The notes under the pieces: model-generated
Seen by the model: the letters and a program-made list of their open reading frames with translations, nothing else
Database searches by the model: none
Told to the model about the DNA's origin: nothing
Shown: one piece after another, positions 1-64,000 of the stretch
How the letters are laid out: the number at the start of each line of letters is the position of its first letter
Numbering within the stretch: position 1 is the stretch's first letter
From: an uncultured Chitinophaga sp.
GTDB lineage: Bacteria > Bacteroidota > Bacteroidia > Chitinophagales > LD1
Length of the DNA stretch: 64,000 nucleotides
Direction of reading: 5' to 3'
NCBI GenBank assembly: GCA_964493695.1
Contig: CAZBPG010000004.1
Span: 40,466-104,465 of the forward strand
Program-made: the position numbers and the translations under genes

Positions 1-3000
1 CCGATTGTTTTGACCGATCCCTCAAATCCATCGTCACCAACAAACGTAATCGCCAGCCCGAATCCTATTTGTATAAACAACACGTTAACCCTCTCCGCTA
101 CAGGTTCAAGTCTTTCATGGACAGGGCCTTCGAGTTATTCAGCTACCGGCTCACCGGTAACGCGCCTGATAACTACGACACTTTTTGGTGGAACATACTC
201 GGTAACTCAAACAGTTGCCAATTGTACTTCTGCTCCGGCAACCGTAACGGTGGTGGTAAAGCCTACACCTGGCATTACTTCCACTAGCTTTACTAATCCA
301 ACCACTTGTGGCGGAACTAACGGTAGCATTACCTTAAATGGTCTGTTTGCCGATTCTACCTACAGTGTAACTTATGACAAGAATAGCGTGGCACAAGGTC
401 CATTTACTATTGCAGCTAACGGAAGCGGACAGGTAGTTATATCAGGATTAACTGCGGGTACTTACTCAAACTTTGTTGTTACGCTTAGCGGATGTCCTTC
501 AAATCCTGTTATCGGAAGTATAACCTTAACTGATCCTTCTAATCCGCCAGCCCCAACTAATGTAACCGCCTCCCCCAATCCGATTTGTTCAGGCAACACA
601 CTTACCCTGAGTGCCACCGGTTCAAACTTAGCTTGGACCGGTCCATTATCATACAGTGGTTCAGGCTCGCCTGTTACAATTTCTATAACTGCTGTAACGC
701 AGGGGGGGATTTATTCAGTAACACAAACTGTGGCTAACTGTGTTTCACCTCCTGCAACAGTTACGGTAGTGGTTAATCCTACTCCGATAATCACTTCTAC
801 TTCGGGTGCTAATCCGACAACCTGTGGCGGAACCGAAGGAACAATAACCTTGAGCGGCCTTAATACAAGTACAAGCTATACAGTAAACTACAATAAAAAC
901 GCCAGCCCGGTAGGTCCGGTGCTAATTAGCACCAATGTAAGCGGTCAGTTGGTAATCACCGGTTTAACAGCCGGAACCTACTCTAACATAGTTGTTACTT
1001 TAACAGGTTGCCCTTCAGCGGCAGCAGGCCCAATTACTTTAACGGATCCTGCTAATCCGGCAGCTCCTGTAGCTACCAACAGTGGCCCTTCATGTTATGG
1101 AGATACACTGAAGTTGTTTGCCTCAAATGTTCTGAACGGAACTTACGTATGGACTGGTCCGGGCGGATATACTTCAACCGAACAAAATCCAATTCGTGTA
1201 AATGCAACACCTGCTATGAGTGGGGTTTACTCGGTGGTAGTTACCGTTGCAAATTGTAATTCAACACCTGCCACTACTTCAGTAACGGTAGCTTCCTGCC
1301 CTCCGGTGGCGGTTAATGATAACTACAGCACTAATGAAGACCAATCTCTAACGGTTAGTGCTCCGGGAGTTCTTACCAACGATTACGATCCTGCCAATCC
1401 TCAGCAGCCAATTACAGCTAACACAACTCCGGTATCAAATCCGGTTCATGGCACTGTTACGTTGAATGCTGACGGTAGTTTTACTTATACACCGTCTGCA
1501 AACTTTAACGGATTAGATTCTTTCATTTACAGCATTTGCGATAACGAAGCACCGCCAGCGTGTGATACTGCTACCGTTTATATTACGGTAGTTCCGGTGA
1601 ACGACCCACCGGTAGTTCCTGATACAACGGTTACCACACCGGAAGATACAGCAATTACAGTTTGTATTCCGATTACAGACCCTGAAAGCGGCACACAAAG
1701 CCATTTGATTCAAAGCATTTATTGCGGACCTAGTAACGGAACTATTGGAAGTGCTACAATTAATAACGGCTTGTTGCCGCATACGCTTTGCGTAACTTAT
1801 AATCCTAACCTGAACTTTAACGGAACAGATTCAATTTGTTTGGTGATTTGCGATAACGGCACACCGCAGCTTTGCGACACTACCAAGGTTACAATAATTG
1901 TAACCCCGGTGAACGACCCGCCAATAGCCGTTGAAGATTATTATGTTTCATGTTTGGATACAGCTATTGTGAAAAATGTAATGACTAATGACTCGGATGT
2001 AGATGGCCCAGCGTTGGCAGTAACCGGTGCTTTATGGGGGCCAAGCATCGGAACATTGTCGTTGTTTGCAAACGGCTCATTTACCTATACTCCAACACCG
2101 TTCTTTAATTCACTTGATTCGTTCTCTTATAGAATTTGTGATAATGGAACTCCGAATTTGTGTGATACGGCTGTTGTGATATTGGATTATACCTGCACAA
2201 ATACTCCACCGGTGGCGGTTAACGATAACTACACCATACCCGAAGACGACACACTAATTGGAAATGTTTCAACCAACGACTACGACCCGAACGGAGACAG
2301 TTTGATTTACAACACTACTCCGGTTGCTGGTGTTTCGCATGGTTCGCTTACATTAAACAATGACGGAACCTTTACATACGTTCCTACACCGAATTATTTT
2401 GGACCTGATTCGTTTGTTTATTCGGTTTGTGATAATGGTGTGCCGCCACTTTGTGATACTGCCACCGCATACATTACGGTGATACCGGTGAACGATCCGC
2501 CATATATACCTGACACCACGGTAACAACACCTGAAGATACACCTACCACAGTTTGTATTGAGATCACGGATATTGACGTAACCAATACTCACGTTTCGAT
2601 AGTTGGTTGTAACCCCGCTAACGGAAGTTTGAGTAGTCTGTCAGTAAACAACTTGTCAAATCCACATTTAGTTTGTGTTACCTACTCCCCCAATACCAAC
2701 TTTAACGGAACTGATTCGTTCTGCATTGTAGTGTGCGATAACGGAGTACCTTCTGCTTGTGATACCTCAGTAGTTACCATCATCGTAACACCGGTGAACG
2801 ACCCACCTGTTGCAAACAATGATAACTATTCAACTAATGAAGATACTCAACTTAATGTGGGGGCGCCTGGTGTGCAATCAAATGATAGCGACCCTGACGG
2901 TACAACCCTTACTTCTACTTTGGTGAGTGGAACGTCTAATGGTTCGGTTACCCTGAATCCAAATGGTTCGTTTACTTATACTCCCAATACAAACTTTACA

Positions 3001-6000
3001 GGCACCGATACATTTGTATATTCTGTTTGCGATGCAGGCATTCCATTACCTCCCCTCTGCGACACAGCTATTGTGGTTATTACCGTTAATCCGGTAAACG
3101 ATCCTCCGTTTATTCCTGATACAACTGTAACTACACCGGAAGATACCCCGACTACTGTATGCATTCCAATCACGGACCCTGAAACGACTACGCAAATTCA
3201 CTTAGCGTTTCTTTGTGATAATCCCAATAGTGGAAGTATAACGGCACCTTCAGTAAATCTGGCATCTAACCCGCATACAGTTTGTGTTACTTATACACCA
3301 AATACAAACTTTAACGGCACAGATTCTTTCTGCGTGATTGTTTGCGATAACGGTAACCCTATATTGTGTGACACTTCTATAGTTACTATTGTGGTAACTC
3401 CTGTAAACGATCCACCGGTTGCCAATAATGATAATTATTCAACTGGCGAGGATACTCCTTTGAACGTAGGTGCTCCGGGTGTGCAGTCGAACGATAGCGA
3501 CCCTGATGGAACTACGCTTACATCAACCATTGTTACAGGAACATCTAATGGTTCTGTAACGCTGAACCCGAACGGTTCATTTACCTATACACCGGATGCG
3601 AACTTTAACGGAACGGATACTTTTGTTTACTCAATTTGTGATGCCGGTATTCCATTGCCTCCGCTTTGCGATACAGCTATAGTGGTTATTACTGTTAATC
3701 CGCAAAACGATCCGCCATACGTTCCTGATACTACTGTTACCACACCGGAAGATACAGCGATAACTGTCTGTCTTCCTATTTCGGACGGAGATGTTGGACA
3801 GCAATACATTGCTACCATTTGTGGAACACCGGCTAACGGATTGATAACCTTTGGACCGGTAGTGAACAATGGTTCTATTCCTCCAACAGTTTGCGTAACA
3901 TACACACCAAATACAAACTTTAATGGAATTGATTCATTGTGTATTACTGTTTGTGATAATGGCATTCCGTTCCTGTGCGATAATTCAATAGTCAAGATCA
4001 ATGTAACACCGGTAAACGACCCACCGGTGGCTAACAACGATAGTTATACTACTCCGGAAGATACTCCGTTGAATGTTACACCTTCAGGTGTGTTGGGTAA
4101 TGACAATGATCCTGATGGAACAGCGCTTACATCAACTTTGATAGACAGCACTTCAAACGGCTCACTTGTACTGAATGGAAACGGTTCATTTACGTACGTT
4201 CCAAACAGTAATTACAATGGAACGGATACTTTCTACTATTCTGCCTGCGATGCCGGAATTCCGTTGCCTTCACTTTGCGATACTGCTATGGTGGTTATTA
4301 CAGTAACCCCGGGTAACGATCCTCCGGAGATTCCTGACACCACGGTAACAACGTGCGAAGACTGTCCGATAACTGTTTGCTTACCGATAACGGATACCGA
4401 TTCGTTGGATGTACACTCGTATACCAGTTTGTGCCCTGGCCAAAATGGCACAGTAACAGGAACAACCATTAATCAATCTACTAACACACTTTGCTTTACC
4501 TATACTCCGTACCTGAACGTGAACGGAAGTGATACTGTATGCTTCATAGTGTGCGATAACGGAACACCGCAGGGATGTGATACTACTACTATCACTATTC
4601 TGATAACACCTGTGAATGATCCGCCATATGCGGATACTATTTACGTGGTAACTTTCGAAAATCAACCGGTTGGAGTAAACGTAGCTTCAGCTACCGGTGA
4701 TCCGGAAGGGAATCCTCTTTCTTACAGCTACTATGGAGTTATTCCGGGTGGTGGCACGTACGGAATTACAGGTAACGGAGCTATTGTAGTTTATCCAAAT
4801 CCAGGTTTTACCGGAACGTTTGCTATCCCTTACTCTGTGTGTGACTTAAGTCCATATCCGGTGAATATCCTTTGTGATAGTGCTGCAATAATTGTTACCG
4901 TATTGCCTGAAGGTGATACGCTGATTAACCACTCTCCGGTTGCCAGCAACGATTATGTAACTACTTCGTTGAATACTCCTGTGGTTGTAAATGAATTAGC
5001 CAATGATTATGATCCGGATGGTGATGCTTTACAGGTTACTGTAACCTGTACACCTGATGACGGAAACTATACGGTGAATCCGAACGGAACAATCAATTAC
5101 TTCCCTGATAACGGATTCTTCGGGTTTGATACTATTTGCTATACCATATGCGATCCTACAGCTGTTAATAATCCAAAGCCGCTGTGTGATAATGCTATAG
5201 TGGTAATCTATGTTTCAACCGATTCTACTTCGTTCGAAAATGACCCGCCTGTGGCTGTTGATGATTTTGCTTATATCTGTGCTGATGCAAACGCTACATT
5301 GAATCTGTTGCTGAATGATAACGATCCGAATGGTGATGCCATCACTTCGGTAAGTATTATTGATAACGTTGATTATGGGGTTCTCTCAAATGCCGGGTTC
5401 GGATTCTATGTTTATACTCCAAATGGCAGTGCAGCACTTAACGATACCTTGCTGTATGAAATATGTGATAACGGAACACCATCATTGTGTGATACCGGTA
5501 TGGCTGTTATCTTCATTAATGCAACACCGGTTGTTACTCCTTCAGTTGGCTCTGCAATAGTTTGCAGCAACGATAATGTAAACATCACCTTTACTTCCAG
5601 TGTTCCGGGAACTGTTATTTCGTGGACTGCTACTAACGGAACAAGCGGAACAGGAAACATTAATACAGTGTTGACCAATAACACTTCGGTTGATCAGGTA
5701 GTTACTTACACCGTAAGTGGAACTACAGGCTTTGGTTGTGGAAGTTCTGCTCTCATAATTCCTGTTACGGTTAAGCCGCGTCCGGTGATTACGTTCACTT
5801 CAAATGGAAGTATCTTCTGTTCGGGTGAGCAGGTGGTGATTAACGCCAACTCAAATATTGCGGGAACAACTTATACTTGGTCAGGAACTAACGGATCGAG
5901 TGGCACGGGAAGTTTGATTTCAGATAATCCGGTTAACAGCGGAACCGCAAACATTACGGTAACATACACCATAATACCTACTTACAATGGTTGCGTTGGT

Positions 6001-9000
6001 AATACGTTGGCTGTAGATGTTACCGTTAAGCCGCAACCATCTCTTACGGTTAACCCTGCTACACAGACAATATGTAGTGGAGCACCAATCAGCATTGCCA
6101 TTACCCCAAGTATTTCAGGAACATCTGTGAATTGGTTTGGCAGCAATGGAAACAGCGGGAACTCATTAACTATAAATGATTCTCCATTCAACTTTGGCTC
6201 ATCCAATATTACTGTCACTTATACAGTGAATGGTAACTACAACGGATGTCCTGCCAATACAGTATTTGCTACAGTGGTTGTTCGTCCTCGCGTAGTTGCT
6301 GATGCCGGTCAGGATAAAACTGTAGTAGCTTGTACGGGAAGTTGTGTGATTATCGGAAGTTCACCTACCGGTGCAGGAGGTTCAGGAACACTCGCGTATG
6401 CATGGAGTCCTTCAGCCGGACTGAACGATAGCACCCTTGCTAATCCAACTGCTTGTGGTCTGTTGGTAAATACTACTTATACGGTGATTGTTTCTGACGG
6501 AAGCGGATGTTCAGCTACCGATCAGGTCACTATCACTTCTACACCAAATCCATTGTCGGCAGAAGCCGGTGCGGGTGGTGCATTATGTTTGGGTTCTGGC
6601 GACAGTGTTATGTTAGGCGGATTCCCAACAGCAGTTGGAGGAGTTGCCCCATATACATATACATGGTCACCGTTGACGGGTTTGAATCTTACGAATAATG
6701 CCAACCCGGATGCATTCCCGACAACTACAACGGAGTACTTTGTTACAGTGACCGACCAGATTGGTTGTCAATCGGTAGACTCAACGGTTGTTACAGTTTA
6801 TCCTGTACTTGTTGCAAATGCAGGAGCAGATACAACAGTTTGCGCAACATTTGCGGCACAGTTAGGAGGTACACCTACTGCATCTGGAGGAAGCGGAACC
6901 GGATATACATACATCTGGTCGCCAACAGTTGGAATTAGTAATGTAAACGATGCTAATCCTACAGCAACTCCGGCCGTTCTTACAACCTACTCGGTTTATG
7001 TGGCAGATGGCAACGGCTGTACTGCTACAGACAATGTGATTGTTACTGTTCATTCCAACCCAACAGCACATGCAGGACCTGATAAAACAATTGTAACGTG
7101 TTCAGGAGATAGCACTACAATTGGTGATGTCCCTGCGGTTACCGGTGGAACAGGACCATATACCTATAGCTGGACACCAGCTATAGGTTTAAGCAATGAT
7201 ACAATAGCCAATCCGGTGGTGAAGGGAATTACCGTTACTACTACGTACATGCTTTCAATAACAGATGCTAACGGTTGTGTAAGCACGGATAACGTTACTG
7301 TGAATGTAGTTACCAATACATTGCAGGCACAGGCCGGTCCTGATGAAGCTGTATGTAGCAATAATAATTGCGTTCAGGTTGGTGGAATTCCAACAGCAGT
7401 AGGTGGTACGCCACCTTATGTTTACGATTGGTCAAACGGCACCTCGCTGTCAGATTCAACAGCAAGTAATCCTTTAGCTTGTCCTTCCTCAACTACTACT
7501 TACACTGTTGTAGTTACCGACAGCAAAGGTTGCACAGCAACAGATGCAGAAACGGTTACAGTGAATCCTTCGCCAAGTGCAAATGCAGGACCTGATACAT
7601 CGGTTTGTTCGGGAAGTTCTATTGCGATAGGCGGTGCGCCAACAGCAACCGGAGGAACTCCCGGATATGCTTACTCATGGAATCCTACTGTTGGTTTATC
7701 TCTGCCAAATGTTGCTAATCCTTCTGCTTCACCGGTTGTTGTTACAACATACCAACTCATAGTGACCGATGCTAAGGGATGTGCTGCATTGGATGAAGTG
7801 ACTGTAACACCTAGACCTAATCCGGTTGTGGATGCAGGTGCTGACAAGACGCTTGTGTCTTGTGTTGCAGATACTGCTTTCATGCTTGTGAATGTTACGG
7901 GAGGAACTTCACCTTATTCGTTTGTATGGTCTCCTGCTACAGGTTTAAGCAGTTCAACTGTTCAAAATCCTTATGCTACAGGTTTGACAGTTACGACTTC
8001 ATATCAGGTTGCTGCAACCGACACATTTGGTTGTTCGGCTACTGATTTTATTGTGGTAAATGTAGTGCAAAGTACTTTGCAGGCTGATGCCGGTAATGAC
8101 GGACAACTTTGCGGTAATTCAGGAAGTTCGGTTAGCTTAGGAGGAATACCAACGGCAGTTGGTGGAACTTCACCATATACTTATAACTGGGGTACCTCAA
8201 CTTCGTCTGTTAGTAACCTGCCCAACCCAACGGTTTCACCAACTGTTACAACAACTTATTATGTAACCGTAACCGATTCGAAAGGTTGTACATCGGTAGA
8301 TTCTGTAACAGTTGTATTCAATCCGGCACCTTCAGCAGATGCAGGCACGGATACAACAATGTGTTCGGGCTTCTGTGTAACCATAGGCGGTACCCCTGCA
8401 ACAGTTGGTGGTACTGGCCCTTATCAGTTCTTATGGAGTCCTACTGTAGGATTGAATTCAAATAATAATCCTAATCCATTGGCTTGTCCTTTAGTTACAA
8501 CTACTTATAATTTGTTGGTGACTGACGCCAACGGTTGTCAATCAAGCGATGCAGTTACGATAACTATACTTTCTAATCCTACAGCCAATGCTGGTCCTGA
8601 TCAAACTCTGGTAAACTGCTCTTCAGACAGTATAACTATTGGCGGGTCTCCGGCAGCAAGCGGTGGGGCAGGTGGGTATGCTTATTCATGGAGTCCGTCC
8701 GGAGGATTAAGTGCAGATTCAATTGCCAATCCTTTTGTTAAAGGAATTAACGTATCGCAACTCTATACTTTAGTAGTAACCGATTTATACGGTTGTTCTG
8801 CAGAAGATGCTGTGGTGGTGAATGTGGTTCCGGGTAACCTTACAGCTGAGGCGGGATCGGGCGGTTCATACTGCCAGGGTATAGGCGGAAGTGTAACATT
8901 AGGAGGAGTGCCTACTGCGGTTGGCGGAACTCCTTCCTATAGTTATTCATGGTCCGGTGGATTGTCACCAGTGGCAAATCCTGTTGCCTCACCAGCGTCA

Positions 9001-12000
9001 ACTACTACTTATTACGTCACCGTATCTGATAGTAAAGGATGTATTGCTGTTGATTCTGTAACGGTGACAGTGAATCCTGCGCCAATGGCTAATGCCGGTG
9101 CAGATACGACTCTGTGCGGAGGTCTTTCAGTTATGTTAGGTGGAGAACCAACCGCATCGGGAGGAACACCGGGATATACTTATGTGTGGGCTCCCTCTAC
9201 AGGATTGAGTAATTCAGCTGCGTCTAATCCTACAGCAACTCCTAATGCTACTACAACTTACACAGTAAGAGTAACCGATGCTAACGGATGCTCTGCTTCC
9301 GATGCCGTACAGGTGACTATTTTGGCATTGCCGGTAGCTGATGCAGGTGCTGACCAAACTTTAGTGGCTTGCTCTGCGGATAGTGTCCAAATTGGAGGGT
9401 CACCTTCAGCTTCAGGAGGGACAACACCATATACTTACGATTGGTCACCTAACGGTGGATTGTCAGACACTTCGGCATCTAATCCATATGTAAGCCTTTT
9501 GGGTTCTAGTACTACTTTTACTTTGGTGGTAACCAGCAACAATGGGTGCAGTGCTTCTGATCAGGTAACTGTTAATGTAAACAACAGCACATTAGTGGCT
9601 GAGGCAGGAAACGATGTTGCTTTCTGTGAAGGAGCTTCGGTTTCCATTACATTAGGTGGTAGTCCGACAGCGGTTGGCGGAACAGCACCATTTAGTTATT
9701 CATGGTCTCCGGCAACGGGATTAAGCAGTACTTCTGCCGCAAACCCTGTTGCTACTCCGTTAGTTACTACAACCTATAGTGTAATTGTTACAGATGCTAC
9801 CGGATGTGTTGCCGGAGATACCGTTCGTATTACCATCAATCCTCGTCCGGTGGTTAGTGCCGGATTGGCAGATACGGTTTGCGCAGGAAGTGCTATTCAA
9901 ATTGGAGGAACACCTACTGCAAGTGGCGGAACAGGTTCTTATTCTTATAGCTGGAATCTTGGTTTACCTGCAGTTGCAAATCCGATTATTAACCCGATTG
10001 CTACACTAACATATGTAGTTACTGTAACTGATTCATTGGGTTGCAGTAATAACGGAAGCGTTACTATTAAGGTTAATCAAAATCCAACAGCAGATGCGGG
10101 CGCTGACCAGACAGTAGTTGCATGTCCTGATGCATGTGTAACCTTAGGTGGTTCACCTACTTCTACCGGTGGTGGTGGAGGTTACTTATATGCATGGGCT
10201 CCTTCAGCCGGATTGAACAATACAGGTTTGTCGAATCCTTCCGCATGTAATTTATCACAATCGCTTACCTATAATTTGACTGTGACTGATGCTAATGGAT
10301 GCACAGCGATTGACCAGGTTTCAGTAACCGTTAATCAATCAACTTTAGCAGCCGATGCTGGAAACGATAAAAGTATCTGTGCCGGTCAACCAATCTGTAT
10401 TACCATAGGTGGCACGAATGCGGTTTCGGGAGGAACCAGCCCGTATGTCATCGATTGGTCACCGGTTGCGGGAATATGTAACTCAAATGTTATTCCGAAC
10501 CCGGATGTAAACCCAACAGATACTACAACGTATGTATTGCTTGTTACAGATGCACTCGGTTGTATTGCTGTCGACTCAATGGTAGTATACGCAAACCCTG
10601 CAGTAACAGCTTCGGTTTCTCCGGATACAGCAATTTGTCAGGGAGGCTCAGCTTTACTTGGCAGTTCCCCTACAGGCAGCGGAGGAACAAGTCCATTCAC
10701 ATATTCGTGGAACCCAGGTTCCGGATTAAACAACACAACTTCTGCTAATCCTATAGCAAGCCCGTCAGCCACTACTTCTTATTGCGTAACAGTAACCGAT
10801 GCAGTTGGATGTTCATCCTCTACCTGCCAGACAGTTACCGTAAATGCAGGGGTAACAGCCGATGCCGGTCAGGATAGAACAATTACAGAATGTCCCGGAG
10901 CATTTACTATTCTGGGTGGTTCACCGACAGGTTCAGGTGGTTCAAATAATTATTCATACGCGTGGTCTCCGACTGCTAATCTTAACGGATCTACTATACC
11001 AAATCCAATAGCAACAGGACTGACGGTTACCACTACATTTACTGTAACGGTAACTGACAATGCTACAGGATGTTTCTCAACCGATCAGGTTGTTGTAACA
11101 GTGCTGAAAACAAATTTAGGAGTTGATGCGGGTTCGAATAAAGTGTTCTGCGCAAACAGTACAGGTTGTGTTGTCATTGGTGGTAATCCTACTGCAATTG
11201 GCGGTCAGCCACCTTATATCTATCAGTGGGCTCCGGTTACCGGAATGAACGATCCTACTATTGCGAATCCGTGTGTGGCACCAATTAATACCACACAATA
11301 TCTTGTAACCGTAACTGATCAGTTGGGTTGCTTTGAAGTTGACTCAATGACTGTTATTGTTAGTCCGTTGATCGCGGTTAATGCAGGAAATGATACTTCC
11401 ATCTGTACAGCCACATCTGTGATTCTTGGAGGTAACCCTCCTGCTGTAGGAGGAACCACACCATACACTTATGCATGGAGTTTGGGTGCATTTCCAAGTA
11501 GTTCTGCTCACCCGACCGCTACACCTGTTTCAAACAGTAGCTACACATTAGTGGTGACAGACTCATTAGGATGTTCATCTTCAGACATTGTGAATGTTGC
11601 ACTTCGTCCGTTGCCAACAGCAAGCGCAGGACCGGATGCCACCATTACAGCATGTACTGCTGATAGTGCTGTTATTGGGGGGGCACCGACAGCATCAGGA
11701 ACAACACCTCCTTATACATATGAATGGAATCCACCGGTTGCTTTGAATAATGCCAACGCATCTAATCCTGTAGTTCAGAACCTTGGATTTACCACTCTTT
11801 ATACCGTAACGGTTGTTGACACATTTGGATGTTCTGCTACTGATCAAACTCAGGTAACAGTTCTTCCTAATACTTTGTTTGCAGAAGCAGGAGTAAATAT
11901 TGGAAGTTTATGTGCTAACGTTGGAGGTTGTGTAACATTAGGAGGTAATCCTACTGTAACAGGAGGTGTTCCCGCTTATAGCTATAACTGGCTGGGTGGC

Positions 12001-15000
12001 GTGAACGATCCTACTTCGCCTAATCCGTCAGCGTGTCCTGTGGTAACTACAACTTATACGGTAATTGTAACCGATCAAGACGGATGTGAGTCTTCGGATA
12101 CAATTCAGGTAATAGTGAATGATCCGCCTAATGCGAGCGTGGTTGGATTGAATTCATCGTACTGTATAAATGATCCAAACGTAGTTATGACGGGTTCGCC
12201 TTCAGGAGGGATATTTAGCGGTCCAGGAGTTACCGGTAATGTATTTCAACCGGCTTCAGTGGGTGAAGGATACTGGTGTATTCAGTATTCATATATGGAT
12301 CCTCTGACAGGTTGTGCAGATGATACTACAATTTGTGTGACGGTTAATCCATTGCCGGCAGTTACTGCCAGCGGATTTGCTCCTGCATATTGTCGATTTG
12401 ATGCACCGGTAACCTTAGTGGGTTCTCCGGCAGGCGGAATCTTCACCGGAAGCTCTGGATTGTCGGGTGTTGATGGAAGCACTTTCGAACCTTCAACAGC
12501 AACAGTGGGTAATAACGTTATTACTTATACTTATACAGATCTTCAGAGCGGTTGCAGCAACACTTACATCTTTGTTATCAACGTAAAAGATGCACCGGCA
12601 ATCAGCATTTCGGCTTCAATCGATACATCATGTCAGGGCGCTTCGGTAACATTTACACCGGCATTCAGTTTTGATGTATTTAATATAGTTTGGAGTTTAG
12701 ATGGAGGTGGTAACATTGGTGCGGGATTGAATCCTTTTACTTATACACCTGAAACTACAGATTACTGCGTGATAGCAACAGCTATTAATACTCCTAACGG
12801 GTGTGTATCTACTGATACAATTTGCGGTCATGTGAACCAACCACCGGTTGCTAACGATGACTTTGCTGAAACATGTGAAGAGATACCTGTTCCTATTCAG
12901 GTTATTCTCAACGACACAGATCCTGAGGGAGATAACAGTGATGTAACGGTTATAACCACCGGTCATGGTAGTTCGACTGTTAGTGGAAACGTTCTTACTT
13001 ATACTTCGAATGTAGATTACTTCGGTTCAGATACCATCACTTACCAGGTGTGCAACACTGCTTGTGTAAATGCTTGCGATACAGGCACTGTAATTGTCAG
13101 CGTTTGTCCGGTGAACGACCCTCCTGTGATTACCGATGTGGTTGATACCATTTACATCAATACGAGCGACACTGTTTGTCCTCCGATTGAGGATGTGGAT
13201 GATGCTATCAATACACTTACAGTTACCACCTTCGATTGTGATACAATTAACGGGACCATCAGCGTCTTAAACGGGTGCATCGTGTATGTTCCAACTACTG
13301 ATTGGACGGGTACTCAGGTGATTTGTGTTTCGGTTTGCGATACATCGGGCACCTGTGATACCGGAACGGTAACTATTGTGGTTATTCCGGCAAATAATCC
13401 GCCAATTGCGCAAAAAGTAAGCGTAGTTACTTGTGAAAGAACAACGGTTGGTGTTAACGTGGCCTCTGCTACTACAGACCCGGACGGTAACCTGATGACC
13501 TATAGTTACGGAGCGGTGACAGGTCCTGGAACCGGAATCTGGGTGGTTACAGGAAACGGTTCGGGCGTATTTGTTGCGAACACACCGGGTGTTTACCATA
13601 TACCTTACTCTGTTTGCGATATTAGTAACATTCCTGTTTCACCACTTTGCGATACAAACGAAATTGTGGTGACTGTCATTGAGTGTGATTCTTCAAATAC
13701 ACCACCGGTTGCTACCGATGATGAAGTGATTACAACAGTAAATACCCCAATTGTTGTGAACGAATTGGCAAACGATTATGATGCCGATGGCGATCCGTTG
13801 AATGTTGCTATTATTTGTGGTCCGGGCTTGGGTCAGGCACAGGTATCGTTGAATCCTGATAATACCATTAGTTATTCATCTCCGGTAGCCGGCATTGATA
13901 CTATTTGCTATACCATCTGCGACCCATCGGGTGCTTGCGATACAGCGATTATTGTTATCCATGTCAACACAACGGTAGATGCGAACCATCCACCGGTAGC
14001 AGTTGATGACTTTGAAACTACTACTTATCAAACACCGGTAGATATCAACGTTCAGGGTAACGACCACGATCCTGATGGAAATCCGATTACAACCACTTCG
14101 ATTCCGGGTCCGCCTACCGGTGGAACAGCCACCATTAATCCGGACGGAACAATCAATTATGTTCCTACGACAGCAAATGCATACGATCCGGATACTTTCA
14201 CTTACGTGATATGCGATAATGGAAATCCTGCACTTTGCGATACTGCAACAGTGGTAGTTTACATCATCAATTCTGTGGTTGCTGTAGATGAGTGCACAGA
14301 AACAGGATATAATCACCCTGTGGTGATTAATGTGTTGAGTAATGATTACGACCCGGATATCATCGACTCCATTTGGGTTTCATCGTCATTTAATCTTCAG
14401 AATACACAGGGAACTACGTTTGTAGATTCTAAGGGAATGATTCATTACATTCCTAATTCTGATAGTTGCGGATACATTGACACATTCGCTTATATTATAC
14501 AGGATGAGGGAGGTGCTGTTGACACCGGCTACGTTTGTGTGGTGATTACCTGCTGCAAGGCTCCGATTGCTGTTATGGACACAGCACAGGTTATCTCGGG
14601 CGATTCAGTTTCCGTCAACGTTACGTTGAACGACACAATTGACGGGCCTACTCCGGTGCATGTTGTAGTTATAGGGCCATCACATGGTACTGCTTACTTT
14701 GTAGATAGCGTAAATGTGATGTATGTGCCGGATGCAGGTTATTGCGGATATGATACGTTCACCTATGCTGGTGAAAACCTTTGTGGTTTCGATACCGGAT
14801 TTGTTGTAGTGAACGTTATCTGCAACACTAAGCCTATAGCGTTTAACGATACATTCAATCTCTGCCGCTTCGATACACTTACTCTTTTCCCTGAACTGAA
14901 TGATGTGGATGCAGATGGCAACACTCTGACAATTTCAGGAATCGGAACACCAAGCAGTTCGGGTTTACTTACAGTGCTTGCTTTAACGGACAGCTCGGTG

Positions 15001-15957
15001 ACTGTAATTTCCACCGGTGTTCTTGGAGATGTTACGGTTGATTACTACATCTGCGATAACGGATTGCCTGTTAAATGTGATACCGGCACGATAGTCATTC
15101 ATATCGACCCTTGTGATAAGCCGGTGGTTAAGGATATTTATGATACCATCCAGTCATGTGCACATAACGATTCGATTTGTCTGGATGAATATGTTACGCT
15201 AAGCGACACGTATACCTGGTCAATCACCGGAATGTGTGCTCCGCAAAACGGTACGGTTACCAACTTGGCAACATGTTTCACTTATACGCCAAACCAGAAT
15301 TTCTTTGGCAATGACACTTTCTGTGTAATTGTGTGCAGTAATATTGAAATATGTGACACCGCTCTTGTAATTATGACTTCTGTTGATTGTAACATTCAGG
15401 CCGTAGACGAGTCATGCGATTTAGATACTACAATTATCAATACACCGATAACAGTAGATATTCTTGCCAACGATATTATTCCTTGGGCAGGCGATACTAC
15501 GGTTACGTTACTGACGCTTCCAGCAAATGGTTCAGCTGTTGTAAACAACGATAATACTGTAACCTACACGCCTAATACTGATTATAAAGGCAGCGATGAG
15601 TTTAGCTACTTAGTGTGTGCTGTTACCGGTGATTACGTTTATTGCGATACAGCAACAGTTTGTATCACTGTGATAGACACCATACAACCTTGCTACATAC
15701 CAAATGCATTCTCACCAAACGGTGATGGTGCAAATGACCTTTACAAGATACCTTGCGATAAGAATCCGAGAGCAACGCTTCGCGTGTTCAACCGTTGGGG
15801 TGTTGAAGTTTGGTACAGCGAAGGTGCATATGCAAACGATTGGGGTGGAACGAACATGCAGGGTACACCGCTGCCTGATGGAACTTACTACATCATTTAC
15901 GAATACAATGACGGCACCGGTAAGCGGGAAGCCAAGTTTGTTGTAATTCAACGATAA
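1..15957 (+). CDS. Giant (>5,300 aa, 5' end outside window) T9SS-secreted cell-surface repeat adhesin with type B (gliding-motility/CHU_C-type) C-terminal sorting domain
   Basis: One uninterrupted frame runs from nt 1 to TAA 15955-15957. Residues PIVLTDPSNP at nt 1-30 repeat the internal unit GSITLTDPSNP, so the gene starts upstream of the window and the TTG at nt 10 is not the start. The translation shows Ig-like W-T-G-P modules, cadherin-like ~95-100-aa units, PKD-like units, 23 GG-x-x-P-Y-x-Y-x-W modules, a second cadherin-like block and a C-terminal IPNAFSPNGDGANDLY...FNRWG...DGTYYIIYEY sorting domain. Confidence 0.93.
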   Translation, partial: PIVLTDPSNPSSPTNVIASPNPICINNTLTLSATGSSLSWTGPSSYSATGSPVTRLITTTLFGGTYSVTQTVANCTSAPATVTVVVKPTPGITSTSFTNPTTCGGTNGSITLNGLFADSTYSVTYDKNSVAQGPFTIAANGSGQVVISGLTAGTYSNFVVTLSGCPSNPVIGSITLTDPSNPPAPTNVTASPNPICSGNTLTLSATGSNLAWTGPLSYSGSGSPVTISITAVTQGGIYSVTQTVANCVSPPATVTVVVNPTPIITSTSGANPTTCGGTEGTITLSGLNTSTSYTVNYNKNASPVGPVLISTNVSGQLVITGLTAGTYSNIVVTLTGCPSAAAGPITLTDPANPAAPVATNSGPSCYGDTLKLFASNVLNGTYVWTGPGGYTSTEQNPIRVNATPAMSGVYSVVVTVANCNSTPATTSVTVASCPPVAVNDNYSTNEDQSLTVSAPGVLTNDYDPANPQQPITANTTPVSNPVHGTVTLNADGSFTYTPSANFNGLDSFIYSICDNEAPPACDTATVYITVVPVNDPPVVPDTTVTTPEDTAITVCIPITDPESGTQSHLIQSIYCGPSNGTIGSATINNGLLPHTLCVTYNPNLNFNGTDSICLVICDNGTPQLCDTTKVTIIVTPVNDPPIAVEDYYVSCLDTAIVKNVMTNDSDVDGPALAVTGALWGPSIGTLSLFANGSFTYTPTPFFNSLDSFSYRICDNGTPNLCDTAVVILDYTCTNTPPVAVNDNYTIPEDDTLIGNVSTNDYDPNGDSLIYNTTPVAGVSHGSLTLNNDGTFTYVPTPNYFGPDSFVYSVCDNGVPPLCDTATAYITVIPVNDPPYIPDTTVTTPEDTPTTVCIEITDIDVTNTHVSIVGCNPANGSLSSLSVNNLSNPHLVCVTYSPNTNFNGTDSFCIVVCDNGVPSACDTSVVTIIVTPVNDPPVANNDNYSTNEDTQLNVGAPGVQSNDSDPDGTTLTSTLVSGTSNGSVTLNPNGSFTYTPNTNFTGTDTFVYSVCDAGIPLPPLCDTAIVVITVNPVNDPPFIPDTTVTTPEDTPTTVCIPITDPETTTQIHLAFLCDNPNSGSITAPSVNLASNPHTVCVTYTPNTNFNGTDSFCVIVCDNGNPILCDTSIVTIVVTPVNDPPVANNDNYSTGEDTPLNVGAPGVQSNDSDPDGTTLTSTIVTGTSNGSVTLNPNGSFTYTPDANFNGTDTFVYSICDAGIPLPPLCDTAIVVITVNPQNDPPYVPDTTVTTPEDTAITVCLPISDGDVGQQYIATICGTPANGLITFGPVVNNGSIPPTVCVTYTPNTNFNGIDSLCITVCDNGIPFLCDNSIVKINVTPVNDPPVANNDSYTTPEDTPLNVTPSGVLGNDNDPDGTALTSTLIDSTSNGSLVLNGNGSFTYVPNSNYNGTDTFYYSACDAGIPLPSLCDTAMVVITVTPGNDPPEIPDTTVTTCEDCPITVCLPITDTDSLDVHSYTSLCPGQNGTVTGTTINQSTNTLCFTYTPYLNVNGSDTVCFIVCDNGTPQGCDTTTITILITPVNDPPYADTIYVVTFENQPVGVNVASATGDPEGNPLSYSYYGVIPGGGTYGITGNGAIVVYPNPGFTGTFAIPYSVCDLSPYPVNILCDSAAIIVTVLPEGDTLINHSPVASNDYVTTSLNTPVVVNELANDYDPDGDALQVTVTCTPDDGNYTVNPNGTINYFPDNGFFGFDTICYTICDPTAVNNPKPLCDNAIVVIYVSTDSTSFENDPPVAVDDFAYICADANATLNLLLNDNDPNGDAITSVSIIDNVDYGVLSNAGFGFYVYTPNGSAALNDTLLYEICDNGTPSLCDTGMAVIFINATPVVTPSVGSAIVCSNDNVNITFTSSVPGTVISWTATNGTSGTGNINTVLTNNTSVDQVVTYTVSGTTGFGCGSSALIIPVTVKPRPVITFTSNGSIFCSGEQVVINANSNIAGTTYTWSGTNGSSGTGSLISDNPVNSGTANITVTYTIIPTYNGCVGNTLAVDVTVKPQPSLTVNPATQTICSGAPISIAITPSISGTSVNWFGSNGNSGNSLTINDSPFNFGSSNITVTYTVNGNYNGCPANTVFATVVVRPRVVADAGQDKTVVACTGSCVIIGSSPTGAGGSGTLAYAWSPSAGLNDSTLANPTACGLLVNTTYTVIVSDGSGCSATDQVTITSTPNPLSAEAGAGGALCLGSGDSVMLGGFPTAVGGVAPYTYTWSPLTGLNLTNNANPDAFPTTTTEYFVTVTDQIGCQSVDSTVVTVYPVLVANAGADTTVCATFAAQLGGTPTASGGSGTGYTYIWSPTVGISNVNDANPTATPAVLTTYSVYVADGNGCTATDNVIVTVHSNPTAHAGPDKTIVTCSGDSTTIGDVPAVTGGTGPYTYSWTPAIGLSNDTIANPVVKGITVTTTYMLSITDANGCVSTDNVTVNVVTNTLQAQAGPDEAVCSNNNCVQVGGIPTAVGGTPPYVYDWSNGTSLSDSTASNPLACPSSTTTYTVVVTDSKGCTATDAETVTVNPSPSANAGPDTSVCSGSSIAIGGAPTATGGTPGYAYSWNPTVGLSLPNVANPSASPVVVTTYQLIVTDAKGCAALDEVTVTPRPNPVVDAGADKTLVSCVADTAFMLVNVTGGTSPYSFVWSPATGLSSSTVQNPYATGLTVTTSYQVAATDTFGCSATDFIVVNVVQSTLQADAGNDGQLCGNSGSSVSLGGIPTAVGGTSPYTYNWGTSTSSVSNLPNPTVSPTVTTTYYVTVTDSKGCTSVDSVTVVFNPAPSADAGTDTTMCSGFCVTIGGTPATVGGTGPYQFLWSPTVGLNSNNNPNPLACPLVTTTYNLLVTDANGCQSSDAVTITILSNPTANAGPDQTLVNCSSDSITIGGSPAASGGAGGYAYSWSPSGGLSADSIANPFVKGINVSQLYTLVVTDLYGCSAEDAVVVNVVPGNLTAEAGSGGSYCQGIGGSVTLGGVPTAVGGTPSYSYSWSGGLSPVANPVASPASTTTYYVTVSDSKGCIAVDSVTVTVNPAPMANAGADTTLCGGLSVMLGGEPTASGGTPGYTYVWAPSTGLSNSAASNPTATPNATTTYTVRVTDANGCSASDAVQVTILALPVADAGADQTLVACSADSVQIGGSPSASGGTTPYTYDWSPNGGLSDTSASNPYVSLLGSSTTFTLVVTSNNGCSASDQVTVNVNNSTLVAEAGNDVAFCEGASVSITLGGSPTAVGGTAPFSYSWSPATGLSSTSAANPVATPLVTTTYSVIVTDATGCVAGDTVRITINPRPVVSAGLADTVCAGSAIQIGGTPTASGGTGSYSYSWNLGLPAVANPIINPIATLTYVVTVTDSLGCSNNGSVTIKVNQNPTADAGADQTVVACPDACVTLGGSPTSTGGGGGYLYAWAPSAGLNNTGLSNPSACNLSQSLTYNLTVTDANGCTAIDQVSVTVNQSTLAADAGNDKSICAGQPICITIGGTNAVSGGTSPYVIDWSPVAGICNSNVIPNPDVNPTDTTTYVLLVTDALGCIAVDSMVVYANPAVTASVSPDTAICQGGSALLGSSPTGSGGTSPFTYSWNPGSGLNNTTSANPIASPSATTSYCVTVTDAVGCSSSTCQTVTVNAGVTADAGQDRTITECPGAFTILGGSPTGSGGSNNYSYAWSPTANLNGSTIPNPIATGLTVTTTFTVTVTDNATGCFSTDQVVVTVLKTNLGVDAGSNKVFCANSTGCVVIGGNPTAIGGQPPYIYQWAPVTGMNDPTIANPCVAPINTTQYLVTVTDQLGCFEVDSMTVIVSPLIAVNAGNDTSICTATSVILGGNPPAVGGTTPYTYAWSLGAFPSSSAHPTATPVSNSSYTLVVTDSLGCSSSDIVNVALRPLPTASAGPDATITACTADSAVIGGAPTASGTTPPYTYEWNPPVALNNANASNPVVQNLGFTTLYTVTVVDTFGCSATDQTQVTVLPNTLFAEAGVNIGSLCANVGGCVTLGGNPTVTGGVPAYSYNWLGGVNDPTSPNPSACPVVTTTYTVIVTDQDGCESSDTIQVIVNDPPNASVVGLNSSYCINDPNVVMTGSPSGGIFSGPGVTGNVFQPASVGEGYWCIQYSYMDPLTGCADDTTICVTVNPLPAVTASGFAPAYCRFDAPVTLVGSPAGGIFTGSSGLSGVDGSTFEPSTATVGNNVITYTYTDLQSGCSNTYIFVINVKDAPAISISASIDTSCQGASVTFTPAFSFDVFNIVWSLDGGGNIGAGLNPFTYTPETTDYCVIATAINTPNGCVSTDTICGHVNQPPVANDDFAETCEEIPVPIQVILNDTDPEGDNSDVTVITTGHGSSTVSGNVLTYTSNVDYFGSDTITYQVCNTACVNACDTGTVIVSVCPVNDPPVITDVVDTIYINTSDTVCPPIEDVDDAINTLTVTTFDCDTINGTISVLNGCIVYVPTTDWTGTQVICVSVCDTSGTCDTGTVTIVVIPANNPPIAQKVSVVTCERTTVGVNVASATTDPDGNLMTYSYGAVTGPGTGIWVVTGNGSGVFVANTPGVYHIPYSVCDISNIPVSPLCDTNEIVVTVIECDSSNTPPVATDDEVITTVNTPIVVNELANDYDADGDPLNVAIICGPGLGQAQVSLNPDNTISYSSPVAGIDTICYTICDPSGACDTAIIVIHVNTTVDANHPPVAVDDFETTTYQTPVDINVQGNDHDPDGNPITTTSIPGPPTGGTATINPDGTINYVPTTANAYDPDTFTYVICDNGNPALCDTATVVVYIINSVVAVDECTETGYNHPVVINVLSNDYDPDIIDSIWVSSSFNLQNTQGTTFVDSKGMIHYIPNSDSCGYIDTFAYIIQDEGGAVDTGYVCVVITCCKAPIAVMDTAQVISGDSVSVNVTLNDTIDGPTPVHVVVIGPSHGTAYFVDSVNVMYVPDAGYCGYDTFTYAGENLCGFDTGFVVVNVICNTKPIAFNDTFNLCRFDTLTLFPELNDVDADGNTLTISGIGTPSSSGLLTVLALTDSSVTVISTGVLGDVTVDYYICDNGLPVKCDTGTIVIHIDPCDKPVVKDIYDTIQSCAHNDSICLDEYVTLSDTYTWSITGMCAPQNGTVTNLATCFTYTPNQNFFGNDTFCVIVCSNIEICDTALVIMTSVDCNIQAVDESCDLDTTIINTPITVDILANDIIPWAGDTTVTLLTLPANGSAVVNNDNTVTYTPNTDYKGSDEFSYLVCAVTGDYVYCDTATVCITVIDTIQPCYIPNAFSPNGDGANDLYKIPCDKNPRATLRVFNRWGVEVWYSEGAYANDWGGTNMQGTPLPDGTYYIIYEYNDGTGKREAKFVVIQR
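1300..5520 (+). repeat. First block of ~14 cadherin-like (~95-100 aa) tandem domains inside the giant adhesin
   Basis: Units of the form PPVA(V/N)NDxY..ED..L.V...GV..ND.DP(D/N)G...GSFTYTP...F.G.D.F.Y..CD.G.P..CDTA.V.ITV.PVNDPP recur. They alternate with PP.IPDTTVTTPEDT..TVC.PI.D.. units. Confidence 0.8.
6292..12129 (+). repeat. 23 tandem ~85-aa modules (core GG-x-x-P-Y-x-Y-x-W-S/N-P ... TTTY.V.VTD..GC...D.V.V) organised as a 3-module super-repeat
   Basis: I parsed the modules by hand from the translation. Types a (ADAG.DKT.V.C...TL), b (AEAG..G..C) and c (ANAG.DT..C) recur in strict a-b-c order, giving 7 full triplets plus a-b. The span is 5,838 nt, or 1,946 aa for 23 modules. Confidence 0.85.
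12832..15690 (+). repeat. Second block of cadherin-like tandem domains inside the giant adhesin
   Basis: PPVA(N/T/V)DD... ND(T/Y)DP(E/D)GD ... CDT(A/G).V.V units resume at NQPPVANDDFAETCEE and continue to ...YCDTATVCITVIDT. Confidence 0.75.
15691..15954 (+). other. T9SS type B C-terminal sorting domain (TIGR04131-like) of the giant adhesin
   Basis: The sequence is CYIPNAFSPNGDGANDLYKIP...LRVFNRWGVEVWYSE...WGGTNMQGTPLPDGTYYIIYEYNDGTGKREAKFVVIQR. Similar tails occur at 43525-43765 (NAFTPNNDGVNDVF...NRWG...GTYYYI) and, on the minus strand, at 63657-63950. Confidence 0.85.
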
Positions 15958-15966
15958 GTTAACTAC

Positions 15967-16001
15967 GGTCTTCTCTGCTGATACCAGCAGAGAAGACCTT
16001 T
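15967..16001 (+). terminator. Rho-independent-type hairpin after the giant adhesin gene
   Basis: GGTCTTCTCTGCTG (15967-15980), loop ATAC, then CAGCAGAGAAGACC (15985-15998): a perfect 14-bp stem followed by TTT, starting 10 nt after the stop codon. Confidence 0.7.
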
Positions 16002-16031
16002 AAAAATATTTAACCGATAAACAGTTTTATT

Positions 16032-17021
16032 ATGAAGAAGATACTTACTACAGCACTAATGGCTCTCGCGGTTTTCACAGGGGTGAAAGCACAACAAGAT
16101 GCTGCTTACAGCATGTATATGTTCAACGGTTTATTTCTGAATCCTGCTTATGCAGGTAGTCAGGAGGTAATTAGTGTAATGGCCATTTACCGACACCAAT
16201 GGGCGGGATTGGAAGGAGCACCTAAAACGGTCAATGCAAGTGTGCATTCTCCTTTCCGAAGAGACCAATATGCTGTTGGCTTAACTATTACTAATGATAG
16301 GCTGGGTTTGGCAAATAATTTCTCGGTAACACCGGCATTTTCCTACCGGTTGAAACTGAAGGGTAATAACCGTTTATGTTTCGGGGTGCAGGCATCCTTT
16401 GCATATTTCTATCAAAATAACGGTAAGGCGCAACTGCCGGATTTTAATGCTCCGGATAACGCTTTTGCTCTTAATGCAAATTTGTTTGTTCCTAATATCG
16501 GGTTCGGAATTTATGCTTATGGCAAAAGATATTTTATTGGGGTTTCTGTTCCTCACCTGTTACCTTCAAAATTGCGTGATAAAACCGGAGTATCCGGTTA
16601 CAATACTTCTATTGCACGTATGTATAACCACTATCTCTTTACGGCAGGTTATGTATTCGGTAAGGAAGCTTCTATCGTAAAGGTTCGTCCTTCTATCTTA
16701 ATGAAATGGCAAAAGGGCTTGCCTAAGAATATCCCTCAGTTCGATATCAACTTAGCTTTGTTGTTTGTTGAAAGAGTGTGGTTGGGTTTTGGTTACCGCA
16801 CAGCAGGTGACGGACAAGGTTCTATGAATTATGTAGGTCAGTCTGCCAATGTGTTTGTGAACTTTAAAGCAACACCGCAGTTGCAGATTGGATATTGCTA
16901 CGATGCTGAAATTTCGAGTCTCCGCAAATACACCAGCGGTACGCATGAAATTATGATCGGTTATGATTTTTGGTACAACAAAAAGCGTTTCGTAACACCG
17001 CGTTTTGTGAAATATTTTTAA
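16032..17021 (+). CDS. PorP/SprF-family T9SS outer-membrane protein
   Basis: A signal peptide is followed by AQQDAAYSMYMFNGLFLNPAYAG...YRHQWAGLEGAPKT, the N-terminal signature of PorP/SprF proteins. The gene is 329 aa and starts 74 nt downstream of a type B CTD cargo gene. Confidence 0.85.
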   Translation: MKKILTTALMALAVFTGVKAQQDAAYSMYMFNGLFLNPAYAGSQEVISVMAIYRHQWAGLEGAPKTVNASVHSPFRRDQYAVGLTITNDRLGLANNFSVTPAFSYRLKLKGNNRLCFGVQASFAYFYQNNGKAQLPDFNAPDNAFALNANLFVPNIGFGIYAYGKRYFIGVSVPHLLPSKLRDKTGVSGYNTSIARMYNHYLFTAGYVFGKEASIVKVRPSILMKWQKGLPKNIPQFDINLALLFVERVWLGFGYRTAGDGQGSMNYVGQSANVFVNFKATPQLQIGYCYDAEISSLRKYTSGTHEIMIGYDFWYNKKRFVTPRFVKYF

Positions 17022-17054
17022 AGAATTTTCGGGTAACCCCTAAAATATACGACT

Positions 17055-19280
17055 ATGAGTTTGAAGAAATCCCTGACTATCCTGCTCGCCTTCGGAATGC
17101 TTTTCGCAGCGAATGCAGAGAAACCAATCGTAAAAGTGGGCGATTGGTATTACAAACAGTTCGACTATCGTAAGGCAATTTTGTTTTACGAGAAGGCTTT
17201 GAAAAAGGACGAGAAGAACGTGTATGTTCTGCAAAAAATTGCGGACAGTTATCGCCTGATAAACGATTGGGTAAAAGCCGAGCCTTATTACGCAAGTTTG
17301 GCACAATCAGAGAACGCCAATTCGGTGAACAAACTCTATTATGCAGAATCACTTCGGGCCAATCAAAAGTATCCGGAAGCTAAAGTTTATTATAAACAGT
17401 ATCAGGATGTAGCTCCTACCGATGTTAGTGTTAAAGAAAGATTACAGGGACTAGATAAGGTGGAAGAGTTGAGTAAAGACCATGGTTTTTATGATGTAAA
17501 AAACATGGATAAGATAAATTCCAAGTATTCTGATTTTGGGGTTTCGCTTTACAAGGATACCGGAATTTACTTTTGCTCAAACAGGTTTCCCGATGCTTAT
17601 GTAGTTCATAAAGATGTATGGACGCATGGAAACTTTCTGCAGATTTATGAAGCATTTAAGGATGATACCTCCAACGGAGATATCAGCAAATGCACTTTGA
17701 TGAGCGGAAGGACACTCAATAAGAAATTCCACGAAGGAACTTCCAGCTACAACGATAAAATGCAGGAGCTTTATATTGACAGAAGCAACTATAACGGAAA
17801 ACGTGCCTTCACAGCAGCTGACAAAACAGTGAAATTGAAGATTTACAGAATTGTCTGGTTGCCTGATGCAAATCGTTGGGGCGATGAATTGATTGAAGCC
17901 GTTCCTTTCAACGATAAGGAGTATTCTGTTTGTCATCCGTCACTTTCAAAAGATGGTAAAACTATCTTCTTCGCCAGCGATAAACCGGGCGGATACGGTG
18001 GAGTAGATATTTATATGAGTTTACGGGAGATTGGCGGACAATGGGGAACACCAATCAACCTCGGGCCTAAGGTGAATACTTCAGGTGATGAAATGTTTCC
18101 TTACACAGCAGAGGATGGTGCGCTCTATTTCTCTTCTAACGGGCACACCGGTTTAGGGGGGCTGGATGTTTTCAGCACTACTATGATTAAGACCGGTAAC
18201 AAAATGACCAACTGGACAGATCCGGAAAATCTCGGTTATCCTGTTAATACAAATGCTGATGATTTTGGTTATGTGATTAACCGTGATAATAAGAAAGGCT
18301 ATTTCTGCTCTAACCGCGAAGGAGGACAGGGCGATGACGATATCTACAGTTTTACGAAGAAGGGAATTATACTGAATGGAATTGTTTATGATGCGGCTAC
18401 TGGGCTTCCTATTGAAGGTGCTCAGGTGGTAATGAAAGATGAAGATGTAGAGAAAGGAAAGTTGAAATCAGGAAAAGAAGGCGATTTTACTTTTGCTGCT
18501 ACACCGGGAAAGAAGTATAAATTTTTCGCAACCAAACAGGGTTACCTTCCTGCTGAGTTATCGGTTGATGTAAAGGAAAAGCCGGAACTGGTGAAGATAC
18601 CAATGGTAGCAGAAGGGGGTATTACGCTTGAAGTAACCGTGCTTGACAAAAAAACACGCGACCCGTTGGAGTCGGCAAAGGTGAAGGTAACCAACCTCAC
18701 TACCAGTAAAGATGAACCCTGCATGACCAATAAGGACGGCAAGTGTTTCTTTGTATTGGAGCCGAATACCAATTACCGTTTGGAGGCATCGAAAGAAACC
18801 GGGGAGCCGGACACAAAATATTTGACGGTTACAGCAACTCAATCAACTATTGGCAAAGTTGCACCGGCAACGCTTTACAGCGTGCTTGAATTGGAAAAGG
18901 TGAAGAAAGGTGTGGCAATCAAGGTAGAGAACATTTATTATGACCTGGATAAGTGGTTTATCCGTCCTGATGCTGCAAAGGAGTTGGATAAGCTGGTGAA
19001 AATTTTGAAGGACAACCCGACCATGGAAATTGAGTTGAGTTCACATACTGACTGCCGTGCAACTGCAAAATATAACATGCAGCTTTCCAGCAAGCGTGCG
19101 GAATCATGTGTTAACTACATGGCTTCACAAGGAGTAGAAGGCCGTAGAATGATTGCAGCCGGTTACGGTGAAAGCCGTCTTGTGAATAAATGCCAGTGCG
19201 AAGGAACAGTAGCCGTTCCTTGTTCCGATCCCGAGCATCAGGAGAACAGAAGAACAGAGTTTAAAATTCTGAAGTTCTAA
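17055..19280 (+). CDS. PorE-like multidomain OmpA-family protein (TPR + TolB-like beta-propeller + carboxypeptidase-regulatory-like domains + OmpA_C peptidoglycan-binding domain)
   Basis: TPR-like N-terminus (YYKQFDYRKAILFYEKAL...). PD40-type blades (DGKTIFFASDKPGGYGGVDIYMS; DGALYFSSNGHTGLGGLDVFS; KGYFCSNREGGQGDDDIYSF). A CRD-like segment (LNGIVYDAATGLPIEGAQVVM). An OmpA_C tail (IYYDLDKWFIRPDAAKELDKLV...SHTDCRATAKYNMQLSSKRAES...NRRTEFKI). Confidence 0.85.
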   Translation: MSLKKSLTILLAFGMLFAANAEKPIVKVGDWYYKQFDYRKAILFYEKALKKDEKNVYVLQKIADSYRLINDWVKAEPYYASLAQSENANSVNKLYYAESLRANQKYPEAKVYYKQYQDVAPTDVSVKERLQGLDKVEELSKDHGFYDVKNMDKINSKYSDFGVSLYKDTGIYFCSNRFPDAYVVHKDVWTHGNFLQIYEAFKDDTSNGDISKCTLMSGRTLNKKFHEGTSSYNDKMQELYIDRSNYNGKRAFTAADKTVKLKIYRIVWLPDANRWGDELIEAVPFNDKEYSVCHPSLSKDGKTIFFASDKPGGYGGVDIYMSLREIGGQWGTPINLGPKVNTSGDEMFPYTAEDGALYFSSNGHTGLGGLDVFSTTMIKTGNKMTNWTDPENLGYPVNTNADDFGYVINRDNKKGYFCSNREGGQGDDDIYSFTKKGIILNGIVYDAATGLPIEGAQVVMKDEDVEKGKLKSGKEGDFTFAATPGKKYKFFATKQGYLPAELSVDVKEKPELVKIPMVAEGGITLEVTVLDKKTRDPLESAKVKVTNLTTSKDEPCMTNKDGKCFFVLEPNTNYRLEASKETGEPDTKYLTVTATQSTIGKVAPATLYSVLELEKVKKGVAIKVENIYYDLDKWFIRPDAAKELDKLVKILKDNPTMEIELSSHTDCRATAKYNMQLSSKRAESCVNYMASQGVEGRRMIAAGYGESRLVNKCQCEGTVAVPCSDPEHQENRRTEFKILKF

Positions 19281-19297
19281 ACTGCTCCCACTTTCAG

Positions 19298-19340
19298 CAA
19301 GAGCCGTCTCCGTTTACACGGGACGGCTCTTGTTATTTAT
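19298..19340 (+). terminator. Hairpin terminator after the PorE-like gene
   Basis: CAAGAGCCGTC (19298-19308) pairs with GACGGCTCTTG (19322-19332). An extra CCG/CGG pairing extends the stem, and TTATTTAT follows. Confidence 0.6.
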
Positions 19341-19362
19341 AAGCAATTATCTTCGCCCACCG

Positions 19363-21744
19363 ATGAAGAAAACTTTTCTCCTTTCAATTTTGGCCTTTGC
19401 GTTTCAGTTTATGGAGGCCAAAGATTTGCGTGGAGACACTATAGATATTCGCTCGTATGTTCTGAAACTGGATTTGTCGGATTTTACCGGAAAGGTTTTA
19501 AAGGGCGATGCCGTTATCGGTATAAAAGCAAAGATGAACGGAGTGGAAGGGATTCGCCTTGACCTTCTAAAGTTGAATGTGGACTCGGTAAAGGTGAATT
19601 CTTTCAATGCCCCGTTTACTTATAATGATTCGGTGCTTGACATCAACCTGCTTACTACACTAAGCACCGGTGATTCTGCCACTCTTCAGGTCTATTATCA
19701 GGGAATCCCGTATCACGCTCCGAACGATTTTGGGGGATTTTACTGGACAAGCACCCACGCATTTAACATCGGGGTAAGTTTTCTGGGCGATCCGCATAAT
19801 TACGGAAGGGTTTGGTTTCCGTGTTTCGATAATTTTGAGGTGCGTAGTTTGTATGAATTTTATGTGACGACTAAGAGCACGCATAAAGCATTTTGTAATG
19901 GTATTATGCTGGGAGTTGCAACACCCGGAGCTAAAAAAATATGGCATTGGAAACTCGGTCAGGAAATCCCTTCTTATCTCGCTTCTGTTGCGGTTTCGGA
20001 TTATGCAACTGTGAATGATACAGTCAACGGGATGAACGGAACAATTCCTGTTCAGCTGGCAGCAAATGCCAGTGATACTACTAATCTCAAAAATCTCTTC
20101 GTGCACTTGCGCGATGCTTTCCACATTCAGGAAAATTTGTGGGGGCCATACCAATGGGACCGGGTTGGCTATTGTATTGTTCCGTTTAATGCCGGGGCTA
20201 TGGAACACGCTACCAACATCGGGTTTATGAGTTATTATTTAAATGTGCTGGCCTCAGAAGCAGAAGAAGCTATGGCGCACGAACTTTCGCACCATTGGTT
20301 CGGAAATCTCGTGACCTGTGACAGTGCCAGCGAGATGTGGCTGAATGAAGGATGGGCACGGTATAACGAGAAATTGTTTTTGGAAAGATTGTATGGCGAC
20401 TCTGCTTATAAACAAAGCATGAGAGAATTGCATGAAGATGTTTTGCATACGGCTCATGTGAGGGATGACTCTTACCTGCCGGTTAGCGGAGTGCCCACAG
20501 AATACACCTATGGAACAACGGTTTATGATAAAGGCGCTGATGTAATTCATACGCTTCGCTCTTATATGGGCGATTCGCTCTTTTTTCATTGTGTAAAAAA
20601 TTTCATAGCAGACTTTTCGTGGAAGAACATGAGCACTGCACAACTGCGCGATTATCTTTCGCAATGCTCCGGTATTAACCTGAACGATTATTTTAATGAT
20701 TGGGTTTACTCGCCTGGCTTTCCGCATTTTTCGATTGATGTACAGGCAGTGGAAGGGTTCCCGGCCGAACCGTATGAGTTGTATGCAAACGTGCATCAAC
20801 GCTTGAACCATGCTCCGCACTATTACGATAATGTGCCTGTGACAATTTCATATTTCGACTCAGCCTGGCATAGAACGGATGTACATGCGATGGTAAGCGG
20901 TGAATGCACACCGGTTCATTTGTTTCAATTGTATTTTCCAATGCCTGCGTATATAGCGGTTGACTTCGATGAAAAACTTCAGGATGCCATTACCGATGAA
21001 TGGAAAGTAATTTCTGACACCGGTAGCTTCGATTTCGGAACTGCAAAAATGATTTTGCAGGTAACGGCAAATACTGATTCAGGTTTAGTGCGCGTAGAAC
21101 ATAACTGGGTTCGCCCAGAGCCTATGCACAATAAAATTGCGGGACTGCATTTGCACGGTAAACGTTATTGGACGATTGACGGAATCATCAATCAAAACTT
21201 TAGTGCAGATGCAAAAATTTATTTTGACGGGTCTGATGTTTCGCTCGACTCGACTTTTATCACAAATTCCGAAGACAGTCTGGTTGTAATGTATCGCACA
21301 GATAGTTATGCTGATTGGATGGAAGCGAATTCTTTTTCTATTAGTACACAGGGGAATCCGTCTGATAAAGTTGGCTTTGTAACTGTTCACGGAGTTAGTA
21401 AAGGACAATATTGTTTAGCTATCCGGAATTCTGCTTTGCCGGATACTGCTGCCAGTGAAAGCGATTGTTTCGTTGTTACGTCTGTAAACGACTTTGAAAG
21501 CAAAAATGAATTTCAGCTTTCTCCGAACCCAACTAATGAAAGTGTAGTAGTAAGTTTTGAAAAAAACATTTTCAATACAGCAGAGTTGTTTGATTTAGCC
21601 GGAAGAAAGCTTTTGGAGCAGAACATTTCCATGACACAAAGCTCAGTTCAATTGAAGTTGAAGAATTTTCAAAACGGAGTTTATCTTGTAACATTGATCG
21701 GTAATAACACCGGCAGAATTTCAAAAAAAATAATCAAGCAGTGA
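19363..21744 (+). CDS. M1-family zinc aminopeptidase with T9SS type A-like C-terminal domain
   Basis: GAMEH exopeptidase-type motif and HELSH-x18-E zinc site (HELSHHWFGNLVTCDSASEMWLNEG). The C-terminal ~80 aa (FQLSPNPTNESVVVSF...NGVYLVTLIGNNTGRISKKIIKQ) resemble a Por secretion tail. I placed the start at ATG 19363 (signal peptide MKKTFLLSILAFAF) because the TTG at 19330 lies inside the upstream terminator stem. Confidence 0.88.
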   Translation: MKKTFLLSILAFAFQFMEAKDLRGDTIDIRSYVLKLDLSDFTGKVLKGDAVIGIKAKMNGVEGIRLDLLKLNVDSVKVNSFNAPFTYNDSVLDINLLTTLSTGDSATLQVYYQGIPYHAPNDFGGFYWTSTHAFNIGVSFLGDPHNYGRVWFPCFDNFEVRSLYEFYVTTKSTHKAFCNGIMLGVATPGAKKIWHWKLGQEIPSYLASVAVSDYATVNDTVNGMNGTIPVQLAANASDTTNLKNLFVHLRDAFHIQENLWGPYQWDRVGYCIVPFNAGAMEHATNIGFMSYYLNVLASEAEEAMAHELSHHWFGNLVTCDSASEMWLNEGWARYNEKLFLERLYGDSAYKQSMRELHEDVLHTAHVRDDSYLPVSGVPTEYTYGTTVYDKGADVIHTLRSYMGDSLFFHCVKNFIADFSWKNMSTAQLRDYLSQCSGINLNDYFNDWVYSPGFPHFSIDVQAVEGFPAEPYELYANVHQRLNHAPHYYDNVPVTISYFDSAWHRTDVHAMVSGECTPVHLFQLYFPMPAYIAVDFDEKLQDAITDEWKVISDTGSFDFGTAKMILQVTANTDSGLVRVEHNWVRPEPMHNKIAGLHLHGKRYWTIDGIINQNFSADAKIYFDGSDVSLDSTFITNSEDSLVVMYRTDSYADWMEANSFSISTQGNPSDKVGFVTVHGVSKGQYCLAIRNSALPDTAASESDCFVVTSVNDFESKNEFQLSPNPTNESVVVSFEKNIFNTAELFDLAGRKLLEQNISMTQSSVQLKLKNFQNGVYLVTLIGNNTGRISKKIIKQ

Positions 21745-22637
21745 TGGAAATCAGGAAGGTATCAGTAATAGGGGCGGGAACCATGGGTAACGGTATTGCG
21801 CATGTTTTTGCACAGAACAATTTTTCGGTGAATCTGGTAGATGTTTCGCAACCGGCTTTGGATAAAGCGGTGGCTACTATTACTAAGAACCTTGACCGGA
21901 TGGTAGCCAAAGGGAGTATTAGCGAAGAGGTGAAAACTGCTACACTCAAAAAACTTTCTACCAATACATCGCTCGATGTCTGCAAAGATTCGGACTTAGT
22001 GGTGGAAGCCGCTACCGAGAATGCAGACATTAAATTGAAAATATTTAAACAACTTGATGAGTTGTGTAAACCGGAAACTATTCTTGCTTCTAATACTTCT
22101 TCTATTTCCATTACAAAAATTGGTGCTGCCACCAAGCGTGCCGATAAAGTAATCGGTATGCACTTTATGAACCCGGTTCCGCTGATGAAGCTGGTGGAAA
22201 TAATAAAAGGCTATGCCACCTCTGCCGAGGTGCTAACGCAGATTGCAGACTGCTCGAAGAAACTGGACAAGATACCGGTAGAGGTGAACGATTATCCGGG
22301 CTTTGTGGCCAACCGCATTTTAATGCCCATGATTAACGAAGCCATTTACACTTTATACGAAGGCGTTGCCGGAGTAAACGAGATTGATACGGTAATGAAA
22401 CTCGGCATGGCTCATCCCATGGGCCCTTTGCAGTTGGCAGACTTTATAGGCCTGGATGTTTGTCTGGCTATATTGAAAGTGTTGCACGAAGGTTTCGGAA
22501 ACCCGAAATACGCCCCTTGTCCTTTGCTGGTGAACATGGTTACTGCAGCACGTTTGGGAGTTAAAACAGGCGAAGGCTTTTATAAATACGAAGCCGGCTC
22601 GAAAGAGTTGAAAGTAAGCCCTAGGTTCAATACATAA
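21744..22637 (+). CDS. hbd: 3-hydroxybutyryl-CoA / 3-hydroxyacyl-CoA dehydrogenase
   Basis: Rossmann motif VSVIGAGTMGNGIA, plus HFMNPVPLMKLVE and GFVANRIL motifs; about 297 aa. ATG 21744 overlaps the upstream TGA by one base (TGATG). Confidence 0.88.
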   Translation: MEIRKVSVIGAGTMGNGIAHVFAQNNFSVNLVDVSQPALDKAVATITKNLDRMVAKGSISEEVKTATLKKLSTNTSLDVCKDSDLVVEAATENADIKLKIFKQLDELCKPETILASNTSSISITKIGAATKRADKVIGMHFMNPVPLMKLVEIIKGYATSAEVLTQIADCSKKLDKIPVEVNDYPGFVANRILMPMINEAIYTLYEGVAGVNEIDTVMKLGMAHPMGPLQLADFIGLDVCLAILKVLHEGFGNPKYAPCPLLVNMVTAARLGVKTGEGFYKYEAGSKELKVSPRFNT

Positions 22638-22748
22638 CCCCCAACCTCTAAAGGGGGCTTAACAGCCAAATACAAAATACAAACAGCCAAGAGATTTTCT
22701 TGGCTGTTTGTATTTAAGTCTCCCCTTTAGGGGAGATTTAGAGGGGTG
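22636..22748. terminator. ~113-nt imperfect palindrome filling the whole hbd/argS convergent gap (probable bidirectional terminator built from two inverted CCCCTAAAGGGG-family elements)
   Basis: The central stem is a perfect 18 bp: AAATACAAACAGCCAAGA (22675-22692), loop GATTT, TCTTGGCTGTTTGTATTT (22698-22715). The outer arms are CCCCCAACCTCTAAAGGGGGCTT (22638-22660) and AAGTCTCCCCTTTAGGGGAGATTTAGAGGGGTG (22716-22748). Confidence 0.7.
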
Positions 22749-24533
22749 TTACATCTTCTCCGGTACTTCAATACCCAGCAGTTTCATAGCTTTCTTAATC
22801 ACAACTCCTGTTTCATTTGATAAGGCAACGCGGAATTTCTTTTCTTCTTCCGTTCCTGCATTCAGAATCGGAAAATCGTGATAGAATTTGTTGTAAAGCT
22901 TAGCCAGCGTATAAACATAGTTGGCTATTTCACTCGGGTCGTATTTTTCGGCAGCGGCATGAACGGTGTTTTCGTATTCGCCAAGATGAATAATGAGTTC
23001 GCGTTCAACATCACCAAGTGTTAGCTGTGTCACGGTTTCGAACTGTGGCACAGTTGTTTCCCCGGCCTTGCGCATTATCGCCTTTATCCGTGCATGTGTG
23101 TATTGAACAAAAGGACCGGTATGTCCGTGAAAGTCAATACTCTCTTCGGGATTGAAAATTATTTTCTTGTAAGGATTTACGCGCAATACAAAATATTTGA
23201 GCGCGCCAAGCCCGATGGTTTTGTAAAGTTCTTTTGCCTGCTCATCGGTAAAGCCTTCAATCTTGCCGAGTTCTTTTGTTTTCTCCTCGGCAATGCGTAA
23301 CACTTCTGCAATCAAATCATCGGCATCGGCAGTTTTGCCTTCGCGGCTTTTAAAACGACCGGTGGGCGATTCTACCAAAGCATAACTCAAATGAAAAATC
23401 CCGTCTGCCCATTTCTTACCCAGCTTTTGTAAAGCCAGTTTTAAAACTTTAAAATGATAATCCTGTTCGTTGGCCACCACATAAATCATCTTCTCCATGT
23501 TGAATTCTTCGTGGCGCAGTTGAGCGGTTCCCAAATCCTGAGTAATGTAAACCGATGTGCCATCGCTGCGCAGCAAAACCTTTTCATCCAGGCCATCCGG
23601 TGTCAGGTCAACAATCACAGCACCGTCTGCCCGTTTCTTAAACACATTGGTTTGCAAACCTTTATCAATAATGTCCTTGCCTAACTTGTAAGTTTCACTT
23701 TCGAAATAATCTTTTTCAAAATCTACGCTGAGCAGATTAAATGTTTGCTGAAAACCTTCATACACCCAATCGTTCATCTGTTTCCAGAGTTTAATCGTAT
23801 CTGCATCACCGGCTTCCCATTTCAAAACCATCGCCTGCGCTTCTTTAAAAATCGGAGTCAACTTCTGAGCTTCATCAGGGTCGGCCGGTGCATTGGGGAT
23901 GCTTTTTATTTCTTCTTTCGAAACCTCATTGAATTTTACATACCAGTCGCCTACAAAGTGGTCGCCTTTAATACCGGTTGATTGCGGAGTGGAATTGTTG
24001 CCGTAGCGCAGATACGCCACCATACTCTTGCTGATGTTAATGCCCCGGTCGTTGTAAATATTCACCTTGGTTACATCGTTACCGGCTGCCTTTAATATTT
24101 CACTCATCGAAAAGCCGAGGAGCATATTGCGCACGTGACCGATGTGTAGCGGCTTGTTGGTATTAGGTCCGCAATATTCGAGCACCACCTTCTTACTGTT
24201 TGCTGCAAACGTTCCGTATGCTTTGTTCTCCGAAATTTCTTTTAACCGGTTGAGCCAGTAAGCATCGGTAAGCGAAAGATTGAGAAACCCCTTGATTACA
24301 TTATACTTTCCTACAATGCCCGACTTCTCTTTCAGTTTGCTGCCAAGCAACTCACCGGTCTGCTCGGGCGATTGTTTCGAAACTTTCGTAAGCGGAAAAA
24401 CCACAATGGTATAATCACCTTCGTGTTCCTTCTTCGTTATGTTGATGGTCACACTATCCAACGGAACATACGCCCCGAATTCTTCTTTAAAAATAGCTGC
24501 CGTTGATTGCTTTAATGTCTGTTCTAATGTCAT
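22749..24533 (-). CDS. argS: Arginine--tRNA ligase
   Basis: 594 aa. It has the class I HIGH motif (NKPLHIGHVRN) and the typical ArgRS layout, with a C-terminal anticodon-binding region ending LLGIEVPEKM. Confidence 0.93.
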   Translation of the reverse strand: MTLEQTLKQSTAAIFKEEFGAYVPLDSVTINITKKEHEGDYTIVVFPLTKVSKQSPEQTGELLGSKLKEKSGIVGKYNVIKGFLNLSLTDAYWLNRLKEISENKAYGTFAANSKKVVLEYCGPNTNKPLHIGHVRNMLLGFSMSEILKAAGNDVTKVNIYNDRGINISKSMVAYLRYGNNSTPQSTGIKGDHFVGDWYVKFNEVSKEEIKSIPNAPADPDEAQKLTPIFKEAQAMVLKWEAGDADTIKLWKQMNDWVYEGFQQTFNLLSVDFEKDYFESETYKLGKDIIDKGLQTNVFKKRADGAVIVDLTPDGLDEKVLLRSDGTSVYITQDLGTAQLRHEEFNMEKMIYVVANEQDYHFKVLKLALQKLGKKWADGIFHLSYALVESPTGRFKSREGKTADADDLIAEVLRIAEEKTKELGKIEGFTDEQAKELYKTIGLGALKYFVLRVNPYKKIIFNPEESIDFHGHTGPFVQYTHARIKAIMRKAGETTVPQFETVTQLTLGDVERELIIHLGEYENTVHAAAEKYDPSEIANYVYTLAKLYNKFYHDFPILNAGTEEEKKFRVALSNETGVVIKKAMKLLGIEVPEKM

Positions 24534-24551
24534 CTGTGAGTGTAATTATTA

Positions 24552-24645
24552 TTTCGCAGAGACAAGAATAAAAATTCCTTTCGCACGGAGACACGGAGTT
24601 TTATTTTGCCTTCCCTTCTGCATTCTCTGTGCCTCCGTGCGACAT
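24552..24645. repeat. Tandem-octamer hairpin element (CACGGAGA-type) at the 3' side of the GxxExxY gene
   Basis: TTTCGCAGAGACAAGAA and TTTCGCACGGAGACACGGAG (24579-24598) are followed by the inverted CTGTGCCTCCGTGCGAC (about 24628-24644). The inverted arm lies inside the 3' end of the ORF. Confidence 0.65.
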
Positions 24646-25056
24646 GCCTTTATTTTCTCCCCTGCTTTTCGCGAACTTACTTTTATCGTCAATTAATCTT
24701 GTTATTCCATTCTTTAACAAGAGTGTATTGAAATTAATAATCAATCCCACTTCAATGCCTGTCAACCGCATATAAGTAAGGAGTGTTTTGGAGTGCACCG
24801 GAGAAACCTCCTCCACTGATTTCAATTCAACAATCACTTTATCCTCCACGATTAAATCAGCACGAAAACCAATACCGAGTTCAATATCTCCATACTTCAC
24901 CGGTATATCGTATTGTCTCTTAAAACTCAAACCCTCCTTCTTCAACTCGTAACAAATAGCTTCTTCGTAAACACTCTCCAGCAAACCCGGCCCAAGGGTA
25001 TCATGCACTCTCATGCAAATACCTATTATCTCTCCTGTCAGATTCGAATGTTTCAT
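24601..25056 (-). CDS. GxxExxY-family protein (PD-(D/E)XK-like fold family)
   Basis: The motif GLLESVYEEAICYEL matches G-x-x-E-x-x-Y, and the family core continues ...FRADLIVEDKVIVELKSVE.... I placed the start at ATG 25056 (MKHSNLTGEIIG). The C-terminal tail ...SRGENKGMSHGGTENAEGKAK is encoded by the flanking repeat. Confidence 0.8.
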   Translation of the reverse strand: MKHSNLTGEIIGICMRVHDTLGPGLLESVYEEAICYELKKEGLSFKRQYDIPVKYGDIELGIGFRADLIVEDKVIVELKSVEEVSPVHSKTLLTYMRLTGIEVGLIINFNTLLLKNGITRLIDDKSKFAKSRGENKGMSHGGTENAEGKAK

Positions 25057-25066
25057 ATTAAATGCA

Positions 25067-25190
25067 TTTCGCACAGAGACACGGAGTTAAATCCACACAG
25101 AGGTTTATTTCCCTTTCTCTCGCATTCTCCATGTCCTCGTATTTTGTTTTCTCCTTGTCTTTGATTTATTCCTCCGTGTCTCCGTGCGAT
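25067..25190. repeat. Tandem-octamer hairpin element (CACGGAGA-type) at the 5' side of the GxxExxY gene
   Basis: TTTCGCACAGAGACACGGAG (25067-25086) is matched by the inverted CCTCCGTGTCTCCGTGCGAT (25171-25190). Confidence 0.65.
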
Positions 25191-25317
25191 ATGTATTTCT
25201 TGTATTCCGTGCTAACCTGTATTCTGTATTTTCCCTACGCCTTCCGTGCTACACCTACTTTTTTTCTCCCAATTAATCGCGGCTAAAAATATACTTTCGC
25301 ACACAATTTTTTTTACG

Positions 25318-26712
25318 ATGAACAAACGTCAGAAATACCGCGATCTTATCAATCAGACTTTCGACTTTCCGCAGCGCGATTTCAAGGAGGAAAAAAACGT
25401 GCTTTACTGGAACGACCTGCCGCTGATGGACATTATTGCCCAGTATGGCAGCCCCCTCCGGTTGACTTACCTTCCCAAAATTTCGCAGCAAATACAAAAA
25501 GCGCGCAGGCTGTTCAATTCATCTATTGCCAACAACAATTACAGTGGCGATTACCATTACGGCTACTGCACCAAAAGTTCGCATTTCTCTTTTGTGCTCG
25601 AAGAAGCTCTGAAGAATAAAGTATTTCTCGAAACCTCTTCCGCTTTCGATTTCGAAATCATCAAGCGGATGGAAGAGAAGAAAAAGTTTAAGAAAGAGCA
25701 ATACATCGTCTGCAATGGGTTTAAGACCGATGCTTACGTCAACAAGATTATCGAGGCGTTCAATAACGGGTTCAAGAATGTTATTCCCATACTCGATAAT
25801 TTAGATGAAGTAGATAAGTTCAGTTCCATCAGCGAGCCCATGAACATAGGTATGCGCATTGCAGCCGAAGAAGAACCTAAATACGAATTCTATACTTCGC
25901 GCCTCGGCATCCGGTACAATGATATTGTTCCGCTCTACGAACAAAAGGTAAAGAACAACCCGAACCTGAAAATGAAGATGCTTCACTTCTTCATCGACAC
26001 CGGTATTAAAGATGTAAACTATTACTGGACGGAATTTCACAAAGCGCTGGGCGTGTATTGCGACCTTAAAAAGATTTGCCCCGAGCTCAATACCATCAAC
26101 CTGGGCGGAGGAATGCCCATTAAACATTCGCTGGCGGCAGATTTCGATTACGAATACATGATCAACGAAATTATTTCGCAGATAAAAACCACCTGCAACA
26201 ACGAAGGCGTTGATGAACCGGATATCTTCACCGAGTTCGGAAGTTATACGGTAGGCGAAAGCGGTTGTGTAATTTTCAGTGTGCTGGGCGTTAAACGTCA
26301 GAACGACCGCGAAACCTGGTATATGCTCGATGGTTCGCTGATGAATAACTTACCCGATGTGTGGGGCTTATCGCAGCGGTTTATCATGCTGCCTATCAAT
26401 AAATGGGACGATGAATACAAGCACGTAAACCTGGGCGGCATTACCTGCGATGTGGGCGACTATTACAACAGCGATGCACACATCAACCAGGTGTATCTTC
26501 CTAAAATTAAGCAGGGCGAAAAACTTTTTATCGGTTTCTTCAACACCGGTGCCTATCAGGATACGCTGAGCGGATACGGTGGCATTAAACATTGTCTGCT
26601 TCCATCGCCTCCGCATATTCTGGTTGACGAAAAGAAAAAGGGAGAGTTCACTTACAGGATTTTTGCCGAAGAGCAAACGGCAGAGAGTATGATGAAGATT
26701 TTAGGGTATTAG
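25318..26712 (+). CDS. Type III PLP-dependent decarboxylase (arginine/ornithine/DAP decarboxylase fold; probable arginine decarboxylase)
   Basis: 464 aa. A lysine-containing segment, YHYGYCTKSSHFSFVLEEAL, sits where the PLP lysine of this fold is expected. INLGGGMP and GSYTVGESG segments are typical of the alanine-racemase-like barrel decarboxylases. I placed the start at ATG 25318 (MNKRQKYRDLINQTFDFP). Confidence 0.72.
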   Translation: MNKRQKYRDLINQTFDFPQRDFKEEKNVLYWNDLPLMDIIAQYGSPLRLTYLPKISQQIQKARRLFNSSIANNNYSGDYHYGYCTKSSHFSFVLEEALKNKVFLETSSAFDFEIIKRMEEKKKFKKEQYIVCNGFKTDAYVNKIIEAFNNGFKNVIPILDNLDEVDKFSSISEPMNIGMRIAAEEEPKYEFYTSRLGIRYNDIVPLYEQKVKNNPNLKMKMLHFFIDTGIKDVNYYWTEFHKALGVYCDLKKICPELNTINLGGGMPIKHSLAADFDYEYMINEIISQIKTTCNNEGVDEPDIFTEFGSYTVGESGCVIFSVLGVKRQNDRETWYMLDGSLMNNLPDVWGLSQRFIMLPINKWDDEYKHVNLGGITCDVGDYYNSDAHINQVYLPKIKQGEKLFIGFFNTGAYQDTLSGYGGIKHCLLPSPPHILVDEKKKGEFTYRIFAEEQTAESMMKILGY

Positions 26713-26774
26713 AATTGTTTGCTCATGCAAACTAATCAGCGCGGCTATTGATTTACCCTTTAATTTATGTTTTC

Positions 26775-26886
26775 TACTCATTTTGTTTAAACAAATACCC
26801 GCTTTATTGATTTTATTACTCATTATGATAAAAATTTTACTCATTATTACTCAATAATTACTCATTTATTAAACAGAACTACTCAT
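26775..26886. repeat. Six helically phased TACTCA(T) boxes in the convergent speA-like/orphan intergenic region
   Basis: TACTCA starts at 26775, 26817, 26838, 26848, 26859 and 26880, giving spacings of 42, 21, 10, 11 and 21 nt. Three copies read ATTACTCA(T/A). Confidence 0.75.
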
Positions 26887-26907
26887 TTTTATACAAAAAT
26901 CACGTGT

Positions 26908-27849
26908 TTAATAGATTGCCTTTATAGTAAATGAGCCTGCAGTGTTGGCAGAAGAATTAGCTACGGTAATAACACTGAGCTTAGGTGGTATTTTGAAATT
27001 TTTATTGGGCAGAACGGTGGTTACAAATACCGATGTGCCGGTTCCTTTGTACAAATCTAACGGCACAGTGCCTGTATTGCTCAGCGTTCCGCCAATAACA
27101 ATACCGCGCAGGCATTTTTGTGAAGCAGGTTTCAGTTTTACCCTGCGTGTGCGTGGCCCAGCGGGCTGTTCCACCACGGTAAAACCGTATAATTCCATGG
27201 CCCGGAAATTTTTAGTGTAAAGTTTTTTCAGATAACCGCCTATGTCCCTCAAATGCTTTACCACCGGTGCGCGGAAAAGGTCGCGCTGCTGGCGTTCGTT
27301 CTCTGCATCTTTTTGTGCCTGTACCAATTGTAAGTGAAAATTTAAAGCGGCACCGGCTTTGGTTTGCAGCGCGTTCAGGTCAATGCCCTGCAGCGTTAAA
27401 TAGGGCTGCAAAGGGCTGCTGCCAGCGGGGAAAGAATCGTGTTTTTGTTTCAGCAGCTTAAAAATTTCGAACATACCGGTGAACGATGCAGGGTAGTCTA
27501 AGCGACTTTTGCCTTTTACCGGCAGCCCCCAAAGGCCAAGTTGTCGGGTGTTGGGTGCCAGCAGGTTTTTAAGAAATTGCCCCACCGGTTTTATCATTTC
27601 CTTTACCGGTGCAAAATTTATATCGCGATGTTGCTTGAAAGTTTCGGCATCTTTGCTGTGCCGGCTGCGGTTGGTTTCGTGCGTCTGCGCTTCTACCATT
27701 GCCAGTTCATCAAGGGTTAAATCAATATCTTTTTCGCTTAAGTACAAATTCAGCACACTCGCAGCGCCATCGGCATCGTGCTTCGCCTTTACGTTACCAA
27801 TGAGGATGTATTGTTCCTCAAACACGGACGAAAATTTAAGCCGGCTCAT
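26908..27849 (-). CDS. Hypothetical protein (313 aa), helical N-terminal two-thirds and beta-rich C-terminus; no family recognised
   Basis: A long ORF with an ATG start and coding-like composition. It has no signal peptide and no motif I can assign. Confidence 0.7.
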   Translation of the reverse strand: MSRLKFSSVFEEQYILIGNVKAKHDADGAASVLNLYLSEKDIDLTLDELAMVEAQTHETNRSRHSKDAETFKQHRDINFAPVKEMIKPVGQFLKNLLAPNTRQLGLWGLPVKGKSRLDYPASFTGMFEIFKLLKQKHDSFPAGSSPLQPYLTLQGIDLNALQTKAGAALNFHLQLVQAQKDAENERQQRDLFRAPVVKHLRDIGGYLKKLYTKNFRAMELYGFTVVEQPAGPRTRRVKLKPASQKCLRGIVIGGTLSNTGTVPLDLYKGTGTSVFVTTVLPNKNFKIPPKLSVITVANSSANTAGSFTIKAIY

Positions 27850-27971
27850 ACAATATTTTTTACCGTATAAATTTATGGCATTAACCGGTTTTTAAAAAAG
27901 GGGGGAAGCATAAAACAAAAAACCGGCTTACTCCATGCATTCCTACGAAACCATGTTTTGTATTCGGCTGT

Positions 27972-27999
27972 TTAAGTCCTCTTTAGGGGATTTAGGGGT
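27972..27999. repeat. CCCCTAAAGGGG-family element (reverse orientation) abutting the GT-C gene stop
   Basis: TTAAGTCCTCTTTAGGGGATTTAGGGGTT ends 1 nt before the TTA (the reverse complement of TAA) stop at 28000-28002. Confidence 0.7.
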
Positions 28000-30084
28000 T
28001 TATCTTCCTTGAGTCAACTGCTGGTAAATATTTCCGTAGTAAGCAGCCGCATTATTATCGTTCAGCTTCATCATACACTCCGCCAGTGCGCGGTACGGTG
28101 GCGCAAAGTAAGGGTTCTCCTTCACCACACCGGTAAGCACAGCCGCAGCATTCGTAAAATCCTGTTTGTAGAAATACGCCAGCCCCAGATAGTAACCGGT
28201 TTGGGTATTCTCCCTGCTCAACTGCATACTCTGCCCCAGCACCCGGATGGCATCATCGAACCGGTTGGCATTTAAGTAACACAAACCCAGGTTCGCCAAC
28301 ACCGTTTCGTTCTTCGGAAACTTTTGTGTGTAAGGTTCCAGCAAACCGATGGCACCTACAAAATCTCCCCTGCCCATCAGCTCCTGCCCCAGATAATCGC
28401 TCTTATCGTCTTTCCTTATCACGCACGAAAGCGGCACACCATCGGCATACACCGTATGCACACTCTGCTCCGGAGGGAAACAACCGTTCAGCAATAAACT
28501 GCGGTCCACAAAGCGGCAATACATTATTTCGTAGTCCGCATCTTTTTCGCTCCGCTGCCGGTAACTGGCATACCCAACCGGTGCCACTGCAGCCGAATCG
28601 GGTTTAAAGTAAAACCCGACCGGTCCCACGGCATTGGTGTAGATGGTGGTCTTTCTTCCATCGGTGCGTTTTAAGTTTTCGTGCTCATGCATCCAGTCGG
28701 CACATTGCTTTACGCTGTTCATGTAATAATCGGTTTCGTAATTTCCGAAAGCGCCTTTAATGCCGCCAACTATTTCGTTGAAATACACATACTCGTTCGG
28801 ATGGTTTGCCAGCATAAAGCGTGCAGGCAGCGCAATCAATATCACCAGCAAACCGAGCGCTGCATACTTCATGTTCCGCTGCAGCAGGTTAATGAGATAG
28901 CTGAACGCTAAACCGGAAAGGATAATGATGCTGGGGTAAACGAAAAAGAAGTGGCGCATGGTATCGTACAACACCGACTTTTTGTAAATAACATACCCCA
29001 GCGGAAACACAATAGTGAAATACAAAAAGCCGAGCAGCAGCAATTTGTTTTCTCTTTTCATAAAACTAAACAGGCCGAAAGACAGAACCAGTCCGATTAA
29101 GCCGAACAGCGGAGTGGAGATAAGCAGCCACTTGGGAATATAATGCCAGGGCACTTCGGTAGAAGAAATATGCGCACCTTCAAACAGAATTTTAATCTGC
29201 ACCGGAAACTTCTGCGCCACGTTCAGCGCTTCCAAGGGGTGGCTGAACGGACTCACTAAACCGTAAGGCCAGAAAAGCAAACTAACACAGTAACCAAGCA
29301 CAGAAGCGAGCAACACAAACTTAAAGCTGGGCCAGATGTTTTCTTTGAACTTAGTGAAATTGAAAACCTCAGCGGTGCCGAGCAAAGCCCACATAGCCAA
29401 ACCGTAAAACAACATCAGGTAAGGAATCAGCAACAAACCACCGATACGGATACCCATCGCCATACCAATACTCAGACCTAAACCAATCGCGGTTTTAAGT
29501 GTAGGCTTTGGAAGTTGTTTCAGAAATTTGAGAATGAAAACATAGCTGAGCATGTAACCGGCCGCCATGGTAATATCTTTGGGGTTGTTCATGCTCTCAC
29601 CAAAAAAGCGAGGGGAGAAGGCCATTAAAATCAAGGTAATTAAACCCGCCTGCCAACCTGCCACTTCTACTGCCACCAATCCGGCACAAAGCATGGCCAA
29701 GAAACCGAACATGGAGTTCCAGGCATGGCGGATGTTCCATTCGTTTACTGAAGGCAGGGCTTCGGAAATAGCGGAAGCGGTGCCGTCATAAAATCCACCG
29801 TAGTAAACCATTAATGAATCGGGGCCAACATTCGAAGCCGCAGTTTTATCGGCACCCATAGTGCGGTAGAAGTTCACAATATGGTGGCCATACATGCGGT
29901 GAAAGTTTTCATCGCCCGAAATACCATACTCGTGACTCACCGAAACCATCAAGACAAAAAGCCCGAGGGCAAAACCGAGAAACAACTTTTTAGAAAGCGC
30001 TTCGGGAAGGAGAGGAGTTAGAACAACGGGAGTTGATTCAACTTTCTTTTCTTGCTTAACGGGTTGTTTTTGCTGTTTCGACAT
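28000..30084 (-). CDS. Polytopic GT-C-fold glycosyltransferase (ArnT/PMT family 39-like) with C-terminal TPR domain
   Basis: 694 aa. Many hydrophobic helices fill the N-terminal ~430 aa. The first extracytoplasmic loop carries an acidic D-E pair (HEYGISGDENFH), as in PMT/ArnT-type enzymes. The C-terminal ~130 aa are TPR-like (FDDAIRVLGQSMQL...GYYLGLAYFYKQDFTNAAAVL...YRALAECMMKLNDNNAA). Confidence 0.7.
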   Translation of the reverse strand: MSKQQKQPVKQEKKVESTPVVLTPLLPEALSKKLFLGFALGLFVLMVSVSHEYGISGDENFHRMYGHHIVNFYRTMGADKTAASNVGPDSLMVYYGGFYDGTASAISEALPSVNEWNIRHAWNSMFGFLAMLCAGLVAVEVAGWQAGLITLILMAFSPRFFGESMNNPKDITMAAGYMLSYVFILKFLKQLPKPTLKTAIGLGLSIGMAMGIRIGGLLLIPYLMLFYGLAMWALLGTAEVFNFTKFKENIWPSFKFVLLASVLGYCVSLLFWPYGLVSPFSHPLEALNVAQKFPVQIKILFEGAHISSTEVPWHYIPKWLLISTPLFGLIGLVLSFGLFSFMKRENKLLLLGFLYFTIVFPLGYVIYKKSVLYDTMRHFFFVYPSIIILSGLAFSYLINLLQRNMKYAALGLLVILIALPARFMLANHPNEYVYFNEIVGGIKGAFGNYETDYYMNSVKQCADWMHEHENLKRTDGRKTTIYTNAVGPVGFYFKPDSAAVAPVGYASYRQRSEKDADYEIMYCRFVDRSLLLNGCFPPEQSVHTVYADGVPLSCVIRKDDKSDYLGQELMGRGDFVGAIGLLEPYTQKFPKNETVLANLGLCYLNANRFDDAIRVLGQSMQLSRENTQTGYYLGLAYFYKQDFTNAAAVLTGVVKENPYFAPPYRALAECMMKLNDNNAAAYYGNIYQQLTQGR

Positions 30085-30108
30085 GTAGAAGATTTGCGGG
30101 CAAAGTAA

Positions 30109-30816
30109 TTACTTGGTGGCTGAAATGAAAATGGACTGCGAAACGTTTTTTACCAAAGGAATTTTTTCGAGCACATCGCCAATTGCTATCGAAGGTGAAA
30201 TCAAAAAATCAGGAATACCGGGAAGAAGAAAATCTTTGTATTCCACTTTAATGTTTTTGTAACCGGCTTTCGAAAGTTTCTCTGTAACAAAATCTTTTGA
30301 GAAAGCCATTTCATCGGGCTCGAGGTGCGCCATCTTTCTCAAAACAGGATAAGAGAAAATCAGATACACGTAAGGGTTGTAAATATTCGGCTCGAGGAAA
30401 ATTATTTTGCCGTTGTCCTTCAGTAAGTGAAGCATGTTCGTAAACGCGCTATCCAAATGATGATACAAATGGTGCAGAATACCATTGCCGATGATGTAGT
30501 CGAATTTCTCCCCCTTAAACTCCTCGGCTTTGTTGAAATCAAGGACCTCGTAGCGGAGATTTGTCAACCGGCAGGTGTCTCTTGCTTCTTCAATAAACGG
30601 AACGCATAAATCGGTGCCGAGCATATGCATGCCGGTCTTTTTTCCCATCACAAAGGCGTTCTTGCCGGTGCCACAGCCAATTTCCATCACCGATTTTTGC
30701 GGCAACACCTGCATTTGCGAAATCATATAATCGCATCTGCGCTCAGCGCGTATACGGGTAGATTTGCTGTCGCCCCAAACCTGATTGTATCCTCTGTCGT
30801 CTTTTATGTTTTCCAT
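30109..30816 (-). CDS. Class I SAM-dependent methyltransferase
   Basis: Motif I VMEIGCGTGKNA, plus FDYIIGNGILHHL. I placed the start at ATG 30816 (MENIKDD); the TTG at 30828 lies inside a repeat element. Confidence 0.82.
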   Translation of the reverse strand: MENIKDDRGYNQVWGDSKSTRIRAERRCDYMISQMQVLPQKSVMEIGCGTGKNAFVMGKKTGMHMLGTDLCVPFIEEARDTCRLTNLRYEVLDFNKAEEFKGEKFDYIIGNGILHHLYHHLDSAFTNMLHLLKDNGKIIFLEPNIYNPYVYLIFSYPVLRKMAHLEPDEMAFSKDFVTEKLSKAGYKNIKVEYKDFLLPGIPDFLISPSIAIGDVLEKIPLVKNVSQSIFISATK

Positions 30817-30824
30817 AACCCCAT

Positions 30825-30854
30825 CCAACCTTCCCCTAAAGGGGAAGGCTTAAG
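30825..30854. repeat. CCCCTAAAGGGG-family hairpin between the two methyltransferase genes
   Basis: CCAACCTTCCCCTAAAGGGGAAGGCTTAAG contains the 8-bp stem CCTTCCCC/GGGGAAGG with loop TAAA. Confidence 0.7.
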
Positions 30855-30855
30855 T

Positions 30856-31596
30856 TTATTTTTTTACAATGATTGTGTAACCCAGCGGGTCGTCATCACT
30901 TCCTAAATTCAACAATAAAGAAATATGCGCGATGAGAACTACCACTGCAAGAATTGGTGAAAGCGCCACCCAAACCGGAACAAAAATCCATTTCCATATT
31001 TGAGAAGGGAGCAGATTGCGAAACCACAACACAATTACTTTGTTGGCAATGTTTGCAATGTCGGTTCCTCTGTTCTTAATCTCTGCGGAACTGAATTTTG
31101 AAAACATTGTTTTTAAACTACTCGGGGTATAGCGAAAGAAATCGTAAGGGATATAATGATACCTCGCACTCCATGGAACAGTGATGATACCCGTGCCCCC
31201 TTTTTTCATTACCCGGTGCATTTCGTCAATCAGCTTCTGATAATTCTGCACATGCTCTAAAACTTCGGTGCAAATTAATCCGTCAAACTTATCGTTCTCG
31301 AAAGGAATAGTTTCTCCGTCAAACGGAGTAATGTCGGAGTTGCTGTAATCAAACTTATCCGCATCCACAATGTCCACCCCGAAGTATTTCGTTTCAGAAA
31401 CGTTCAGCAAAAAGTTATAAGGCGATTGACCGCAGCCCACATCCAGCACATTACCGGTGAAGGAAGGAACGGTTTGTTTGATGTCGCGGTAGATGGTGAG
31501 AATCTGTAAGTCGAGCAACATACGTCCGTAGAACTTCAACTGCCCGAGGAAGGAGGTGGAATAAGTATGTGAAACCGGACGGAAACCTTCGGGCAT
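30856..31596 (-). CDS. Class I SAM-dependent methyltransferase with C-terminal membrane segment
   Basis: Motif I VLDVGCGQSPY, plus FDGLICTEVLEHV and KKGGTGIITVP. The C-terminus is hydrophobic (WIFVPVWVALSPILAVVVLIAHISLLL). Confidence 0.82.
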   Translation of the reverse strand: MPEGFRPVSHTYSTSFLGQLKFYGRMLLDLQILTIYRDIKQTVPSFTGNVLDVGCGQSPYNFLLNVSETKYFGVDIVDADKFDYSNSDITPFDGETIPFENDKFDGLICTEVLEHVQNYQKLIDEMHRVMKKGGTGIITVPWSARYHYIPYDFFRYTPSSLKTMFSKFSSAEIKNRGTDIANIANKVIVLWFRNLLPSQIWKWIFVPVWVALSPILAVVVLIAHISLLLNLGSDDDPLGYTIIVKK

Positions 31597-31598
31597 AA

Positions 31599-31955
31599 TT
31601 ATTTTTCGTGTCCGATTAAATCTGAGTTATCTAATTCGAGTAAATTACATTCTTCAAACATAGAAACTATTTTATCCCAATTGTTTTCTATCAAGTTGAA
31701 AAGCTCCCGGTTAACAATGTTCCCTGTTGTAATAAAAAGAAGTTGAGTTGGTTTCTGATGGAGTAAATGCGTATGAAGAAAATCGGAATCCTTAGTAATC
31801 ACAATCCATTTTTCTTCCGAAGAAATTTTTCTGATAAGGCTATCCGAGGTTCTTTCCTTATCCGGTAAGTCATCGGTGTGAATTACTTCAACTCCTTTTT
31901 TCTGTAACAAGCCTTTCAGTTTGTAAGGAAGTTGTGCATCAATCAAAAATCTCAT
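31599..31955 (-). CDS. DUF5615-type (Mut7-C/PIN-like) putative toxin
   Basis: 118 aa: MRFLIDAQLPYKL...VIHTDDLP....IVITKDSDF, the small PIN-like pattern. It overlaps the upstream DUF433 gene by 4 nt (ATGA). Confidence 0.7.
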   Translation of the reverse strand: MRFLIDAQLPYKLKGLLQKKGVEVIHTDDLPDKERTSDSLIRKISSEEKWIVITKDSDFLHTHLLHQKPTQLLFITTGNIVNRELFNLIENNWDKIVSMFEECNLLELDNSDLIGHEK

Positions 31956-32185
31956 GCTCTAATTTTGGAAATGGTTTTTACATCAGCCAGTTTAGAGCCG
32001 TACGCCAGACAAGCAAGAATATCTTCGCGGGTAAGAGCGGGATAATCGTCCATAATTTCTTCCATAGTCATTCCGGCAGAAAGTAAATCTAAAACCATGG
32101 TTACCGGATAACGCATGTTGCGTACCGTGGGTTTACCATGGCAAATATCGGGGTTAGTTGTTATGCGGTTAATGAGAATCTCCAT
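31952..32185 (-). CDS. DUF433-type putative antitoxin
   Basis: 77 aa with the core NPDICHGKPTVRNMRYPVTMVLDLLSAGMTMEEIMDDYPALTREDILACLAY (GKP.i.gTRi.v..il..l..G.s.eeI...YP.Lt.edi pattern). Confidence 0.72.
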   Translation of the reverse strand: MEILINRITTNPDICHGKPTVRNMRYPVTMVLDLLSAGMTMEEIMDDYPALTREDILACLAYGSKLADVKTISKIRA

Positions 32186-32218
32186 AATCGAAAATTTGTG
32201 AAACGAAGATAAGTTGAA

Positions 32219-34150
32219 TTAGTAAACTTTTCGGTAGATATTTCTTCGTATAAACTTCGGCCTGCGCTTACTCTCTTCCAAAATCTTCCCTTGATATTCT
32301 CCGAGAACAGAAATAGCTAGCATATTCAATCCGCCAAAGAAGAGAATGAGAACGATGATGGTAGTAATACCATGCGGAACATTTCTGTAAACAAAATAGG
32401 CAGCAATCTGAACGATGATGGCAACAAACGAAAGCAGCGTAAGCGACCAACCGAGATATGTCATCAACTCTAACGGCACAAAACTGAAACTGAAAATTGC
32501 TTTGCGCGCCCAAGCAATGTTCTTGCGCCAGTTGTTAGTAGTAACACCAAACATTCTTTCCGGACGGGTGTAATCAACACCGGTTTGCTTAAACCCAACC
32601 CACGCACGCAAGCCGCGCATGAATTGGTCGGTCTCCGGGAGCTTTACTAATTCGTTTACCACTTTTCTATCCATCAAACTAAAGTCACCAGCATCTAATG
32701 GTATAGGAACATAACTCACACTGCGGAACAGGCGGTAGAACATTTTATAAAACGACACCAGTGTCTGGTTGCCTTCCCGCGCTACTCTTCTTCCATAAAC
32801 CACATCAAATCCTTTCTGATATTCTTCATAAAACTGTTCAATCAATTCAGGCGGGTCTTGCAAATCTCCATCAAGCAGAATTACACCATCACCGGTGGAG
32901 ATTTCCATACCCGAAAGGAAAGCAGCCTGCGAACCGAAGTTGCGTGAATGCTCAATAGCAATCACATGGTCATCTTCATCTACTAACTTCTGCAACACTT
33001 CATTCGTATTGTCGGGCGAACAATCGTTCACGAAAATTATTTCGTAGTCAACAGCAATCTTCTGAAACGTTTTCGAAAGCCGCTCATACATAAACGGGAT
33101 TGCCTGTTCGTCTTTATAGCATGCAATAACTGCCGAAAGCTTATGACGGATTTTATCCTGCACCAGTTTCTTCTCATACAGCGGCATCGAGTAAGCCTTC
33201 TGCCACTCTGCATTTTTACTCAAGCCTTCTTTAAGCGGAGTTTCGTTTTGCCAGCCAATCAATTCTTTCGCCAGCGAAGCATCGCCATACCATTCCTTCA
33301 AATCCCATTTGCGGTTGGGCATATCGCCCCAGTCAGGACTCTTTTCAATGCTGAAAATATCCTTGATAGCCAGCGCCATATCGCGGATGGTAGTTTTATG
33401 ATTGCTCGCAATATTCAGCGACTTGCCTTTAATGTTCTGAATGTTCGTAGCCGAAAGTAAAGTTGCAAGCACCGCATCATCTACATAAACAAAGTCACGC
33501 GAGATATCCGGTTGCACCAATGGCGGATAAGTCCCTTTCATTCCCTTATCAATCAACTGCGGAATCAATCTATCCGGTTCTTCAAACGCCCCGTAAATGG
33601 AGTAGTAACGCAAATTCGCCACCGGAACTTCCTTAATCGTTCCGTAGAACTTTATCATGTGCGTTGCGCCCGCCTTGGTTACCGCGTAATGAGAGTTCGG
33701 TTGAAGCGGCTCGTCTTCCTTAGGTGCAGAGGCATTTAATCCGTATTCAGAAGAACTGCCGGCATGAACAAATGCTTTGATGGCAAACTGAGAAGAAATC
33801 TCAAGCAGGTTGAGTAAACCAATAAAATTGGTTTCGTAAATCAAATCAACGTCCGACTGCTTGCTGTAAGCCCCGTAAGCCGCTAAATCGAAAATGGTTT
33901 TAAAGCGGTGCTCTTTAAAAATATCCTCAACCTGGTTTTTCTTGATGATGTTACAGTGAAGAATATGCTTCGGATTAATGTCATCCAGCCTCCACGGAAT
34001 AAAGGGCTTGCTGGTAACAGCAAAAACATCTTTGCGGTATTCCAGTATAGAACGCAACAGGTTTGCACCGATAAAACCACCCGCACCGAATATCACAATC
34101 GGGCCTTCCAGCTTAAGGACTTCTGCCTGTATTTTATCGGGTAAAGACAT
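32219..34150 (-). CDS. Fusion protein: N-terminal NAD-dependent sugar epimerase/dehydratase (SDR) + C-terminal family 2 polyprenol-phosphate glycosyltransferase (ArnC/GtrB/DPM1-like) with two C-terminal TM helices
   Basis: GAGGFIGANL Rossmann motif and YAVTK (YxxxK) in the first ~310 aa. Then LSAVIACYKDE..., FVNDCSPDNT and DGDLQDPPE GT2 motifs. TM helices follow near the C-terminus (LTLLSFVAIIVQIAAYFVY; TTIIVLILFFGGLNMLAISVLGEY). Confidence 0.8.
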   Translation of the reverse strand: MSLPDKIQAEVLKLEGPIVIFGAGGFIGANLLRSILEYRKDVFAVTSKPFIPWRLDDINPKHILHCNIIKKNQVEDIFKEHRFKTIFDLAAYGAYSKQSDVDLIYETNFIGLLNLLEISSQFAIKAFVHAGSSSEYGLNASAPKEDEPLQPNSHYAVTKAGATHMIKFYGTIKEVPVANLRYYSIYGAFEEPDRLIPQLIDKGMKGTYPPLVQPDISRDFVYVDDAVLATLLSATNIQNIKGKSLNIASNHKTTIRDMALAIKDIFSIEKSPDWGDMPNRKWDLKEWYGDASLAKELIGWQNETPLKEGLSKNAEWQKAYSMPLYEKKLVQDKIRHKLSAVIACYKDEQAIPFMYERLSKTFQKIAVDYEIIFVNDCSPDNTNEVLQKLVDEDDHVIAIEHSRNFGSQAAFLSGMEISTGDGVILLDGDLQDPPELIEQFYEEYQKGFDVVYGRRVAREGNQTLVSFYKMFYRLFRSVSYVPIPLDAGDFSLMDRKVVNELVKLPETDQFMRGLRAWVGFKQTGVDYTRPERMFGVTTNNWRKNIAWARKAIFSFSFVPLELMTYLGWSLTLLSFVAIIVQIAAYFVYRNVPHGITTIIVLILFFGGLNMLAISVLGEYQGKILEESKRRPKFIRRNIYRKVY

Positions 34151-34167
34151 GGGGCGAATATGTGAAA

Positions 34168-34246
34168 GATTTACAGAATTACAGATTTACTGAATGACGG
34201 ATTGAACAGCTAATCGGTAATTCTGTGAATCCGTCAATCCGTAAAT
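34168..34246. repeat. Inverted pair of tandem-octamer arrays (ATTNACNG units)
   Basis: The left arm reads ATTTACAG AATTACAG ATTTACTG AATGACGG ATTG. The reverse complement of the right arm reads ATTTACGG ATTGACGG ATTCACAG AATTACCG ATTA. Confidence 0.65.
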
Positions 34247-34258
34247 ATTGTTGCTGGC

Positions 34259-35155
34259 TTACTTAAGAAAGGCACTTAACTCCCTAACCATTCCTTCGCC
34301 CCCTAAATTATTTTCTGCCTGATGAAATTTCTGGTCTCCGTATTTGCCGCTCGGGTAACCGGATGCAGCCAGTGAATGCATTTTGATATTCGAAGTCAGT
34401 TGATTCATTAAATGATACGAAAGCGTTTCACGCAAACCGCATTCACCGTTGTGTTCTTCTATTGTAATCAGTTTCTGTGTGGCATTAATCGAGGAAATTA
34501 GTTCATTGGGTAATTGGGTAATTGGGAATAAAGAGAGAACCCAAACTTCCAAATCATCTGCTAGCTCCGAGTTCAGAATATTTTCTGTTACCGGTCCGGT
34601 GCCTACAACTACTCCTTTGGTGCCGTCCTTTATCTTTCTCCATTGCGCAAAAGGCGCAACCGGTTGATTGATTTTCGCGCCCATGTTAAGCCGCAGATAG
34701 TTAGGGCTTTTATCGGCAATCATCTGCTCCACCGCCTGCTCAACATCGCTTACGGTAAACGGAACATACACGCGCATATTTTGGAGAATGCGCATCGCTC
34801 CAATGTCTTCAATATTATGGTGAGTGGCTCCCATAATTCCGTAGCCGTAGCCGCCACCGTTGCCGACAATCTTAACCGGTAAGTTGTGAAGACAGACATC
34901 ATTTCTAATCTGCTCGTACGGGCGAAGCGTTACAAAAGGAGAGATGCTGTAAGTCCAAGGAATAAAACCTTCGTGTGCAAGGGCAGCGGCAACCGTCACC
35001 ATGTTTTGTTCGGCAACACCGGCATTAATAAACTTCTCGCCAAACTTCTCCTGCACTTTCTCCAAAGCCATATAACCAAGGTCACCGGTAATAAAAACGA
35101 GGTTATCGTTTTTATGGAAGGCATTAATCATACTCTGTGCAAACTCAACTCTCAT
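34259..35155 (-). CDS. Transketolase, C-terminal (pyrimidine-binding) subunit
   Basis: 298 aa, containing FINAGVAEQNMVTVAAALAHEGFIPWTYSISPF. It overlaps the N-terminal subunit gene by 4 nt. Confidence 0.88.
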   Translation of the reverse strand: MRVEFAQSMINAFHKNDNLVFITGDLGYMALEKVQEKFGEKFINAGVAEQNMVTVAAALAHEGFIPWTYSISPFVTLRPYEQIRNDVCLHNLPVKIVGNGGGYGYGIMGATHHNIEDIGAMRILQNMRVYVPFTVSDVEQAVEQMIADKSPNYLRLNMGAKINQPVAPFAQWRKIKDGTKGVVVGTGPVTENILNSELADDLEVWVLSLFPITQLPNELISSINATQKLITIEEHNGECGLRETLSYHLMNQLTSNIKMHSLAASGYPSGKYGDQKFHQAENNLGGEGMVRELSAFLK

Positions 35156-35973
35156 CCTATGGCTGTAATTCTTCTTTCAAAATCATTTTTCACTTCATCT
35201 AATATCAAACTGTATTGATCGTCCTTCATTGCCAGATAATGGCAATCAACTTTGTCCTCGTACGTCTTCCATCCGTTGCCCTTCGTAGTGTTACAAATTA
35301 TCGCGGTTGGTTTTGTTGTCTTTTGCCATTTGCCTTTTGCGTTTTCAAGAGATTCGAAGTCATGTCCGTCCGCTTCTACCACTTCAAAACCGAAAGCGCG
35401 AAGCTTATCCGCAAGCGGTTCCAGCTTCATTACATCTTCCGTTCTTCCGTAACCCTGCAATTGGTTCCGGTCAACCAGCCAGATTACGTTGGTGAGTTTA
35501 TGATGAGCAATAAACAAAGCCGCCTCCCAGGTAGTGCCTTCGTTTATTTCTCCATCACTGGTTATGCAGAAAACTTTCTTGTCTTTCTTCTTCAGCTTTT
35601 GTGCAAGCCCCAAGCCTGCGGCCAGCGAAAGCCCGTGACCTAGGCTACCTGTAGCAAAAGGAATGCTCTTAATTTTATTCACCGGTGGATGAGCGGCTAA
35701 ATGAGTGCCGTTCTTGTAAAAAGTCTGAATGTCTTCTTCGCTCAGCGTGCCGTCTTCGGCAAGCATCGAGTAGAGCGCAGCCGCTGCATGGCCCTTGCTC
35801 AAAATAATTTCATCGTCCTCTTTCATCCAGCCAAAGCGCACAAAAGTCAGCATCTCCGCCACGCTCAGCGAGCAGCCCACATGACCGGCATTCGCCTGCT
35901 TGTACATGCCCAAAAAACGGTTCTTGATGTTCAGCGCCCCGTAAAGGAGCATTCTATGTATGGCTTTATCCAT
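35152..35973 (-). CDS. Transketolase, N-terminal (thiamine-diphosphate-binding) subunit
   Basis: AGHVGCSLSVAEML, LSKGHAAAALY, GSLGHGLSLAAG and SDGEINEGTTWEA motifs. I chose the start at ATG 35973. An alternative TTG at 36015 would overlap the upstream toxin stop by 4 nt (TTGA). Confidence 0.85.
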   Translation of the reverse strand: MDKAIHRMLLYGALNIKNRFLGMYKQANAGHVGCSLSVAEMLTFVRFGWMKEDDEIILSKGHAAAALYSMLAEDGTLSEEDIQTFYKNGTHLAAHPPVNKIKSIPFATGSLGHGLSLAAGLGLAQKLKKKDKKVFCITSDGEINEGTTWEAALFIAHHKLTNVIWLVDRNQLQGYGRTEDVMKLEPLADKLRAFGFEVVEADGHDFESLENAKGKWQKTTKPTAIICNTTKGNGWKTYEDKVDCHYLAMKDDQYSLILDEVKNDFERRITAIG

Positions 35974-36011
35974 CAGCGTGCAATTATACACTTTAGCTTT
36001 AAAAACTAAAG

Positions 36012-36398
36012 TCAACCCAAGCTACGAATTCTGACTTTTAGGGTATCTAACTTGGTGCGTTCGGCAACAAACATAAAGGGCGACTCTAATTCAAACTCAC
36101 TTGCAAACAGAGTTTTGAGCGTGTCGATAGTTAACAACGGAATAATGTGACCCGGTCGCAGATATACGATACCGGTGAAGGTAACCTTCTTCATAAAAAC
36201 TATTTTGCCAAAATCGCTGTCGTGAGTAAGAACTATGCTTTGCGTTACGTGTGCGGTCTCTAATATTTTTTCATCATCTGCCGAAGTCAGCTTGAGTTCT
36301 GAAACTGTTTTAACGGATGCTACATGAGCTTTGAGAAAATCTACAACAACAGGATGTATGTTTTCATCACATACAAACGAATACTCCGTCAGCTTCAT
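36012..36398 (-). CDS. DUF5615-type (Mut7-C/PIN-like) putative toxin, second copy
   Basis: 128 aa with FVCDENIHPVVVDFLK......SIVLTHDSDFG. It overlaps its DUF433 partner by 4 nt (ATGA). Confidence 0.68.
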   Translation of the reverse strand: MKLTEYSFVCDENIHPVVVDFLKAHVASVKTVSELKLTSADDEKILETAHVTQSIVLTHDSDFGKIVFMKKVTFTGIVYLRPGHIIPLLTIDTLKTLFASEFELESPFMFVAERTKLDTLKVRIRSLG

Positions 36399-36628
36399 GC
36401 CACCGACTTTATTTCGAGGTAAATTTCGTTGTTGAGAAACTGAGTGGCGTATTGCACCGCTTCTTTCACTGCTTCTTCCGTCAGTTGCGGATAAGCAGCA
36501 ACGATGGCACTTATGGAACCTCCCGATGCTATTAATTCCAAAATAAAATCAACGCTTATTCTGGTATTGCGGATTATCGGTTTGCCTCCCAGTATTCCCG
36601 AATCGCTGATGATGTGTTCAAATTTCAT
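36395..36628 (-). CDS. DUF433-type putative antitoxin, second copy
   Basis: 77 aa containing DSGILGGKPIIRNTRISVDFILELIASGGSISAIVAAYPQLTEEAVKEAVQYA. Confidence 0.72.
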   Translation of the reverse strand: MKFEHIISDSGILGGKPIIRNTRISVDFILELIASGGSISAIVAAYPQLTEEAVKEAVQYATQFLNNEIYLEIKSVA

Positions 36629-36637
36629 ACTCCAAAT

Positions 36638-37147
36638 TTAGATTATTTCTCCCCGCTTACCTAATTCCACCACCTCCAGGTTCTCCATCTTCTTATCGTT
36701 CAGCGTAAAGCGCAGCACCGTCTTCATTTTATGGAAACCCTGCACACCCGCTGCACCGGGGTTCATCACCACCATGTTGTTGTATTTCGCATCGCGCATC
36801 ACCTTTAAAATGTGCGAGTGCCCGCAGATAAAAATATCGGGCATCACCTCCTCAATTTTCCTGCGCGCCTTGGGCTCGTAGTTGTTGGGGTAGCCGCCAA
36901 TATGCGTCATCAATATCTTAAAACCTTCGCGCTCCAGCACCAGGTTCAGGGGATAATCCATGCGGATGTCCATGTTGTCGATGTTTCCGTAAACGGCAAA
37001 AAAGGGCTTGAAGTTTTTCAGCTCATCGCACAGCTCGATGGTTCCCAAATCACCGGCATGCCATATTTCGTCAACGTCTTTAAACAACTCGAAAACTTTT
37101 TTGTCGAGGTACCCGTGCGTGTCGCTGATGAGGCCGATTTTTATCAC
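36638..37147 (-). CDS. YfcE/MJ0936-family metallophosphoesterase
   Basis: 169 aa with the ordered phosphoesterase motifs ISDTHG, HAGD, GNID, a GH-containing motif (MTHIGG) and ICGHSH. Confidence 0.85.
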   Translation of the reverse strand: MIKIGLISDTHGYLDKKVFELFKDVDEIWHAGDLGTIELCDELKNFKPFFAVYGNIDNMDIRMDYPLNLVLEREGFKILMTHIGGYPNNYEPKARRKIEEVMPDIFICGHSHILKVMRDAKYNNMVVMNPGAAGVQGFHKMKTVLRFTLNDKKMENLEVVELGKRGEII

Positions 37148-37210
37148 GGGGCGAATCTAAATTATTGTGCCTGTCTGTTGAAGTTTTGCGAAGGAAGCGC
37201 CAGAGACAAC

Positions 37211-37954
37211 CTACCTGCACATCGCCCCGCAAACACTAATTACCTGTCCGCTTACGTAGGTGCTTAAATCGCTGGCCAGAAAGAGGGCCACGCTGGCCAC
37301 TTCTCCGGTATCGCCCATGCGTTTCATGGGTATTTGGGCGAGGATATTTTTTTTCACTTCATCGGTCAGCACACCGGTCATATCGGTTTCAATAAAACCC
37401 GGTGCTATGGCATTGCAGCGTATACTGCGCGAGCCAAACTCATCGGCAATAGATTTGGTAAAACCAATAATGCCCGCTTTGCTGGCGGCATAATTAGATT
37501 GTCCGCCCTGCCCCATTTCGCCTATCACCGATGAAAGATTAATGATAGAACCGCTTTTTTGGCGCAACATAATTTTTGAAACATGCTTGGTAAGGTTAAA
37601 AACCGATTTCAGGTTAGCCGTCATTACTTCATCCCACTGCTCTTCGGTCATCCGCAGAATTAAATTGTCGCGCGTAATGCCTGCGTTGTTCACCAGCACA
37701 TCTATAGCCCCGAACTCCTGATAAACTTCCTCCACTAATTTTTCGGTGTCAGTATAAGAACCGGCATCGTTCTTATACGCTTTGGCTTTTACGCCCGCAG
37801 CGTTCAACTCTGTTTCCAGTTGTTTCGCTTTCTCCTCGCTGCTGATGTAAGTAAAAGCCACATTACATCCCTGCTCGGCAAACTTCTTTACAATAGCGTA
37901 GCCAATGCCTCTTGTTCCTCCGGTTATCAATGCTGTTTTTCCTTTCAGCAACAT
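37211..37954 (-). CDS. fabG: 3-oxoacyl-[acyl-carrier-protein] reductase
   Basis: MLLKGKTALITGGTRGIGYAI, NNAG and YAASKAG (YxxxK) motifs; 247 aa from ATG 37954. The 76-codon upstream extension in the ORF track runs through an intergenic repeat and is rejected. Confidence 0.9.
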   Translation of the reverse strand: MLLKGKTALITGGTRGIGYAIVKKFAEQGCNVAFTYISSEEKAKQLETELNAAGVKAKAYKNDAGSYTDTEKLVEEVYQEFGAIDVLVNNAGITRDNLILRMTEEQWDEVMTANLKSVFNLTKHVSKIMLRQKSGSIINLSSVIGEMGQGGQSNYAASKAGIIGFTKSIADEFGSRSIRCNAIAPGFIETDMTGVLTDEVKKNILAQIPMKRMGDTGEVASVALFLASDLSTYVSGQVISVCGAMCR

Positions 37955-38050
37955 GTGTTCTTGGTTTATGGTTCGAAGAAAGAAAAAAATAAATGATTGT
38001 AGAGGTTTCTCACAGAATACACTGACAACACGCTGATACAGTTTTGTATT

Positions 38051-38077
38051 TTCTGCGGGCATCTGCGGATTCTGCGG
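38051..38077. repeat. Tandem 9-mer array (TCTGCGG core x3)
   Basis: TTCTGCGGG CATCTGCGG ATTCTGCGG in the fabG upstream region. Confidence 0.6.
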
Positions 38078-38196
38078 AAAATAGAAAATGCAAACAAGTG
38101 TAAAATATTTTACCGGTGCATTAAACCATTGCAAATGCACCGCGTCATAGAAACATAACAACGGAACAAATTTTAAAACCAATAAAATTCAGAACT

Positions 38197-38523
38197 ATGA
38201 AAAAGATAATCATCGGAATTGCACTCTTTATTATAGGAGCCACCGCACCAACTTTAAAAGCACAAATACCTAACACACCGGGCATTAAACATCAGCAACG
38301 CATCGAACAAAAACGAATTCACCACGGCATCCGCACCGGACAGCTGACAAAGAAAGAAGCTATGCGCCTTCAAATGCAGCAGGCAAAAATACGCCACGAT
38401 AAACGCTGCGCCAAAGCAGACGGCATTGTTACTCCTTACGAGCGCGCGGTTATTAAGACCGAACAGGCAAGAGCAGGCAGAAACATCTATCGCCAAAAAC
38501 ATGACGGCCAAAACCGTTTCTAA
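38197..38523 (+). CDS. Small basic secreted protein (108 aa), function unknown
   Basis: Signal peptide MKKIIIGIALFIIGATAPTLKAQ followed by a Lys/Arg/Gln-rich helical sequence. A hairpin with a T8 run follows the stop. Confidence 0.65.
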   Translation: MKKIIIGIALFIIGATAPTLKAQIPNTPGIKHQQRIEQKRIHHGIRTGQLTKKEAMRLQMQQAKIRHDKRCAKADGIVTPYERAVIKTEQARAGRNIYRQKHDGQNRF

Positions 38524-38549
38524 TCATAAATGGGTTAAATAGGGTGAAG

Positions 38550-38580
38550 TCCCCGTGCTGAAAAGCCGGGGATTTTTTTT
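38550..38580 (+). terminator. Rho-independent terminator
   Basis: TCCCCG ... CGGGGA stem followed by TTTTTTTT (38573-38580). Confidence 0.65.
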
Positions 38581-38585
38581 GCCCG

Positions 38586-38616
38586 ACCCCGAAAGGGTTT
38601 AGAACCCTTTCGGGGT
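38586..38616. repeat. Perfect 14-bp palindromic hairpin
   Basis: ACCCCGAAAGGGTT, loop TAG, AACCCTTTCGGGGT. Confidence 0.7.
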
Positions 38617-38683
38617 TTAGTAAAAAGAAATAATTCCTTTTTACCTGCTTTTCTATATTTACTGCCCACACATTAATCCTGAC

Positions 38684-41600
38684 ATGAAAAAGTTCTCCTT
38701 ATCGCTCATTGCGCTGGCGTTTTTCGTTTCTGCCATCGCTCAACAATCCACGTTCCGTATTCAGTATGACGTCTCCATTTTTGATTTGCCTGGTGCTATG
38801 GCGGAAAGCACAACGGGAAATTACGTTATTGCTGGAACGAATGCTTCGCTTGGTACTATTGGCAACCTCATACAGATAGACCCTAACGGAAACCCGATGT
38901 GGAGCAAAGGATACTCTGCAGGTGGTTTGTCAACCCAGTTTAGCGATGTAAAAAAAGTAAGTACTGGCGGATACATTGTTACTGGAGGCACCGGTAGCGG
39001 ATGTTTATTGGCGAAAATAGACGCCAATGGAAATGTTGTTTGGGCAAATCGTTACCGAATTGCTTCTCCCAGTGTTGAGTATGGCAATCGTGTCATTCAG
39101 ACAAGTGATGGTGGTTTTGTAGTAGCCGGAAGTGTAAGCAAAGTTGATCCAGATGGTGCAGGTGCAATTGCCCGCCAAGACTCTTCAAAAATGTTTGCTA
39201 TGAAAACTGACGGCAACGGCAACTTGTTATGGATGCGCACGTTTTTTTATACTACCAGTTTTGATGATGACGACTACCTCAATGATGTGGCCGAAGTTTC
39301 GGATGGTTACGTTTTTGTTGGTTCAGCTACCATCGTTGCTGGAGATGGACAAAGCGATGCCACTATTTTAAAGACTAATGTGAACGGAAGTTTGCAATGG
39401 TCGCACAGGTGGGGCAATAGCAACAGCGAACAGGGTTATGCTATAATAAACAATGGCAGCAATCAAGTGCTGATAAGCGGTGATGATAATGGACGGGCTT
39501 TTATTTTGAACGTGAGCGCACCAAACTCTGGTCCGACTGTTACAGGAACTAATAGCTTGTATATAACAACCGGATTTTCTGCCTTGGGCTCAAGTTTAGT
39601 AAAAACAATAGATGGGCATTACACCATTTTTGGAACCCGGATTGGGGTGATATTTACTCCTCCTTTTTTAGACTACAGTGCATTTGTGATGAAAACAAAT
39701 TCAACCTCAGGAGCCATAATCTTTAGCCGTAGTTATAACTCGGGTTTTGTTTCTATTCTTCCTGTGGGTATTCAGACGAGTGATACAGGATACATCATGA
39801 ATTCAATTTCTGCAACACTTCAGGCAGCGAGCTATGATTATGGAGTTGTAAAAACAGACAAAAACGGACAGCAAAGTGCAATATCCGGATGCCCTGAAAG
39901 TTCTCCTGCATTTAGCCGTAGCAACTATTCTCCGTCTTTCAGCAGTTTTTCTTCATCTGTTGTGATTACACAATCAGCGAGTAGTATTTCATTAGCCGCA
40001 GCAAATATCACACCTGCTCAAACCGTAATTTGCCGTACCATTGTCTGCGCGGCACCGCCTACTCCTTCGTTAACTGCCAACCCAACTACTATTTGTTCCG
40101 GAAGTTCAAGTCTTCTTACGGCTTCGGGCGGAAGCAACGTTACCTATAAGTATTACACACAGGCATCCGGTGGAACTTCGATAGGCAGCGGAGCTACTTT
40201 AACTGTTTCGCCAACGTCTACTACTACTTACTATGTAGAGGCAGATGATAACTTGAATCCCGGTTGCGTAAGCAATAGAAGTGCAGGGGTAACAGTTACC
40301 GTAAGCAATCCTCCAACTTCTGTTGGAAATATTACCGGCAGTGCAAATCCCTGCCTGGGTAACGCCAACTATTCTATTGCAGCTACCGGTGCTACTACTT
40401 ACGCGTGGAGTGTAAGCGGGGGAGGAACCATTACCGGTGGAAGTACGGCAACCCCAACTATCAATTGGACAAGCAGCGGTGGACCTTATACTGTTTCCGT
40501 TACTGTAAGCAATAGCTGTGGAAGTATTTCAAGAACTCTATCAGTTACAGTGGTAGCCGGTGTTAGTGGTGTGGGAGCAAGTGCTTCGGCCAACCCTTGT
40601 GTTGGAGGCACGCTTACCTTAACCGGTACCGGCAGTGGTGTAAACAACTGGGCATGGACAGGGCCTAACGGCTTTACTTCCTCTTCGCAAAGCCCGCAGA
40701 TTACCAACTTAACAGTTGCCGCTGTCGGAACATACAATTTAGTAGCCAGTAGCGCCTGCGGAAGCGGAAACGCCAACGTAACGGTAACCGTAGGTAACAA
40801 ACCTCAAAACGTTACCGCCACTGTAAACTCACCGGCATGTGTAGGTAACACCTTGAACTTAACCGGTGCAGGGACTAACGCAACATCGTGGAGTTGGAGC
40901 GGACCAAATAGTTTCACAGCCAGCACTCAAAATGCTTCAGTATCAAACGCACAAACAAATGCTACCGGCACTTACACACTCACTGCCACTAACGTGTGCG
41001 GTAATACTACAGCTACAGCCAGTGCGGTAGTTAACTCGGCACCTACCGGTGTAAATGCTTCAGCAAATCCGAATCCTGTTTGTTCGGGAAATGTGCTGAA
41101 CTTGATTGGCGGTGCCACCGGTGCTACAAGCTATGCATGGACCGGCCCCAACAGTTATACTTCTACGCTACTCAACAACACTATCAACAATTTTCAGGCG
41201 GTTAATGCCGGAACTTACACGCTTACAGCTACTAACGCCTGCGGCAGCACTCAGGATGCAGAAACTGTTACCATAGCTGATGTTCCATCGAGCGTAACGG
41301 CAGCTGCTAACCTTACCAATATTTGTGCTCAGGCAAGTTTGACTTTAAGCGGCAATGCCAACAATGCTTCTTCATTTTCGTGGAGCGGTCCGAATGGTTT
41401 TACTTCGACCGCGCAAAACCCTACACGCCCTAATATTACACTTGCCGATAGTGGCTTGTATACTTTAACAGCTACCAATGCCTGTGGGAGCACAACGGCT
41501 ACGGTAAATGTGGATGTTGATACCGTAATTCAGAATTTGGTTGTAAACGCTTCGCCAAACGACACCGTTTGCGCAGGAAGCAACATCAATTTAACCGGCA

Positions 41601-43768
41601 GTGGTACGCAGGTGAATACCTGGAGCTGGAGCGGACCGAACAACTTTACTTCCTCTCAACAAAACACTTCAGTGCCTAATGCAACAGCAATAAACAGCGG
41701 CACTTATACTGTAACCGCGAGCAACGCATGCGGCACACAAACCTCCAGCTTGTCAGTATTGGTGAACGGTGCTATTTCAAGTTTGAGCGCTTCTGCAACT
41801 ACCGGTGCCATTATCTGCAACGGAACGGACATCAACTTAACCGCAAGCGGTACAAACGTGAACGGCTTTACGTGGACAGGTCCAAACGGTTTTTCTTCTA
41901 CACAGCAAAATCCAACTATCAGTAACGCCACCGTTGCTGCCGGTGGAACTTACACGGTTACAGCTAACAACGCCTGCGGAAATCAGACAGCAACAGTTTC
42001 GGTGCAGGTAGATACATTGATTGAGAATCTTTCTTCTTCCGCTTCCCCGAATGATACTCTTTGTGCCGGTGGAACCATCACTTTGAATGCCACCGGAACC
42101 AATGTGAATACCTGGAGTTGGGTGGGTCCAAATGGTTTTACCGCAGCTCAGCAAAATGCTTCCGTACCTAATGCTACAGCAACAGCCAGCGGAACTTATA
42201 CGGTTACAGCAAGTAACGGTTGTGGAAATGCACAGGCATCAGTTACAGTTTTGGTAAACGACCCTATTCAAAATGTAACCGCTACTGCATCGAGCAGCGG
42301 TTTGGTTTGCAGCGGAAGCAGTATTACACTTTCTGCCAATGCCACAAACGCCAACAGCTTTAGCTGGACCGGTGCTGACGGATTTACTTCCACTCAACAA
42401 AATCCGGTTATCAATCCGGCTACTATCGCTAACAGCGGAACTTATACCGCAACGGTAAATAACGCCTGCGGAAGCCAAAGTGCTTCTGTAACCGTTCAGG
42501 TAGATACGCTGATTAGAAATCTGACTTCGCTTGCTTCACCCAATGATACACTGTGCGCAGGAGGTACTATCAGTCTTTCGGCATCGGGCGATAATGTTAC
42601 ATCGTGGAGTTGGAGCGGACCGAATGGATTTACAGCAAATACGCAAAATACTTCAGTAAGTAGTGCGCAGTCAATTAACAGCGGAACTTATACAGTTACG
42701 GGAACCAACGCCTGCGGTACTTCAACATCCAGTGTAAGCATAATGGTTAAAACCGCACCAACACTTTCGTTAACCATTACCGGACCGGTGATTGTTTGCG
42801 GAAACGCGAGCGGAACTTACACGGTGGCTTCTTCTGCCGATGTTACTTCTTATAACTGGACCTTGACCGGTGGAAATATTACCGGTGGACAGGGAACAAA
42901 TTCAATTGGTGTAAGTTGGGGAACCACAGCCGGTACTTATCAGGTTTCAGTTACTGCTTCAAACGAGTGCGGCACCGGTTCATCAGCAAACTTACAGGTG
43001 AGTGTAGATGTGCCTACTGTTTTGGGAATTACGGCAACCAGCGACACTGTTTGCTTCAATACTGCTACAACACTAACCGCAACGGTTGCTCCTGTCAGCA
43101 CGGTTATTACATGGTATTTAGATGCAGTTGGCGGGACTGAAATAGGAACCGGCACAACTTATACTACAGGTGACCTTACTCAAACAACAACCTTTTATGC
43201 CCAAGCCACTTCAGTTAACGGTTGTTCGAACTTGCAGGGAAGAGTTCCTGCTACGGTTACGGTTACTGCTCTACCGGTGGTTGTGTTAATCAGCGATAAA
43301 GACGGCAATAATGATTTCCCTACCGCTTTTCCTAACGAAGTGGTGAATTTTGAAGCTGTTCCTGATTCCTTCGATAATTATGAATTCTTCTGGAACGGCT
43401 CTTCCGTACAAACAGGAAACTCCAACCACTGGAGCACAAGTAAGTTGAATCACTTAGACTCTGTTTGGGTGATTGCAACTGAAAGCGGTTGTGTCGGATT
43501 CCGAAGTATCGACACTGTGCGTATTGTTGACTTCCCGAATGCCTTTACTCCGAACAATGACGGTGTAAACGATGTGTTTCTTGCCGGCTATGATTTAATT
43601 ATCACCAACCGGTGGGGACAAACGCTTTACGAAGGGCGCGAAGGATGGGACGGCAAATACAAAGGCGATAAAGTTTCTCCGGGAACTTACTATTACATCG
43701 TAACGCTCGACAACATCACCGACCGGAAGAACGCGATTAAGGGAACCGTTTTACTCATCGAAGACTAA
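38684..43768 (+). CDS. 1,694-aa T9SS cargo: beta-propeller-like N-terminal region, Ig-like W-x-G-P-N-G-F-T module array, type B C-terminal sorting domain
   Basis: Signal peptide MKKFSLSLIALAFFVSAIAQQ. N-terminal repeats of the (S/T)DGG(Y/F).V.G type. Nine ~80-aa modules carry W(T/S)GPN(G/S)FT...QN....N......GTYT.TA.N.CG. The C-terminal VDFPNAFTPNNDGVNDVF...NRWGQ...PGTYYYIV matches the type B CTD. Confidence 0.9.
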   Translation: MKKFSLSLIALAFFVSAIAQQSTFRIQYDVSIFDLPGAMAESTTGNYVIAGTNASLGTIGNLIQIDPNGNPMWSKGYSAGGLSTQFSDVKKVSTGGYIVTGGTGSGCLLAKIDANGNVVWANRYRIASPSVEYGNRVIQTSDGGFVVAGSVSKVDPDGAGAIARQDSSKMFAMKTDGNGNLLWMRTFFYTTSFDDDDYLNDVAEVSDGYVFVGSATIVAGDGQSDATILKTNVNGSLQWSHRWGNSNSEQGYAIINNGSNQVLISGDDNGRAFILNVSAPNSGPTVTGTNSLYITTGFSALGSSLVKTIDGHYTIFGTRIGVIFTPPFLDYSAFVMKTNSTSGAIIFSRSYNSGFVSILPVGIQTSDTGYIMNSISATLQAASYDYGVVKTDKNGQQSAISGCPESSPAFSRSNYSPSFSSFSSSVVITQSASSISLAAANITPAQTVICRTIVCAAPPTPSLTANPTTICSGSSSLLTASGGSNVTYKYYTQASGGTSIGSGATLTVSPTSTTTYYVEADDNLNPGCVSNRSAGVTVTVSNPPTSVGNITGSANPCLGNANYSIAATGATTYAWSVSGGGTITGGSTATPTINWTSSGGPYTVSVTVSNSCGSISRTLSVTVVAGVSGVGASASANPCVGGTLTLTGTGSGVNNWAWTGPNGFTSSSQSPQITNLTVAAVGTYNLVASSACGSGNANVTVTVGNKPQNVTATVNSPACVGNTLNLTGAGTNATSWSWSGPNSFTASTQNASVSNAQTNATGTYTLTATNVCGNTTATASAVVNSAPTGVNASANPNPVCSGNVLNLIGGATGATSYAWTGPNSYTSTLLNNTINNFQAVNAGTYTLTATNACGSTQDAETVTIADVPSSVTAAANLTNICAQASLTLSGNANNASSFSWSGPNGFTSTAQNPTRPNITLADSGLYTLTATNACGSTTATVNVDVDTVIQNLVVNASPNDTVCAGSNINLTGSGTQVNTWSWSGPNNFTSSQQNTSVPNATAINSGTYTVTASNACGTQTSSLSVLVNGAISSLSASATTGAIICNGTDINLTASGTNVNGFTWTGPNGFSSTQQNPTISNATVAAGGTYTVTANNACGNQTATVSVQVDTLIENLSSSASPNDTLCAGGTITLNATGTNVNTWSWVGPNGFTAAQQNASVPNATATASGTYTVTASNGCGNAQASVTVLVNDPIQNVTATASSSGLVCSGSSITLSANATNANSFSWTGADGFTSTQQNPVINPATIANSGTYTATVNNACGSQSASVTVQVDTLIRNLTSLASPNDTLCAGGTISLSASGDNVTSWSWSGPNGFTANTQNTSVSSAQSINSGTYTVTGTNACGTSTSSVSIMVKTAPTLSLTITGPVIVCGNASGTYTVASSADVTSYNWTLTGGNITGGQGTNSIGVSWGTTAGTYQVSVTASNECGTGSSANLQVSVDVPTVLGITATSDTVCFNTATTLTATVAPVSTVITWYLDAVGGTEIGTGTTYTTGDLTQTTTFYAQATSVNGCSNLQGRVPATVTVTALPVVVLISDKDGNNDFPTAFPNEVVNFEAVPDSFDNYEFFWNGSSVQTGNSNHWSTSKLNHLDSVWVIATESGCVGFRSIDTVRIVDFPNAFTPNNDGVNDVFLAGYDLIITNRWGQTLYEGREGWDGKYKGDKVSPGTYYYIVTLDNITDRKNAIKGTVLLIED
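40559..42760 (+). repeat. Nine tandem ~80-aa Ig-like modules (W-x-G-P-N-G-F-T core)
   Basis: I counted the cores from the translation: NNWAWTGPNGFTSS, TSWSWSGPNSFTAS, TSYAWTGPNSYTST, SSFSWSGPNGFTST, NTWSWSGPNNFTSS, NGFTWTGPNGFSST, NTWSWVGPNGFTAA, NSFSWTGADGFTST, TSWSWSGPNGFTAN. Confidence 0.8.
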
Positions 43769-43777
43769 GAAAGGAAC

Positions 43778-45667
43778 ATGAAAAATATCCTAACGACACT
43801 CACCTTGTTGTTTGCGCTTGTTGTGTGCAATGCGCAAACCAATCTTGAAATGGCAAACGATGCTTTTGCTGCCAAGGAATACACGACAGCTTTAGATTAT
43901 TTCCAAAAGGTTTTGAAGAAGCCTGAAAAGAAAACCGACTTAGCCGATGTGAATTTTAAAGTAGCAGAGTGCTACCGGTACAACGGAAAGTTTGACGATG
44001 CCAATACTTACTATAATCAGGCAAAGGCTGCCGGTTACAGCAATCCGGTTTATTTGTTTCATCAGGGGAATATTTATTTGAAACAGAGTAAATATGAGGA
44101 TGCACAGAAAAAATTTGAAAGTTTCCTAAGCGCTCAGCCAAATGACAAGGACGCTACGCGCCTGCTCAACAACTGCAGGTTTGCTATCAGTTCGTCAATT
44201 GATCCCTGGTTCTATACTTTTAAGAATGAGAAAGATCTGAATACGGTTTACAACGACTATGCTGCTGCACAGTTAAAATTCCTGCTGGTGTTTACTTCTT
44301 CGCGCATCGAAGAGAAAGGCGACAAAATTTATTCGTTTGACGGACAGGGTTTTTCGGATTTATATCAGACCGCTTATTTTAAAGAAGATAAGACCTGGAG
44401 CAAACCGAAAAAGATTGAAACTATCAGTGCCGAAAAAAATGATGGCGTTTTAGCTTACTGCGAAAAAACAAAAACCGTTTACTACACCCGTTGTAACGAT
44501 GGCAAAACGAAAGATAATTTCTGCCGCATTTATGAAGCGACCTACGATGAAGCCACAAACATTTTCGGAATACCGAAAGCTATTTCGCTTTCATTTACAC
44601 AGAAAACTGACATGTCGCAACCGGCTATTTCTACCGATGGCAGCAAGCTTTATTACGCCAGCCGTATGGAAGGCGGGCAGGGCGGAAGTGATATCTGGGT
44701 GATGAGCAAAAGCGGTGACAGTTGGGGCGAACCTGTGAACGCGGGCAGCATGATCAATACCGAGTTTGATGAAATGTTTCCGGTGGTGCATGATTCGGCT
44801 CTTTGTTATTCTTCTGAAGGATTTACCGGTTATGGCGGTTTGGATTTGTTCAGCTCTGCTTATGTGAACGGAACCTGGACCAAACCGCAGAACCTGAAAA
44901 CACCATTCAACAGCAGTGCCGATGATTTCTTCATATCTTTTAATCCTGATGGCAAGAGCGGTTATTTTTCTTCCAACCGCAAAGACGGAGCCGGTGGAGA
45001 TGATATTTATTCATTCTTCCTTACACCGGTTAACCTGGTGGTAAAAGGTAGAGTAACCGATATAGACAACAGTTCTCCGCTTGCCGGTGCTACAGTTGTT
45101 TTAACTGCCGCTGACGGAACTACTGACACTACGACAACCAGTGCCAACGGAGAATACAGCTTTAACTTAGGCCAGGATAAGGATTACAAGATAAATGTAC
45201 TGAACCCCGGTTACTTCGGTGATTCGAAAAAACTGAGCACGCAGGGCGAGAAGTTCTCGAAAGAGTTTTCAAAAGCTAACGGCAACAATTACGATTTCTC
45301 TATCAAGCGGATTCCTAAAACAGAAATCAAGATTGACAACATTTACTACGACCTCGACAGTTTCGTGCTTCGGGAAGAATCGAAACCGAGCTTAGATAAA
45401 CTTGTAAAAATTCTGGAAGATACACCGGATGCTTTTGTGCAGATTAACTCGCATACAGATGAGCGCGGTAAAGTAGAGTATAACACCACCCTTTCAGAAA
45501 ACCGGGCGAAGAGTGTGGTAGATTATTTAGTGAGCAAGGGAATAAACCCTGCGCACTTAACCTCGAAAGGATTCGGGTTTAGTCAGCCGGTAATTAAAGG
45601 TGCGAAGACCGAAGAAGAACATCAGCAGAATAGACGGACAGCATTTCAGGTAATACAAACACCATAA
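43778..45667 (+). CDS. PorE-like multidomain OmpA-family protein, second paralogue (TPR + beta-propeller + CRD + OmpA_C)
   Basis: Same order of motifs as 17055-19280: TPR (FAAKEYTTALDYFQKVL), PD40 blades (DGSKLYYASRMEGGQGGSDIWVM; GYGGLDLFSS; SGYFSSNRKDGAGGDDIYSF), CRD (VKGRVTDIDNSSPLAGATVVL) and OmpA_C (IYYDLDSFVLREES...SHTDERGKVEYNTTLSENRAKS...NRRTAFQV). It starts 9 nt after the cargo stop. Confidence 0.85.
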   Translation: MKNILTTLTLLFALVVCNAQTNLEMANDAFAAKEYTTALDYFQKVLKKPEKKTDLADVNFKVAECYRYNGKFDDANTYYNQAKAAGYSNPVYLFHQGNIYLKQSKYEDAQKKFESFLSAQPNDKDATRLLNNCRFAISSSIDPWFYTFKNEKDLNTVYNDYAAAQLKFLLVFTSSRIEEKGDKIYSFDGQGFSDLYQTAYFKEDKTWSKPKKIETISAEKNDGVLAYCEKTKTVYYTRCNDGKTKDNFCRIYEATYDEATNIFGIPKAISLSFTQKTDMSQPAISTDGSKLYYASRMEGGQGGSDIWVMSKSGDSWGEPVNAGSMINTEFDEMFPVVHDSALCYSSEGFTGYGGLDLFSSAYVNGTWTKPQNLKTPFNSSADDFFISFNPDGKSGYFSSNRKDGAGGDDIYSFFLTPVNLVVKGRVTDIDNSSPLAGATVVLTAADGTTDTTTTSANGEYSFNLGQDKDYKINVLNPGYFGDSKKLSTQGEKFSKEFSKANGNNYDFSIKRIPKTEIKIDNIYYDLDSFVLREESKPSLDKLVKILEDTPDAFVQINSHTDERGKVEYNTTLSENRAKSVVDYLVSKGINPAHLTSKGFGFSQPVIKGAKTEEEHQQNRRTAFQVIQTP

Positions 45668-45703
45668 AGAAGACCCAAACAAAAACACATAAAAGAAACT
45701 GGT

Positions 45704-46624
45704 ATGAAAAAACTATTTACAGCAGCAACCGTAATTTTCCTTGCATACCAAGGATTATTTGCTCAGAACGAACCGGTAGTAGCACACTTTGCCTATCACA
45801 CCAACGTGTTTAATCCGGCAGTAAGCGGTAACACGCGTGATATTTATGTAGGCGCGTTGTATCGCCAACAGTGGGTCGGTTTTAAAGAAGCTCCCTCTAC
45901 TTTTCTGCTCGATGCTTATGCCGGTATTGCCAAAATAAAAGGTGGTGTCGGCCTGGTGATTAGTAACGATATGCTGGGTAAGCAGCGCTTTACCACCGCT
46001 AAAGTTTCTTATGCTTATTCGCAGCGCCTGAACGACCGGGCGCGGCTTTCTATCGGTTTGGGCATTGGTTTGTTCAACAGTTTTGTGAAAGGAACAGAAT
46101 TGATTTACCAGGACCATTATAATGTTGATCAAAGTGCGTTGCTTGCCAACACCAATAAATTCAAAGCGTTTCTTTCTGCCGGTATTGAGTTCAGCGGTTA
46201 CAATACTACTATCGGTTTCTCCGTTTCTAATCTCGACCAGGGCTTGAAGAGCGCCACTCCCTTTAAAGTTCCCCGCCATTACTTCGGTTATGTAAAGTAT
46301 AGCTGGGACATCAACACAAAATTTAACCTGACCACTTCGGTGTTTGTGCGCAGTATTGATTTTATAGCACAGGCTGAAGTAAACCTTGCATTAACCTGGA
46401 ACAAGCGGATAATAGTTGGTCTTCTGTATCGCAGTAACGATGCGGTAGGTGCTATGCTGGGCGTTCATATCACTAAACATTTAATGGCAAGCTACGCTTA
46501 CGATTTCAATTGCGGAAAACTGGGCCCTTACCAATCCGGCTCGCACGAAGTGCAGTTGATTTACCGGTTTAACGGAGTGAAGGAGAAGCGGACGTTTTAT
46601 AAATCTCCCCGTTATCTGAATTAA
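45704..46624 (+). CDS. PorP/SprF-family T9SS outer-membrane protein, second paralogue
   Basis: Signal peptide followed by AQNEPVVAHFAYHTNVFNPAVSG...YRQQWVGFKEAPST; 306 aa. Confidence 0.85.
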   Translation: MKKLFTAATVIFLAYQGLFAQNEPVVAHFAYHTNVFNPAVSGNTRDIYVGALYRQQWVGFKEAPSTFLLDAYAGIAKIKGGVGLVISNDMLGKQRFTTAKVSYAYSQRLNDRARLSIGLGIGLFNSFVKGTELIYQDHYNVDQSALLANTNKFKAFLSAGIEFSGYNTTIGFSVSNLDQGLKSATPFKVPRHYFGYVKYSWDINTKFNLTTSVFVRSIDFIAQAEVNLALTWNKRIIVGLLYRSNDAVGAMLGVHITKHLMASYAYDFNCGKLGPYQSGSHEVQLIYRFNGVKEKRTFYKSPRYLN

Positions 46625-46688
46625 GAATTAAGTAAAACAGAAAGGCTCTCCCAATGGGAAGCTTTTTTTGTTTTGCTTGAGTTATAGA

Positions 46689-47084
46689 TTATTTAGTTCC
46701 TGTAAAAGAGTAGTTCTGTGTAGTTTGCCCGGGTTGTGTGGCAGTGCCGTTAAGTATCAACTCGTTACCATCACGGTTTCCTGCTCCGGCAAAATGCCAG
46801 GTTCCAGGTAAGCCAACTATAGTTCCATCTTCGTCTACAACGAGAGATGAGGTTGATTTAAGTTTACCATTCGCAACAGTTGCGTAAGTTGAATACGAAC
46901 CCAAAAGGTTTGACTGCAGTTCGAGTTTGATAACCTTGTCGCTTACTTTAGTAATTACTACACGATTGAAAAAGCTTCCTGATACACCAGTATAAGTGCC
47001 CATCCAGTCAGTAGCTAAATCTTTTTGGCACGATGAAAGTGCAAATACGAACAATGTTGCGATGATTAGAAGTTTAGTCTTCAT
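46689..47084 (-). CDS. Small lipoprotein (131 aa), function unknown
   Basis: Lipobox-like signal MKTKLLIIATLFVFALSSC, then a beta-rich sequence. Confidence 0.65.
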   Translation of the reverse strand: MKTKLLIIATLFVFALSSCQKDLATDWMGTYTGVSGSFFNRVVITKVSDKVIKLELQSNLLGSYSTYATVANGKLKSTSSLVVDEDGTIVGLPGTWHFAGAGNRDGNELILNGTATQPGQTTQNYSFTGTK

Positions 47085-47136
47085 GTTGTTTAATTTTTGT
47101 GTAAAAATAAAAAAGAATGAGGCAAGAAGTTTACTC

Positions 47137-47982
47137 TTAAAACCTTGAAAGATTCACAAACCTCTTGCTCAAAAAATCAAGGATAATGGCATTCACTACT
47201 CCGGACTTCTCCTTTTGAGGATAGTGTTTGGTTCCCGGTATTACAGCCAGATAACCCCGCTGAACGTTTTCAAACATCTCACTGGTGTGGCTCTGCTTGA
47301 TAATGTCATGGTCTCCGGTCATAAACAAAGCAGGGCATTTTATTTTCTTCAAATCACCCACCGTCAAATTGGGCTCGGTAAGCAACATGGTTTTCATACG
47401 CTCGGTAAACGGAATAAGTAATTTATCGTTTGGCCATCCCCGAAAATTGTTACGAACAAACGAATAAACCTTGTCCGAATCCCAGGCTTTAACTTTTTCC
47501 AAAACCTCGTGATACACCACACTCGTATCAACTTTATAGTTAGCGCCTATGGCTACCAGTTTGCGCACACGTTCGGGATGATCAATCGCCAGATACAAAC
47601 CGATAATACCTCCGTCTCCAAAGCCTACAATATGAGCGCTGTCAATCTTCAATACGTTCATCAGCGCCCGCACATCTTCACTCATTAAATAATAATCAAG
47701 TTTTTTATCGGTGAAAGTGGATTTGCCGTGACCACGGTTATCCATAGTAACCACCCGGTAACGTTTCGAAAACTCCGGAATCTGTTTTTCCCAATCTGTC
47801 ATACATTCCATAGAACCGTGCAGAAGAATCAAATAGTCGCCACCGGTACCGTAAATCTTGTAGTGAATTTTTACATCATTGATGTTAGCATACTGTCCTT
47901 TCACCGTATCCATAGCCATTTGCGAAAATGCAGCCGTTATGGACATTAGAAACAAAAGAAAGAGGGTAGTTTTCCGAAGCAT
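47137..47982 (-). CDS. Secreted alpha/beta-hydrolase-fold protein with Gly at the nucleophile position
   Basis: Signal peptide, HG oxyanion motif (ILLHGSMEC), nucleophile elbow AHIVGFGDGG (Gly where Ser is expected), then GDHD and GTKHYPQ acid/His regions. Confidence 0.8.
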   Translation of the reverse strand: MLRKTTLFLLFLMSITAAFSQMAMDTVKGQYANINDVKIHYKIYGTGGDYLILLHGSMECMTDWEKQIPEFSKRYRVVTMDNRGHGKSTFTDKKLDYYLMSEDVRALMNVLKIDSAHIVGFGDGGIIGLYLAIDHPERVRKLVAIGANYKVDTSVVYHEVLEKVKAWDSDKVYSFVRNNFRGWPNDKLLIPFTERMKTMLLTEPNLTVGDLKKIKCPALFMTGDHDIIKQSHTSEMFENVQRGYLAVIPGTKHYPQKEKSGVVNAIILDFLSKRFVNLSRF

Positions 47983-48022
47983 GTTTTAGATTATTTCGCG
48001 CGAATATAAGCTTTATGACGTT

Positions 48023-48051
48023 TTGCCTTCTTTCGTTTTTGAGTAGGTTTG
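48023..48051 (+). promoter_or_regulatory. Candidate Bacteroidota sigma-A-type promoter (-33 TTG / -7 TAnnTTTG) for cca
   Basis: TTG at 48023-48025 and an exact TAGGTTTG at 48044-48051, with 18 nt between them. The annotated GTG start is only 5 nt downstream, so either the mRNA is near-leaderless or this call is wrong. Confidence 0.3.
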
Positions 48052-48055
48052 GCAC

Positions 48056-49474
48056 GTGAAGAATAAGTTCGATTTATCGCATCCGGTTTTCAAATTCATC
48101 TCCGAAGCTGCCGCTGATTTAAACAGCGAAACCTATGCAGTGGGTGGCTGGGTGCGCGACCAAATGCTGAGCAGAACCTGCAAAGACATTGATTTTGTTT
48201 GCGTGGGTAGTGGTATTGAACTCGCACAAAAAGCTGCAGAGAAAATTGATAGAAGCCTTCACGTCAGCTATTTCAAAAATTTTGGCACCGCACAATTTCG
48301 CTGGAACGATTTGGATTTGGAATTTGTGGGAGCACGCAAAGAAAGTTACGACCGCAATTCCCGCAAACCCATCGTTGAAGACGGCACTCTCGAAGACGAC
48401 CAGAACCGGAGAGATTTTACCATTAACGCTATGGCAATTTCGCTCAATAAAGATTCTTTTGGCGAATTGCTCGACCCTTTCAACGGAGTAAAGGATTTAG
48501 AAGACAAGCTCATCCGCACTCCGCTCGACCCGGATGTTACTTTCAGCGATGACCCTTTGCGCATGATGCGGGCCATCCGTTTTGCTACACAGCTCGATTT
48601 CAAAATCATTGCTGAAACCTTTGATGCCATTAAACGAAACAAAGAGCGCATTAAAATAATCTCGCAGGAAAGGATTACGGATGAACTGAACAAAATCATA
48701 CTTGCTAAAACCCCGAGCATTGGTTTTATTCTGCTGGAAGAATGTGGCCTGTTGGAAATCATCTTCCCTGAATTTCAGAAATTGAAAGGAGTAGAAAATT
48801 ACGAAGGCAAAGGGCACAAGGATAATTTCTACCACACACTGCAAGTGCTGGATAACATCACCAAGACCACCAACGATTTGTGGTTACGCTGGGCGGCAGT
48901 ATTGCATGATATCGCCAAACCGCCAACCAAAAAATTTGTAGAAGGCACTGGCTGGACATTCCACGGACACGAAGTGCTCGGTAGTAAATGGGTGCCGAAG
49001 ATTTTCGGACGAATGAAATTACCTATGGGCAACGAAATGAAATTCGTTCGCAAAATGGTTTATCTGCATTTACGCCCTATTGCGTTGACAAAGGAAGAAA
49101 TCACAGATTCTGCCTTGCGCAGATTATTGTTCGAGGCCGGTGACGACATTGAGAATCTATTAATGCTCTGCGAAGCTGACATCACTTCCAAGAACCGGGA
49201 AAAAGTAAAACGCTACCTCACCAGGTTTGAGGAAGTGCGTGAGAAACTGAAGCAGGTGGAAGAGAAAGACCAGGTGCGCAACTTTCAGCCACCGGTAACC
49301 GGTGAGCTGATTATGGAAACCTTCGGCATTGGTCCTTCACGGGAAATAGGCGTAATTAAAGAAGAAATAAAGGAAGCCATCCTCGAAGGAAAAATACGCA
49401 ACGACTACAACGAAGCATTTCAGATGATGCTGGAACTGGGCGAGAAATTAGGACTGAAAAAAATTACGAATTAA
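48056..49474 (+). CDS. cca: CCA-adding tRNA nucleotidyltransferase / poly(A) polymerase family protein with HD domain
   Basis: VGGWVRD and DIDF nucleotidyltransferase head motifs, RRDFTINA, and an HD region (HDIAKP...HGHE). 472 aa with a GTG start. Confidence 0.82.
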   Translation: MKNKFDLSHPVFKFISEAAADLNSETYAVGGWVRDQMLSRTCKDIDFVCVGSGIELAQKAAEKIDRSLHVSYFKNFGTAQFRWNDLDLEFVGARKESYDRNSRKPIVEDGTLEDDQNRRDFTINAMAISLNKDSFGELLDPFNGVKDLEDKLIRTPLDPDVTFSDDPLRMMRAIRFATQLDFKIIAETFDAIKRNKERIKIISQERITDELNKIILAKTPSIGFILLEECGLLEIIFPEFQKLKGVENYEGKGHKDNFYHTLQVLDNITKTTNDLWLRWAAVLHDIAKPPTKKFVEGTGWTFHGHEVLGSKWVPKIFGRMKLPMGNEMKFVRKMVYLHLRPIALTKEEITDSALRRLLFEAGDDIENLLMLCEADITSKNREKVKRYLTRFEEVREKLKQVEEKDQVRNFQPPVTGELIMETFGIGPSREIGVIKEEIKEAILEGKIRNDYNEAFQMMLELGEKLGLKKITN

Positions 49475-49503
49475 ACCTTCGCGCCTCTGCGCCTCTGCGT
49501 GAA

Positions 49504-50451
49504 ATGAATTCCAATTCCAATTCCAATTCCAAATTCCAAATTCCAAATTCCAAATTTCTGGTTGTTATCTGCGGCCCTACTGCTATCGGCAAAACTTCTC
49601 TTGCAATTGATTTAGCGAAGAATTACAATTCCGAAATCATCTCTGCCGATTCACGCCAGTTCTATCGCGAAATGAACATCGGCACAGCAAAACCAACGGA
49701 AGAACAACTCGCGCAAGTGCCTCACCACTTCATCAACAACATTTCTATCCACACCAAAAACTACAGTGCAGGTAAGTATGAGTTTGAAGTGCTGGAATTT
49801 CTCGAGAAGTATTTTCGGGAGAAAGATATAGCAGTGATGGTTGGCGGCTCCGGTCTTTTTATCAACGCGGTTTGCAGCGGCTTCGACAAATTTGAAAAAG
49901 AAGACGATAGCCAGCTATGGGTTACCCGCAGGTTCCTCAACGAAAAAAATCTGGAATGGCTGCAGGCAGAAGTAGAGCGCTTAGACCCCGAATACTTCGC
50001 CATTGTTGACAAAAAGAACCCAATGCGTCTCAAACGAGCCCTCGAAATAATTTACACCACCGGTAAAAAATATTCTGAGCAGCGCATCGGAAAAAAAACA
50101 GAACGACCTTTCAACATCATTAAAATCGGCTTGACCCTGCCGCGCGAAATTCTCAACGAACGAATCAACAACCGGGTTGATGAGATGATGAAAACAGGTT
50201 TGCTGGAAGAAGTAAAGCAACTCTACCTCCACAAAAAACTTCACACACTAAACACCGTTGGCTATACCGAACTGTTCGATTTCATCGAAGACAAAATTTC
50301 TTTAGAAGATGCGGTTGCCCTTATCAAACAAAACACGCGCAATTACGCCAAGCGGCAAATGACCTGGTTCAAAAAAGATGACGGTATTAAATGGTTTCAA
50401 CCGGAGCAGAAAGAAGAAATAACCGAATACATCAATTCAAAAATCCAATAG
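49504..50451 (+). CDS. miaA: tRNA dimethylallyltransferase
   Basis: P-loop VVICGPTAIGKTS, plus SADSRQFYREMNIGTAKP and a typical MiaA C-terminal half. The only in-frame ATG precedes the microsatellite. Confidence 0.9.
   Translation: MNSNSNSNSKFQIPNSKFLVVICGPTAIGKTSLAIDLAKNYNSEIISADSRQFYREMNIGTAKPTEEQLAQVPHHFINNISIHTKNYSAGKYEFEVLEFLEKYFREKDIAVMVGGSGLFINAVCSGFDKFEKEDDSQLWVTRRFLNEKNLEWLQAEVERLDPEYFAIVDKKNPMRLKRALEIIYTTGKKYSEQRIGKKTERPFNIIKIGLTLPREILNERINNRVDEMMKTGLLEEVKQLYLHKKLHTLNTVGYTELFDFIEDKISLEDAVALIKQNTRNYAKRQMTWFKKDDGIKWFQPEQKEEITEYINSKIQ
49507..49551 (+). repeat. Compound microsatellite (AATTCC)4(AAATTCC)3 inside the first 16 codons of miaA
   Basis: Read directly from the sequence: ATG aattcc aattcc aattcc aattcc aaattcc aaattcc aaattcc aaatttctg. 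It encodes NSNSNSNSKFQIPNSKF. A tandem octamer CGCCTCTG x2 lies just upstream at 49483-49498. Confidence 0.9.
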
Positions 50452-50549
50452 AACGCTGATTTAGATTATTATCATTATTTAGGAATGATTTCAAATCAGC
50501 ATTCATCATGACAATAATGATAATAAGCGTTCCATTGTATTCATCATGA
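50451..50549 (+). promoter_or_regulatory. Structured leader with a 13-codon uORF overlapping the MFS start codon
   Basis: GAACGC (50451-50456) pairs with GCGTTC (50527-50532), and TTATTATCATTATT (50466-50479) pairs with AATAATGATAATAA (50513-50526). The uORF ATG at 50508 encodes MTIMIISVPLYSS, and its TGA (50547-50549) overlaps ATG 50546 (ATGA). The context ATTCATCATGA is duplicated at both ATGs. Confidence 0.45.
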
Positions 50550-51787
50550 AAGCTGCACTCTCCAAATACTTCTCCATTCCCCGCGTAATCATCAACCTGA
50601 TGATGGCAGATGTCTTTCTGCAACTCATCAACTCGGCATTTACTATGCTGCTCAATTACATGATGCTCGACTACGGCTTCAAAGATTTTGAAATCGCCAG
50701 TATGATTGGCAACCGGTATCTTACGGTGTTGCTTTGCGCAGTTCCGCTGGCGCTTATTGCAAAAGGCAAAAAACTAAAACCTTTTATGATGGCCGGAGGC
50801 ATCTCCTCTCCCATTGTTGCCCTGCTTTTAATTTTCGGTATTCACACGCACAACACCGAACTCATTCGCATACTCATGGCATTGTGGGGAGTTACCTTTT
50901 CCCTCTTGCAAATTCTCGTAATGCCGTACATCCTCCTCAACGGAAGCAAAGAGCACGAAACCGAAAGCATTGCCCTCTTCTTCAGTGCCGGAAACTTCAC
51001 CACCATCTTTGTAGGTGTGCTAAGCTTCTGCCTTCCTTTGCTTACTACATTTTTCTCTACCGAAGTTCTCCTCATTTTCTATTCTTTGCTTGGCTTGCTG
51101 GGCATTTACTTTATCAGGAAACTTCCCGACACCGAAAACCTCGGCACGCGCATTCCGCTAACCAGTATGCATTCTGACTATGACTGGAATTTAATTCTTC
51201 AGGCGGTCATCCCCACCTTCATTATTGCGCTCGGTGCAGGCTTCACCATACCGGTCATCAATCTTTTCTTTCACGATGTGCACGGCATGCAGGCGCCCGC
51301 CTTTTCGCTCATGAACTCTGTTGCCTTTACACTTGTGGCTGTCTCTGCGCTGGCTATTCCTGAAATAAAAAGGCGCTTCGGTTATCAGGTCGCCATCACC
51401 CTCATGCAATCGCTCGCAGTGGTTTTTCTCTTCATCATGGGCACTACCGAATGGTATAATCACACTTCTATCGGAATACTTATTGCCGTTGTCACTTTTA
51501 CGCTGCGGCAGCCGCTCATGAATATGGCCGGACCAATGACCAGCGAACTCACTTTAAATTATGTGGGTGAGCGCAACCGCGAAATGATTTCCGCCATCAA
51601 CGCATCCATCTGGAGCGGCTGCTGGTTCGTGAGTGCAAAAATATTTTCGGTTCTCCGCGAAGCCGGTGTGGCTTACAGCAACATCATCTTTATTACCGTT
51701 GCGCTCTACATTATCGGAGTGGTGTGGTACTGGGGCTTGATAAGGGCGCATGAGAAAAATCACCCCCAACCCCCTAAAGGGGGCTAA
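50546..51787 (+). CDS. MFS-type transporter
   Basis: 413 aa with roughly 12 hydrophobic helices in two halves. The last 8 codons (HPQPPKGG) plus the stop are encoded by a CCCCTAAAGGGG-family element. Confidence 0.78.
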   Translation: MKAALSKYFSIPRVIINLMMADVFLQLINSAFTMLLNYMMLDYGFKDFEIASMIGNRYLTVLLCAVPLALIAKGKKLKPFMMAGGISSPIVALLLIFGIHTHNTELIRILMALWGVTFSLLQILVMPYILLNGSKEHETESIALFFSAGNFTTIFVGVLSFCLPLLTTFFSTEVLLIFYSLLGLLGIYFIRKLPDTENLGTRIPLTSMHSDYDWNLILQAVIPTFIIALGAGFTIPVINLFFHDVHGMQAPAFSLMNSVAFTLVAVSALAIPEIKRRFGYQVAITLMQSLAVVFLFIMGTTEWYNHTSIGILIAVVTFTLRQPLMNMAGPMTSELTLNYVGERNREMISAINASIWSGCWFVSAKIFSVLREAGVAYSNIIFITVALYIIGVVWYWGLIRAHEKNHPQPPKGG

Positions 51788-51790
51788 CAG
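51761..51790. repeat. CCCCTAAAGGGG-family element overlapping the MFS gene 3' end
   Basis: CACCCCCAACCCCCTAAAGGGGGCTAACAG. Confidence 0.75.
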
Positions 51791-51919
51791 TCAACCGCTT
51801 CAACTTTCAATTTCTGCATTTCAAATTCTGCTTACTGCGCTTTAGTATAAGAGGCTAAAATATTTTCCGGCATTTCGCGTCATCCGTAGCAAACGATTCA
51901 ATAATTAAACCAAACCATT

Positions 51920-52471
51920 ATGTTAGTTCTTATCTTCTTCCTCGGTGTAGTTAGCTGGACGCTCACCGAATATCTTCTTCATCGTTTTTTGGGACATGAG
52001 CATAAAGGCAAAAATTTCTTTAAGGCAGAACATGTGCTTCATCATTCTAAAGCAAATTACTTTGCTCCGGTTTACAAGAAAGTGATTTTAGCGCTGACGG
52101 TATCTGTATCTATGGTGGCTTTAATAAACCTGTTTACTTCCATGCAAACAGCGGTGGCATTTGTTCTCGGCTTTTTGACCATGTATATACTTTATGAGGC
52201 AACGCATGCACGTTTTCACCGCAAAGAGCCAATTGCGAGGCCGTTTATTATTTTAAGAAAGCACCATTTCTATCATCACTTCCATAACCCTAAAACAAAT
52301 CATGGGGTTACCACCCGCTTTTGGGATAGAGTGTTCGGAACATTTGTGCGGGTGGAGCAGGTAAAAGTTCCCAGGCAAATGAGTATGCAATGGCTTGTAG
52401 AAGACGATGAGATAAAAGACGTTTACGCCAAGCACTTCAGATTCACCCCCAACCACCTAAAGGGGGCTTAA
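51920..52471 (+). CDS. Fatty-acid hydroxylase / sterol desaturase superfamily membrane protein
   Basis: Histidine boxes HRFLGHEH, HVLHH and HHFYHHFH, with WDRVFGT. 183 aa with hydrophobic helices. The C-terminal TPNHLKGA plus stop are encoded by a repeat element. Confidence 0.75.
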   Translation: MLVLIFFLGVVSWTLTEYLLHRFLGHEHKGKNFFKAEHVLHHSKANYFAPVYKKVILALTVSVSMVALINLFTSMQTAVAFVLGFLTMYILYEATHARFHRKEPIARPFIILRKHHFYHHFHNPKTNHGVTTRFWDRVFGTFVRVEQVKVPRQMSMQWLVEDDEIKDVYAKHFRFTPNHLKGA

Positions 52472-52600
52472 AGGCAACCCCAAACCCCTAAAGGGGCTTT
52501 AATACAAAATACAAATCCGTTACTGTTGGCTGCTAAGTCCCCTTTACCTTGCTCCGCCAAAGGGCTTCGCGAAGGCGGGGAGGGATTTAGGGGTCGGGGT
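52444..52600. repeat. Cluster of three CCCCTAAAGGGG-family elements (two direct, one inverted carrying a nested GC-rich hairpin)
   Basis: The direct copies are CACCCCCAACCACCTAAAGGGGGCTTAA (52444-52471) and AACCCCAAACCCCTAAAGGGGCTTTAA (52475-52501). The inverted copy is TAAGTCCCCTTTACC[TTGCTCCGCCAAAGGGCTTCGCGAAGGCGGGGAG]GGATTTAGGGGTCGGGGT, ending at 52599. Confidence 0.75.
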
Positions 52601-53911
52601 TTATTCCTGCAACACCATCTTCACAGTCTTGTTCTTCAGTTTATGCCCGCGCACTTTATCGAGCACGGCTAAAACCTTATTGCGCTTTACGGCTACGTAG
52701 GCAATGTAATCCTGCACTTCAATCAGGCCGAGTTCTTCTTTCAGCAATCCGCCTTTTTGTATCAGGAAACCAACGATGTCAATCTTGTTCACCTTATCCT
52801 TCTTACCGGCACTGATGTAAATAGTAGCCCAGTCGCTTGGAGCGGGGAAGGTATATTTCGTGGGCAGTTCCATCTCCGTTGCTGCATCTTTAATAAACGG
52901 AGGAATAAACTCCTCTTCACTCAAAATTAAATAGGCCGTTCCCTCCGCGTGCATACGTGCGGTGCGGCCGTTGCGGTGCGTGTATGTTTCCAGTGTGTTC
53001 GGCAACTGATAATGGATAACGTGCCGGATGGCAGGAATATCCAACCCCCGCGAAGCAAGGTCGGTGGTAATCAGTATCTGGTTGCTGCCGTTGCGGAACT
53101 TCACCAGCGCCAACTGACGTTCGTCCTGCTCCAGCTTACCGTGATACACGTCATGAATCACTCCGCAGTTGTGCAGCAGCGCACTGATGCGGTCTACCGC
53201 ATCGCGGTGATTGCAAAACACCAGCGTGGTTTCGTTGCCAATCTTTGCCAGCAGCGCCATCAGTGCTTTCAGCTTATCGTTCTCCTCTGCACGCACCGTC
53301 TTCAGCGCCAGGTGCAGAGTAACATGGCCTTTCAGAAAATTAATTTCCTCCGGTTGCTCCAAACCGGCAAACGCAGGAATCTCCACGCCCCTCGTAGCCG
53401 AAGTGAGGATGCGCTTGTTCAGGTTCGGCAGATGGCGGATTATAAATTCCATCTCTTTCTGAAACCCGAACTCCAGCGATTTATCAAACTCATCCAGCAC
53501 CAGCGTCTTCACCATCTTCGTGTCGAAGGTTTCGCGCTCAATGTGATACATAATGCGCCCCGGTGTGCCTACCAGCACCGCAGGCGGATGCATGAAATTA
53601 TTCCGCTCCACCTTGGTATCGTGCCCGCCATAACAGCAATTAATTTTAAAGCCCGTGCCCATTGATTTGAATACATTCTCTATCTGCATAGCAAGTTCGC
53701 GGCTGGGGACCAATATTAATGCCTGCACTCCCGCTACATCGTTTTTGAGGAACGAAAGTATGGGTAACAAAAACGCTAAGGTTTTGCCCGAACCGGTTGG
53801 GCTCAGCAGCACTATATCTTGTCCTTTGCGCGTTTCAGCAGCTTCCAAAACGGCTTGCTGCATTTGGTTGAGGGCTTCTATTTTAAGGTTGGCGAGTATT
53901 TTCTGTATCAT
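52601..53911 (-). CDS. dbpA: DEAD-box ATP-dependent RNA helicase with DbpA-type C-terminal RNA-binding domain
   Basis: Motifs SPTGSGKT, PSRELA, VLDEFD (DEFD variant of DEAD), SAT, ARGLDIP and HRNGRTAR. The C-terminal ~75 aa (IYISAGKKDKVNKIDIVGFLIQKGGL...EVQDYIAYVAV) match the DbpA-type domain. Confidence 0.85.
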   Translation of the reverse strand: MIQKILANLKIEALNQMQQAVLEAAETRKGQDIVLLSPTGSGKTLAFLLPILSFLKNDVAGVQALILVPSRELAMQIENVFKSMGTGFKINCCYGGHDTKVERNNFMHPPAVLVGTPGRIMYHIERETFDTKMVKTLVLDEFDKSLEFGFQKEMEFIIRHLPNLNKRILTSATRGVEIPAFAGLEQPEEINFLKGHVTLHLALKTVRAEENDKLKALMALLAKIGNETTLVFCNHRDAVDRISALLHNCGVIHDVYHGKLEQDERQLALVKFRNGSNQILITTDLASRGLDIPAIRHVIHYQLPNTLETYTHRNGRTARMHAEGTAYLILSEEEFIPPFIKDAATEMELPTKYTFPAPSDWATIYISAGKKDKVNKIDIVGFLIQKGGLLKEELGLIEVQDYIAYVAVKRNKVLAVLDKVRGHKLKNKTVKMVLQE

Positions 53912-54036
53912 GTAACGGGGCGCGAAGGTAGTTTTTAATGGAGGAGGGTTGTGATTGAGTGATGGGGGAGTTTTGGTTTCAGCATGTGGGGTTTTGTTCC
54001 CCCCGTTTTTAAATTCGGATTATGTCCGGTGGTCTA

Positions 54037-54060
54037 TGGCACGAGCGGACGCTCGCGCCA
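54037..54060. terminator. GC-rich hairpin downstream of the cyclase gene
   Basis: TGGCACGAGCG, loop GA, CGCTCGCGCCA: an 11-bp stem with one mismatch, 43 nt after the cyclase stop. CTCGCGCCAG is repeated immediately after. Confidence 0.35.
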
Positions 54061-54102
54061 GAGGAGCTCGCGCCAGTGGGTGCTGCTTGGCTTACGTTGC
54101 AG

Positions 54103-54735
54103 TTAGCCCCAATATGACTCCTTGGATTTTCCTTCAATCCAAACATCGCCTAAATTCATTTTGTAACAGATGTATTTCCCTTCTCCTGGTTTGCCCTTTA
54201 CCTCACTATAGCCAATGTCATAGCAGTAATCTTTTAGACCCATTGCAAAAGCGTTGGGTCCAACTAAGCATCTGTTGCCTTTCTCACGCGCTGATGTTAT
54301 ACGGGATGCATAATTAATTGCCTCACCTATGAAAAACTTTTGCACACCCAAGAAATTACTACTGATTTCTGAAACATCCAGGTATCCATACTCAATCCCA
54401 ATTTTTACTGACACACCTTTAGGCGCAAATGGAAATGCTGTTGAATTATTTGAAAGGTATTCGCATTGTTTGTCAATATCCTTCGCTATTTCAACACAGG
54501 CTTTAAACACATCTTCTGGGTTTACGATGATTCCCAACAAAGCATCTCCCATAAATCCGACTACATCACCTCCATTATTTTCGATTGCTCTGATGCTTCC
54601 ATATAGCACGTCTCGGATGAATTGCGCTATTAGATTTTTGTCAGGGTTAGCCACCATCCTTGTAAAGCCGTTAATGTCAAGGATTATTGCGAAAGCAGTA
54701 ATGCCTTTATGTTTCGGTATTTGAATTGGGCTCAC
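54103..54735 (-). CDS. Minimal stand-alone class III nucleotidyl (adenylyl/guanylyl-type) cyclase domain protein, 210 aa
   Basis: AIILDINGFT and FMGDALLG (the two metal-binding Asp), VKIGIEYG, GEAINYASRI (Asn/Arg pair) and SEVKGKPGEGKYICYKM. The start is GTG 54735, and the frame opens only 7 codons upstream. Confidence 0.8.
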   Translation of the reverse strand: MSPIQIPKHKGITAFAIILDINGFTRMVANPDKNLIAQFIRDVLYGSIRAIENNGGDVVGFMGDALLGIIVNPEDVFKACVEIAKDIDKQCEYLSNNSTAFPFAPKGVSVKIGIEYGYLDVSEISSNFLGVQKFFIGEAINYASRITSAREKGNRCLVGPNAFAMGLKDYCYDIGYSEVKGKPGEGKYICYKMNLGDVWIEGKSKESYWG

Positions 54736-54931
54736 TATCGTTTGTTTGTTTTTTTGTCAGAACGCGCCAAACATAAATTGTCGTCACAAGCCAAACACAG
54801 TCTAAACCAAGTTTGATTGCAGGGTTTATCGGTAAAAATTCATCAGCCAAATTGTTTACGACAAAAATTTTAACGAGATAAAACCCAATGTAAATTAGAA
54901 CTGAGATAAAAAATACTTTCGCATATTTCAT
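54707..54931 (-). CDS. 74-aa two-transmembrane-helix protein overlapping the cyclase start by 29 nt (possibly the detached membrane anchor of the cyclase)
   Basis: Helices VFFISVLIYIGFYLVKIFVV and IKLGLDCVWLVTTIYVWRVL, with polar tail TKKQTNDSEPNSNTET. An A7 tract (T7 at 54749-54755 on the + strand) lies in the overlap. Confidence 0.6.
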   Translation of the reverse strand: MKYAKVFFISVLIYIGFYLVKIFVVNNLADEFLPINPAIKLGLDCVWLVTTIYVWRVLTKKQTNDSEPNSNTET

Positions 54932-54958
54932 AAGTGATTATTTTATGATGAATGTTAC

Positions 54959-55666
54959 TTAGTGACAATACTTTTTAATTACTGCATCCACATTACTAAG
55001 CCCCAACTTTCGAGCCTGGCTTAAATCTATACACCCAGTTTCTTTTTGTCCTGACATAATTTTTGCCCTTCCTCTGCTGTAATAAGCCTCAGCATCTTTA
55101 GGATTAAATTCAATAGCCTTGTTTAAATCCGCTATAGCTCCTTGGTAGTCTGGCAAGTTAACTTTTGCTATTCCCCTATTGTAATATACGTTTCTATGTT
55201 TAGGATTAAATTCAATAGTCTTATTGTAATCAGCTATTGCGCCTCGGTAGTCTTGTAATACATCTTTTGCGCATCCTCTGTTAAAGTAAGCTAGTGCATA
55301 CTTAGGGTTAAGCTCAATAGCTTTGTTATAATCTGCGATAGCCCCTCTATAGTCACGTTGGTCTTGTTTTGAAAATCCTCTGCCATAATAAGCTCTTGCA
55401 AATTTGGGATCAAATTCAATAGCCTTACTGAAATCTACTATAGCGCCTTGGTATTCTTTTAGGTTATATTTTGCACTTCCTCTGTTATGATAAGCTAATG
55501 CATCCTTAGGATTGATTTCAATTGCTTTGTTGTAATCTGTTATAGCTCCACGGTAGTCTTGTAATTTACCTTTTGCAACTCCTTTATCAATATACTCTTG
55601 GCTTGTTTGGCAGTAGCAGTACATGAAGGAGTTAAACGCAACAATTAAAAAAAACGTAGTTTTCAT
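54959..55666 (-). CDS. Secreted protein made of ~6 near-consensus TPR repeats
   Basis: Signal peptide MKTTFFLIVAFNSFMYCYCQ (ATG 55666). Then 34-aa units of the form AYxNRGxAKxxLxDYxGAIADYNKAIExNPKxA, five regular copies plus one degenerate. Confidence 0.85.
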   Translation of the reverse strand: MKTTFFLIVAFNSFMYCYCQTSQEYIDKGVAKGKLQDYRGAITDYNKAIEINPKDALAYHNRGSAKYNLKEYQGAIVDFSKAIEFDPKFARAYYGRGFSKQDQRDYRGAIADYNKAIELNPKYALAYFNRGCAKDVLQDYRGAIADYNKTIEFNPKHRNVYYNRGIAKVNLPDYQGAIADLNKAIEFNPKDAEAYYSRGRAKIMSGQKETGCIDLSQARKLGLSNVDAVIKKYCH

Positions 55667-55785
55667 GTTGATTGGTTTTTTGCCTCCTAAAAATAAAAAT
55701 AATAGACTGTTTATCATCCGCTATTCGAGATGTTAGCCTGCGCATCCCGAACGTAAGATAACAAGCGATTTTTAATCACTAAACA

Positions 55786-56195
55786 AACAGATTAAAAACC
55801 TGTAACCATCTATAGGTACTACATGCACTTTCTTGAAAGAAAACACCATTACTAATCTGTTATTCATTATAACAGTTCTGTCATTACGCATTACTAATCT
55901 GTTATTTAGTAAAACAGATTTGATATTATATATTACTAATCTGTTTTTATCTATAACAGACCTGTTTTATAACATAACAAATCTGTAATTATGTAATACA
56001 GACCTGTTATTTGACATTACTAATCTGTTATTTAAAATTACAGACCTGTTTTACAGTATAGCAAATCTGTAATTATAAAATACAGACCTGTTGTTATACA
56101 TTACTAATCTGTTATTTAGTATAACAGATTAGCAATGGTGCATAACAGTTCTGTTATGCTTTTAAGGGTCTTGATTTTTTCAAAAAACCTGTTTT
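55786..56195. promoter_or_regulatory. Array of 15 core (+2 flanking) ACAG/CTGT-core sites with ~21-bp average phasing, organised as 42- and 84-bp higher-order repeats, filling the divergent control region
   Basis: ATTACTAATCTGTT occurs at 55848, 55890, 55932, 56016 and 56100. (A/T)ACAGACCTGTT occurs at 55955, 55997, 56039 and 56081. A(A/G)CAAATCTGTAATT occurs at 55976 and 56060. AACAGTTCTGT occurs at 55871 and 56144. AACAGATT occurs at 55913 and 56123. Weaker copies sit at 55786 and about 56185. Confidence 0.8.
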
Positions 56196-56274
56196 ATTTT
56201 GCAGTAATTCTTCCATTTCGTAACTAAACTCAGGATTTATGCCCCTAAGCCGATGTAACCGGAATTATCACCGC

Positions 56275-56910
56275 ATGAAAATTCACCAGCGCGGAACCCT
56301 TGCCAGCGGAATGCTGGAAACCTACTACAAAAACAACCCTCCGTTTACGGCCCCGGTTATGCCCAAGGCCGATTTTAAAAAACTGGTGAACGACTACAAC
56401 AGCCGCTATGCCGATTTTGCCAACGGTGGCAGGGCGCAGAAAGCCGACTGGCTGATTGCCCGTGACACTTTGATACATGGGCTTGACCTGATAGCCGACA
56501 ATGTGGACGAAGTAGCGGGCGGTAACGAAGATATTATTCTGGAAGGGGGCTTTCAGCCGCGTAAAACTTTCCGCTCCGGTAAAAATACGCCACCGGTGCC
56601 CGAAATTGAATCGCTGGAACACGGTGCCACCGGTCAGTTGTTTGCCACCTGCAAACTGCTTGAGCCGAACACGTTTTACGGCTGTATAATAAGCGAAGGC
56701 GCACCGCTTGATGAACGGGTGGTGATGCGTGCCGGTAAGCTGGTTATTCCTAAAGGGCTTACCACCGCTATTCAAATTGACGAAACCAAGAAACGCAAAA
56801 AGTCTTTTGTAAACCTTACCCCAATGGTTACCTACTACTTTTATTTTTTTGCGCGCAACTCGGCCGGTGTAAGTTCGCTGAGCGAGCCACGGGCTATTAT
56901 TTGTTTGTAG
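56275..56910 (+). CDS. Orphan protein (211 aa): helical N-terminal half, FN3/Ig-like beta C-terminal half
   Basis: I placed the start at ATG 56275 (MKIHQRGTL...). The C-terminal ...LTPMVTYYFYFFARNSAGVSSLSEPRAI resembles the final strands of an FN3 domain. No family recognised. Confidence 0.65.
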   Translation: MKIHQRGTLASGMLETYYKNNPPFTAPVMPKADFKKLVNDYNSRYADFANGGRAQKADWLIARDTLIHGLDLIADNVDEVAGGNEDIILEGGFQPRKTFRSGKNTPPVPEIESLEHGATGQLFATCKLLEPNTFYGCIISEGAPLDERVVMRAGKLVIPKGLTTAIQIDETKKRKKSFVNLTPMVTYYFYFFARNSAGVSSLSEPRAIICL

Positions 56911-56982
56911 AAACGGCTAAAGGCGCGGTTTCGGTTACCGGTGTGTCCGGTTATAAACGTTGAAAAGACTGGTTTTGTCATT

Positions 56983-57073
56983 CCGAACGAAGGTTTCCGA
57001 AGTGAGGAATCTTGTATTTTTATGGGAAGCAAATACAAGATGTCTCGTTCCTCGACATGACAAATGCTCACTT
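56983..57073. repeat. Palindromic REP/MITE-like element (inverted pair of TTTGTCAT...ATCTTGTATTT units, head-to-head)
   Basis: TTTGTCATTCCGAACGAAGGTTTCCGAAGTGAGGAATCTTGTATTT, loop, AAATACAAGATGTCTCGTTCCTCGACATGACAAA. Confidence 0.75.
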
Positions 57074-57235
57074 TGTACGCCTTGTGAATAATGCTGATGA
57101 AGGCATCATCCGACAGACAAATACATCCTCTATTTGCATTCATTCCTAAATTCTCATATTCTCACACTTCAAATTAAACAGGAATGAAAGGCAATCGGGC
57201 TGTTCAATCCAAAATTTAAAATCTAAAATCGAAAA

Positions 57236-59347
57236 TTGAATTCCGGTCTTTCGTTTCAATATCCTTTCTGGTTTATCATTTTCTGTGTAGCGCTGGGTGC
57301 GGCTTATGCGGCATTGCTTTACTACCGCGACACTACCTTCGATGAAAAAACCTCGGGCAGTAAATGGTGGAAAAATGCCATGACGTGTTTCCGGTTTGTG
57401 GCGGTTACGGTGCTGGCGGTTCTTCTTCTTTCGCCTTTTATAAGAACCCGCAACACCCAAAAATTTAAACCGGTGGTGGCGGTGATAAACGACAACAGCG
57501 AATCGGTAAAAAACAGTTTCGGAAAAGATTCAACTGCATACCAAAAGAAACTCCTCGTGCTCATAGATAAGCTGAGCGAGAAATATGAAGTGGCACAGTT
57601 CAATGCCGGTGATGAACTTAAACGCGGCATTGATTTTTCGTACCGCGATAAATCAACCGACCTCAGCCATGCCATTGATGAAGTAAACGATTTGTATTAC
57701 AACCAGAACCTGGGCGCGGTGGTTATTGCCAGCGATGGTATTTATAACAAGGGCGTAAATCCGGTTTATTCGGCTGCCAGGGCTTCGTATTCGGTTTACA
57801 CTATTGCGCTGGGCGACACTACTATTCAGAAAGACCAGAAACTTTCGAATGCCTATTACAACAAGATAGCTTACCTCAACGACCGGTTCTCGCTCAGGGT
57901 AGATGTGGAAGAAAATAATTTGTCGGGCAGGAATGTAAAACTGAGCGTGTATGAAATAGTAACCGGCAGCGATGCAAAGCTTATTCAGAGCAAAGACATT
58001 TCGTATACCTCCGATAACTATTTCCAGAGTTTTGATTTTGTGCTGCCTGCCGATAAAGCGGGCATTGCGCATTACCGCATTTCGCTTTCAAACACCGAAG
58101 GCGAAATTACTTACCGCAATAACGTGCGCGATGTATTTGTAGAAGTGCTGGACAGCAGGCAGAAGATTCTGCTTGTAGCCAACTCTCCGCATCCGGATAT
58201 TGCCGCCTTTAAAGCCGCTATCGAAAGCAATAAGAATTATCAGTTAGAGGTGGAGTATGCCGAAACATTTTCGAAAAAACTGAACGATTACAATCTGGTT
58301 ATTCTTCATCAGTTGCCTTCTGCGGTTAATAAAGTGAGCAACATTTTAAGCGATGCAAGAGATTTGAAAAAATCGCTGCTCTTTGTTCTCGGCTCTCAAA
58401 CTTCCATCCCCGAGTTTCAAAAAGCGCAGAACGGTTTGGTAATAAAAGGCAATGCCGATAAGTTTAACGAAGTAACCGCTAACGTGGCAAAAGATTTTGC
58501 CCTCTTTACCCTCTCCGATAAAACGGTGCAGACTATTCCTAAACTGCCGCCCTTCAGTTGTTTCTTTGGTGAATACAGTGCCAATCCATCGTCTAAAAAA
58601 CTTTTGCAGCAAAAAATAAATGCAGTGGAAACCGATTTTCCGCTTTGGCTGTTCAACGAAACCGGTGACGAAAAATTCGGGGTAATTTGTGGCGAAGGTT
58701 TGTGGCGCTGGAGATTGTATGATTATCTCATCAACAAAAATCAGGAAGCTACGAACGAACTCATCAACAAAACGGTGCAGTATCTTTCGGTAAAAGCCGA
58801 TAAGCGGCCTTTCCGCGTTAACCTGCCTAAGAATATTTTTCAGGATAACGAAGCCATCACTTTCGATGCCCAGCTTTACAACGCCAATTACGAACTCATC
58901 AACGCTGCCGATGTAGAAATGAAAATAAAAGACGAAGACGGCAAAGAATACGATTACAAATTCAACAGAACAGAAAACGCTTACAACCTGAATGCAGGTT
59001 TTTTACCGGTGGGCAATTACGCTTACAATGCTTCGGTAAAATTCGGCAACGGAACTTATACGGCTAACGGAAAGTTTTCGGTTAGCCCGTTGCAGTTAGA
59101 AGAAATGCGCACCCGTGCCGACCATCAGGTGCTGTTTCAACTGGCATCGCAGCACAACGGTGCCATGCATTACTTAAACGACCTGGAAAAAATTGCCGCT
59201 GAAATTGATTCGAAAAATCAACTCAAGCCCATTCTTTACGATACCTTTATGACGGAGAGCGCCATTAATCTCAAATGGATTTTCTTTCTGTTGCTTACAC
59301 TCATTTCTGCCGAGTGGGTTATCCGAAAATATTTAGGAGGGTATTAA
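57236..59347 (+). CDS. 703-aa membrane protein, function unknown (N-terminal double TM, large soluble region, C-terminal TM)
   Basis: TTG start; the frame opens 3 codons upstream and there is no in-frame ATG nearby. TM segments are FWFIIFCVALGAAYAALLYY, FRFVAVTVLAVLLLSPFI and WIFFLLLTLISAEWVI. I am not confident of any family assignment. Confidence 0.75.
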   Translation: MNSGLSFQYPFWFIIFCVALGAAYAALLYYRDTTFDEKTSGSKWWKNAMTCFRFVAVTVLAVLLLSPFIRTRNTQKFKPVVAVINDNSESVKNSFGKDSTAYQKKLLVLIDKLSEKYEVAQFNAGDELKRGIDFSYRDKSTDLSHAIDEVNDLYYNQNLGAVVIASDGIYNKGVNPVYSAARASYSVYTIALGDTTIQKDQKLSNAYYNKIAYLNDRFSLRVDVEENNLSGRNVKLSVYEIVTGSDAKLIQSKDISYTSDNYFQSFDFVLPADKAGIAHYRISLSNTEGEITYRNNVRDVFVEVLDSRQKILLVANSPHPDIAAFKAAIESNKNYQLEVEYAETFSKKLNDYNLVILHQLPSAVNKVSNILSDARDLKKSLLFVLGSQTSIPEFQKAQNGLVIKGNADKFNEVTANVAKDFALFTLSDKTVQTIPKLPPFSCFFGEYSANPSSKKLLQQKINAVETDFPLWLFNETGDEKFGVICGEGLWRWRLYDYLINKNQEATNELINKTVQYLSVKADKRPFRVNLPKNIFQDNEAITFDAQLYNANYELINAADVEMKIKDEDGKEYDYKFNRTENAYNLNAGFLPVGNYAYNASVKFGNGTYTANGKFSVSPLQLEEMRTRADHQVLFQLASQHNGAMHYLNDLEKIAAEIDSKNQLKPILYDTFMTESAINLKWIFFLLLTLISAEWVIRKYLGGY

Positions 59348-59358
59348 TTAGAAAACAA

Positions 59359-59444
59359 AATACAAGATGCCTCACTGCGGAAACCTCCGTTCGGCATGAC
59401 AATTCGAGCGTTTTGTCATGCCGGGGAACGAGGCATCTTGTATT
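59359..59444. repeat. Palindromic REP/MITE-like element of the same family, tail-to-tail arrangement
   Basis: The outer 15-bp arms are AATACAAGATGCCTC (59359-59373) and GAGGCATCTTGTATT (59430-59444). The inner 10-bp arms are GGCATGACAA (59393-59402) and TTGTCATGCC (59413-59422). Confidence 0.8.
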
Positions 59445-59452
59445 GTCCTAAA

Positions 59453-59489
59453 ACAAAAAAAGCCAACTCATTGCTGAGTTGGCTTTTTA
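59453..59489. terminator. Bidirectional rho-independent terminator
   Basis: An A-run, then AGCCAACTCA (59461-59470), loop TTGC, TGAGTTGGCT (59475-59484), then TTTTT. It lies between convergent genes. Confidence 0.75.
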
Positions 59490-59507
59490 AATTCTTACTC
59501 CGGTAAA

Positions 59508-61940
59508 TTACTTCACCAGAATAAATTTGTTGTTGCTTGTTTTTTCTGAAGTAGTAATACGGGCAAAATACATGCCGTTGCTCAAATCGCTGATGTTAAC
59601 GGAGATGTTTTGTTTTCCGGTTACTGTTTCGCTGAAAGCATTCTTTACCACGCGGCCATTGATATCGGTAATATCAATAGAAACTCTTTCGGTTTGTTTC
59701 AGGTTGAAGTTGATAAACAGCGTTCCGTTGTTTGGATTCGGGAACAGGCTCAAACCTATTTCCTGGTTCAAATCATTGATAGAGCTATAAAGCGGCAGCG
59801 GAATAAAAGGTCCACCGGCAGTGGTTGCCAAATACAACCCATAAGGGGCACCATTGTTATTGTTTGCCGGGTTCAGATAACCCGAAGAAAGTATCACACC
59901 GGCTTGTCCCGCGCGTGCTGAAAAATCTGCCACACGTGTTTCAAAAGTGGTTGTGCCGGTTGAATCCTGAATATCCCAAAGATAGCTGGCAGTAGTAACC
60001 GCCTGGTATGCCAGCGACTCACCGAATGAAATATTATCTACTAAAGTGCTTCCTCCCTGCTGTTTAATATCAAGGGTTGGTCCATCGGGCATACCGTGGA
60101 GCGTGTAGAAATCAAAATTGGTATTCACCACGGCCTGAATCTGTCCCGGATTTTGAAGAAAGAGGTTGAAATCATTACTTCCCCCGTCAGGGTTTGCTGC
60201 CATACCGCTTCCTACATTGCCCTGGGCTACTCCAATGTAAACCTGTCCCGGACTGAAGAATCGTATTTCATGCCAGAAAGTATCGTTTACCGAAGCTGAA
60301 CCACCCGGTGCCATACCAATATCAATAGGGAAGTTGGCGGTCATAATACCAAGCACCGGTGAAGAATTTTTGTATTCAAAACCGGCAAAATACTTAGCCC
60401 CGTTAATGTAAACATCCATGGTATCTGCAATCGGGTCGGCACAGTTATGAATGAACTGAACAGAAGCAGTTTGTCTGCGCGGGAAAGCAATTACCTGTCC
60501 GCTTGGCAAAGCACCGAATAAGTCGAATTGCGCACCACCGTTGTTAGAGCCCGGAGTAATAAATCCTGAACTGAAAATATACATGCCGGAGCCGGCATAA
60601 GTCGAAAGGTTCAGAATCCATGCATTCAGCAAAACAGATGAATCCTGTTTCAGCACTTCCCATGCGTAGTAGTAAGCCGGTAACTGAAGATAACCGGCAA
60701 CGGTATTATATGCCTGATTGTTAAATAACAAAGGTCCACCGCTTCTGATGCGCACATCTAAACCGTAAGCATCGCTTACACCGTTCGCAAAGTTAACGCT
60801 CACATTCGTTCCGCTTCCGTTGGCAATAACTACTCCCTCTTTTAAAACAATATCCAACGCATTTGAAATAGCATCAGGATTTGCGGCATAACCTGCACCT
60901 GCCACCCCTGTGGCCATGGCTACATAGTTTGAATCAGCATCAAAAAAATACAGCCATGTTTTAATAGTATCTGCAAAAGAAGTTGAATTGCCCGGAGCTA
61001 AACCTATCTGTATAGGAAAATCAGCAGTGATAGGAATAAACGGAGTGGCTCCCCTGAACGCTAAGTCAGGAAATCCAAGCTGGCCGTTTACATAAACATC
61101 TACTGTGCTAAGCGAAGTATCGGCAGCGTTGTGAACCAACTGCACATTACAGGTTCTGCGCAGTGGCAGGGCAATCACAGTTCCGTTAGCGAGCACTGCA
61201 TACAAACCTATAGCCGGTCCGCCATTGTTACTTGCCGGTGTTGCAAAACCCGAAGCGAAAATTGTTGCTGCCTGTCCTGCTAATGCAGTAACATTCGCAA
61301 CCCATGTATTGATAACTGCTGAAGAGTCTTCGACAATTACTTCTAACTGATACCAGCTTGGCGGCACCTGTATATAACCGGGCGAATAGCTGCTGTATTT
61401 TAAGTTGTTGACCAAAAGCGGACCGCCATTGCGAATACGCACATCAATTCCGGGGGCATCTGTCACCCCGTGAAAAGCAATTACATCTACCAATGGAGGA
61501 TTAGTTCCTGCTATACGGGCATTGTTTAAGCGGCTCACCTGTATTTCGGTGTTTAATGCATTGGGGTTGGCAGCATAACCGCTTCCTTCTACTCCTGTAA
61601 TAATAAACTGCTGATATTGGTTGGCATAAATGTAGGTAGAGCCGACCGTATCAATGGCAGCGTCTGATTGGCTGCTGCCGGGTGCTTTAAGGTAAATGGT
61701 GAAATAACCCCACTCAATAGCAGGTAAATAACCTGTAGCCTGACGGAACGATAGTCCGGACGCAAACAAGGTTTGTCCGTTAGCATCACCTACATCTACC
61801 CACACATCCACTGTGGCAAGATCCGGGTCGGGAGAATTGTGAATAATCTGCGCCCAGCCGGTTCCGCCACCTGCAAAAGCAAACGATGACAGTAGTACTG
61901 CAACGCTCAGCACTTTTAGTTTTTTGTAATAATTTTTCAT
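59508..61940 (-). CDS. 810-aa secreted protein with repeated DUF4397-like domains and a T9SS type A-like C-terminal domain
   Basis: Signal peptide. Recurring segments IIHNSPDPDLATVDVWVD, VQLVHNAADTSLSTVDVYVNG and VQFIHNCADPIADTMDVYING alternate with HG(V/M)(T/P)D(A/G)P.(I/L)D(V/I) segments. The C-terminal LSLFPNPNNGTLFINF...NGMYFARITTSEKTSNNKFILVK resembles a Por tail. Confidence 0.8.
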   Translation of the reverse strand: MKNYYKKLKVLSVAVLLSSFAFAGGGTGWAQIIHNSPDPDLATVDVWVDVGDANGQTLFASGLSFRQATGYLPAIEWGYFTIYLKAPGSSQSDAAIDTVGSTYIYANQYQQFIITGVEGSGYAANPNALNTEIQVSRLNNARIAGTNPPLVDVIAFHGVTDAPGIDVRIRNGGPLLVNNLKYSSYSPGYIQVPPSWYQLEVIVEDSSAVINTWVANVTALAGQAATIFASGFATPASNNGGPAIGLYAVLANGTVIALPLRRTCNVQLVHNAADTSLSTVDVYVNGQLGFPDLAFRGATPFIPITADFPIQIGLAPGNSTSFADTIKTWLYFFDADSNYVAMATGVAGAGYAANPDAISNALDIVLKEGVVIANGSGTNVSVNFANGVSDAYGLDVRIRSGGPLLFNNQAYNTVAGYLQLPAYYYAWEVLKQDSSVLLNAWILNLSTYAGSGMYIFSSGFITPGSNNGGAQFDLFGALPSGQVIAFPRRQTASVQFIHNCADPIADTMDVYINGAKYFAGFEYKNSSPVLGIMTANFPIDIGMAPGGSASVNDTFWHEIRFFSPGQVYIGVAQGNVGSGMAANPDGGSNDFNLFLQNPGQIQAVVNTNFDFYTLHGMPDGPTLDIKQQGGSTLVDNISFGESLAYQAVTTASYLWDIQDSTGTTTFETRVADFSARAGQAGVILSSGYLNPANNNNGAPYGLYLATTAGGPFIPLPLYSSINDLNQEIGLSLFPNPNNGTLFINFNLKQTERVSIDITDINGRVVKNAFSETVTGKQNISVNISDLSNGMYFARITTSEKTSNNKFILVK

Positions 61941-62042
61941 GTGTTTAAGTTTTAATTAAAAAATCGGGACGGAAAATTACGAAAGCGAATTTAAAAAACC
62001 AGAATAGTGCCTGTTTTTTTTACTCTTCTATCTTCGCCCCGA

Positions 62043-63020
62043 ATGAAAACAATAATTGGTGCAGCTATTCAGGTAGCGAAGCAATTTTTAGAGCAGGGCG
62101 AACCCGTAGGCATACCTACCGAAACAGTTTACGGGCTGGCTGCCAATGCACTGAATGAAGATGCGGTGCTGAAAATATTTTCGGTAAAGAACCGCCCGCA
62201 CTTCGATCCGCTGATTGTGCATACCCATTCGAAGGAGGAGATAGGAAAGTATGCGAAAGAGATTCCGGCTGCGGCAGAAAAGCTGATAGACGCTTTCATG
62301 CCTGGACCGGTGACGGTTCTGCTGAAGAAGAGAAAAAGTATTCCTGATTTGGTTACATCAGGTTTAGAAACTGTGGCTATCCGAATTCCGAATCACAAGC
62401 TTACACTTGATTTGTTGAAGCAACTTGACTTCCCTTTAGCGGCACCAAGCGCCAACCCTTTTGGTTACATCAGCCCTACTACCGCACAGCATGTATTTGA
62501 CCAGTTGCAGGGAAAGATTCCCTACATTCTTGATGGAGGCGCAACAAATGTAGGCGTTGAATCAACCATTGTGGGTTTTGAAAATGACGAAGCAGTTGTT
62601 TACCGGTTGGGTGGTTTGGCAATTGAAGAGATTGAAAGAGTGATAGGCAAAGTGAAGATAGACCTGAACGAAAGTTCGAACCCTAAAAGCCCGGGGATGT
62701 TGAAGAGCCATTATGCTCCGAAGAAGAAATTGACAATTGCAGAATTCGGAAATTCGGAAATCCGGAAATCCGGAAATGAAATTACAGGCGTGATTGCTTT
62801 TGACAAATACATAAATGGAATTGATGAGAAGAGTCAAATCCTTCTTTCCCCTTCCGGTGATTTGAATGAGGCGGCTAAGAATCTTTTTGCCGCTATGCGT
62901 AAGCTTGATGCCAGCAATGTGAACGAAATAATTGCGGTTAAGTTTCCTGATACGGGTTTAGGAAGGGCGATTAACGACAGGTTGAAGCGAGCATCAACAA
63001 TAGACTTGCCAAGTCTTTGA
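62043..63020 (+). CDS. tsaC: L-threonylcarbamoyladenylate synthase (Sua5/YwlC long form of TsaC)
   Basis: PTETVYGLAANA, KNRPHFDPLIVH and APSANPFG motifs, SHYAP, and a C-terminal Sua5 domain. I placed the start at ATG 62043. Confidence 0.88.
   Translation: MKTIIGAAIQVAKQFLEQGEPVGIPTETVYGLAANALNEDAVLKIFSVKNRPHFDPLIVHTHSKEEIGKYAKEIPAAAEKLIDAFMPGPVTVLLKKRKSIPDLVTSGLETVAIRIPNHKLTLDLLKQLDFPLAAPSANPFGYISPTTAQHVFDQLQGKIPYILDGGATNVGVESTIVGFENDEAVVYRLGGLAIEEIERVIGKVKIDLNESSNPKSPGMLKSHYAPKKKLTIAEFGNSEIRKSGNEITGVIAFDKYINGIDEKSQILLSPSGDLNEAAKNLFAAMRKLDASNVNEIIAVKFPDTGLGRAINDRLKRASTIDLPSL
62742..62773 (+). repeat. Tandem octamer (RAATYCGG)4 inside the tsaC/sua5 coding sequence
   Basis: GAATTCGG AAATTCGG AAATCCGG AAATCCGG, followed by AAATGAAA. 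It encodes EFGNSEIRKSGNE just after the SHYAPKKK segment. Confidence 0.85.
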
Positions 63021-63034
63021 GACTTGGCAAGTCT
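63002..63034. terminator. Perfect 15-bp hairpin spanning both convergent stop codons (tsaC TGA and ribE TAG)
   Basis: AGACTTGCCAAGTCT (63002-63016), loop TTG, AGACTTGGCAAGTCT (63020-63034). The TGA is at 63018-63020 and CTA (the reverse complement of TAG) is at 63033-63035. Confidence 0.75.
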
Positions 63035-63620
63035 ATGTAAGTTCCATCATCCGCGCCACATATTTTCCTATTACATCAAATTCAAGGTTTACTAGAGAGC
63101 CGTTCTTTACCTGTTTGATATTGGTTTGTTCGTAGGTGTATGGAATGATAGCAACAGAAAACAGATTGTCTTTCGCATTGAAAGCAGTCAGTGAAGTTCC
63201 GTTGATGCAGATGGAACCTTTTTCCACCACCAGATTATCTTTTGAAGGAACGTATCTAAATGTAAAGAGCCAGCTTCCGCTTTGTTCTACTGCCGAAACA
63301 CATTCTCCGGTTTGGTCAACATGGCCCTGAACAATGTGCCCGTCTAACCGGTCGCCAATTTTCATGCACCGTTCGAGGTTTACTTCATCTCCGACCAAAA
63401 GAGAACCGAGATTTGTTTTTCTCAGTGTTTCATCAATGGCGGTTACACGATGTGTGTTGCCCGCAACTTCGACCACCGTCAGGCAAACTCCGTTGTGCGA
63501 AACACTCTGGTCAATTTTTAATTCTGATGAAACAGGGGAGGAGATGATTAAATCTAAGTTGCCTGCTTCTTTTTTCAGCGCTACTACTTTACCTATTGTT
63601 TCAATTATTCCTGTAAACAT
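63033..63620 (-). CDS. ribE: Riboflavin synthase (alpha chain)
   Basis: Canonical MFTGIIETIGKV N-terminus from ATG 63620. The internal duplication is visible (GDRLDGHIVQGHVD in the second half). 195 aa. Confidence 0.9.
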   Translation of the reverse strand: MFTGIIETIGKVVALKKEAGNLDLIISSPVSSELKIDQSVSHNGVCLTVVEVAGNTHRVTAIDETLRKTNLGSLLVGDEVNLERCMKIGDRLDGHIVQGHVDQTGECVSAVEQSGSWLFTFRYVPSKDNLVVEKGSICINGTSLTAFNAKDNLFSVAIIPYTYEQTNIKQVKNGSLVNLEFDVIGKYVARMMELT

Positions 63621-63656
63621 TACATCTGCTAATTTGCTAATCAACTAATCCGCTAA

Positions 63657-64000
63657 TCACTTCCCTCTTATCAAATGAATAAACCCTCCCCCCTTCTTCT
63701 GTCCGCTTAATGGTTTTTTAACCAGACCGGTTTGGCGCAGTTCGTAATAATAACCGGCATACGGATAAACACCCTCGTTTACTTCTTTTCCTTTCTGGTC
63801 TTTACCGTCCCAGTTAATTTCCGGGTCTTCGGTGGCAAAAATTTCTTCGCCCCAGCGGTTGAATATTTTCATTTCAATTTTGGGAACAAACCGGTACGGT
63901 TTAAACGGAGTAAAAAGTTCATTCGCTCCGTCACCGTTGGGGGTAAACGCGTTCGGAAGAACATAATACGGACAGTTATCAATGCAGAACACATTGCTGA
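63657..64000 (-). CDS. 3' end of a third T9SS type B CTD-containing protein (gene continues beyond the window)
   Basis: LPNAFTPNGDGANELF...KIFNRWGEEIF...EGVYPYAGYYY. The frame is still open at nt 64000, and the Met at 63992 is internal. Confidence 0.8.
   Translation of the reverse strand, partial: SNVFCIDNCPYYVLPNAFTPNGDGANELFTPFKPYRFVPKIEMKIFNRWGEEIFATEDPEINWDGKDQKGKEVNEGVYPYAGYYYELRQTGLVKKPLSGQKKGGGFIHLIRGK

Follow-up and report, generated by a model that had tools for sequence, protein, structure and literature searches.

Introduction

Pycsar-1 cyclases (PycC) consist of a minimal class III domain without a sensor, and these stand-alone enzymes pair with 3TM pJV1-spdB3 (PycTM) effectors, sometimes with several cyclases at one locus (bioRxiv 10.64898/2026.08.12.744502; PMC11224242). 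The PycTM/PucTM effectors (PF18967) are small membrane proteins with three TM segments and a cytosolic region of roughly 70 aa. Soluble class III cyclases, such as Spirulina CyaC (1WC0-1WC6), Synechocystis Cya2 (2W01) and P. aeruginosa CyaB (3R5G), carry sensor or regulatory domains at their N-termini, together with a Lys or Glu that specifies purines. In membrane-anchored cyclases of the mycobacterial Rv1625c type, the membrane segment and the cyclase domain are parts of one polypeptide.

In this study, we analysed a 64-kb stretch of DNA (the window), assigned to Bacteroidota by a T9SS sorting domain, in which the gene of a stand-alone cyclase overlaps a 74-aa ORF for a putative membrane hairpin protein (Table 1). 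The cyclase resembles the Pycsar-1 enzymes in its minimal, sensor-free domain and in its matches to PADLOC PycC models, and members of its family lie beside PycTM, either as the only cyclase found there (L037 and L098) or accompanied by a canonical PycC. The locus differs from Pycsar in that the window contains no PycTM, PycTIR or second cyclase, and in its surroundings: the cyclase family is often found in defence islands, whereas the flanks here are housekeeping genes (miaA, CCA-adding enzyme, DEAD/DbpA helicase and Sua5). CyaC, Cya2 and CyaB are the best structural matches and their catalytic residues align with those of the window cyclase, but the identity is 16-20%, and the window enzyme is a bare catalytic domain with Gly in place of the purine-specifying residue. 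As in Rv1625c-type enzymes, a membrane segment is encoded directly 5' of the cyclase domain, and a one-base change would give the same architecture; in all known relatives, however, the two are separate polypeptides, and the hairpin protein also occurs independently of cyclases. Like PycTM, the hairpin protein is a small membrane protein encoded beside a Pycsar-type cyclase, but it has two helices in about 74 aa, lacks the cytosolic region and has no sequence relationship to PycTM.

Table 1. Features of the cyclase locus (positions in the window)
Feature	Position	Strand	Description and evidence
Secreted TPR-repeat protein gene	54959..55717	-	First gene of the putative operon; TPR_11, TPR_1, TPR_2, E down to 2e-42
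Membrane helical-hairpin protein gene	54707..54931	-	74 aa, ATG start, polar C-terminal tail; dN/dS, homologues, AF2
A-rich initiation region for the cyclase GTG	54736..54760	-	Contains A7 (T7 on the + strand) at 54749-54755; within the 3' end of the 74-aa ORF
Class III nucleotidyl cyclase gene, stand-alone	54103..54735	-	210 aa, GTG start; PF00211, PADLOC PycC, AF2, Foldseek
GC-rich RNA hairpin 3' of the cyclase stop	54025..54070	-	Stem GGCGCGAGCG/GCUCGUGCC in the fold of 53912-54110(-)

Results

An earlier note on this DNA had described the gene, by eye, as a bare class III cyclase whose catalytic residues are intact. We searched its product with PF00211, and the results showed a match of 25 bits, above the cut-off of 21.9 (E 1.6e-5, residues 19-191). 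Eight PADLOC PycC models also matched, the best of them partially (residues 12-164) and with an E of 3.6e-14, compared with 1e-54 for the canonical PycC proteins neighbouring its relatives. The AF2 model (pLDDT 92, pTM 0.90) was compared using Foldseek, which confirmed the cyclase fold (CyaC 1WC5, Cya2 2W01 and CyaB 3R5G; TM 0.70-0.79, E about 1e-14), and a profile of the cyclase family matched CyaC, BcPycC, bPAC, CyaB and sAC in the PDB. The metal Asp residues D20 and D64, the Asn/Arg pair N141/R145 and the GK lysine K182 align with their equivalents in CyaC and BcPycC; D64, N141, R145 and K182 are invariant in the family, and D20 is conserved in at least 90%. The cyclase is under purifying selection, with a dN/dS of about 0.07 against L110 and L004. 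Judged by its sequence, it is a real, intact, minimal class III enzyme with all catalytic residues, as the note had claimed. It would work as a head-to-tail homodimer yielding a 3',5'-cyclic mononucleotide.

The residues I18, M62, A65 and G60 replace Y50/D94/R97 of BcPycC and F100/R142/Q144 of EaPycC, and G60 occupies the position of the purine-specifying Lys/Glu of canonical adenylyl and guanylyl cyclases. These residues match neither the pyrimidine pattern nor the canonical purine pattern. In tblastn searches with the cyclase, phage sequences gave no match, and plasmids gave distant cyclases with at most 33% identity.

The start of the cyclase was reproduced as previously described: the frame opens 7 codons 5' of the GTG, is preceded by TGA, and the GTG lies within the 74-aa ORF, whose last 29 nt are shared with the cyclase gene in a different frame. 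In an alignment of 37 homologues, the N-terminal M-x-I-x-I-P falls at this GTG, which is kept in L110, L120 and L004. The next in-frame Met is M27, and a start there would lose the first strand with D20. More than 120 cyclase homologues (144 in one count) are all stand-alone proteins of approximately 205-215 aa.

The earlier note had offered three readings of the overlap, namely two separate products made by coupling, a homopolymer-switchable fusion, or an assembly indel. Deleting one A from the A7 tract indeed gave an in-frame fusion, of 275 aa rather than the estimated 280 or so, reading ...LTKNKQTIVSPIQIP, and adding one A gave a 65-aa protein ending in ...TKKTNKR. The tract is nothing unusual by itself, as the window holds 24 A/T runs of at least 7. 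The results showed that the two ORFs are kept apart in four related lineages (the window, L110-L113, L120 and L004), with overlaps of 29, 29, 23 and 4 nt (29 nt in L110-L113). The tracts at the overlap were A7 in the window, AAAGAAC in L110, which has no homopolymer, A6TAAA in L120, and A8; every variant observed leaves the ORFs separate, and conservation does not extend to the homopolymer. Synonymous sites came near saturation (pS 0.66-0.8) without loss of the overlapping frames, and the tail of the hairpin protein in its own frame is alike in the window, L110, L114 and L120.

No fused two-TM cyclase, and no N-terminal TM segment, was found among 120 cyclase homologues, including the longer ones, nor did the hairpin profile retrieve a fused form when it was searched exhaustively against 1.84 billion representative proteins. 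The 447-aa ORF in L019 was a longest-ORF artefact. The locus stands apart from TM-fused cyclases, having two ORFs in different frames and only stand-alone homologues, and from phase-variable loci, since the tract is not maintained and no observed state is fused. The ordinary membrane-anchored cyclase that the note would read from a uniform A6 tract is without precedent in this family. The comparison favours the first of the three readings, and the conserved overlap with both genes under selection is what a coupled overlapping pair would present; the data lend no support to a fusion, a switch or an assembly indel.

We also examined the nucleotides preceding the GTG. The 25 nt 5' of it are 60-72% A in the window, L110, L120 and L004, compared with 28% A in the genome, and all four lineages have A at -3, at -6 and within -11 to -14. 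Positive initiation determinants measured in Flavobacterium johnsoniae agree with this A-rich pattern (PMC6847099). The A7 tract fits as part of an A-rich start signal and not as a fusing switch.

The dN/dS of the hairpin gene was 0.04-0.27 over 60 codons with three homologues, indicating that the 74-aa ORF is a real gene. Its family is very rare, with 7 known sequences of 66-83 aa. The exhaustive HMMER search mentioned above returned three clusters of 74-83 aa, and a word-indexed search, started from an alignment of four hairpin sequences, contributed one more protein, that of L004. Gene callers miss such small ORFs, and the L120 copy was uncalled. Residues K21, K40, D44, W47, W55 and R56 are invariant. 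The AF2 model (pLDDT 65) has helices at 3-29 and 37-65. Of the two hydrophobic helices described in the note, only helix 1 is strongly hydrophobic; helix 2 is moderately so (mean Kyte-Doolittle about 1.2 for residues 39-57, calculated by hand) and carries the invariant K40 and D44, so that two TM helices are probable but not certain. The topology is probably N-in/C-in, and the protein has nearly no cytoplasmic mass for nucleotide binding. It had no match in Pfam or PADLOC, and an hmmsearch with a PycTM model derived from 11 neighbours found nothing at E up to 10. That result, together with an hhalign probability of 0.5%, ruled out a truncated PycTM.

Three loci, L114, L116 and L118, carry the hairpin gene but no cyclase. 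An unrelated 161-aa protein takes the place of the cyclase in L114, directly after the hairpin stop codon; no gene follows the hairpin gene in L116, and a MoxR-vWA operon lies 3' of it in L118. Partnership with the cyclase is therefore not the dedicated role of the hairpin protein, and the cyclase may just use its transcript. The 161-aa protein gave nothing significant in Pfam, PADLOC, NCBIfam and PDB sequence searches; it carries RNFVAH, an HEPN-like RNxxxH motif, from which alone the idea of an HEPN protein comes.

The gene directly upstream of the hairpin gene in the window encodes a TPR protein with an internal signal-peptide-like segment, MKTTFFLIVAFNSFMYCYCQ, read from the sequence, and ends 27 nt before the 74-aa ORF. 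A TPR gene with a KYC[HKQ] end lies directly 5' of the hairpin gene in the window, L110, L114 and L120, and a trypsin-TPR gene does so in L116, giving TPR-hairpin adjacency in five of the six loci with a visible upstream gene. The link of the hairpin gene to a secreted TPR gene upstream is more constant than its link to the cyclase. The TPR proteins are 36-48% identical, compared with about 73% for the hairpin proteins. The hairpin gene is immediately 5' of all four cyclases of the window clade, a pairing that rests on four loci, all metagenomic. The gene 3' of the cyclase varies among the relatives (DEAD helicase, PIN, topoisomerase IV), and L004 differs in its upstream gene too; the hairpin-cyclase cassette occupies a different genomic place in each relative, as mobile accessory genes do. 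Downstream of the cyclase, the region 53912-54110(-) had a folding z-score of -3.6 against shuffles, and the GC-rich RNA hairpin within it is probably the operon end. Rfam gave no family in 52000-58000 at E up to 1, and a scan for consensus terminators found no site because a T-run is absent.

To place the cyclase among its relatives, we scanned 124 neighbours of family members and constructed an NJ tree. The commonest neighbour was PycTM (12-13 of the 124), followed by PycC and then by GmrSD, Mrr, AbiU2 and DarT. The tree placed the window clade as sister to loci with PycTM, PycC and the cyclase, in which the cyclase is a third gene, extra beside a complete PycTM and PycC pair; multi-cyclase Pycsar-1 loci have been described (bioRxiv 10.64898/2026.08.12.744502). 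By this phylogeny and these neighbours, the cyclase is by descent a member of the Pycsar (PycC) radiation.

The adjacent effector typical of Pycsar, PycTM (PF18967) or CNBD-TIR, is not found at the locus, and the two genes 5' of the cyclase have no Pfam or PADLOC effector match. HMMs of PycTM and PycC matched no ORF of at least 40 aa in the 64-kb window, and phmmer with E. coli CRP, a low-sensitivity test, gave no match among the same ORFs. A search of limited sensitivity across the 64 kb found no receptor with a cNMP-binding domain, no TIR and no PycTM. These results agree with the note's view of a Pycsar-like enzyme without a nearby cNMP-binding effector.

Discussion

We propose that the TPR, hairpin and cyclase genes form one operon in a Bacteroidota chromosome, and that the cyclase would be made as a separate 210-aa cytoplasmic protein from its conserved GTG, the ribosome starting via the A-rich, Shine-Dalgarno-free region that the final hairpin-gene codons contain. 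Because the hairpin gene ends just 29 nt downstream of this start, its translation probably helps the cyclase start by coupling or re-initiation. The cyclase of this clade may have lost its PycTM and PycC partners and then become fixed behind the hairpin gene, after which the two genes would have travelled together through changes in their flanks. Its most likely role would be that of a phage- or stress-alarm cNMP synthase, co-produced with the hairpin protein and possibly held at the membrane by it, with a cNMP receptor that would not be encoded beside it. We infer the coupling, the homodimer activity, the physical link between hairpin protein and cyclase and the defence role, and likewise the cyclase product and its receptor. 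The proposal as a whole has, in our view, an even chance of being correct.

The cyclase may instead be an orphaned Pycsar accessory enzyme that borrows the transcription and translation of an unrelated envelope operon of TPR and hairpin genes. The hairpin protein would then have no role for the cyclase, and the cNMP receptor would lie elsewhere, or the cyclase would top up another Pycsar-type system. The cyclase-free family members in L114, L116 and L118 and the frequent TPR-hairpin adjacency are consistent with this, as is the apparent replacement of the cyclase right after the hairpin stop in L114, as would be seen for a variable slot. The position of the sister-clade cyclase as an extra gene beside a complete PycTM and PycC pair, and the near lack of cytoplasmic mass in the hairpin protein, point in the same direction. 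However, the pair stays intact despite the changed upstream gene in L004 and the changed downstream genes, the overlapping frames have been kept despite the near-saturated synonymous sites, and a second Pycsar component is not visible in the 64 kb. We consider such hitch-hiking quite possible, though less likely than the proposal above.

A role in physiological signalling would make the periplasmic TPR protein a sensor, the hairpin protein a transducer and the cytoplasmic cyclase the output of a split receptor cyclase, which would use cAMP or cGMP to report an envelope or environment cue to a regulator of the Crp/Fnr type elsewhere. The housekeeping flanks without a defence island, the secreted-looking TPR protein directly upstream in most loci, the strong purifying selection on the cyclase and the absence of the pyrimidine-recognition residues of characterised PycC enzymes would all suit this role. 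It is nevertheless distinctly unlikely: the recurrent neighbours of the family are defence genes (PycTM, PycC, GmrSD, Mrr, AbiU2, DarT), G60 is unlike the residue of canonical adenylyl and guanylyl cyclases, the cassette has a different location in every relative, as is usual for mobile accessory genes, and the presumed sensor is far less conserved than the hairpin protein.

It is very improbable that the A7 tract makes a fusion, either as a phase-variable switch to the 275-aa membrane-anchored cyclase or by slippage as a minor product. The fusion with A6 is clean and in frame, A_AAA_AAA in the hairpin frame reads as a slippery pattern, and the tract length varies by lineage (A7, A8, A6T). These differences imply that indels occur over evolutionary time and alter the hairpin tail. 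A -1 ribosomal frameshift at A_AAA_AAA was rejected as a route to fusion, as the -1 frame gives the 65-aa product, and A7 is short for efficient slippage. Against a switch, L110-L113 have the same 29-nt split with AAAGAAC, all tract variants observed come with separate ORFs, neither the cyclase homologues nor the hairpin-profile hits include a fused form, and the window has 24 comparable runs. An indel that arose in sequencing or assembly of a single membrane-anchored cyclase gene is hardly credible: homopolymer errors are common with some sequencing chemistries and one base fewer joins the frames, but the split recurs in four lineages, one without a homopolymer, whose assemblies are independent and come from different samples and pipelines (ENA, Logan, JGI), the window, L110, L114 and L120 have similar own-frame hairpin tails, and the cyclase family is stand-alone throughout.

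Returning to the operon with a separately translated, GTG-started cyclase, the hairpin protein, 72-83 aa long and with invariant intramembrane K21, K40 and D44, might itself be a new minimal conflict-system membrane module, although we think this rather unlikely. It would be either the smallest known cNMP-responsive membrane effector, having replaced PycTM in this clade, or a transmembrane relay, in which the fast-evolving secreted TPR protein may sense a periplasmic signal and pass it through the hairpin protein to interchangeable outputs, the cyclase here and the RNxxxH protein in L114. Either version, if true, would give a Pycsar-derived cyclase a route for outside-in sensing.

When, in Bacteroidia, a GTG within an upstream ORF is preceded by a run of A, translation initiation is a better explanation of that run than frameshifting or phase variation. 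The locus is a natural experiment, in which a Pycsar cyclase of the accessory type is found without the canonical cyclase and the 3TM effector and yet is under strong purifying selection. A functional pairing with the hairpin protein would point to a new receptor, anchor or sensor in the cNMP immune signalling of Bacteroidota; without such a function, defence-type cyclases would persist as orphans obliged to signal in trans.

Identity and integrity of the 210-aa cyclase

The earlier note had called a class III cyclase, and this call was borne out: the 210-aa product matched PF00211 at 25 bits (gathering score 21.9) and eight PADLOC PycC models (best E 3.6e-14). A search of 5.8 billion proteins gave 144 homologues, nearly all stand-alone and 205-215 aa long, in Bacteroidota, Verrucomicrobiota, Planctomycetota, delta-proteobacterial and other lineages. 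In a 37-sequence alignment, D64, N141, R145, K182 and twelve further positions were invariant, and D20 was conserved at ≥90%; D20/D64, N141/R145 and K182 lined up with their counterparts in CyaC and BcPycC (metal Asp residues, Asn/Arg pair and GK lysine, respectively). The AlphaFold2 model (pLDDT 92) shared the fold of CyaC, Cya2 and CyaB, its top Foldseek matches in the PDB (TM 0.70-0.79). The dN/dS was ~0.07 against the relatives in loci L110 and L004, with synonymous sites near saturation. As judged from sequence, the cyclase is real and its catalytic residues are intact. Gly (G60) stands where a canonical purine Lys/Glu would be, and the positions with which BcPycC reads uracil and EaPycC cytosine are filled differently, by I18, M62, A65 and G60.

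Pycsar ancestry of the cyclase family

We surveyed the neighbourhoods of 80 non-redundant loci of the cyclase family from genome and metagenome collections. PycTM (PF18967) was the commonest neighbour (12-13 of 124 neighbours scanned), followed by a canonical second PycC of ~238 aa (PADLOC E down to 1e-68) and then by GmrSD, DUF5131, Mrr, EVE, AbiU2, DarT and RM methylases. PycTM occurred in 8 and a second cyclase in 6 of the 31 loci whose flanks extend for 2 kb or more on each side. A member of this family was the sole cyclase found beside PycTM in L037 and L098, which makes these canonical two-gene Pycsar loci. In a neighbour-joining tree, the window/L110/L004 clade was sister to five Bacteroidota loci, all PycTM – PycC – 210-aa-type cyclase, and also nested with two further PycTM – PycC – cyclase loci. 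Chakravarti et al. (bioRxiv 10.64898/2026.08.12.744502) describe Pycsar-1 loci with several cyclases as well as 3TM pJV1-spdB3 effectors. Searches of the 64-kb window gave no PycTM, PycC or CRP-like protein, in agreement with the earlier remark that a cNMP-binding effector is lacking nearby. The flanks are housekeeping (miaA, CCA-adding enzyme, MFS transporter, fatty-acid hydroxylase, DEAD/DbpA helicase, Sua5). Because of the PycTM/PycC neighbours in the family and the tree position, the window cyclase would most simply be an accessory-type Pycsar cyclase after loss of PycTM and PycC.

In the three-gene Bacteroidota loci (L002, L006, L030, L031, L033, L007 and L034), intergenic gaps of just 1-13 nt separate PycTM, a canonical PycC of 238 aa and the 210-aa cyclase. 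In the L002 group, PycC has Ala at the transition-state Arg/Lys position (VNFASAI) while its 210-aa partner retains N141/R145, so a heterodimer of the two is a possibility. The sole homologue found in a complete genome (L001) belongs to Spirosoma radiotolerans, a tractable organism that carries an orphan family member; the gene is flanked by a type I/IIG restriction-modification cluster on one side and an integrated element (DUF3987 primase-like, HTH_17, DUF5681) on the other, with no PycTM at this locus. The remaining genome-collection matches were MAG contigs.

The hairpin gene and its contexts

The overlapping 74-aa ORF showed a dN/dS of 0.04-0.27 over its first 60 codons against three homologues and is, on this sequence record, a genuine gene, though not cyclase-specific. 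AlphaFold2 gave two helices, spanning residues 3-29 and 37-65, with low confidence. Two hydrophobic helices had been proposed; helix 1 is indeed strongly hydrophobic, with an invariant K21, but helix 2, with its invariant K40 and D44, is only moderately hydrophobic. The protein had no match in Pfam, PADLOC or NCBIfam and no detectable relation to PycTM. Seven distinct family sequences of 66-83 aa were found. The L120 gene had been missed by the source's gene finder and is therefore absent from protein databases; part of the family's apparent rarity is an artefact of small-ORF annotation.

In L114, homology to the window ends directly past the hairpin stop codon while the hairpin tail still resembles the tail that overlaps the cyclase N-terminus in other loci, which suggests that the cyclase was replaced there. 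The 161-aa protein in the cyclase's slot of L114 and L115 looks all-helical; it has an RNFVAH motif (Rx4H, HEPN-like), shares 4 nt (ATGA) with the hairpin gene and had no match in Pfam, PADLOC, NCBIfam or PDB. In L118, a distant family member stands directly 5' of a Bat-like or vWA-MoxR type operon.

Because the hairpin-cyclase pair moves together while both flanks change, we favour the hairpin protein as a putative functional membrane partner of the cyclase. Nearly as good is the reading that the cyclase is a hitch-hiker without a functional tie, since the hairpin family also exists without cyclases; the joint persistence of the pair as its flanks change speaks against it. Non-immune signalling through the TPR protein as sensor is less likely.

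Features of the window and related loci (window coordinates for the window, locus coordinates otherwise)
Locus	Feature	Position	Strand	Detail
Window	cyclase ORF	54103-54735	-	210 aa, GTG start
Window	hairpin ORF	54707-54931	-	74 aa, ATG start
Window	A7 tract (mRNA strand)	54749-54755	-	
Window	GC-rich island	53912-54102	-	direct repeat CTGGCGCGAGC; fold z-score -3.6
Window	RNA hairpin	~54025-54070	-	10 bp
Window	tandem array	55847-56128		~6.7 copies of 42 nt, sub-period 21
Window	ORF	56239-56910	+	
Window, L110, L120	gene order			secreted TPR – hairpin – cyclase
Window	overlap; tract			29 nt; A7
L110-L113 (four independent contigs)	overlap; tract			29 nt; AAAGAAC
L120 (one contig)	overlap; tract			23 nt; A6TAAA
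L120	hairpin gene	1335-1553		72 aa
L004 (one contig)	gene order			lipoprotein – hairpin – cyclase
L004	overlap; tract			4 nt (GTGA); A8
L114	gene order			TPR – hairpin – 161-aa unannotated protein
L114	161-aa protein	1489-1974		
L115	161-aa protein	705-1190		
L116	gene order			trypsin-TPR – hairpin, then convergent gene
L118	hairpin relative	70-321		83 aa
L118	operon	462-5321		MoxR AAA ATPase – DUF58 – vWA – vWA
L002	three-gene Pycsar	3757-5630		
L006	three-gene Pycsar	4774-6624		
L030	three-gene Pycsar	3755-5627		
L031	three-gene Pycsar	1485-3335		
L001	cyclase homologue locus	1-10624		CP010429.1, 384774-395397

Separation of the two genes

The ORF layout, GTG start, 29-nt overlap and A7 tract described earlier were all reproduced from the sequence; the cyclase frame is open from seven codons 5' of the GTG, after a TGA. 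Deleting one A did give the predicted in-frame fusion, of 275 aa instead of about 280, and adding one A gave a 65-aa protein with its stop exactly at the cyclase GTG. With 24 A/T runs of 7 or longer in the window, the tract is ordinary for it. The family N-terminus (M-x-I-x-I-P) coincided exactly with the GTG in the 37-sequence alignment, and the three other lineages with the pair have a GTG start at the same position; starting at the next in-frame Met, M27, would lose the D20-bearing strand.

Overlaps and tracts differ between lineages; therefore indels have occurred in the A-rich stretch, altering the hairpin-protein tail. A fusion made by slippage, less likely than signalling through a TPR sensor, is within one base of the A7 tract, but no tract state in the four lineages joins the ORFs. 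The relatives of the cyclase are nearly all stand-alone, with an N-terminal TM segment in 0 of the 120 best matches. HMMER, run exhaustively with the hairpin profile over 1.84 billion representative proteins, returned no fused form and three clusters only, all 74-83 aa. These comparative data argue strongly against a conserved homopolymer switch, and the proposed toggling of a fusion by the tract is unsupported. An assembly indel, less likely still, is ruled out by the same split in independent assemblies of four lineages, the stand-alone family and the lack of any fused protein among those searched.

Translation initiation and operon boundaries

The window belongs to Bacteroidota, as its T9SS sorting domain and typical gene content show. 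Bacteroidia ribosomes disregard Shine-Dalgarno sequences, and adenines at -3, -6 and -11 to -14 promote initiation (PMC6847099). In all four lineages the cyclase GTG has A at -3 and -6 and an A-rich -11 to -14, and the 25 nt 5' of it are 60-72% A, against 28% in the genome. Because these features are found in all four, the A7 run is best read as a piece of the cyclase initiation region that by chance lies inside the upstream ORF. Translational coupling or re-initiation is plausible, since the upstream ORF stops 4-29 nt past the GTG.

The island beyond the cyclase is GC-rich against a window of 44% GC and had no Rfam match or T-run; it probably either terminates the cyclase operon or forms a structured 5' leader for the DEAD/DbpA helicase gene. 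The tandem array sits in the intergenic region from which the TPR gene (-) and the (+) strand ORF diverge; its units are composed of recurring half-sites ATTACTAATCTGTTATT and ACAGACCTGTT, and the array may represent either operators or a repeat element that has decayed.

Proposed mechanism and significance

In the favoured partnership, the TPR, hairpin and cyclase genes would be co-transcribed, the operon probably ending at the GC-rich RNA hairpin 40-75 nt past the cyclase stop. The cyclase would be produced as a separate protein alongside the hairpin protein, and its homodimer is predicted to make a cNMP. The enzyme is a new member of an already known family; the novelty is the arrangement, which lacks a canonical effector and ties the cyclase to a rare, very small membrane protein encoded downstream of a secreted TPR protein. 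The putative new mechanism rests on four metagenomic loci, and an orphaned, selected Pycsar-type cyclase with a tiny partner would be worth a bench test to a specialist.

Follow-up and report, generated by a model that had tools for sequence, protein, structure and literature searches.

A rare AT-rich cyclase operon beside an independent array of 21-bp repeats in an uncultured Chitinophaga: two back-to-back units and a candidate signalling or defence cassette

Four small ORFs lie between a DEAD/DbpA helicase gene and the gene of a 703-aa membrane protein in a 64,000-nucleotide stretch of DNA from an uncultured Chitinophaga sp. (contig CAZBPG010000004.1), hereafter called the window. The locus raises the question of whether these genes and the repeats between them form one cyclic-nucleotide module, as the first-pass annotation had proposed, and whether a nucleotide cyclase in such a setting serves defence or ordinary signalling. 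Our comparisons show that the four-gene islet is two separate units that stand back to back. Unit A (54103–55717, minus strand) holds the genes of a TPR protein, a two-helix membrane protein (2TM) and a cyclase, and Unit B (55848–56910) consists of 15 in-register 21-bp repeats and the gene of a 223-aa helical and FN3 protein, which we call the orphan. As a whole, the locus is best explained, with a probability of roughly 45%, by a Unit A that would be a Pycsar-derived solo-cyclase cassette, next to an independent array and FN3 Unit B. The features are as follows.

54034–54063, no strand: GC-rich palindrome in the stretch that separates the cyclase stop codon from the helicase start codon
54103–54735, minus strand: predicted minimal class III nucleotide cyclase, 210 aa; GTG start; third gene of the AT-rich operon
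54707–54931, minus strand: two-helix membrane protein, 74 aa; 29 nt at its 3′ end shared with the start of the cyclase gene
54959–55717, minus strand: predicted exported protein with about six TPR repeats; first gene of the operon; likely true start at the Met at 55666
55848–56162, no strand: array in which a 21-bp unit stands 15 times in register (consensus ATWACWRAYCTGTTATTTAnn)
56239–56910, plus strand: orphan gene, helical and FN3 protein, 223 aa, cytoplasmic-looking; helical N-terminal part with one long helix at residues 43–93, and an FN3 C-terminus
57004–57046, no strand: inverted repeat downstream of the orphan gene, within a longer palindromic element at about 56976–57066

The 27-nt gap between the TPR and 2TM genes and the 29-nt overlap of the 2TM and cyclase genes were found where the first-pass annotation had placed them, as were the repeat-filled intergenic region, 521 bp in length, and both flanking palindromes. 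Mean GC content of the window's genes was 0.444±0.023. The Unit A genes lie in a range of 0.33–0.40 (TPR 0.353, z = −4.0; 2TM 0.329, z = −5.1; cyclase 0.398, z = −2.0) and the array at 0.251. In contrast, the orphan gene has the highest GC content among the window's genes (0.506, z = +2.7). The earlier description of an AT-rich islet thus holds for the minus-strand operon and the array and fails for the orphan, and this difference in composition counted for a reading as two units. Purifying selection acts on each of the three conserved genes: dN/dS is 0.07 for the cyclase, where selection is strong, 0.12–0.30 for 2TM and about 0.25 for the orphan.

Distribution across other loci, to which we refer by L numbers, separates the two units further. 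Array and orphan recur together in five other, unrelated contexts, none with a cyclase; their neighbours there are a TauE gene with a 188-aa protein, an MBOAT gene, a 141-aa protein or a non-coding/SCO1 context. DNA homology to these other orphan loci extends only from 55845, the array start, to about 56904–56917, the orphan stop codon, and in L055 and L056 at least 370–600 bp upstream of the array are free of a TPR gene. On the other side, homology with L044, L037 and L038 stops exactly at the cyclase stop codon (54103). The 2TM and cyclase genes are contiguous in L044 and L037 at 76–78% DNA identity, and their flanks differ, with a PIN gene in L044 and topoisomerase IV and DUF1801 genes in L037. 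Recurrence of the cassette in different flanks is consistent with lateral acquisition, and Unit A is probably a rare, AT-rich, horizontally acquired operon. Its own parts are also separable. Elsewhere, the TPR–2TM pair stands alone or is joined by another third gene; in L048 an unrelated 161-aa protein follows it, and the 2TM 3′ end marks the point where homology is lost. Since the 2TM gene occurs in three contexts that lack the cyclase (L048, L050 and L052), it is no dedicated cyclase partner.

The proposal that all four genes and the repeats were acquired together as one cyclic-nucleotide defence module, in which the FN3 protein takes part and the array controls the genes jointly, finds some backing in L037. 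In that locus, too, a homologue of the orphan stands divergently upstream of a lipoprotein–2TM–cyclase operon and is accompanied by a 21-bp array of its own; moreover, three ENA samples each contain a contig with 2TM and cyclase and a contig with the orphan. L037 is, however, the only locus that repeats the juxtaposition, an unrelated lipoprotein takes the place of the TPR gene, and the orphans of L037 and the window are 26% identical as against 77% for the cyclases, which argues for independent juxtaposition over co-inheritance. Adjacency of the units in two loci with orphans this divergent could hint at a real link. Yet the independent distributions of the two units, together with their opposite GC contents and separate homology blocks, largely refute the single-module reading, which we hold to be highly unlikely; the adjacency of Unit B to Unit A reflects no conserved functional linkage.

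The palindromes had been taken as boundaries of an acquired unit, and this did not survive the comparison either. The upstream one (54034–54063) has 14-nt arms, 86% complementary and 2 nt apart, with no T run after it; because homology ends at the cyclase stop codon, this hairpin is outside the shared cassette. The downstream inverted repeat (57004–57046; 16-nt arms, 88% complementary, 11 nt apart) falls beyond the homology with other orphan loci. An intrinsic-terminator scan called neither, and we hence rejected both as terminators or cassette ends. An integrative element, sought by tRNA and integrase signs, was likewise rejected, as the 64-kb window contains no tRNA.

By sequence comparison, the array goes with the orphan gene and not with the cyclase operon. 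Every member of the orphan family is preceded by a 21-bp array of 10–15 copies per locus; its core sequence varies between lineages, and period and position are conserved. In the window, the unit core is a quasi-palindrome, ATAACAGnnCTGTTAT. Tandem repeat analysis with TRF gave periods of 21, 42 and 84, lag-21 self-identity was 0.47 as opposed to 0.29±0.02 in shuffles, and all 19 matches of the motif in the window fall within the array, with 0.98 expected by chance. An Rfam search gave no match, and a known RNA was rejected on this ground. As the 21-bp period corresponds to about two helical turns, all sites would lie on the same side of the DNA, and the array is probably a row of putative same-face binding sites that regulate the orphan gene. 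Phased direct-repeat arrays that bind proteins are known from plasmid iterons and from LytTR-type 9-bp repeats with 12-bp spacers. The array resembles these in that a core of about 13–16 bp is conserved in every unit and the spacer varies. It differs in its 10–15 copies, as against 2–7, and in its position upstream of a helical and FN3 gene with no adjacent Rep, Par or LytTR gene.

The orphan protein had been given as 211 aa; its first 12 residues are kept in 12 of 13 homologues, and we corrected the length to 223. These 13 homologues are 41–74% identical and match no Pfam domain. The FN3-like tail was borne out by a confident AlphaFold model (pLDDT 88.5), for which the top 50 PDB matches are all of FN3 type (single-domain TM 0.6–0.8), so that the C-terminus is predicted to be an FN3 beta-sandwich; the sequence match for the window's protein is weak (E 0.055) and that for the L037 homologue is E 9.6e-5. 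A DNA-binding or phage protein was rejected, as fold matches are to FN3 only and viral contigs contain no relatives. A metagenome scan for additional orphan loci came back empty, as did one for 2TM loci.

What, then, does Unit A encode? On the evidence of sequence and structural model, its cyclase is a minimal enzyme of class III that is intact and has kept its catalytic residues. The protein matches Pfam PF00211 over residues 19–191 with 25.0 bits at a cut-off of 21.9 (32.1 bits for the L001 homologue), and its AlphaFold model (pLDDT 92.1, pTM 0.89) retrieved class III cyclases on top in Foldseek, with CyaC (1wc5; E 1e-14, TM about 0.7), Cya2 and CyaB as best fold matches. D20, D64, N141 and R145 are invariant across 21 homologues; we take them, by homology to class III enzymes, to be the two metal-binding aspartates and the transition-state asparagine and arginine. 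Score above threshold, fold and catalytic residues thus place the protein among the class III cyclases. Neither Pfam nor the model showed a sensor domain of its own. The family consists of stand-alone enzymes of about 210 aa that are scattered sporadically over at least eight phyla.

The two genes ahead of the cyclase encode the TPR and 2TM proteins. Read directly off the sequence, the residues of the TPR protein from the second Met onwards (MKTTFFLIVAFNSFMYCYCQ) resemble a signal peptide, and the Met at 55666 that heads it is the likely true start. TPR_11 (E 2e-42) and TPR_1 (E 4.7e-40) each matched five stretches, and the DNA contains 5.1 copies of a 102-bp unit (34 aa), as fits a TPR protein with multiple 34-aa units. 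Exported TPR homologues with 38–47% identity are encoded ahead of the 2TM gene in L044 and L048; in L050 a trypsin–TPR fusion takes this place. The 2TM family is tiny, with three true relatives among 1.84 billion representative proteins and two further, closer ones in 90% clusters. Its alignment shows an invariant MKYxK, a Lys within helix 1 and an Asp within helix 2. No family match, PycTM and SLATT included, was found for it in Pfam, PADLOC, NCBIfam or PHROG, and we ruled out PycTM, SLATT and holin assignments on this basis; SLATT models in NCBIfam, Pfam and PADLOC gave no match to the 74-aa protein at E ≤ 0.1–1. At L039 we noted an unrelated 188-aa protein with a sub-threshold SLATT_1 match (E 0.021).

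The case for a Pycsar origin comes from the relatives of the cyclase. In five loci (L001–L003, L038 and L024), relatives with 46–67% identity stand in operons with a true PycTM (63–103 bits; the matches in the L038 and L024 neighbours served as positive control), and in four of these (L001–L003 and L038) a bona fide PycC of about 180 bits is also present. The 230-aa middle gene of L024 was considered as a PycC and dropped, as hhalign gave no significant result. Many other relatives sit among restriction, TIR and Lamassu-type genes, with HsdM, Mrr, GmrSD, TIR/SEFIR, mad2, IetS, LmuB and EVE as operonic neighbours. The family is thus tied to Pycsar operons and defence islands of other genomes, which fits the signalling or defence role considered in the first-pass annotation, and for the window's enzyme such a function is a prediction. 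Against a Pycsar-derived reading, about 85% of the loci of this family have no PycTM nearby. Some neighbours are housekeeping genes (Mur ligase, UvrC, FtsX). Nor do the flanks in the window form a defence island.

Similarity scores do not by themselves settle the membership. The best PADLOC model for the cyclase was PycC PDLC02367 at 50.7 bits; we rejected this match as proof, since a generic plasmid-borne Rhizobium cyclase reaches 83.6 and 61.2 bits on PycC models. The fold search was uninformative in this respect because class III domains all score alike, with BcPycC (7r65) ranked 27th below ordinary adenylyl cyclases. In hhalign, the cyclase and an adjacent true PycC aligned with 95% probability at 24% identity.

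Under the Pycsar definition that we used (PMC11224242; bioRxiv 10.64898/2026.08.12.744502), the cyclase makes cCMP or cUMP, an effector is encoded next to it, either PycTM (PF18967) or a CNBD-TIR protein (PycTIR), and abortive infection gives protection from phage. The islet encodes neither of the two effectors. Pfam, PADLOC and NCBIfam gave no PycTM, TIR or cNMP-binding match in the 2TM, TPR and orphan proteins and no known cNMP receptor or effector, SLATT included, in the islet; with its deviating GC content, the cyclase cassette is thus compositionally foreign and free of a recognised effector class in these libraries, much as first described. Unit A resembles Pycsar in that its cyclase stands alone, measures about 200 aa and combines a class III fold with a catalytic Asp pair, and further in its operonic small membrane protein, its patchy distribution and foreign composition, and its relatives inside true PycTM operons. 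It differs in that its partner has 74 aa and two helices and no similarity to the approximately 160-aa 3TM pJV1-spdB3/PF18967 protein, that an exported TPR gene heads the operon and that the cyclase lacks about 40 N-terminal residues of the neighbouring PycC. That some Pycsar-1 loci hold more than one cyclase had been noted before, with a suggestion of relay-like or amplified signalling (bioRxiv 10.64898/2026.08.12.744502, Pucsar preprint). In L001–L003 and L038 our cyclase family provides such an additional cyclase beside PycTM and PycC, whereas the window's copy has neither and adjoins another pair of genes.

That Unit A is a cNMP cassette of Pycsar origin whose small membrane partner is new is therefore plausible but unproven; we regard it as a candidate for signalling or defence in which no receptor can be recognised, and not as a demonstrated new system. 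Most likely, the window's copy would be a "solo" cyclase of Pycsar descent that recombined onto the 3′ end of a TPR–2TM pair, in a laterally acquired operon of an exported TPR protein, a 74-aa inner-membrane 2TM protein and a cyclase that is probably translationally coupled to the 2TM gene. The enzyme may signal alarm or defence through a 3′,5′-cyclic mononucleotide. This product could be sensed by the 2TM protein, as a membrane effector or anchor that forms oligomers, or by a protein whose gene lies elsewhere in the genome. With its 74 aa, the 2TM protein leaves no room for a canonical CNBD, and no CRP-like protein was found in the 64-kb window at phmmer sensitivity.

Physiological envelope signalling, in which TPR senses something in the periplasm, 2TM transduces and the cyclase feeds ordinary cAMP or cGMP regulation instead of immunity, is a less likely alternative. 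In its favour, no link recurs more often than that of TPR with 2TM (window, L044, L048 and L050), the operon is tightly packed, the cyclase lacks a sensor of its own, its top fold matches are ordinary adenylyl and guanylyl cyclases, and a 2TM homologue in L052 stands directly upstream of a MoxR–DUF58–VWA envelope operon. As in bacterial membrane-anchored class III adenylyl or guanylyl cyclases with periplasmic sensors, a module in the periplasm, helices in the membrane and a class III catalytic domain in the cytoplasm would come together in Unit A. In contrast to these, it splits the modules into three polypeptides that are exchangeable between loci (the third gene in L048, the TPR gene in L037), and the cassette is rare, AT-rich and patchy, unlike housekeeping signalling genes; embedding of cyclase relatives in Pycsar and other defence operons also speaks against ordinary signalling.

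Alternatively, this exchange of parts may point to a modular and so far undescribed conflict system at the envelope with 2TM as its hub, a reading to which we give little credence. TPR, trypsin–TPR or lipoprotein would be exchangeable exported sensors, 2TM a transducer or pore, and a Pycsar-type cyclase or the 161-aa Rx4H protein exchangeable outputs, and the cassettes would insert by preference next to 21-bp array and FN3 units as regulatory or insertion platforms. The 161-aa protein was rejected as HEPN, as its Rx4H motif was seen by eye only and databases gave no support. Also highly unlikely for Unit A is an addiction or abortive-infection pair of a toxin- or holin-like 2TM without cNMP sensing and a variable regulator or antitoxin downstream: coupling overlaps (29 nt here, 4 nt in L048 and L037), partner exchange exactly at the 2TM 3′ end, the PIN-domain gene adjoining the cassette in L044 and conserved charges within both helices would fit, but 2TM lacks a coupled downstream partner in L050 and L052 and family-level similarity to known holins or toxins, and a mere antitoxin would not need catalytic residues kept under strong selection.

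For Unit B, 21-bp-phased arrays with the helical and FN3 family offer a clean, testable conserved regulatory architecture in which sequence drifts and geometry is kept. If Unit A were ordinary envelope signalling, the gain would be a modest one in annotation. If the Pycsar-derived cassette is functional, a cyclase of this lineage would work without PycTM or PycTIR, paired with a tiny membrane protein and an exported TPR protein. This would widen the range of effectors and inputs of cyclic-mononucleotide immunity, and it would open a way to study the numerous minimal "solo" cyclases found across defence islands.

The minus-strand operon of TPR, 2TM and cyclase genes is compositionally foreign and translationally coupled, recurs in other flanks and has exchangeable modules. 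Together with a divergent orphan gene it had been proposed by the first-pass annotation as one cyclic-nucleotide signalling or defence module. All four reading frames were confirmed between a DEAD/DbpA helicase gene and that of a 703-aa membrane protein (GC z scores against 30 other window genes, 0.444±0.023):

54103-54735, minus: intact minimal cyclase, 210 aa, GTG start; GC 0.398, z -2.0
54707-54931, minus: 2TM, two-helix membrane protein, 74 aa; GC 0.329, z -5.1
54959-55717, minus: exported TPR protein, very strong TPR matches; GC 0.353, z -4.0
between the divergent genes: repeat array; GC 0.251, z not applicable
56239-56910, plus: orphan; GC 0.506, z +2.7

These coordinates also give the 27-nt gap and 29-nt overlap within the operon. 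The orphan had been given 211 aa; it has 223, and its first 12 residues are kept in 12 of 13 homologues. It also has the highest GC of all window genes, and the description of the islet as AT-rich therefore applies to the minus-strand operon and the array alone. Both palindromes said to bound the islet are present, neither being called in an intrinsic-terminator scan. The intergenic one at 56976-57066 (GTCATTCCGAACGAAGG...CGTTCCTCGACATGAC; 16-nt core arms 57004-57019 and 57031-57046) looks like a REP-type repeat, with just weak partial copies elsewhere in the window (55743, 59384). Other features of the window are a single 5315-aa plus-strand ORF filling a quarter of it (10-15957) and tandem repeats at 49507-49556 (AATTCCA, 7.6 copies), 26814-26898 (a 21-bp unit, four copies, between convergent genes) and 62743-62777 (AATCCGGA, 4.4 copies).

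The cyclase passed the Pfam PF00211 gathering score (25.0 bits; 21.9 needed), and its homologues, about 210 aa long, number more than 140. Species-representative genomes yielded 36 family loci, spread over Bacteroidota, Verrucomicrobiota, Planctomycetota, Desulfobacterota, Nitrospirota, Acidobacteriota, Armatimonadota and Glassbacteria, in strongly varying gene neighbourhoods. D20, D64, N141 and R145 are invariant, by homology the metal-binding and transition-state residues of class III cyclases; the AlphaFold model (pLDDT 92.1) matches class III catalytic domains, and dN/dS is 0.07. From sequence and model, the window cyclase is very probably active.

The family is associated with operons of the anti-phage system Pycsar. 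At four loci, a member (61-67% identity) shares its operon with genes for a genuine PycTM effector (PF18967; PADLOC score 103 bits) and a genuine PycC cyclase (~180 bits), and at L024, from another phylum (46% identity), it again lies 3' of PycTM (63 bits). The gene order is PycTM, PycC (at L024 an unassigned 230-aa protein) and the window-family cyclase:

L001, 4751-6624
L002, 4774-6624
L003, 5989-7891
L038, 1711-3564
L024, 4620-6633

Each of the five is a Pycsar locus carrying an additional, divergent cyclase (24% identity to PycC). According to a recent preprint, more than one cyclase is encoded at some Pycsar-1 loci, and CNBD-TIR and 3TM pJV1-spdB3 proteins are listed there as the dominant effectors (bioRxiv 10.64898/2026.08.12.744502). 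Further same-strand neighbours of the family are HsdM, Mrr, GmrSD, TIR/SEFIR, mad2, IetS, LmuB and EVE, and likewise Mur ligase, UvrC and FtsX. The window cyclase itself matches PycC models best on PADLOC (50.7 bits); we rejected this match as proof of Pycsar membership because those models give higher scores (83.6 and 61.2 bits) to an ordinary plasmid cyclase of Rhizobium (401 aa). In the fold search, cyanobacterial and Pseudomonas adenylyl cyclases outranked BcPycC. The Pycsar link hence lies in the relatives' gene neighbourhood and not in sequence or fold specificity.

With a probability of roughly 0.45, we favor an alarm in which the cyclase would make a cyclic mononucleotide, the receptor being either the 2TM protein, which would act as an oligomeric effector or anchor in the membrane, or a protein encoded elsewhere. 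As the first-pass annotation had noted, there is no known effector in the islet: no recognisable cNMP receptor was found there, nor, by phmmer, a CRP-like protein in the 64-kb window. Both count against a defence reading, as do the very small size of the 2TM protein and the occurrence of its gene without a cyclase. In how it would work, the cassette comes closest to a Pycsar variant; however, the search for the defining effector was negative, and we therefore do not class it as Pycsar.

Among 1.84 billion representative proteins, the 2TM protein has three true relatives, plus two closer ones in 90% clusters. Its alignment shows an invariant N-terminus, a Lys within helix 1 and an Asp within helix 2, and dN/dS is 0.12-0.30; judged by its sequence, the ORF is a real gene. 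Its contexts are as follows:

window: TPR, 2TM, cyclase
L044-47: TPR, 2TM, cyclase, PIN (29-nt overlap as in the window; cyclase identity 82%)
L037: unrelated lipoprotein, 2TM, cyclase
L048/49: TPR, 2TM, unrelated 161-aa protein
L050/51: trypsin-TPR, 2TM
L052/53: unknown upstream gene, 2TM, MoxR-DUF58-VWA operon

At the nucleotide level, the homology shared with L044 and L037 spans the 2TM gene and ends precisely at the cyclase stop codon; that shared with L048 breaks at 54721, the 2TM gene's 3' end. From these contexts and breakpoints it follows that the 2TM gene is the constant element, and its partners are exchangeable on both sides, an exported one upstream and a cytoplasmic one downstream. 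The helical 161-aa protein in the cyclase's place (L048 1489-1974, also L049 705-1190; cassette otherwise homologous) contains KGRNFVAHD, by eye an Rx4H, HEPN-like motif, and had no match in Pfam, PADLOC, NCBIfam, PHROGs or PDB sequences. Within the window TPR gene, a 102-bp unit is repeated 5.1 times at the DNA level (55061-55577; 68% matches), which suggests recently expanded or homogenised TPR repeats.

At L052, the MoxR (bpMoxR/AAA_3)-DUF58-VWA operon is immediately preceded by a 2TM homologue (70-321; 42% identity), a context that hints at a cyclase-independent, envelope-related role the small membrane protein may play. A split TPR-2TM-cyclase serving physiological envelope signalling would sit well with this context; set against the family's Pycsar operons, we hold it to be rather unlikely. 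The constant 2TM protein could also be a toxin-like protein with a variable regulator, which we consider quite improbable.

The islet is two units, not one: the minus-strand operon, and the array with the orphan (55848-56910). The cyclase operon lies across an array again at L037 alone, there lacking the TPR gene, and identities to the window are 77% for the cyclases and 62% for the 2TM proteins but just 26% for the orphans, values that do not fit co-inheritance of one module. Three ENA samples (ERZ27313623, ERZ28573546, ERZ27313624) each hold a 2TM-cyclase contig (L045-L047) and an orphan-array contig (L055-L057). The 370-600 bp upstream of the L055 and L056 arrays contain no TPR gene, so that adjacency of the units is unsupported in those samples. 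Elsewhere, array and orphan neighbour TauE with a 188-aa protein, MBOAT, a 141-aa protein, or non-coding DNA with SCO1 and cytochrome genes, all without a cyclase. A single co-acquired four-gene module, despite L037, is thus improbable.

The array, described earlier as a repeat-filled control region of ~600 bp, does consist of repeats, 15 units in exact 21-nt register; the intergenic region measures 521 bp. Its motif matches 19 times in the window, always within the array; chance alone would give 0.98. DNA homology with other orphan loci extends from the first array unit (55845) to the orphan stop codon (~56904-56917). All orphan homologues with readable upstream DNA are preceded by an array of their own, with 10-15 units at a 21-bp period, which ends 50-120 bp 5' of the orphan ATG (L037, L039/40, L041, L042/43, L054, L055-57):

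window, 55848-56162
L037, 1625-1862
L039, 5610-5916
L041, 2180-2426
L042, 1370-1620
L054, 2140-2388
L055, 379-596
L056, 603-840

In each of the seven intergenic regions, lag-21 self-identity is 0.47-0.53; shuffled sequences give 0.28-0.31±0.02. Across lineages the core motif varies (ACAGnnCTGTWAT; ACAGAACAGTAAT; AACGTWGTAAT; CTCCTTATAAGAAAA), and period, copy number and position are kept. The 10-15 quasi-palindromic putative sites all lie on the same helix face, presumably resembling iterons or LytTR-type 9+12-bp repeats. Since 21 nt equal seven codons, open frames in the arrays encode heptad-repeat peptides (51 aa, window 55833-55988, plus; 70 aa, L037 1628-1840, minus), both oriented like the orphan gene and probably a by-product of the repeats. 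The orphan is predicted to have a helical N-terminal half, including one ~50-residue helix, and a C-terminal FN3 domain (AlphaFold, fold search). It lacks a signal peptide, falls into no family of Pfam, PADLOC, NCBIfam or PHROG, and has no relatives among viral contigs. The 188-aa protein divergent from the array (L039 4953-5519, L054 1463-2029) ends in two hydrophobic helices; its SLATT_1 match is below threshold (E 0.021, 14.8 bits, cut-off 41).

The literature already notes Pycsar-type cyclases that are solo or occur several to a locus. The description that suits the cassette best is a class III or Pycsar-associated cyclase whose partners are non-canonical; the cassette's function is putative, and its architecture is unusual and rare.

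Follow-up and report, generated by a model that had tools for sequence, protein, structure and literature searches.

The window, by which we mean the whole 64-kb stretch of DNA that was analysed, is chromosomal Bacteroidota DNA encoding proteins with T9SS C-terminal sorting domains, miaA, Sua5/TsaC, riboflavin synthase (ribE) and a DEAD-box helicase. A TPR protein gene on the minus strand (54959-55666) lies upstream of an array of 15 head-to-tail units of exactly 21 bp each (55847..56161, no strand assigned). The array is followed by a promoter-proximal/leader block (56162..56238, plus strand) and, directly after it, by a gene for a 223-aa protein (56239..56910, plus strand), and the array ends 78 nt before the ATG at 56239. 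The GC content of the array is 25%, compared with ~44% for the 64-kb window. Its units are contiguous, without the spacers of a CRISPR. An ORF of 51 aa with a TTG start (55833-55988) was found inside the repeats and dismissed as an artefact of the repeat sequence. L001, another assembly of almost the same strain (99.75% identity), carries an identical array, and all 12 differences are located in the next gene.

Tandem Repeats Finder reported one array, at 55847-56128, with periods of 21, 42, 84 and 126, and a separate repeat search of the window identified 11 in-register copies at a constant spacing of 21 bp. A 21-bp register started at 55847 divides the array into 15 units, with the last base at 56161. 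We calculated the autocorrelation of 55847-56161, using 1000 dinucleotide shuffles as the control. Self-identity at lag 21 was 0.585 versus 0.311 in the shuffles (z = 10.4); it was 0.681 at lag 42 (z = 13.9) and 0.740 at lag 84 (z = 14.5), the top value among all lags. No excess over background was seen at lags 10, 11, 20 and 22 of the same region. In the entire 64 kb, the strongest lag-21 window is the array. A preliminary description of this DNA had claimed a phased periodicity of 21, 42 and 84 bp; with z values of 10-14.5 against dinucleotide shuffles, this periodicity is clearly non-random.

CTGT is present at offset 10 in 13 of the 15 units and ACAG at offset 4 in 8 of the 15, and every unit contains one or both of them. 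ATTACTAATCTGTT (the A motif) occurs exactly 5 times and ACAGNNCTGT 6 times in 64 kb, all within the array, while ~0.6 copies of each would be expected by chance. In the 15-unit register, the order of units is A D A E A B C B A B C B A E D, exactly as listed in the preliminary description. The two ~84-bp units described there were also recovered, as a pair of higher-order repeats (A-B-C-B) inside the array at 55931-56014 and 56015-56098 (no strand assigned), with a period-84 match rate of 78% in Tandem Repeats Finder in addition to the lag-84 identity of 0.74. The alternation of 18- and 24-nt spacings that had been described was not upheld: the true register is a uniform 21 bp, and the alternation resulted from which tetramer was taken as the centre. 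The mirror-like layout held in part. Inverted repeats with 52-nt arms (73% complementary) and 41-nt arms (78%) are present in the array, and the layout arises from the quasi-palindromic units together with the 84-bp higher-order repeat; it was not seen in the arrays of the closest relatives.

The start of the 223-aa gene is conserved among homologues. Its product showed no match in Pfam, NCBIfam, PHROGs or PADLOC, and neither a signal peptide nor a hydrophobic N-terminus was detected in it. In an AlphaFold2 model based on 14 homologues (pLDDT 88.5), the protein is predicted to consist of N-terminal helices, one of them ~50 residues long, followed by a C-terminal FN3 beta-sandwich. FN3 domains were the only matches, both in Foldseek (PDB and BFVD) and when a profile was run on PDB sequences. 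A basic RKK motif is conserved within the FN3 domain. An exhaustive profile search put the family at 216 cluster representatives with E<=1e-10, and at 544 when the cut-off was relaxed to E<=1e-3; a separate profile search of the same family gave 21 proteins. Nearly all members are 220-240 aa in length. NCBI labels one of them just 'fibronectin type III domain-containing protein [Chitinophagales bacterium]'. The family is found in Chitinophagales and probably in other Bacteroidota, and it is common in lake or bog samples.

The related loci fall into two groups by similarity of their proteins to that of the window. The close clade consists of L002-L012, with proteins 57-74% identical to the window's and mostly different neighbouring genes. 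Two of these loci are in named Chitinophagales MAGs. In every locus of L002-L012, a 21-bp-periodic array is located directly upstream of the gene. In the window, L002, L007, L006/L012, L008-10 and L011, the arrays have 11-15 units (15, 15, 13, 12, 13 and 11). The last unit stops at -78 relative to the ATG in every case, with one shared 21-bp phase, and the junction between array and promoter is conserved to the base.

The unit of the close clade is a 16-bp dyad, ATTACWR-NN-YWGTAAT (in a wider form, ATWACWR-NN-YWGTWAT), plus ~5 free bases. Within the arrays, information is concentrated in offsets 1-16 and drops at 17-20. With a 16-bp core and a ~5-bp free spacer, this profile is a site-plus-spacer pattern, as in protein-binding sites. 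The best dyad axis was at offset 8.5 (between offsets 8 and 9) in 6 of the 7 close-clade arrays. The consensus ATWACWR-NN-YWGTWAT is matched in register by 13 of the 15 window units, and a single further match was found outside the array in 64 kb. The window's unit, ATTACAG-NN-CTGTAAT, is a 7-2-7 inverted heptad. In the same frame, L002 has ATAACAGATTAGTAAT, which reads as the reverse complement of the window's commonest unit, ATTACTAATCTGTTAT; the asymmetric unit is present in both orientations within the window array. Because units are flipped within one frame, the frame is that of a dyad, as for a symmetric dimer. The putative half-sites are then spaced ~10.5 bp apart on one face of the DNA, with each pointing the opposite way to the one before.

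We aligned the last 100 nt before the ATG of the window, L002, L006, L007, L008/9 and L011, and the promoter-proximal/leader block aligned without gaps in these six close-clade lineages. The promoter consensus of Bacteroidetes comprises a -33 element, TTTG, and a -7 element, TAHHTTTG (PMC6847099, PMC2483708). On the plus strand of the block, there are a putative -33 element, cTTG (56170-56173, 3 of the 4 positions of TTTG), a putative -7 element, TTATTTTG (56194-56201, 5 of the 6 invariant positions of TAHHTTTG), and a CAGGA (56231-56235). The array ends 8 bp before the conserved cTTG. Transcription would start near 56206 (G at -5), which would place the end of the array at about -45 and the centre of the proximal dyad at about -56.5. 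In the family as a whole, neither the stretch from array to ATG (a perfect box in 2 of 30 loci) nor the DNA upstream of the arrays (1 of 20) showed an enrichment of canonical -7 boxes. It follows that the promoter either departs from the canonical form or depends on an activator, or that transcription begins elsewhere.

The same block contains one copy of AAAAACCTGT (56183-56192, plus strand), within the part conserved among relatives. A second copy on the plus strand (55794..55803) is 53 bp before the array, so the two bracket the array as a direct repeat. They are the only copies in 64 kb, and 2 copies were reached in 5 of 100 shuffles. These two copies account for the 'weaker copies' of the array that had been placed near 55786 and 56185 and that proved to be out of register. 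In L002, AAAACCTTCTTT is found on both sides of the array.

The distant set comprised L013, L014 and 31 metagenome loci, L040-L070 (found with an alignment of a different subfamily); the locus search with the first alignment had given 2 loci from genome contigs and none from metagenome contigs. Distant relatives share 21-35% identity over the N-terminal 113 residues, and the L013 and L014 proteins are 29% and 31% identical overall. Family-wide periodicity was determined at lags 6-89 in the 37 loci with at least 250 bp upstream (~25 distinct lineages without near-duplicates). The best lag was 21, 42, 63 or 84 in all 37 loci, where chance would give 4/84 per locus, and the signal was weak in four of them (L059, L060, L063 and L064); in 32 of the 37, all four top lags were 21, 42, 63 and 84. 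Loci with arrays reach down to 24-25% identity with the window protein. Across the family, the arrays have 10-20 units and a GC content as high as 47%, with compound units of 42 and 63 bp in some lineages. The unit sequences are unrelated between lineages, as exemplified by AAAGTAGTACCATTAATCAGT, AAAATAGGCGCATTAATGAGA, ATCCCATTGGATTATGCTCCA and AATCATTTATGAAAAGGGTTT. Unit cores are clearly palindromic in some distant lineages and not in others: several distant arrays are simple direct repeats in which no dyad reached significance, and the dyad test over +/-8 bp, a weak test with array limits set by a crude threshold, was significant in only some of them.

In ~293 kb (the window plus the related loci), such arrays are confined to the region upstream of the family gene, with the exception of one GC-rich repeat in L060. 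As the preliminary description had supposed, the array is thus linked to the adjacent gene and is not a dispersed satellite. Clustering of 239 flanking ORFs by blastp revealed no recurrent neighbour gene beside the module, and the Pfam domains of the 30 nearest neighbours were heterogeneous, including one XRE HTH, one integrase (in L048, upstream) and one Fur. A generic pattern, (WACWNNNNWGTW N9)x4, was also searched in IMG/VR; all 24 matches were unrelated 21-bp tandem repeats, mostly perfect, and the pattern, which detects the period only, was discarded. We found no prior description of such arrays in the literature. These results established that the window array is one instance of a family-wide pairing between an FN3 gene and a lineage-specific, helically phased 21-bp array, which looks like a conserved, previously undescribed control element.

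Copy number was compared among relatives, as had been proposed for strains. Between near-identical relatives, array lengths differ by whole units only: by 42 bp in L048 versus L049, by 21 bp in L065 versus L067, and by two 21-bp gaps in L002 versus L007. By itself, a difference of whole units is mechanical for tandem repeats. L046 and L047 are ~82% identical in flanks and gene and have arrays of equal length and phase, and every unit is altered at the same positions (CATTCTATCTT vs ATCCCATTGGA). Such parallel changes indicate that the homogeneity of units is maintained by concerted evolution. In no lineage of the family did we see units of 20 bp, 22 bp or any other non-multiple. The units have been rewritten many times without giving rise to a 20- or 22-bp unit; we therefore infer that the unit length, two turns of B-DNA, and with it the helical phase, appears to be under selection.

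The explanation we favour, with as much confidence as doubt, is that the array is a cooperative, helically phased multi-site protein-binding array that controls the adjacent promoter. It would be a cis-regulatory row of 15 sites for a sequence-specific, probably dimeric, DNA-binding protein. Because the spacing is exactly two helical turns, all bound molecules would be on one face of the DNA and could touch each other. The row would extend from ~315 bp upstream to within ~8 bp of the putative -33 element, and its cooperative filling could switch the promoter sharply. In the simplest mode, the array would serve an activator that contacts RNA polymerase from the proximal site; a repressive coat on the promoter is equally possible, and both protein binding and the direction of regulation are inferred. 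The binder would be encoded elsewhere, with response regulators of the NarL/FixJ type (for the inverted heptads) or the LytTR type (for the 21-bp register) as obvious candidates.

In support of a protein-binding array, the periodicity greatly exceeds what chance would give and has no equal in the window. Against it, neighbour clustering and Pfam scans showed no regulator gene conserved beside the module. Within the window, no DNA-binding domain was found among the 27 ORFs scanned (26 against Pfam, one against NCBIfam only), in agreement with the preliminary description. The unit also changes so fast between lineages that a regulator encoded elsewhere would need to keep pace with just one target; away from the array, no second site for the unit motifs is present in the 64 kb of the window. 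To our knowledge, moreover, 15 sites are two to three times more than in any known promoter array.

As a sub-case of the binding-array explanation, the units could be LytTR boxes of 9-10 bp with AT-rich spacers of 11-12 bp, arranged head-to-tail and served by a LytTR response regulator encoded elsewhere. We consider this unlikely. The resemblance to LytTR boxes had been pointed out in the preliminary description, and two parts of it stood, the register and the likeness of the boxes. In LytTR sites, 9-bp repeats lie 12 bp apart, or a 10-bp core goes with 11 AT-rich bp, which in either case makes 21 bp (PMC2766830). The window array likewise keeps to 21 bp throughout, and its units combine a 10-bp core of the ACAGNNCTGT type with AT-rich sequence. 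Some boxes (ACAGTTCTG and ACAGATTAG) are close to the AgrA box, ACAGTTAAG, and L008's AACGTTGTA resembles the Pln-type box, TACGTTAAT. Those distant arrays that are plain direct repeats would be compatible with LytTR, and in L013, the 29%-identical relative, a gene with Response_reg and LytTR domains is located directly upstream of the array. The symmetry argues against a LytTR array: 6 of the 7 close-clade arrays have a dyad axis, and units are flipped between and within arrays, which a head-to-tail chain should not tolerate. Using the L013 LytTR regulator as the query in tblastn, we found no LytTR gene in the window, as previously noted, or in the other fetched family loci besides L013. A single LytTR adjacency among >100 neighbouring genes is about what chance would give in a LytTR-rich phylum, by our estimate rather than by computation. 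In addition, known LytTR promoters have two boxes, not 10-20.

Alternatively, the module could be self-contained, the FN3 protein binding to and polymerising on its own array with one protomer or dimer per 21 bp, for autoregulation or as a nucleoprotein structure. The array and the gene are the sole two items that always travel together, with no other gene conserved nearby, and each lineage has units of its own, a trait shared with Rep-iteron or ParB-parS pairs. In the comparison of L046 with L047, where the core of the array has been rewritten, 16 of the 42 protein differences cluster in the N-terminal 50 residues, and the conserved RKK motif in the FN3 domain is basic. On the other hand, the protein has no recognisable DNA-binding fold, its structural matches being to FN3 only, and the pI of the family spans 5.8 to 9.0 and is not consistently basic. 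We know of no case in which an FN3 fold binds DNA in bacteria. A protein that targets solely its own promoter would also need a further function to be selected. We find it rather improbable that the FN3 protein reads its own lineage-specific 21-bp units and polymerises into a ~300-bp chromosomal nucleoprotein filament, and a self-contained module as such is similarly doubtful. If it were true, concerted evolution of the array would let the repeats change in step with the specificity of the protein, and both the DNA-binding family and the type of chromosomal landmark or autoregulatory switch would be new.

The repeats could instead act in RNA, if the array were transcribed as a long 5' leader with sites for an RNA-binding regulator or with hairpins for translation or stability. 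In most family loci, the stretch from array to ATG did not reliably yield a canonical -7 box, and terminator-like hairpins, identified by eye just upstream of the array in several loci, would leave room for a dedicated promoter. The array region folds well as RNA (z = -7.05), but palindromic repeats give such a score automatically, and the stems of the units would have 2-nt loops. In Rfam, the region matched no RNA family, with sub-threshold chance matches only (E ~0.3-0.6). A canonical promoter upstream of the array was present in 1 of 20 loci only, and the close clade keeps a -33/-7-like pair downstream of the array. Moreover, an exact 21-nt unit in every lineage is explained by two turns of B-DNA and not by RNA. 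An RNA leader is a quite unlikely explanation.

The array might also be structural DNA without a specific binder, in which small intrinsic bends add up in phase, so that the DNA upstream curves or loops and thereby stimulates or insulates the promoter. Across the family only the period is conserved, not the sequence; most arrays are AT-rich; and the array is immediately upstream of the promoter region. However, the 10.5-bp Fourier amplitude of A/T and of AA/TT was no higher than in column-shuffled arrays (mean percentiles 0.39 and 0.51 in 20 lineages), the window array shows no excess at lags 10 and 11, and the GC content of arrays is up to 47%. Curvature does not need core-versus-spacer conservation, dyad symmetry or homogeneity of units, and we regard it as very unlikely to account for the array.

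Finally, a role in replication, segregation or transposition (as iterons, a partition centromere or the end of a mobile element) is extremely improbable: ~21-bp repeats directly upstream of a ~220-aa gene do look like iterons, direct repeats of AAAAACCTGT bracket the array, one relative (L048) has an integrase gene upstream and the module is found in differing neighbourhoods, but the context is chromosomal housekeeping (miaA, Sua5, ribE, DEAD helicase), the protein is helical plus FN3 and bears no likeness to Rep, ParB or transposase proteins, searches of 72,556 plasmids, 50,697 phages and IMG/VR yielded no family member, the exact junction with the promoter block is conserved, and no parA/parB- or parM/parR-type genes were found among the scanned nearest neighbours in the window and related loci.

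If the array is indeed a phased row of protein-binding sites, the gene family is defined by a cis-element conserved in geometry (a 21-bp unit, 10-20 copies and a fixed promoter junction) and not in sequence. It would offer a natural system in which to study long phased arrays, including cooperativity, the sharpness of switching and contact with RNA polymerase, and the co-evolution of an array and its binding protein through concerted evolution. The array also flags a fairly widespread, uncharacterised Bacteroidota family that spans hundreds of 50%-identity clusters and has no entry in Pfam or NCBIfam. So elaborate a control region is unusual, and it suggests that the family gene is under tight or very strong regulation. 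Control of transcription in Bacteroidota is poorly known outside gut Bacteroides, and arrays of this kind are easy to spot computationally.

Among known systems, plasmid iterons (pPS10, R6K, RK2) are ~17-22-bp tandem repeats, at about two helical turns, directly upstream of a small Rep gene. They share with the array the phased repeats before a small gene and a repeat sequence that co-varies with lineage; the array is unlike them in being chromosomal, in having three to four times more repeats and in the lack of Rep winged-helix domains. ArgR operators consist of two 18-bp ARG boxes separated by 3 bp. They are similar in their palindromic boxes at 21 bp from centre to centre, bound on one face by the ArgR oligomer, but have two boxes of unrelated sequence, and there is no arginine-pathway context here. 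LytTR sites (AgrA/ComE/PlnC/SilA) have the same 21-bp register, AT-rich spacer and position just upstream of a promoter, whereas the array has 15 units with internal dyads and flipped orientation in place of two head-to-tail boxes.

BvgA of Bordetella binds as head-to-head dimers; its inverted heptads follow one another at 22 bp along one face of the DNA, six in a row at Pptx (PMC7250471). The promoter-proximal site abuts the -35 element, and several sites are filled cooperatively (PMC7250471). The array resembles the BvgA sites of Pfha and Pptx in its inverted heptads at two helical turns, which would lie on one face, and perhaps in a proximal site next to the promoter, since it ends 8 bp from the putative -33 element. 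It differs in a spacing of 21 bp instead of 22, in the number of sites (15, and 10-20 in the family, versus 3-6), in being two to three times as long, in having all near-consensus copies instead of one strong site plus weak ones, and in its lineage-specific sequence. As far as sequence geometry goes, the 7-2-7 inverted heptads of NarL/BvgA arrays are present in the window, and by analogy the closest documented architecture is that of the BvgA arrays.

Upstream of the array of 21-bp units that precedes the FN3-family gene lies a TPR gene (window 54959-55717, minus strand) carrying 5.1 copies of a 102-bp (34-aa) tandem repeat. The true start of this gene is probably the ATG at 55666, not 55717: the gene call in L001, a second assembly of nearly the same strain, places the start at the equivalent ATG, and the protein read from there begins MKTTFFLIVAF..., which resembles a signal peptide. 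With the start at 55666, the intergenic region would be 572 bp. The gene that follows the FN3 gene (57236-59347, plus strand) encodes a 703-aa product with no match in Pfam, NCBIfam, PHROGs or PADLOC, and in relatives it is not kept beside the FN3 gene. The window differs from the near-identical contig L001 in 12 places, all of them inside this gene, at 57850-58099.

The array is bracketed by direct repeats of AAAAACCTGT, which occurs just twice in the window (55794-55803 and 56183-56192). Similarly, the array of the close-clade locus L002 is flanked on each side by AAAACCTTCTTT, and a near copy of the bracketing repeat is present in L007, of the same clade. The bracketing pair may serve as another protein site, act together in looping or be left over from the origin of the array.

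By self-identity at a shift of 21 nt, the second-best segment of the 64 kb was 26814-26898 (identity 0.41), a short array of repeats containing TTACTCAT at a spacing of about 11/21 bp, located between convergent ORFs (25246-26712, plus strand; 26908-27849, minus strand). Across about 293 kb of related loci, the sole further array of the 21-bp period type was found in the distant metagenome locus L060 (1940-2190). It consists of a GC-rich 63-bp repeat with AACCATGCCT each 21 bp and lies directly upstream of a 489-aa ORF, probably encoding an ATPase, and a DUF4276 gene; the FN3-family gene of L060 is 3.7 kb away, and the array is unrelated to it.

Elsewhere in the window, a heptanucleotide repeat, AATTCCA (49507-49556; about 7.6 copies, 97% matches), begins 3 nt past the ATG of a miaA-like ORF (49504-50451). 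Since the unit is 7 bp within the reading frame, a change in copy number would shift the frame; either the tract is phase-variable or the true start codon of the ORF lies downstream. Two DUF5615/PIN_10 (PIN-like) paralogues, 4 kb apart (31599-31955 and 36012-36398, both minus strand), may each supply the toxin of a toxin-antitoxin pair. One 5315-aa ORF (10-15957, plus strand) enters from near the left edge.

Two other distant metagenome loci with an FN3-family gene, L046 and L047, which come from related genomes, carry arrays (1468-1744 and 4999-5275, respectively) equal in length and phase. Identity between the two loci is about 82% across the flanks and the gene, and about six positions are changed between the arrays, the same ones in every unit. 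This pair is a clean case of tandem-array concerted evolution.
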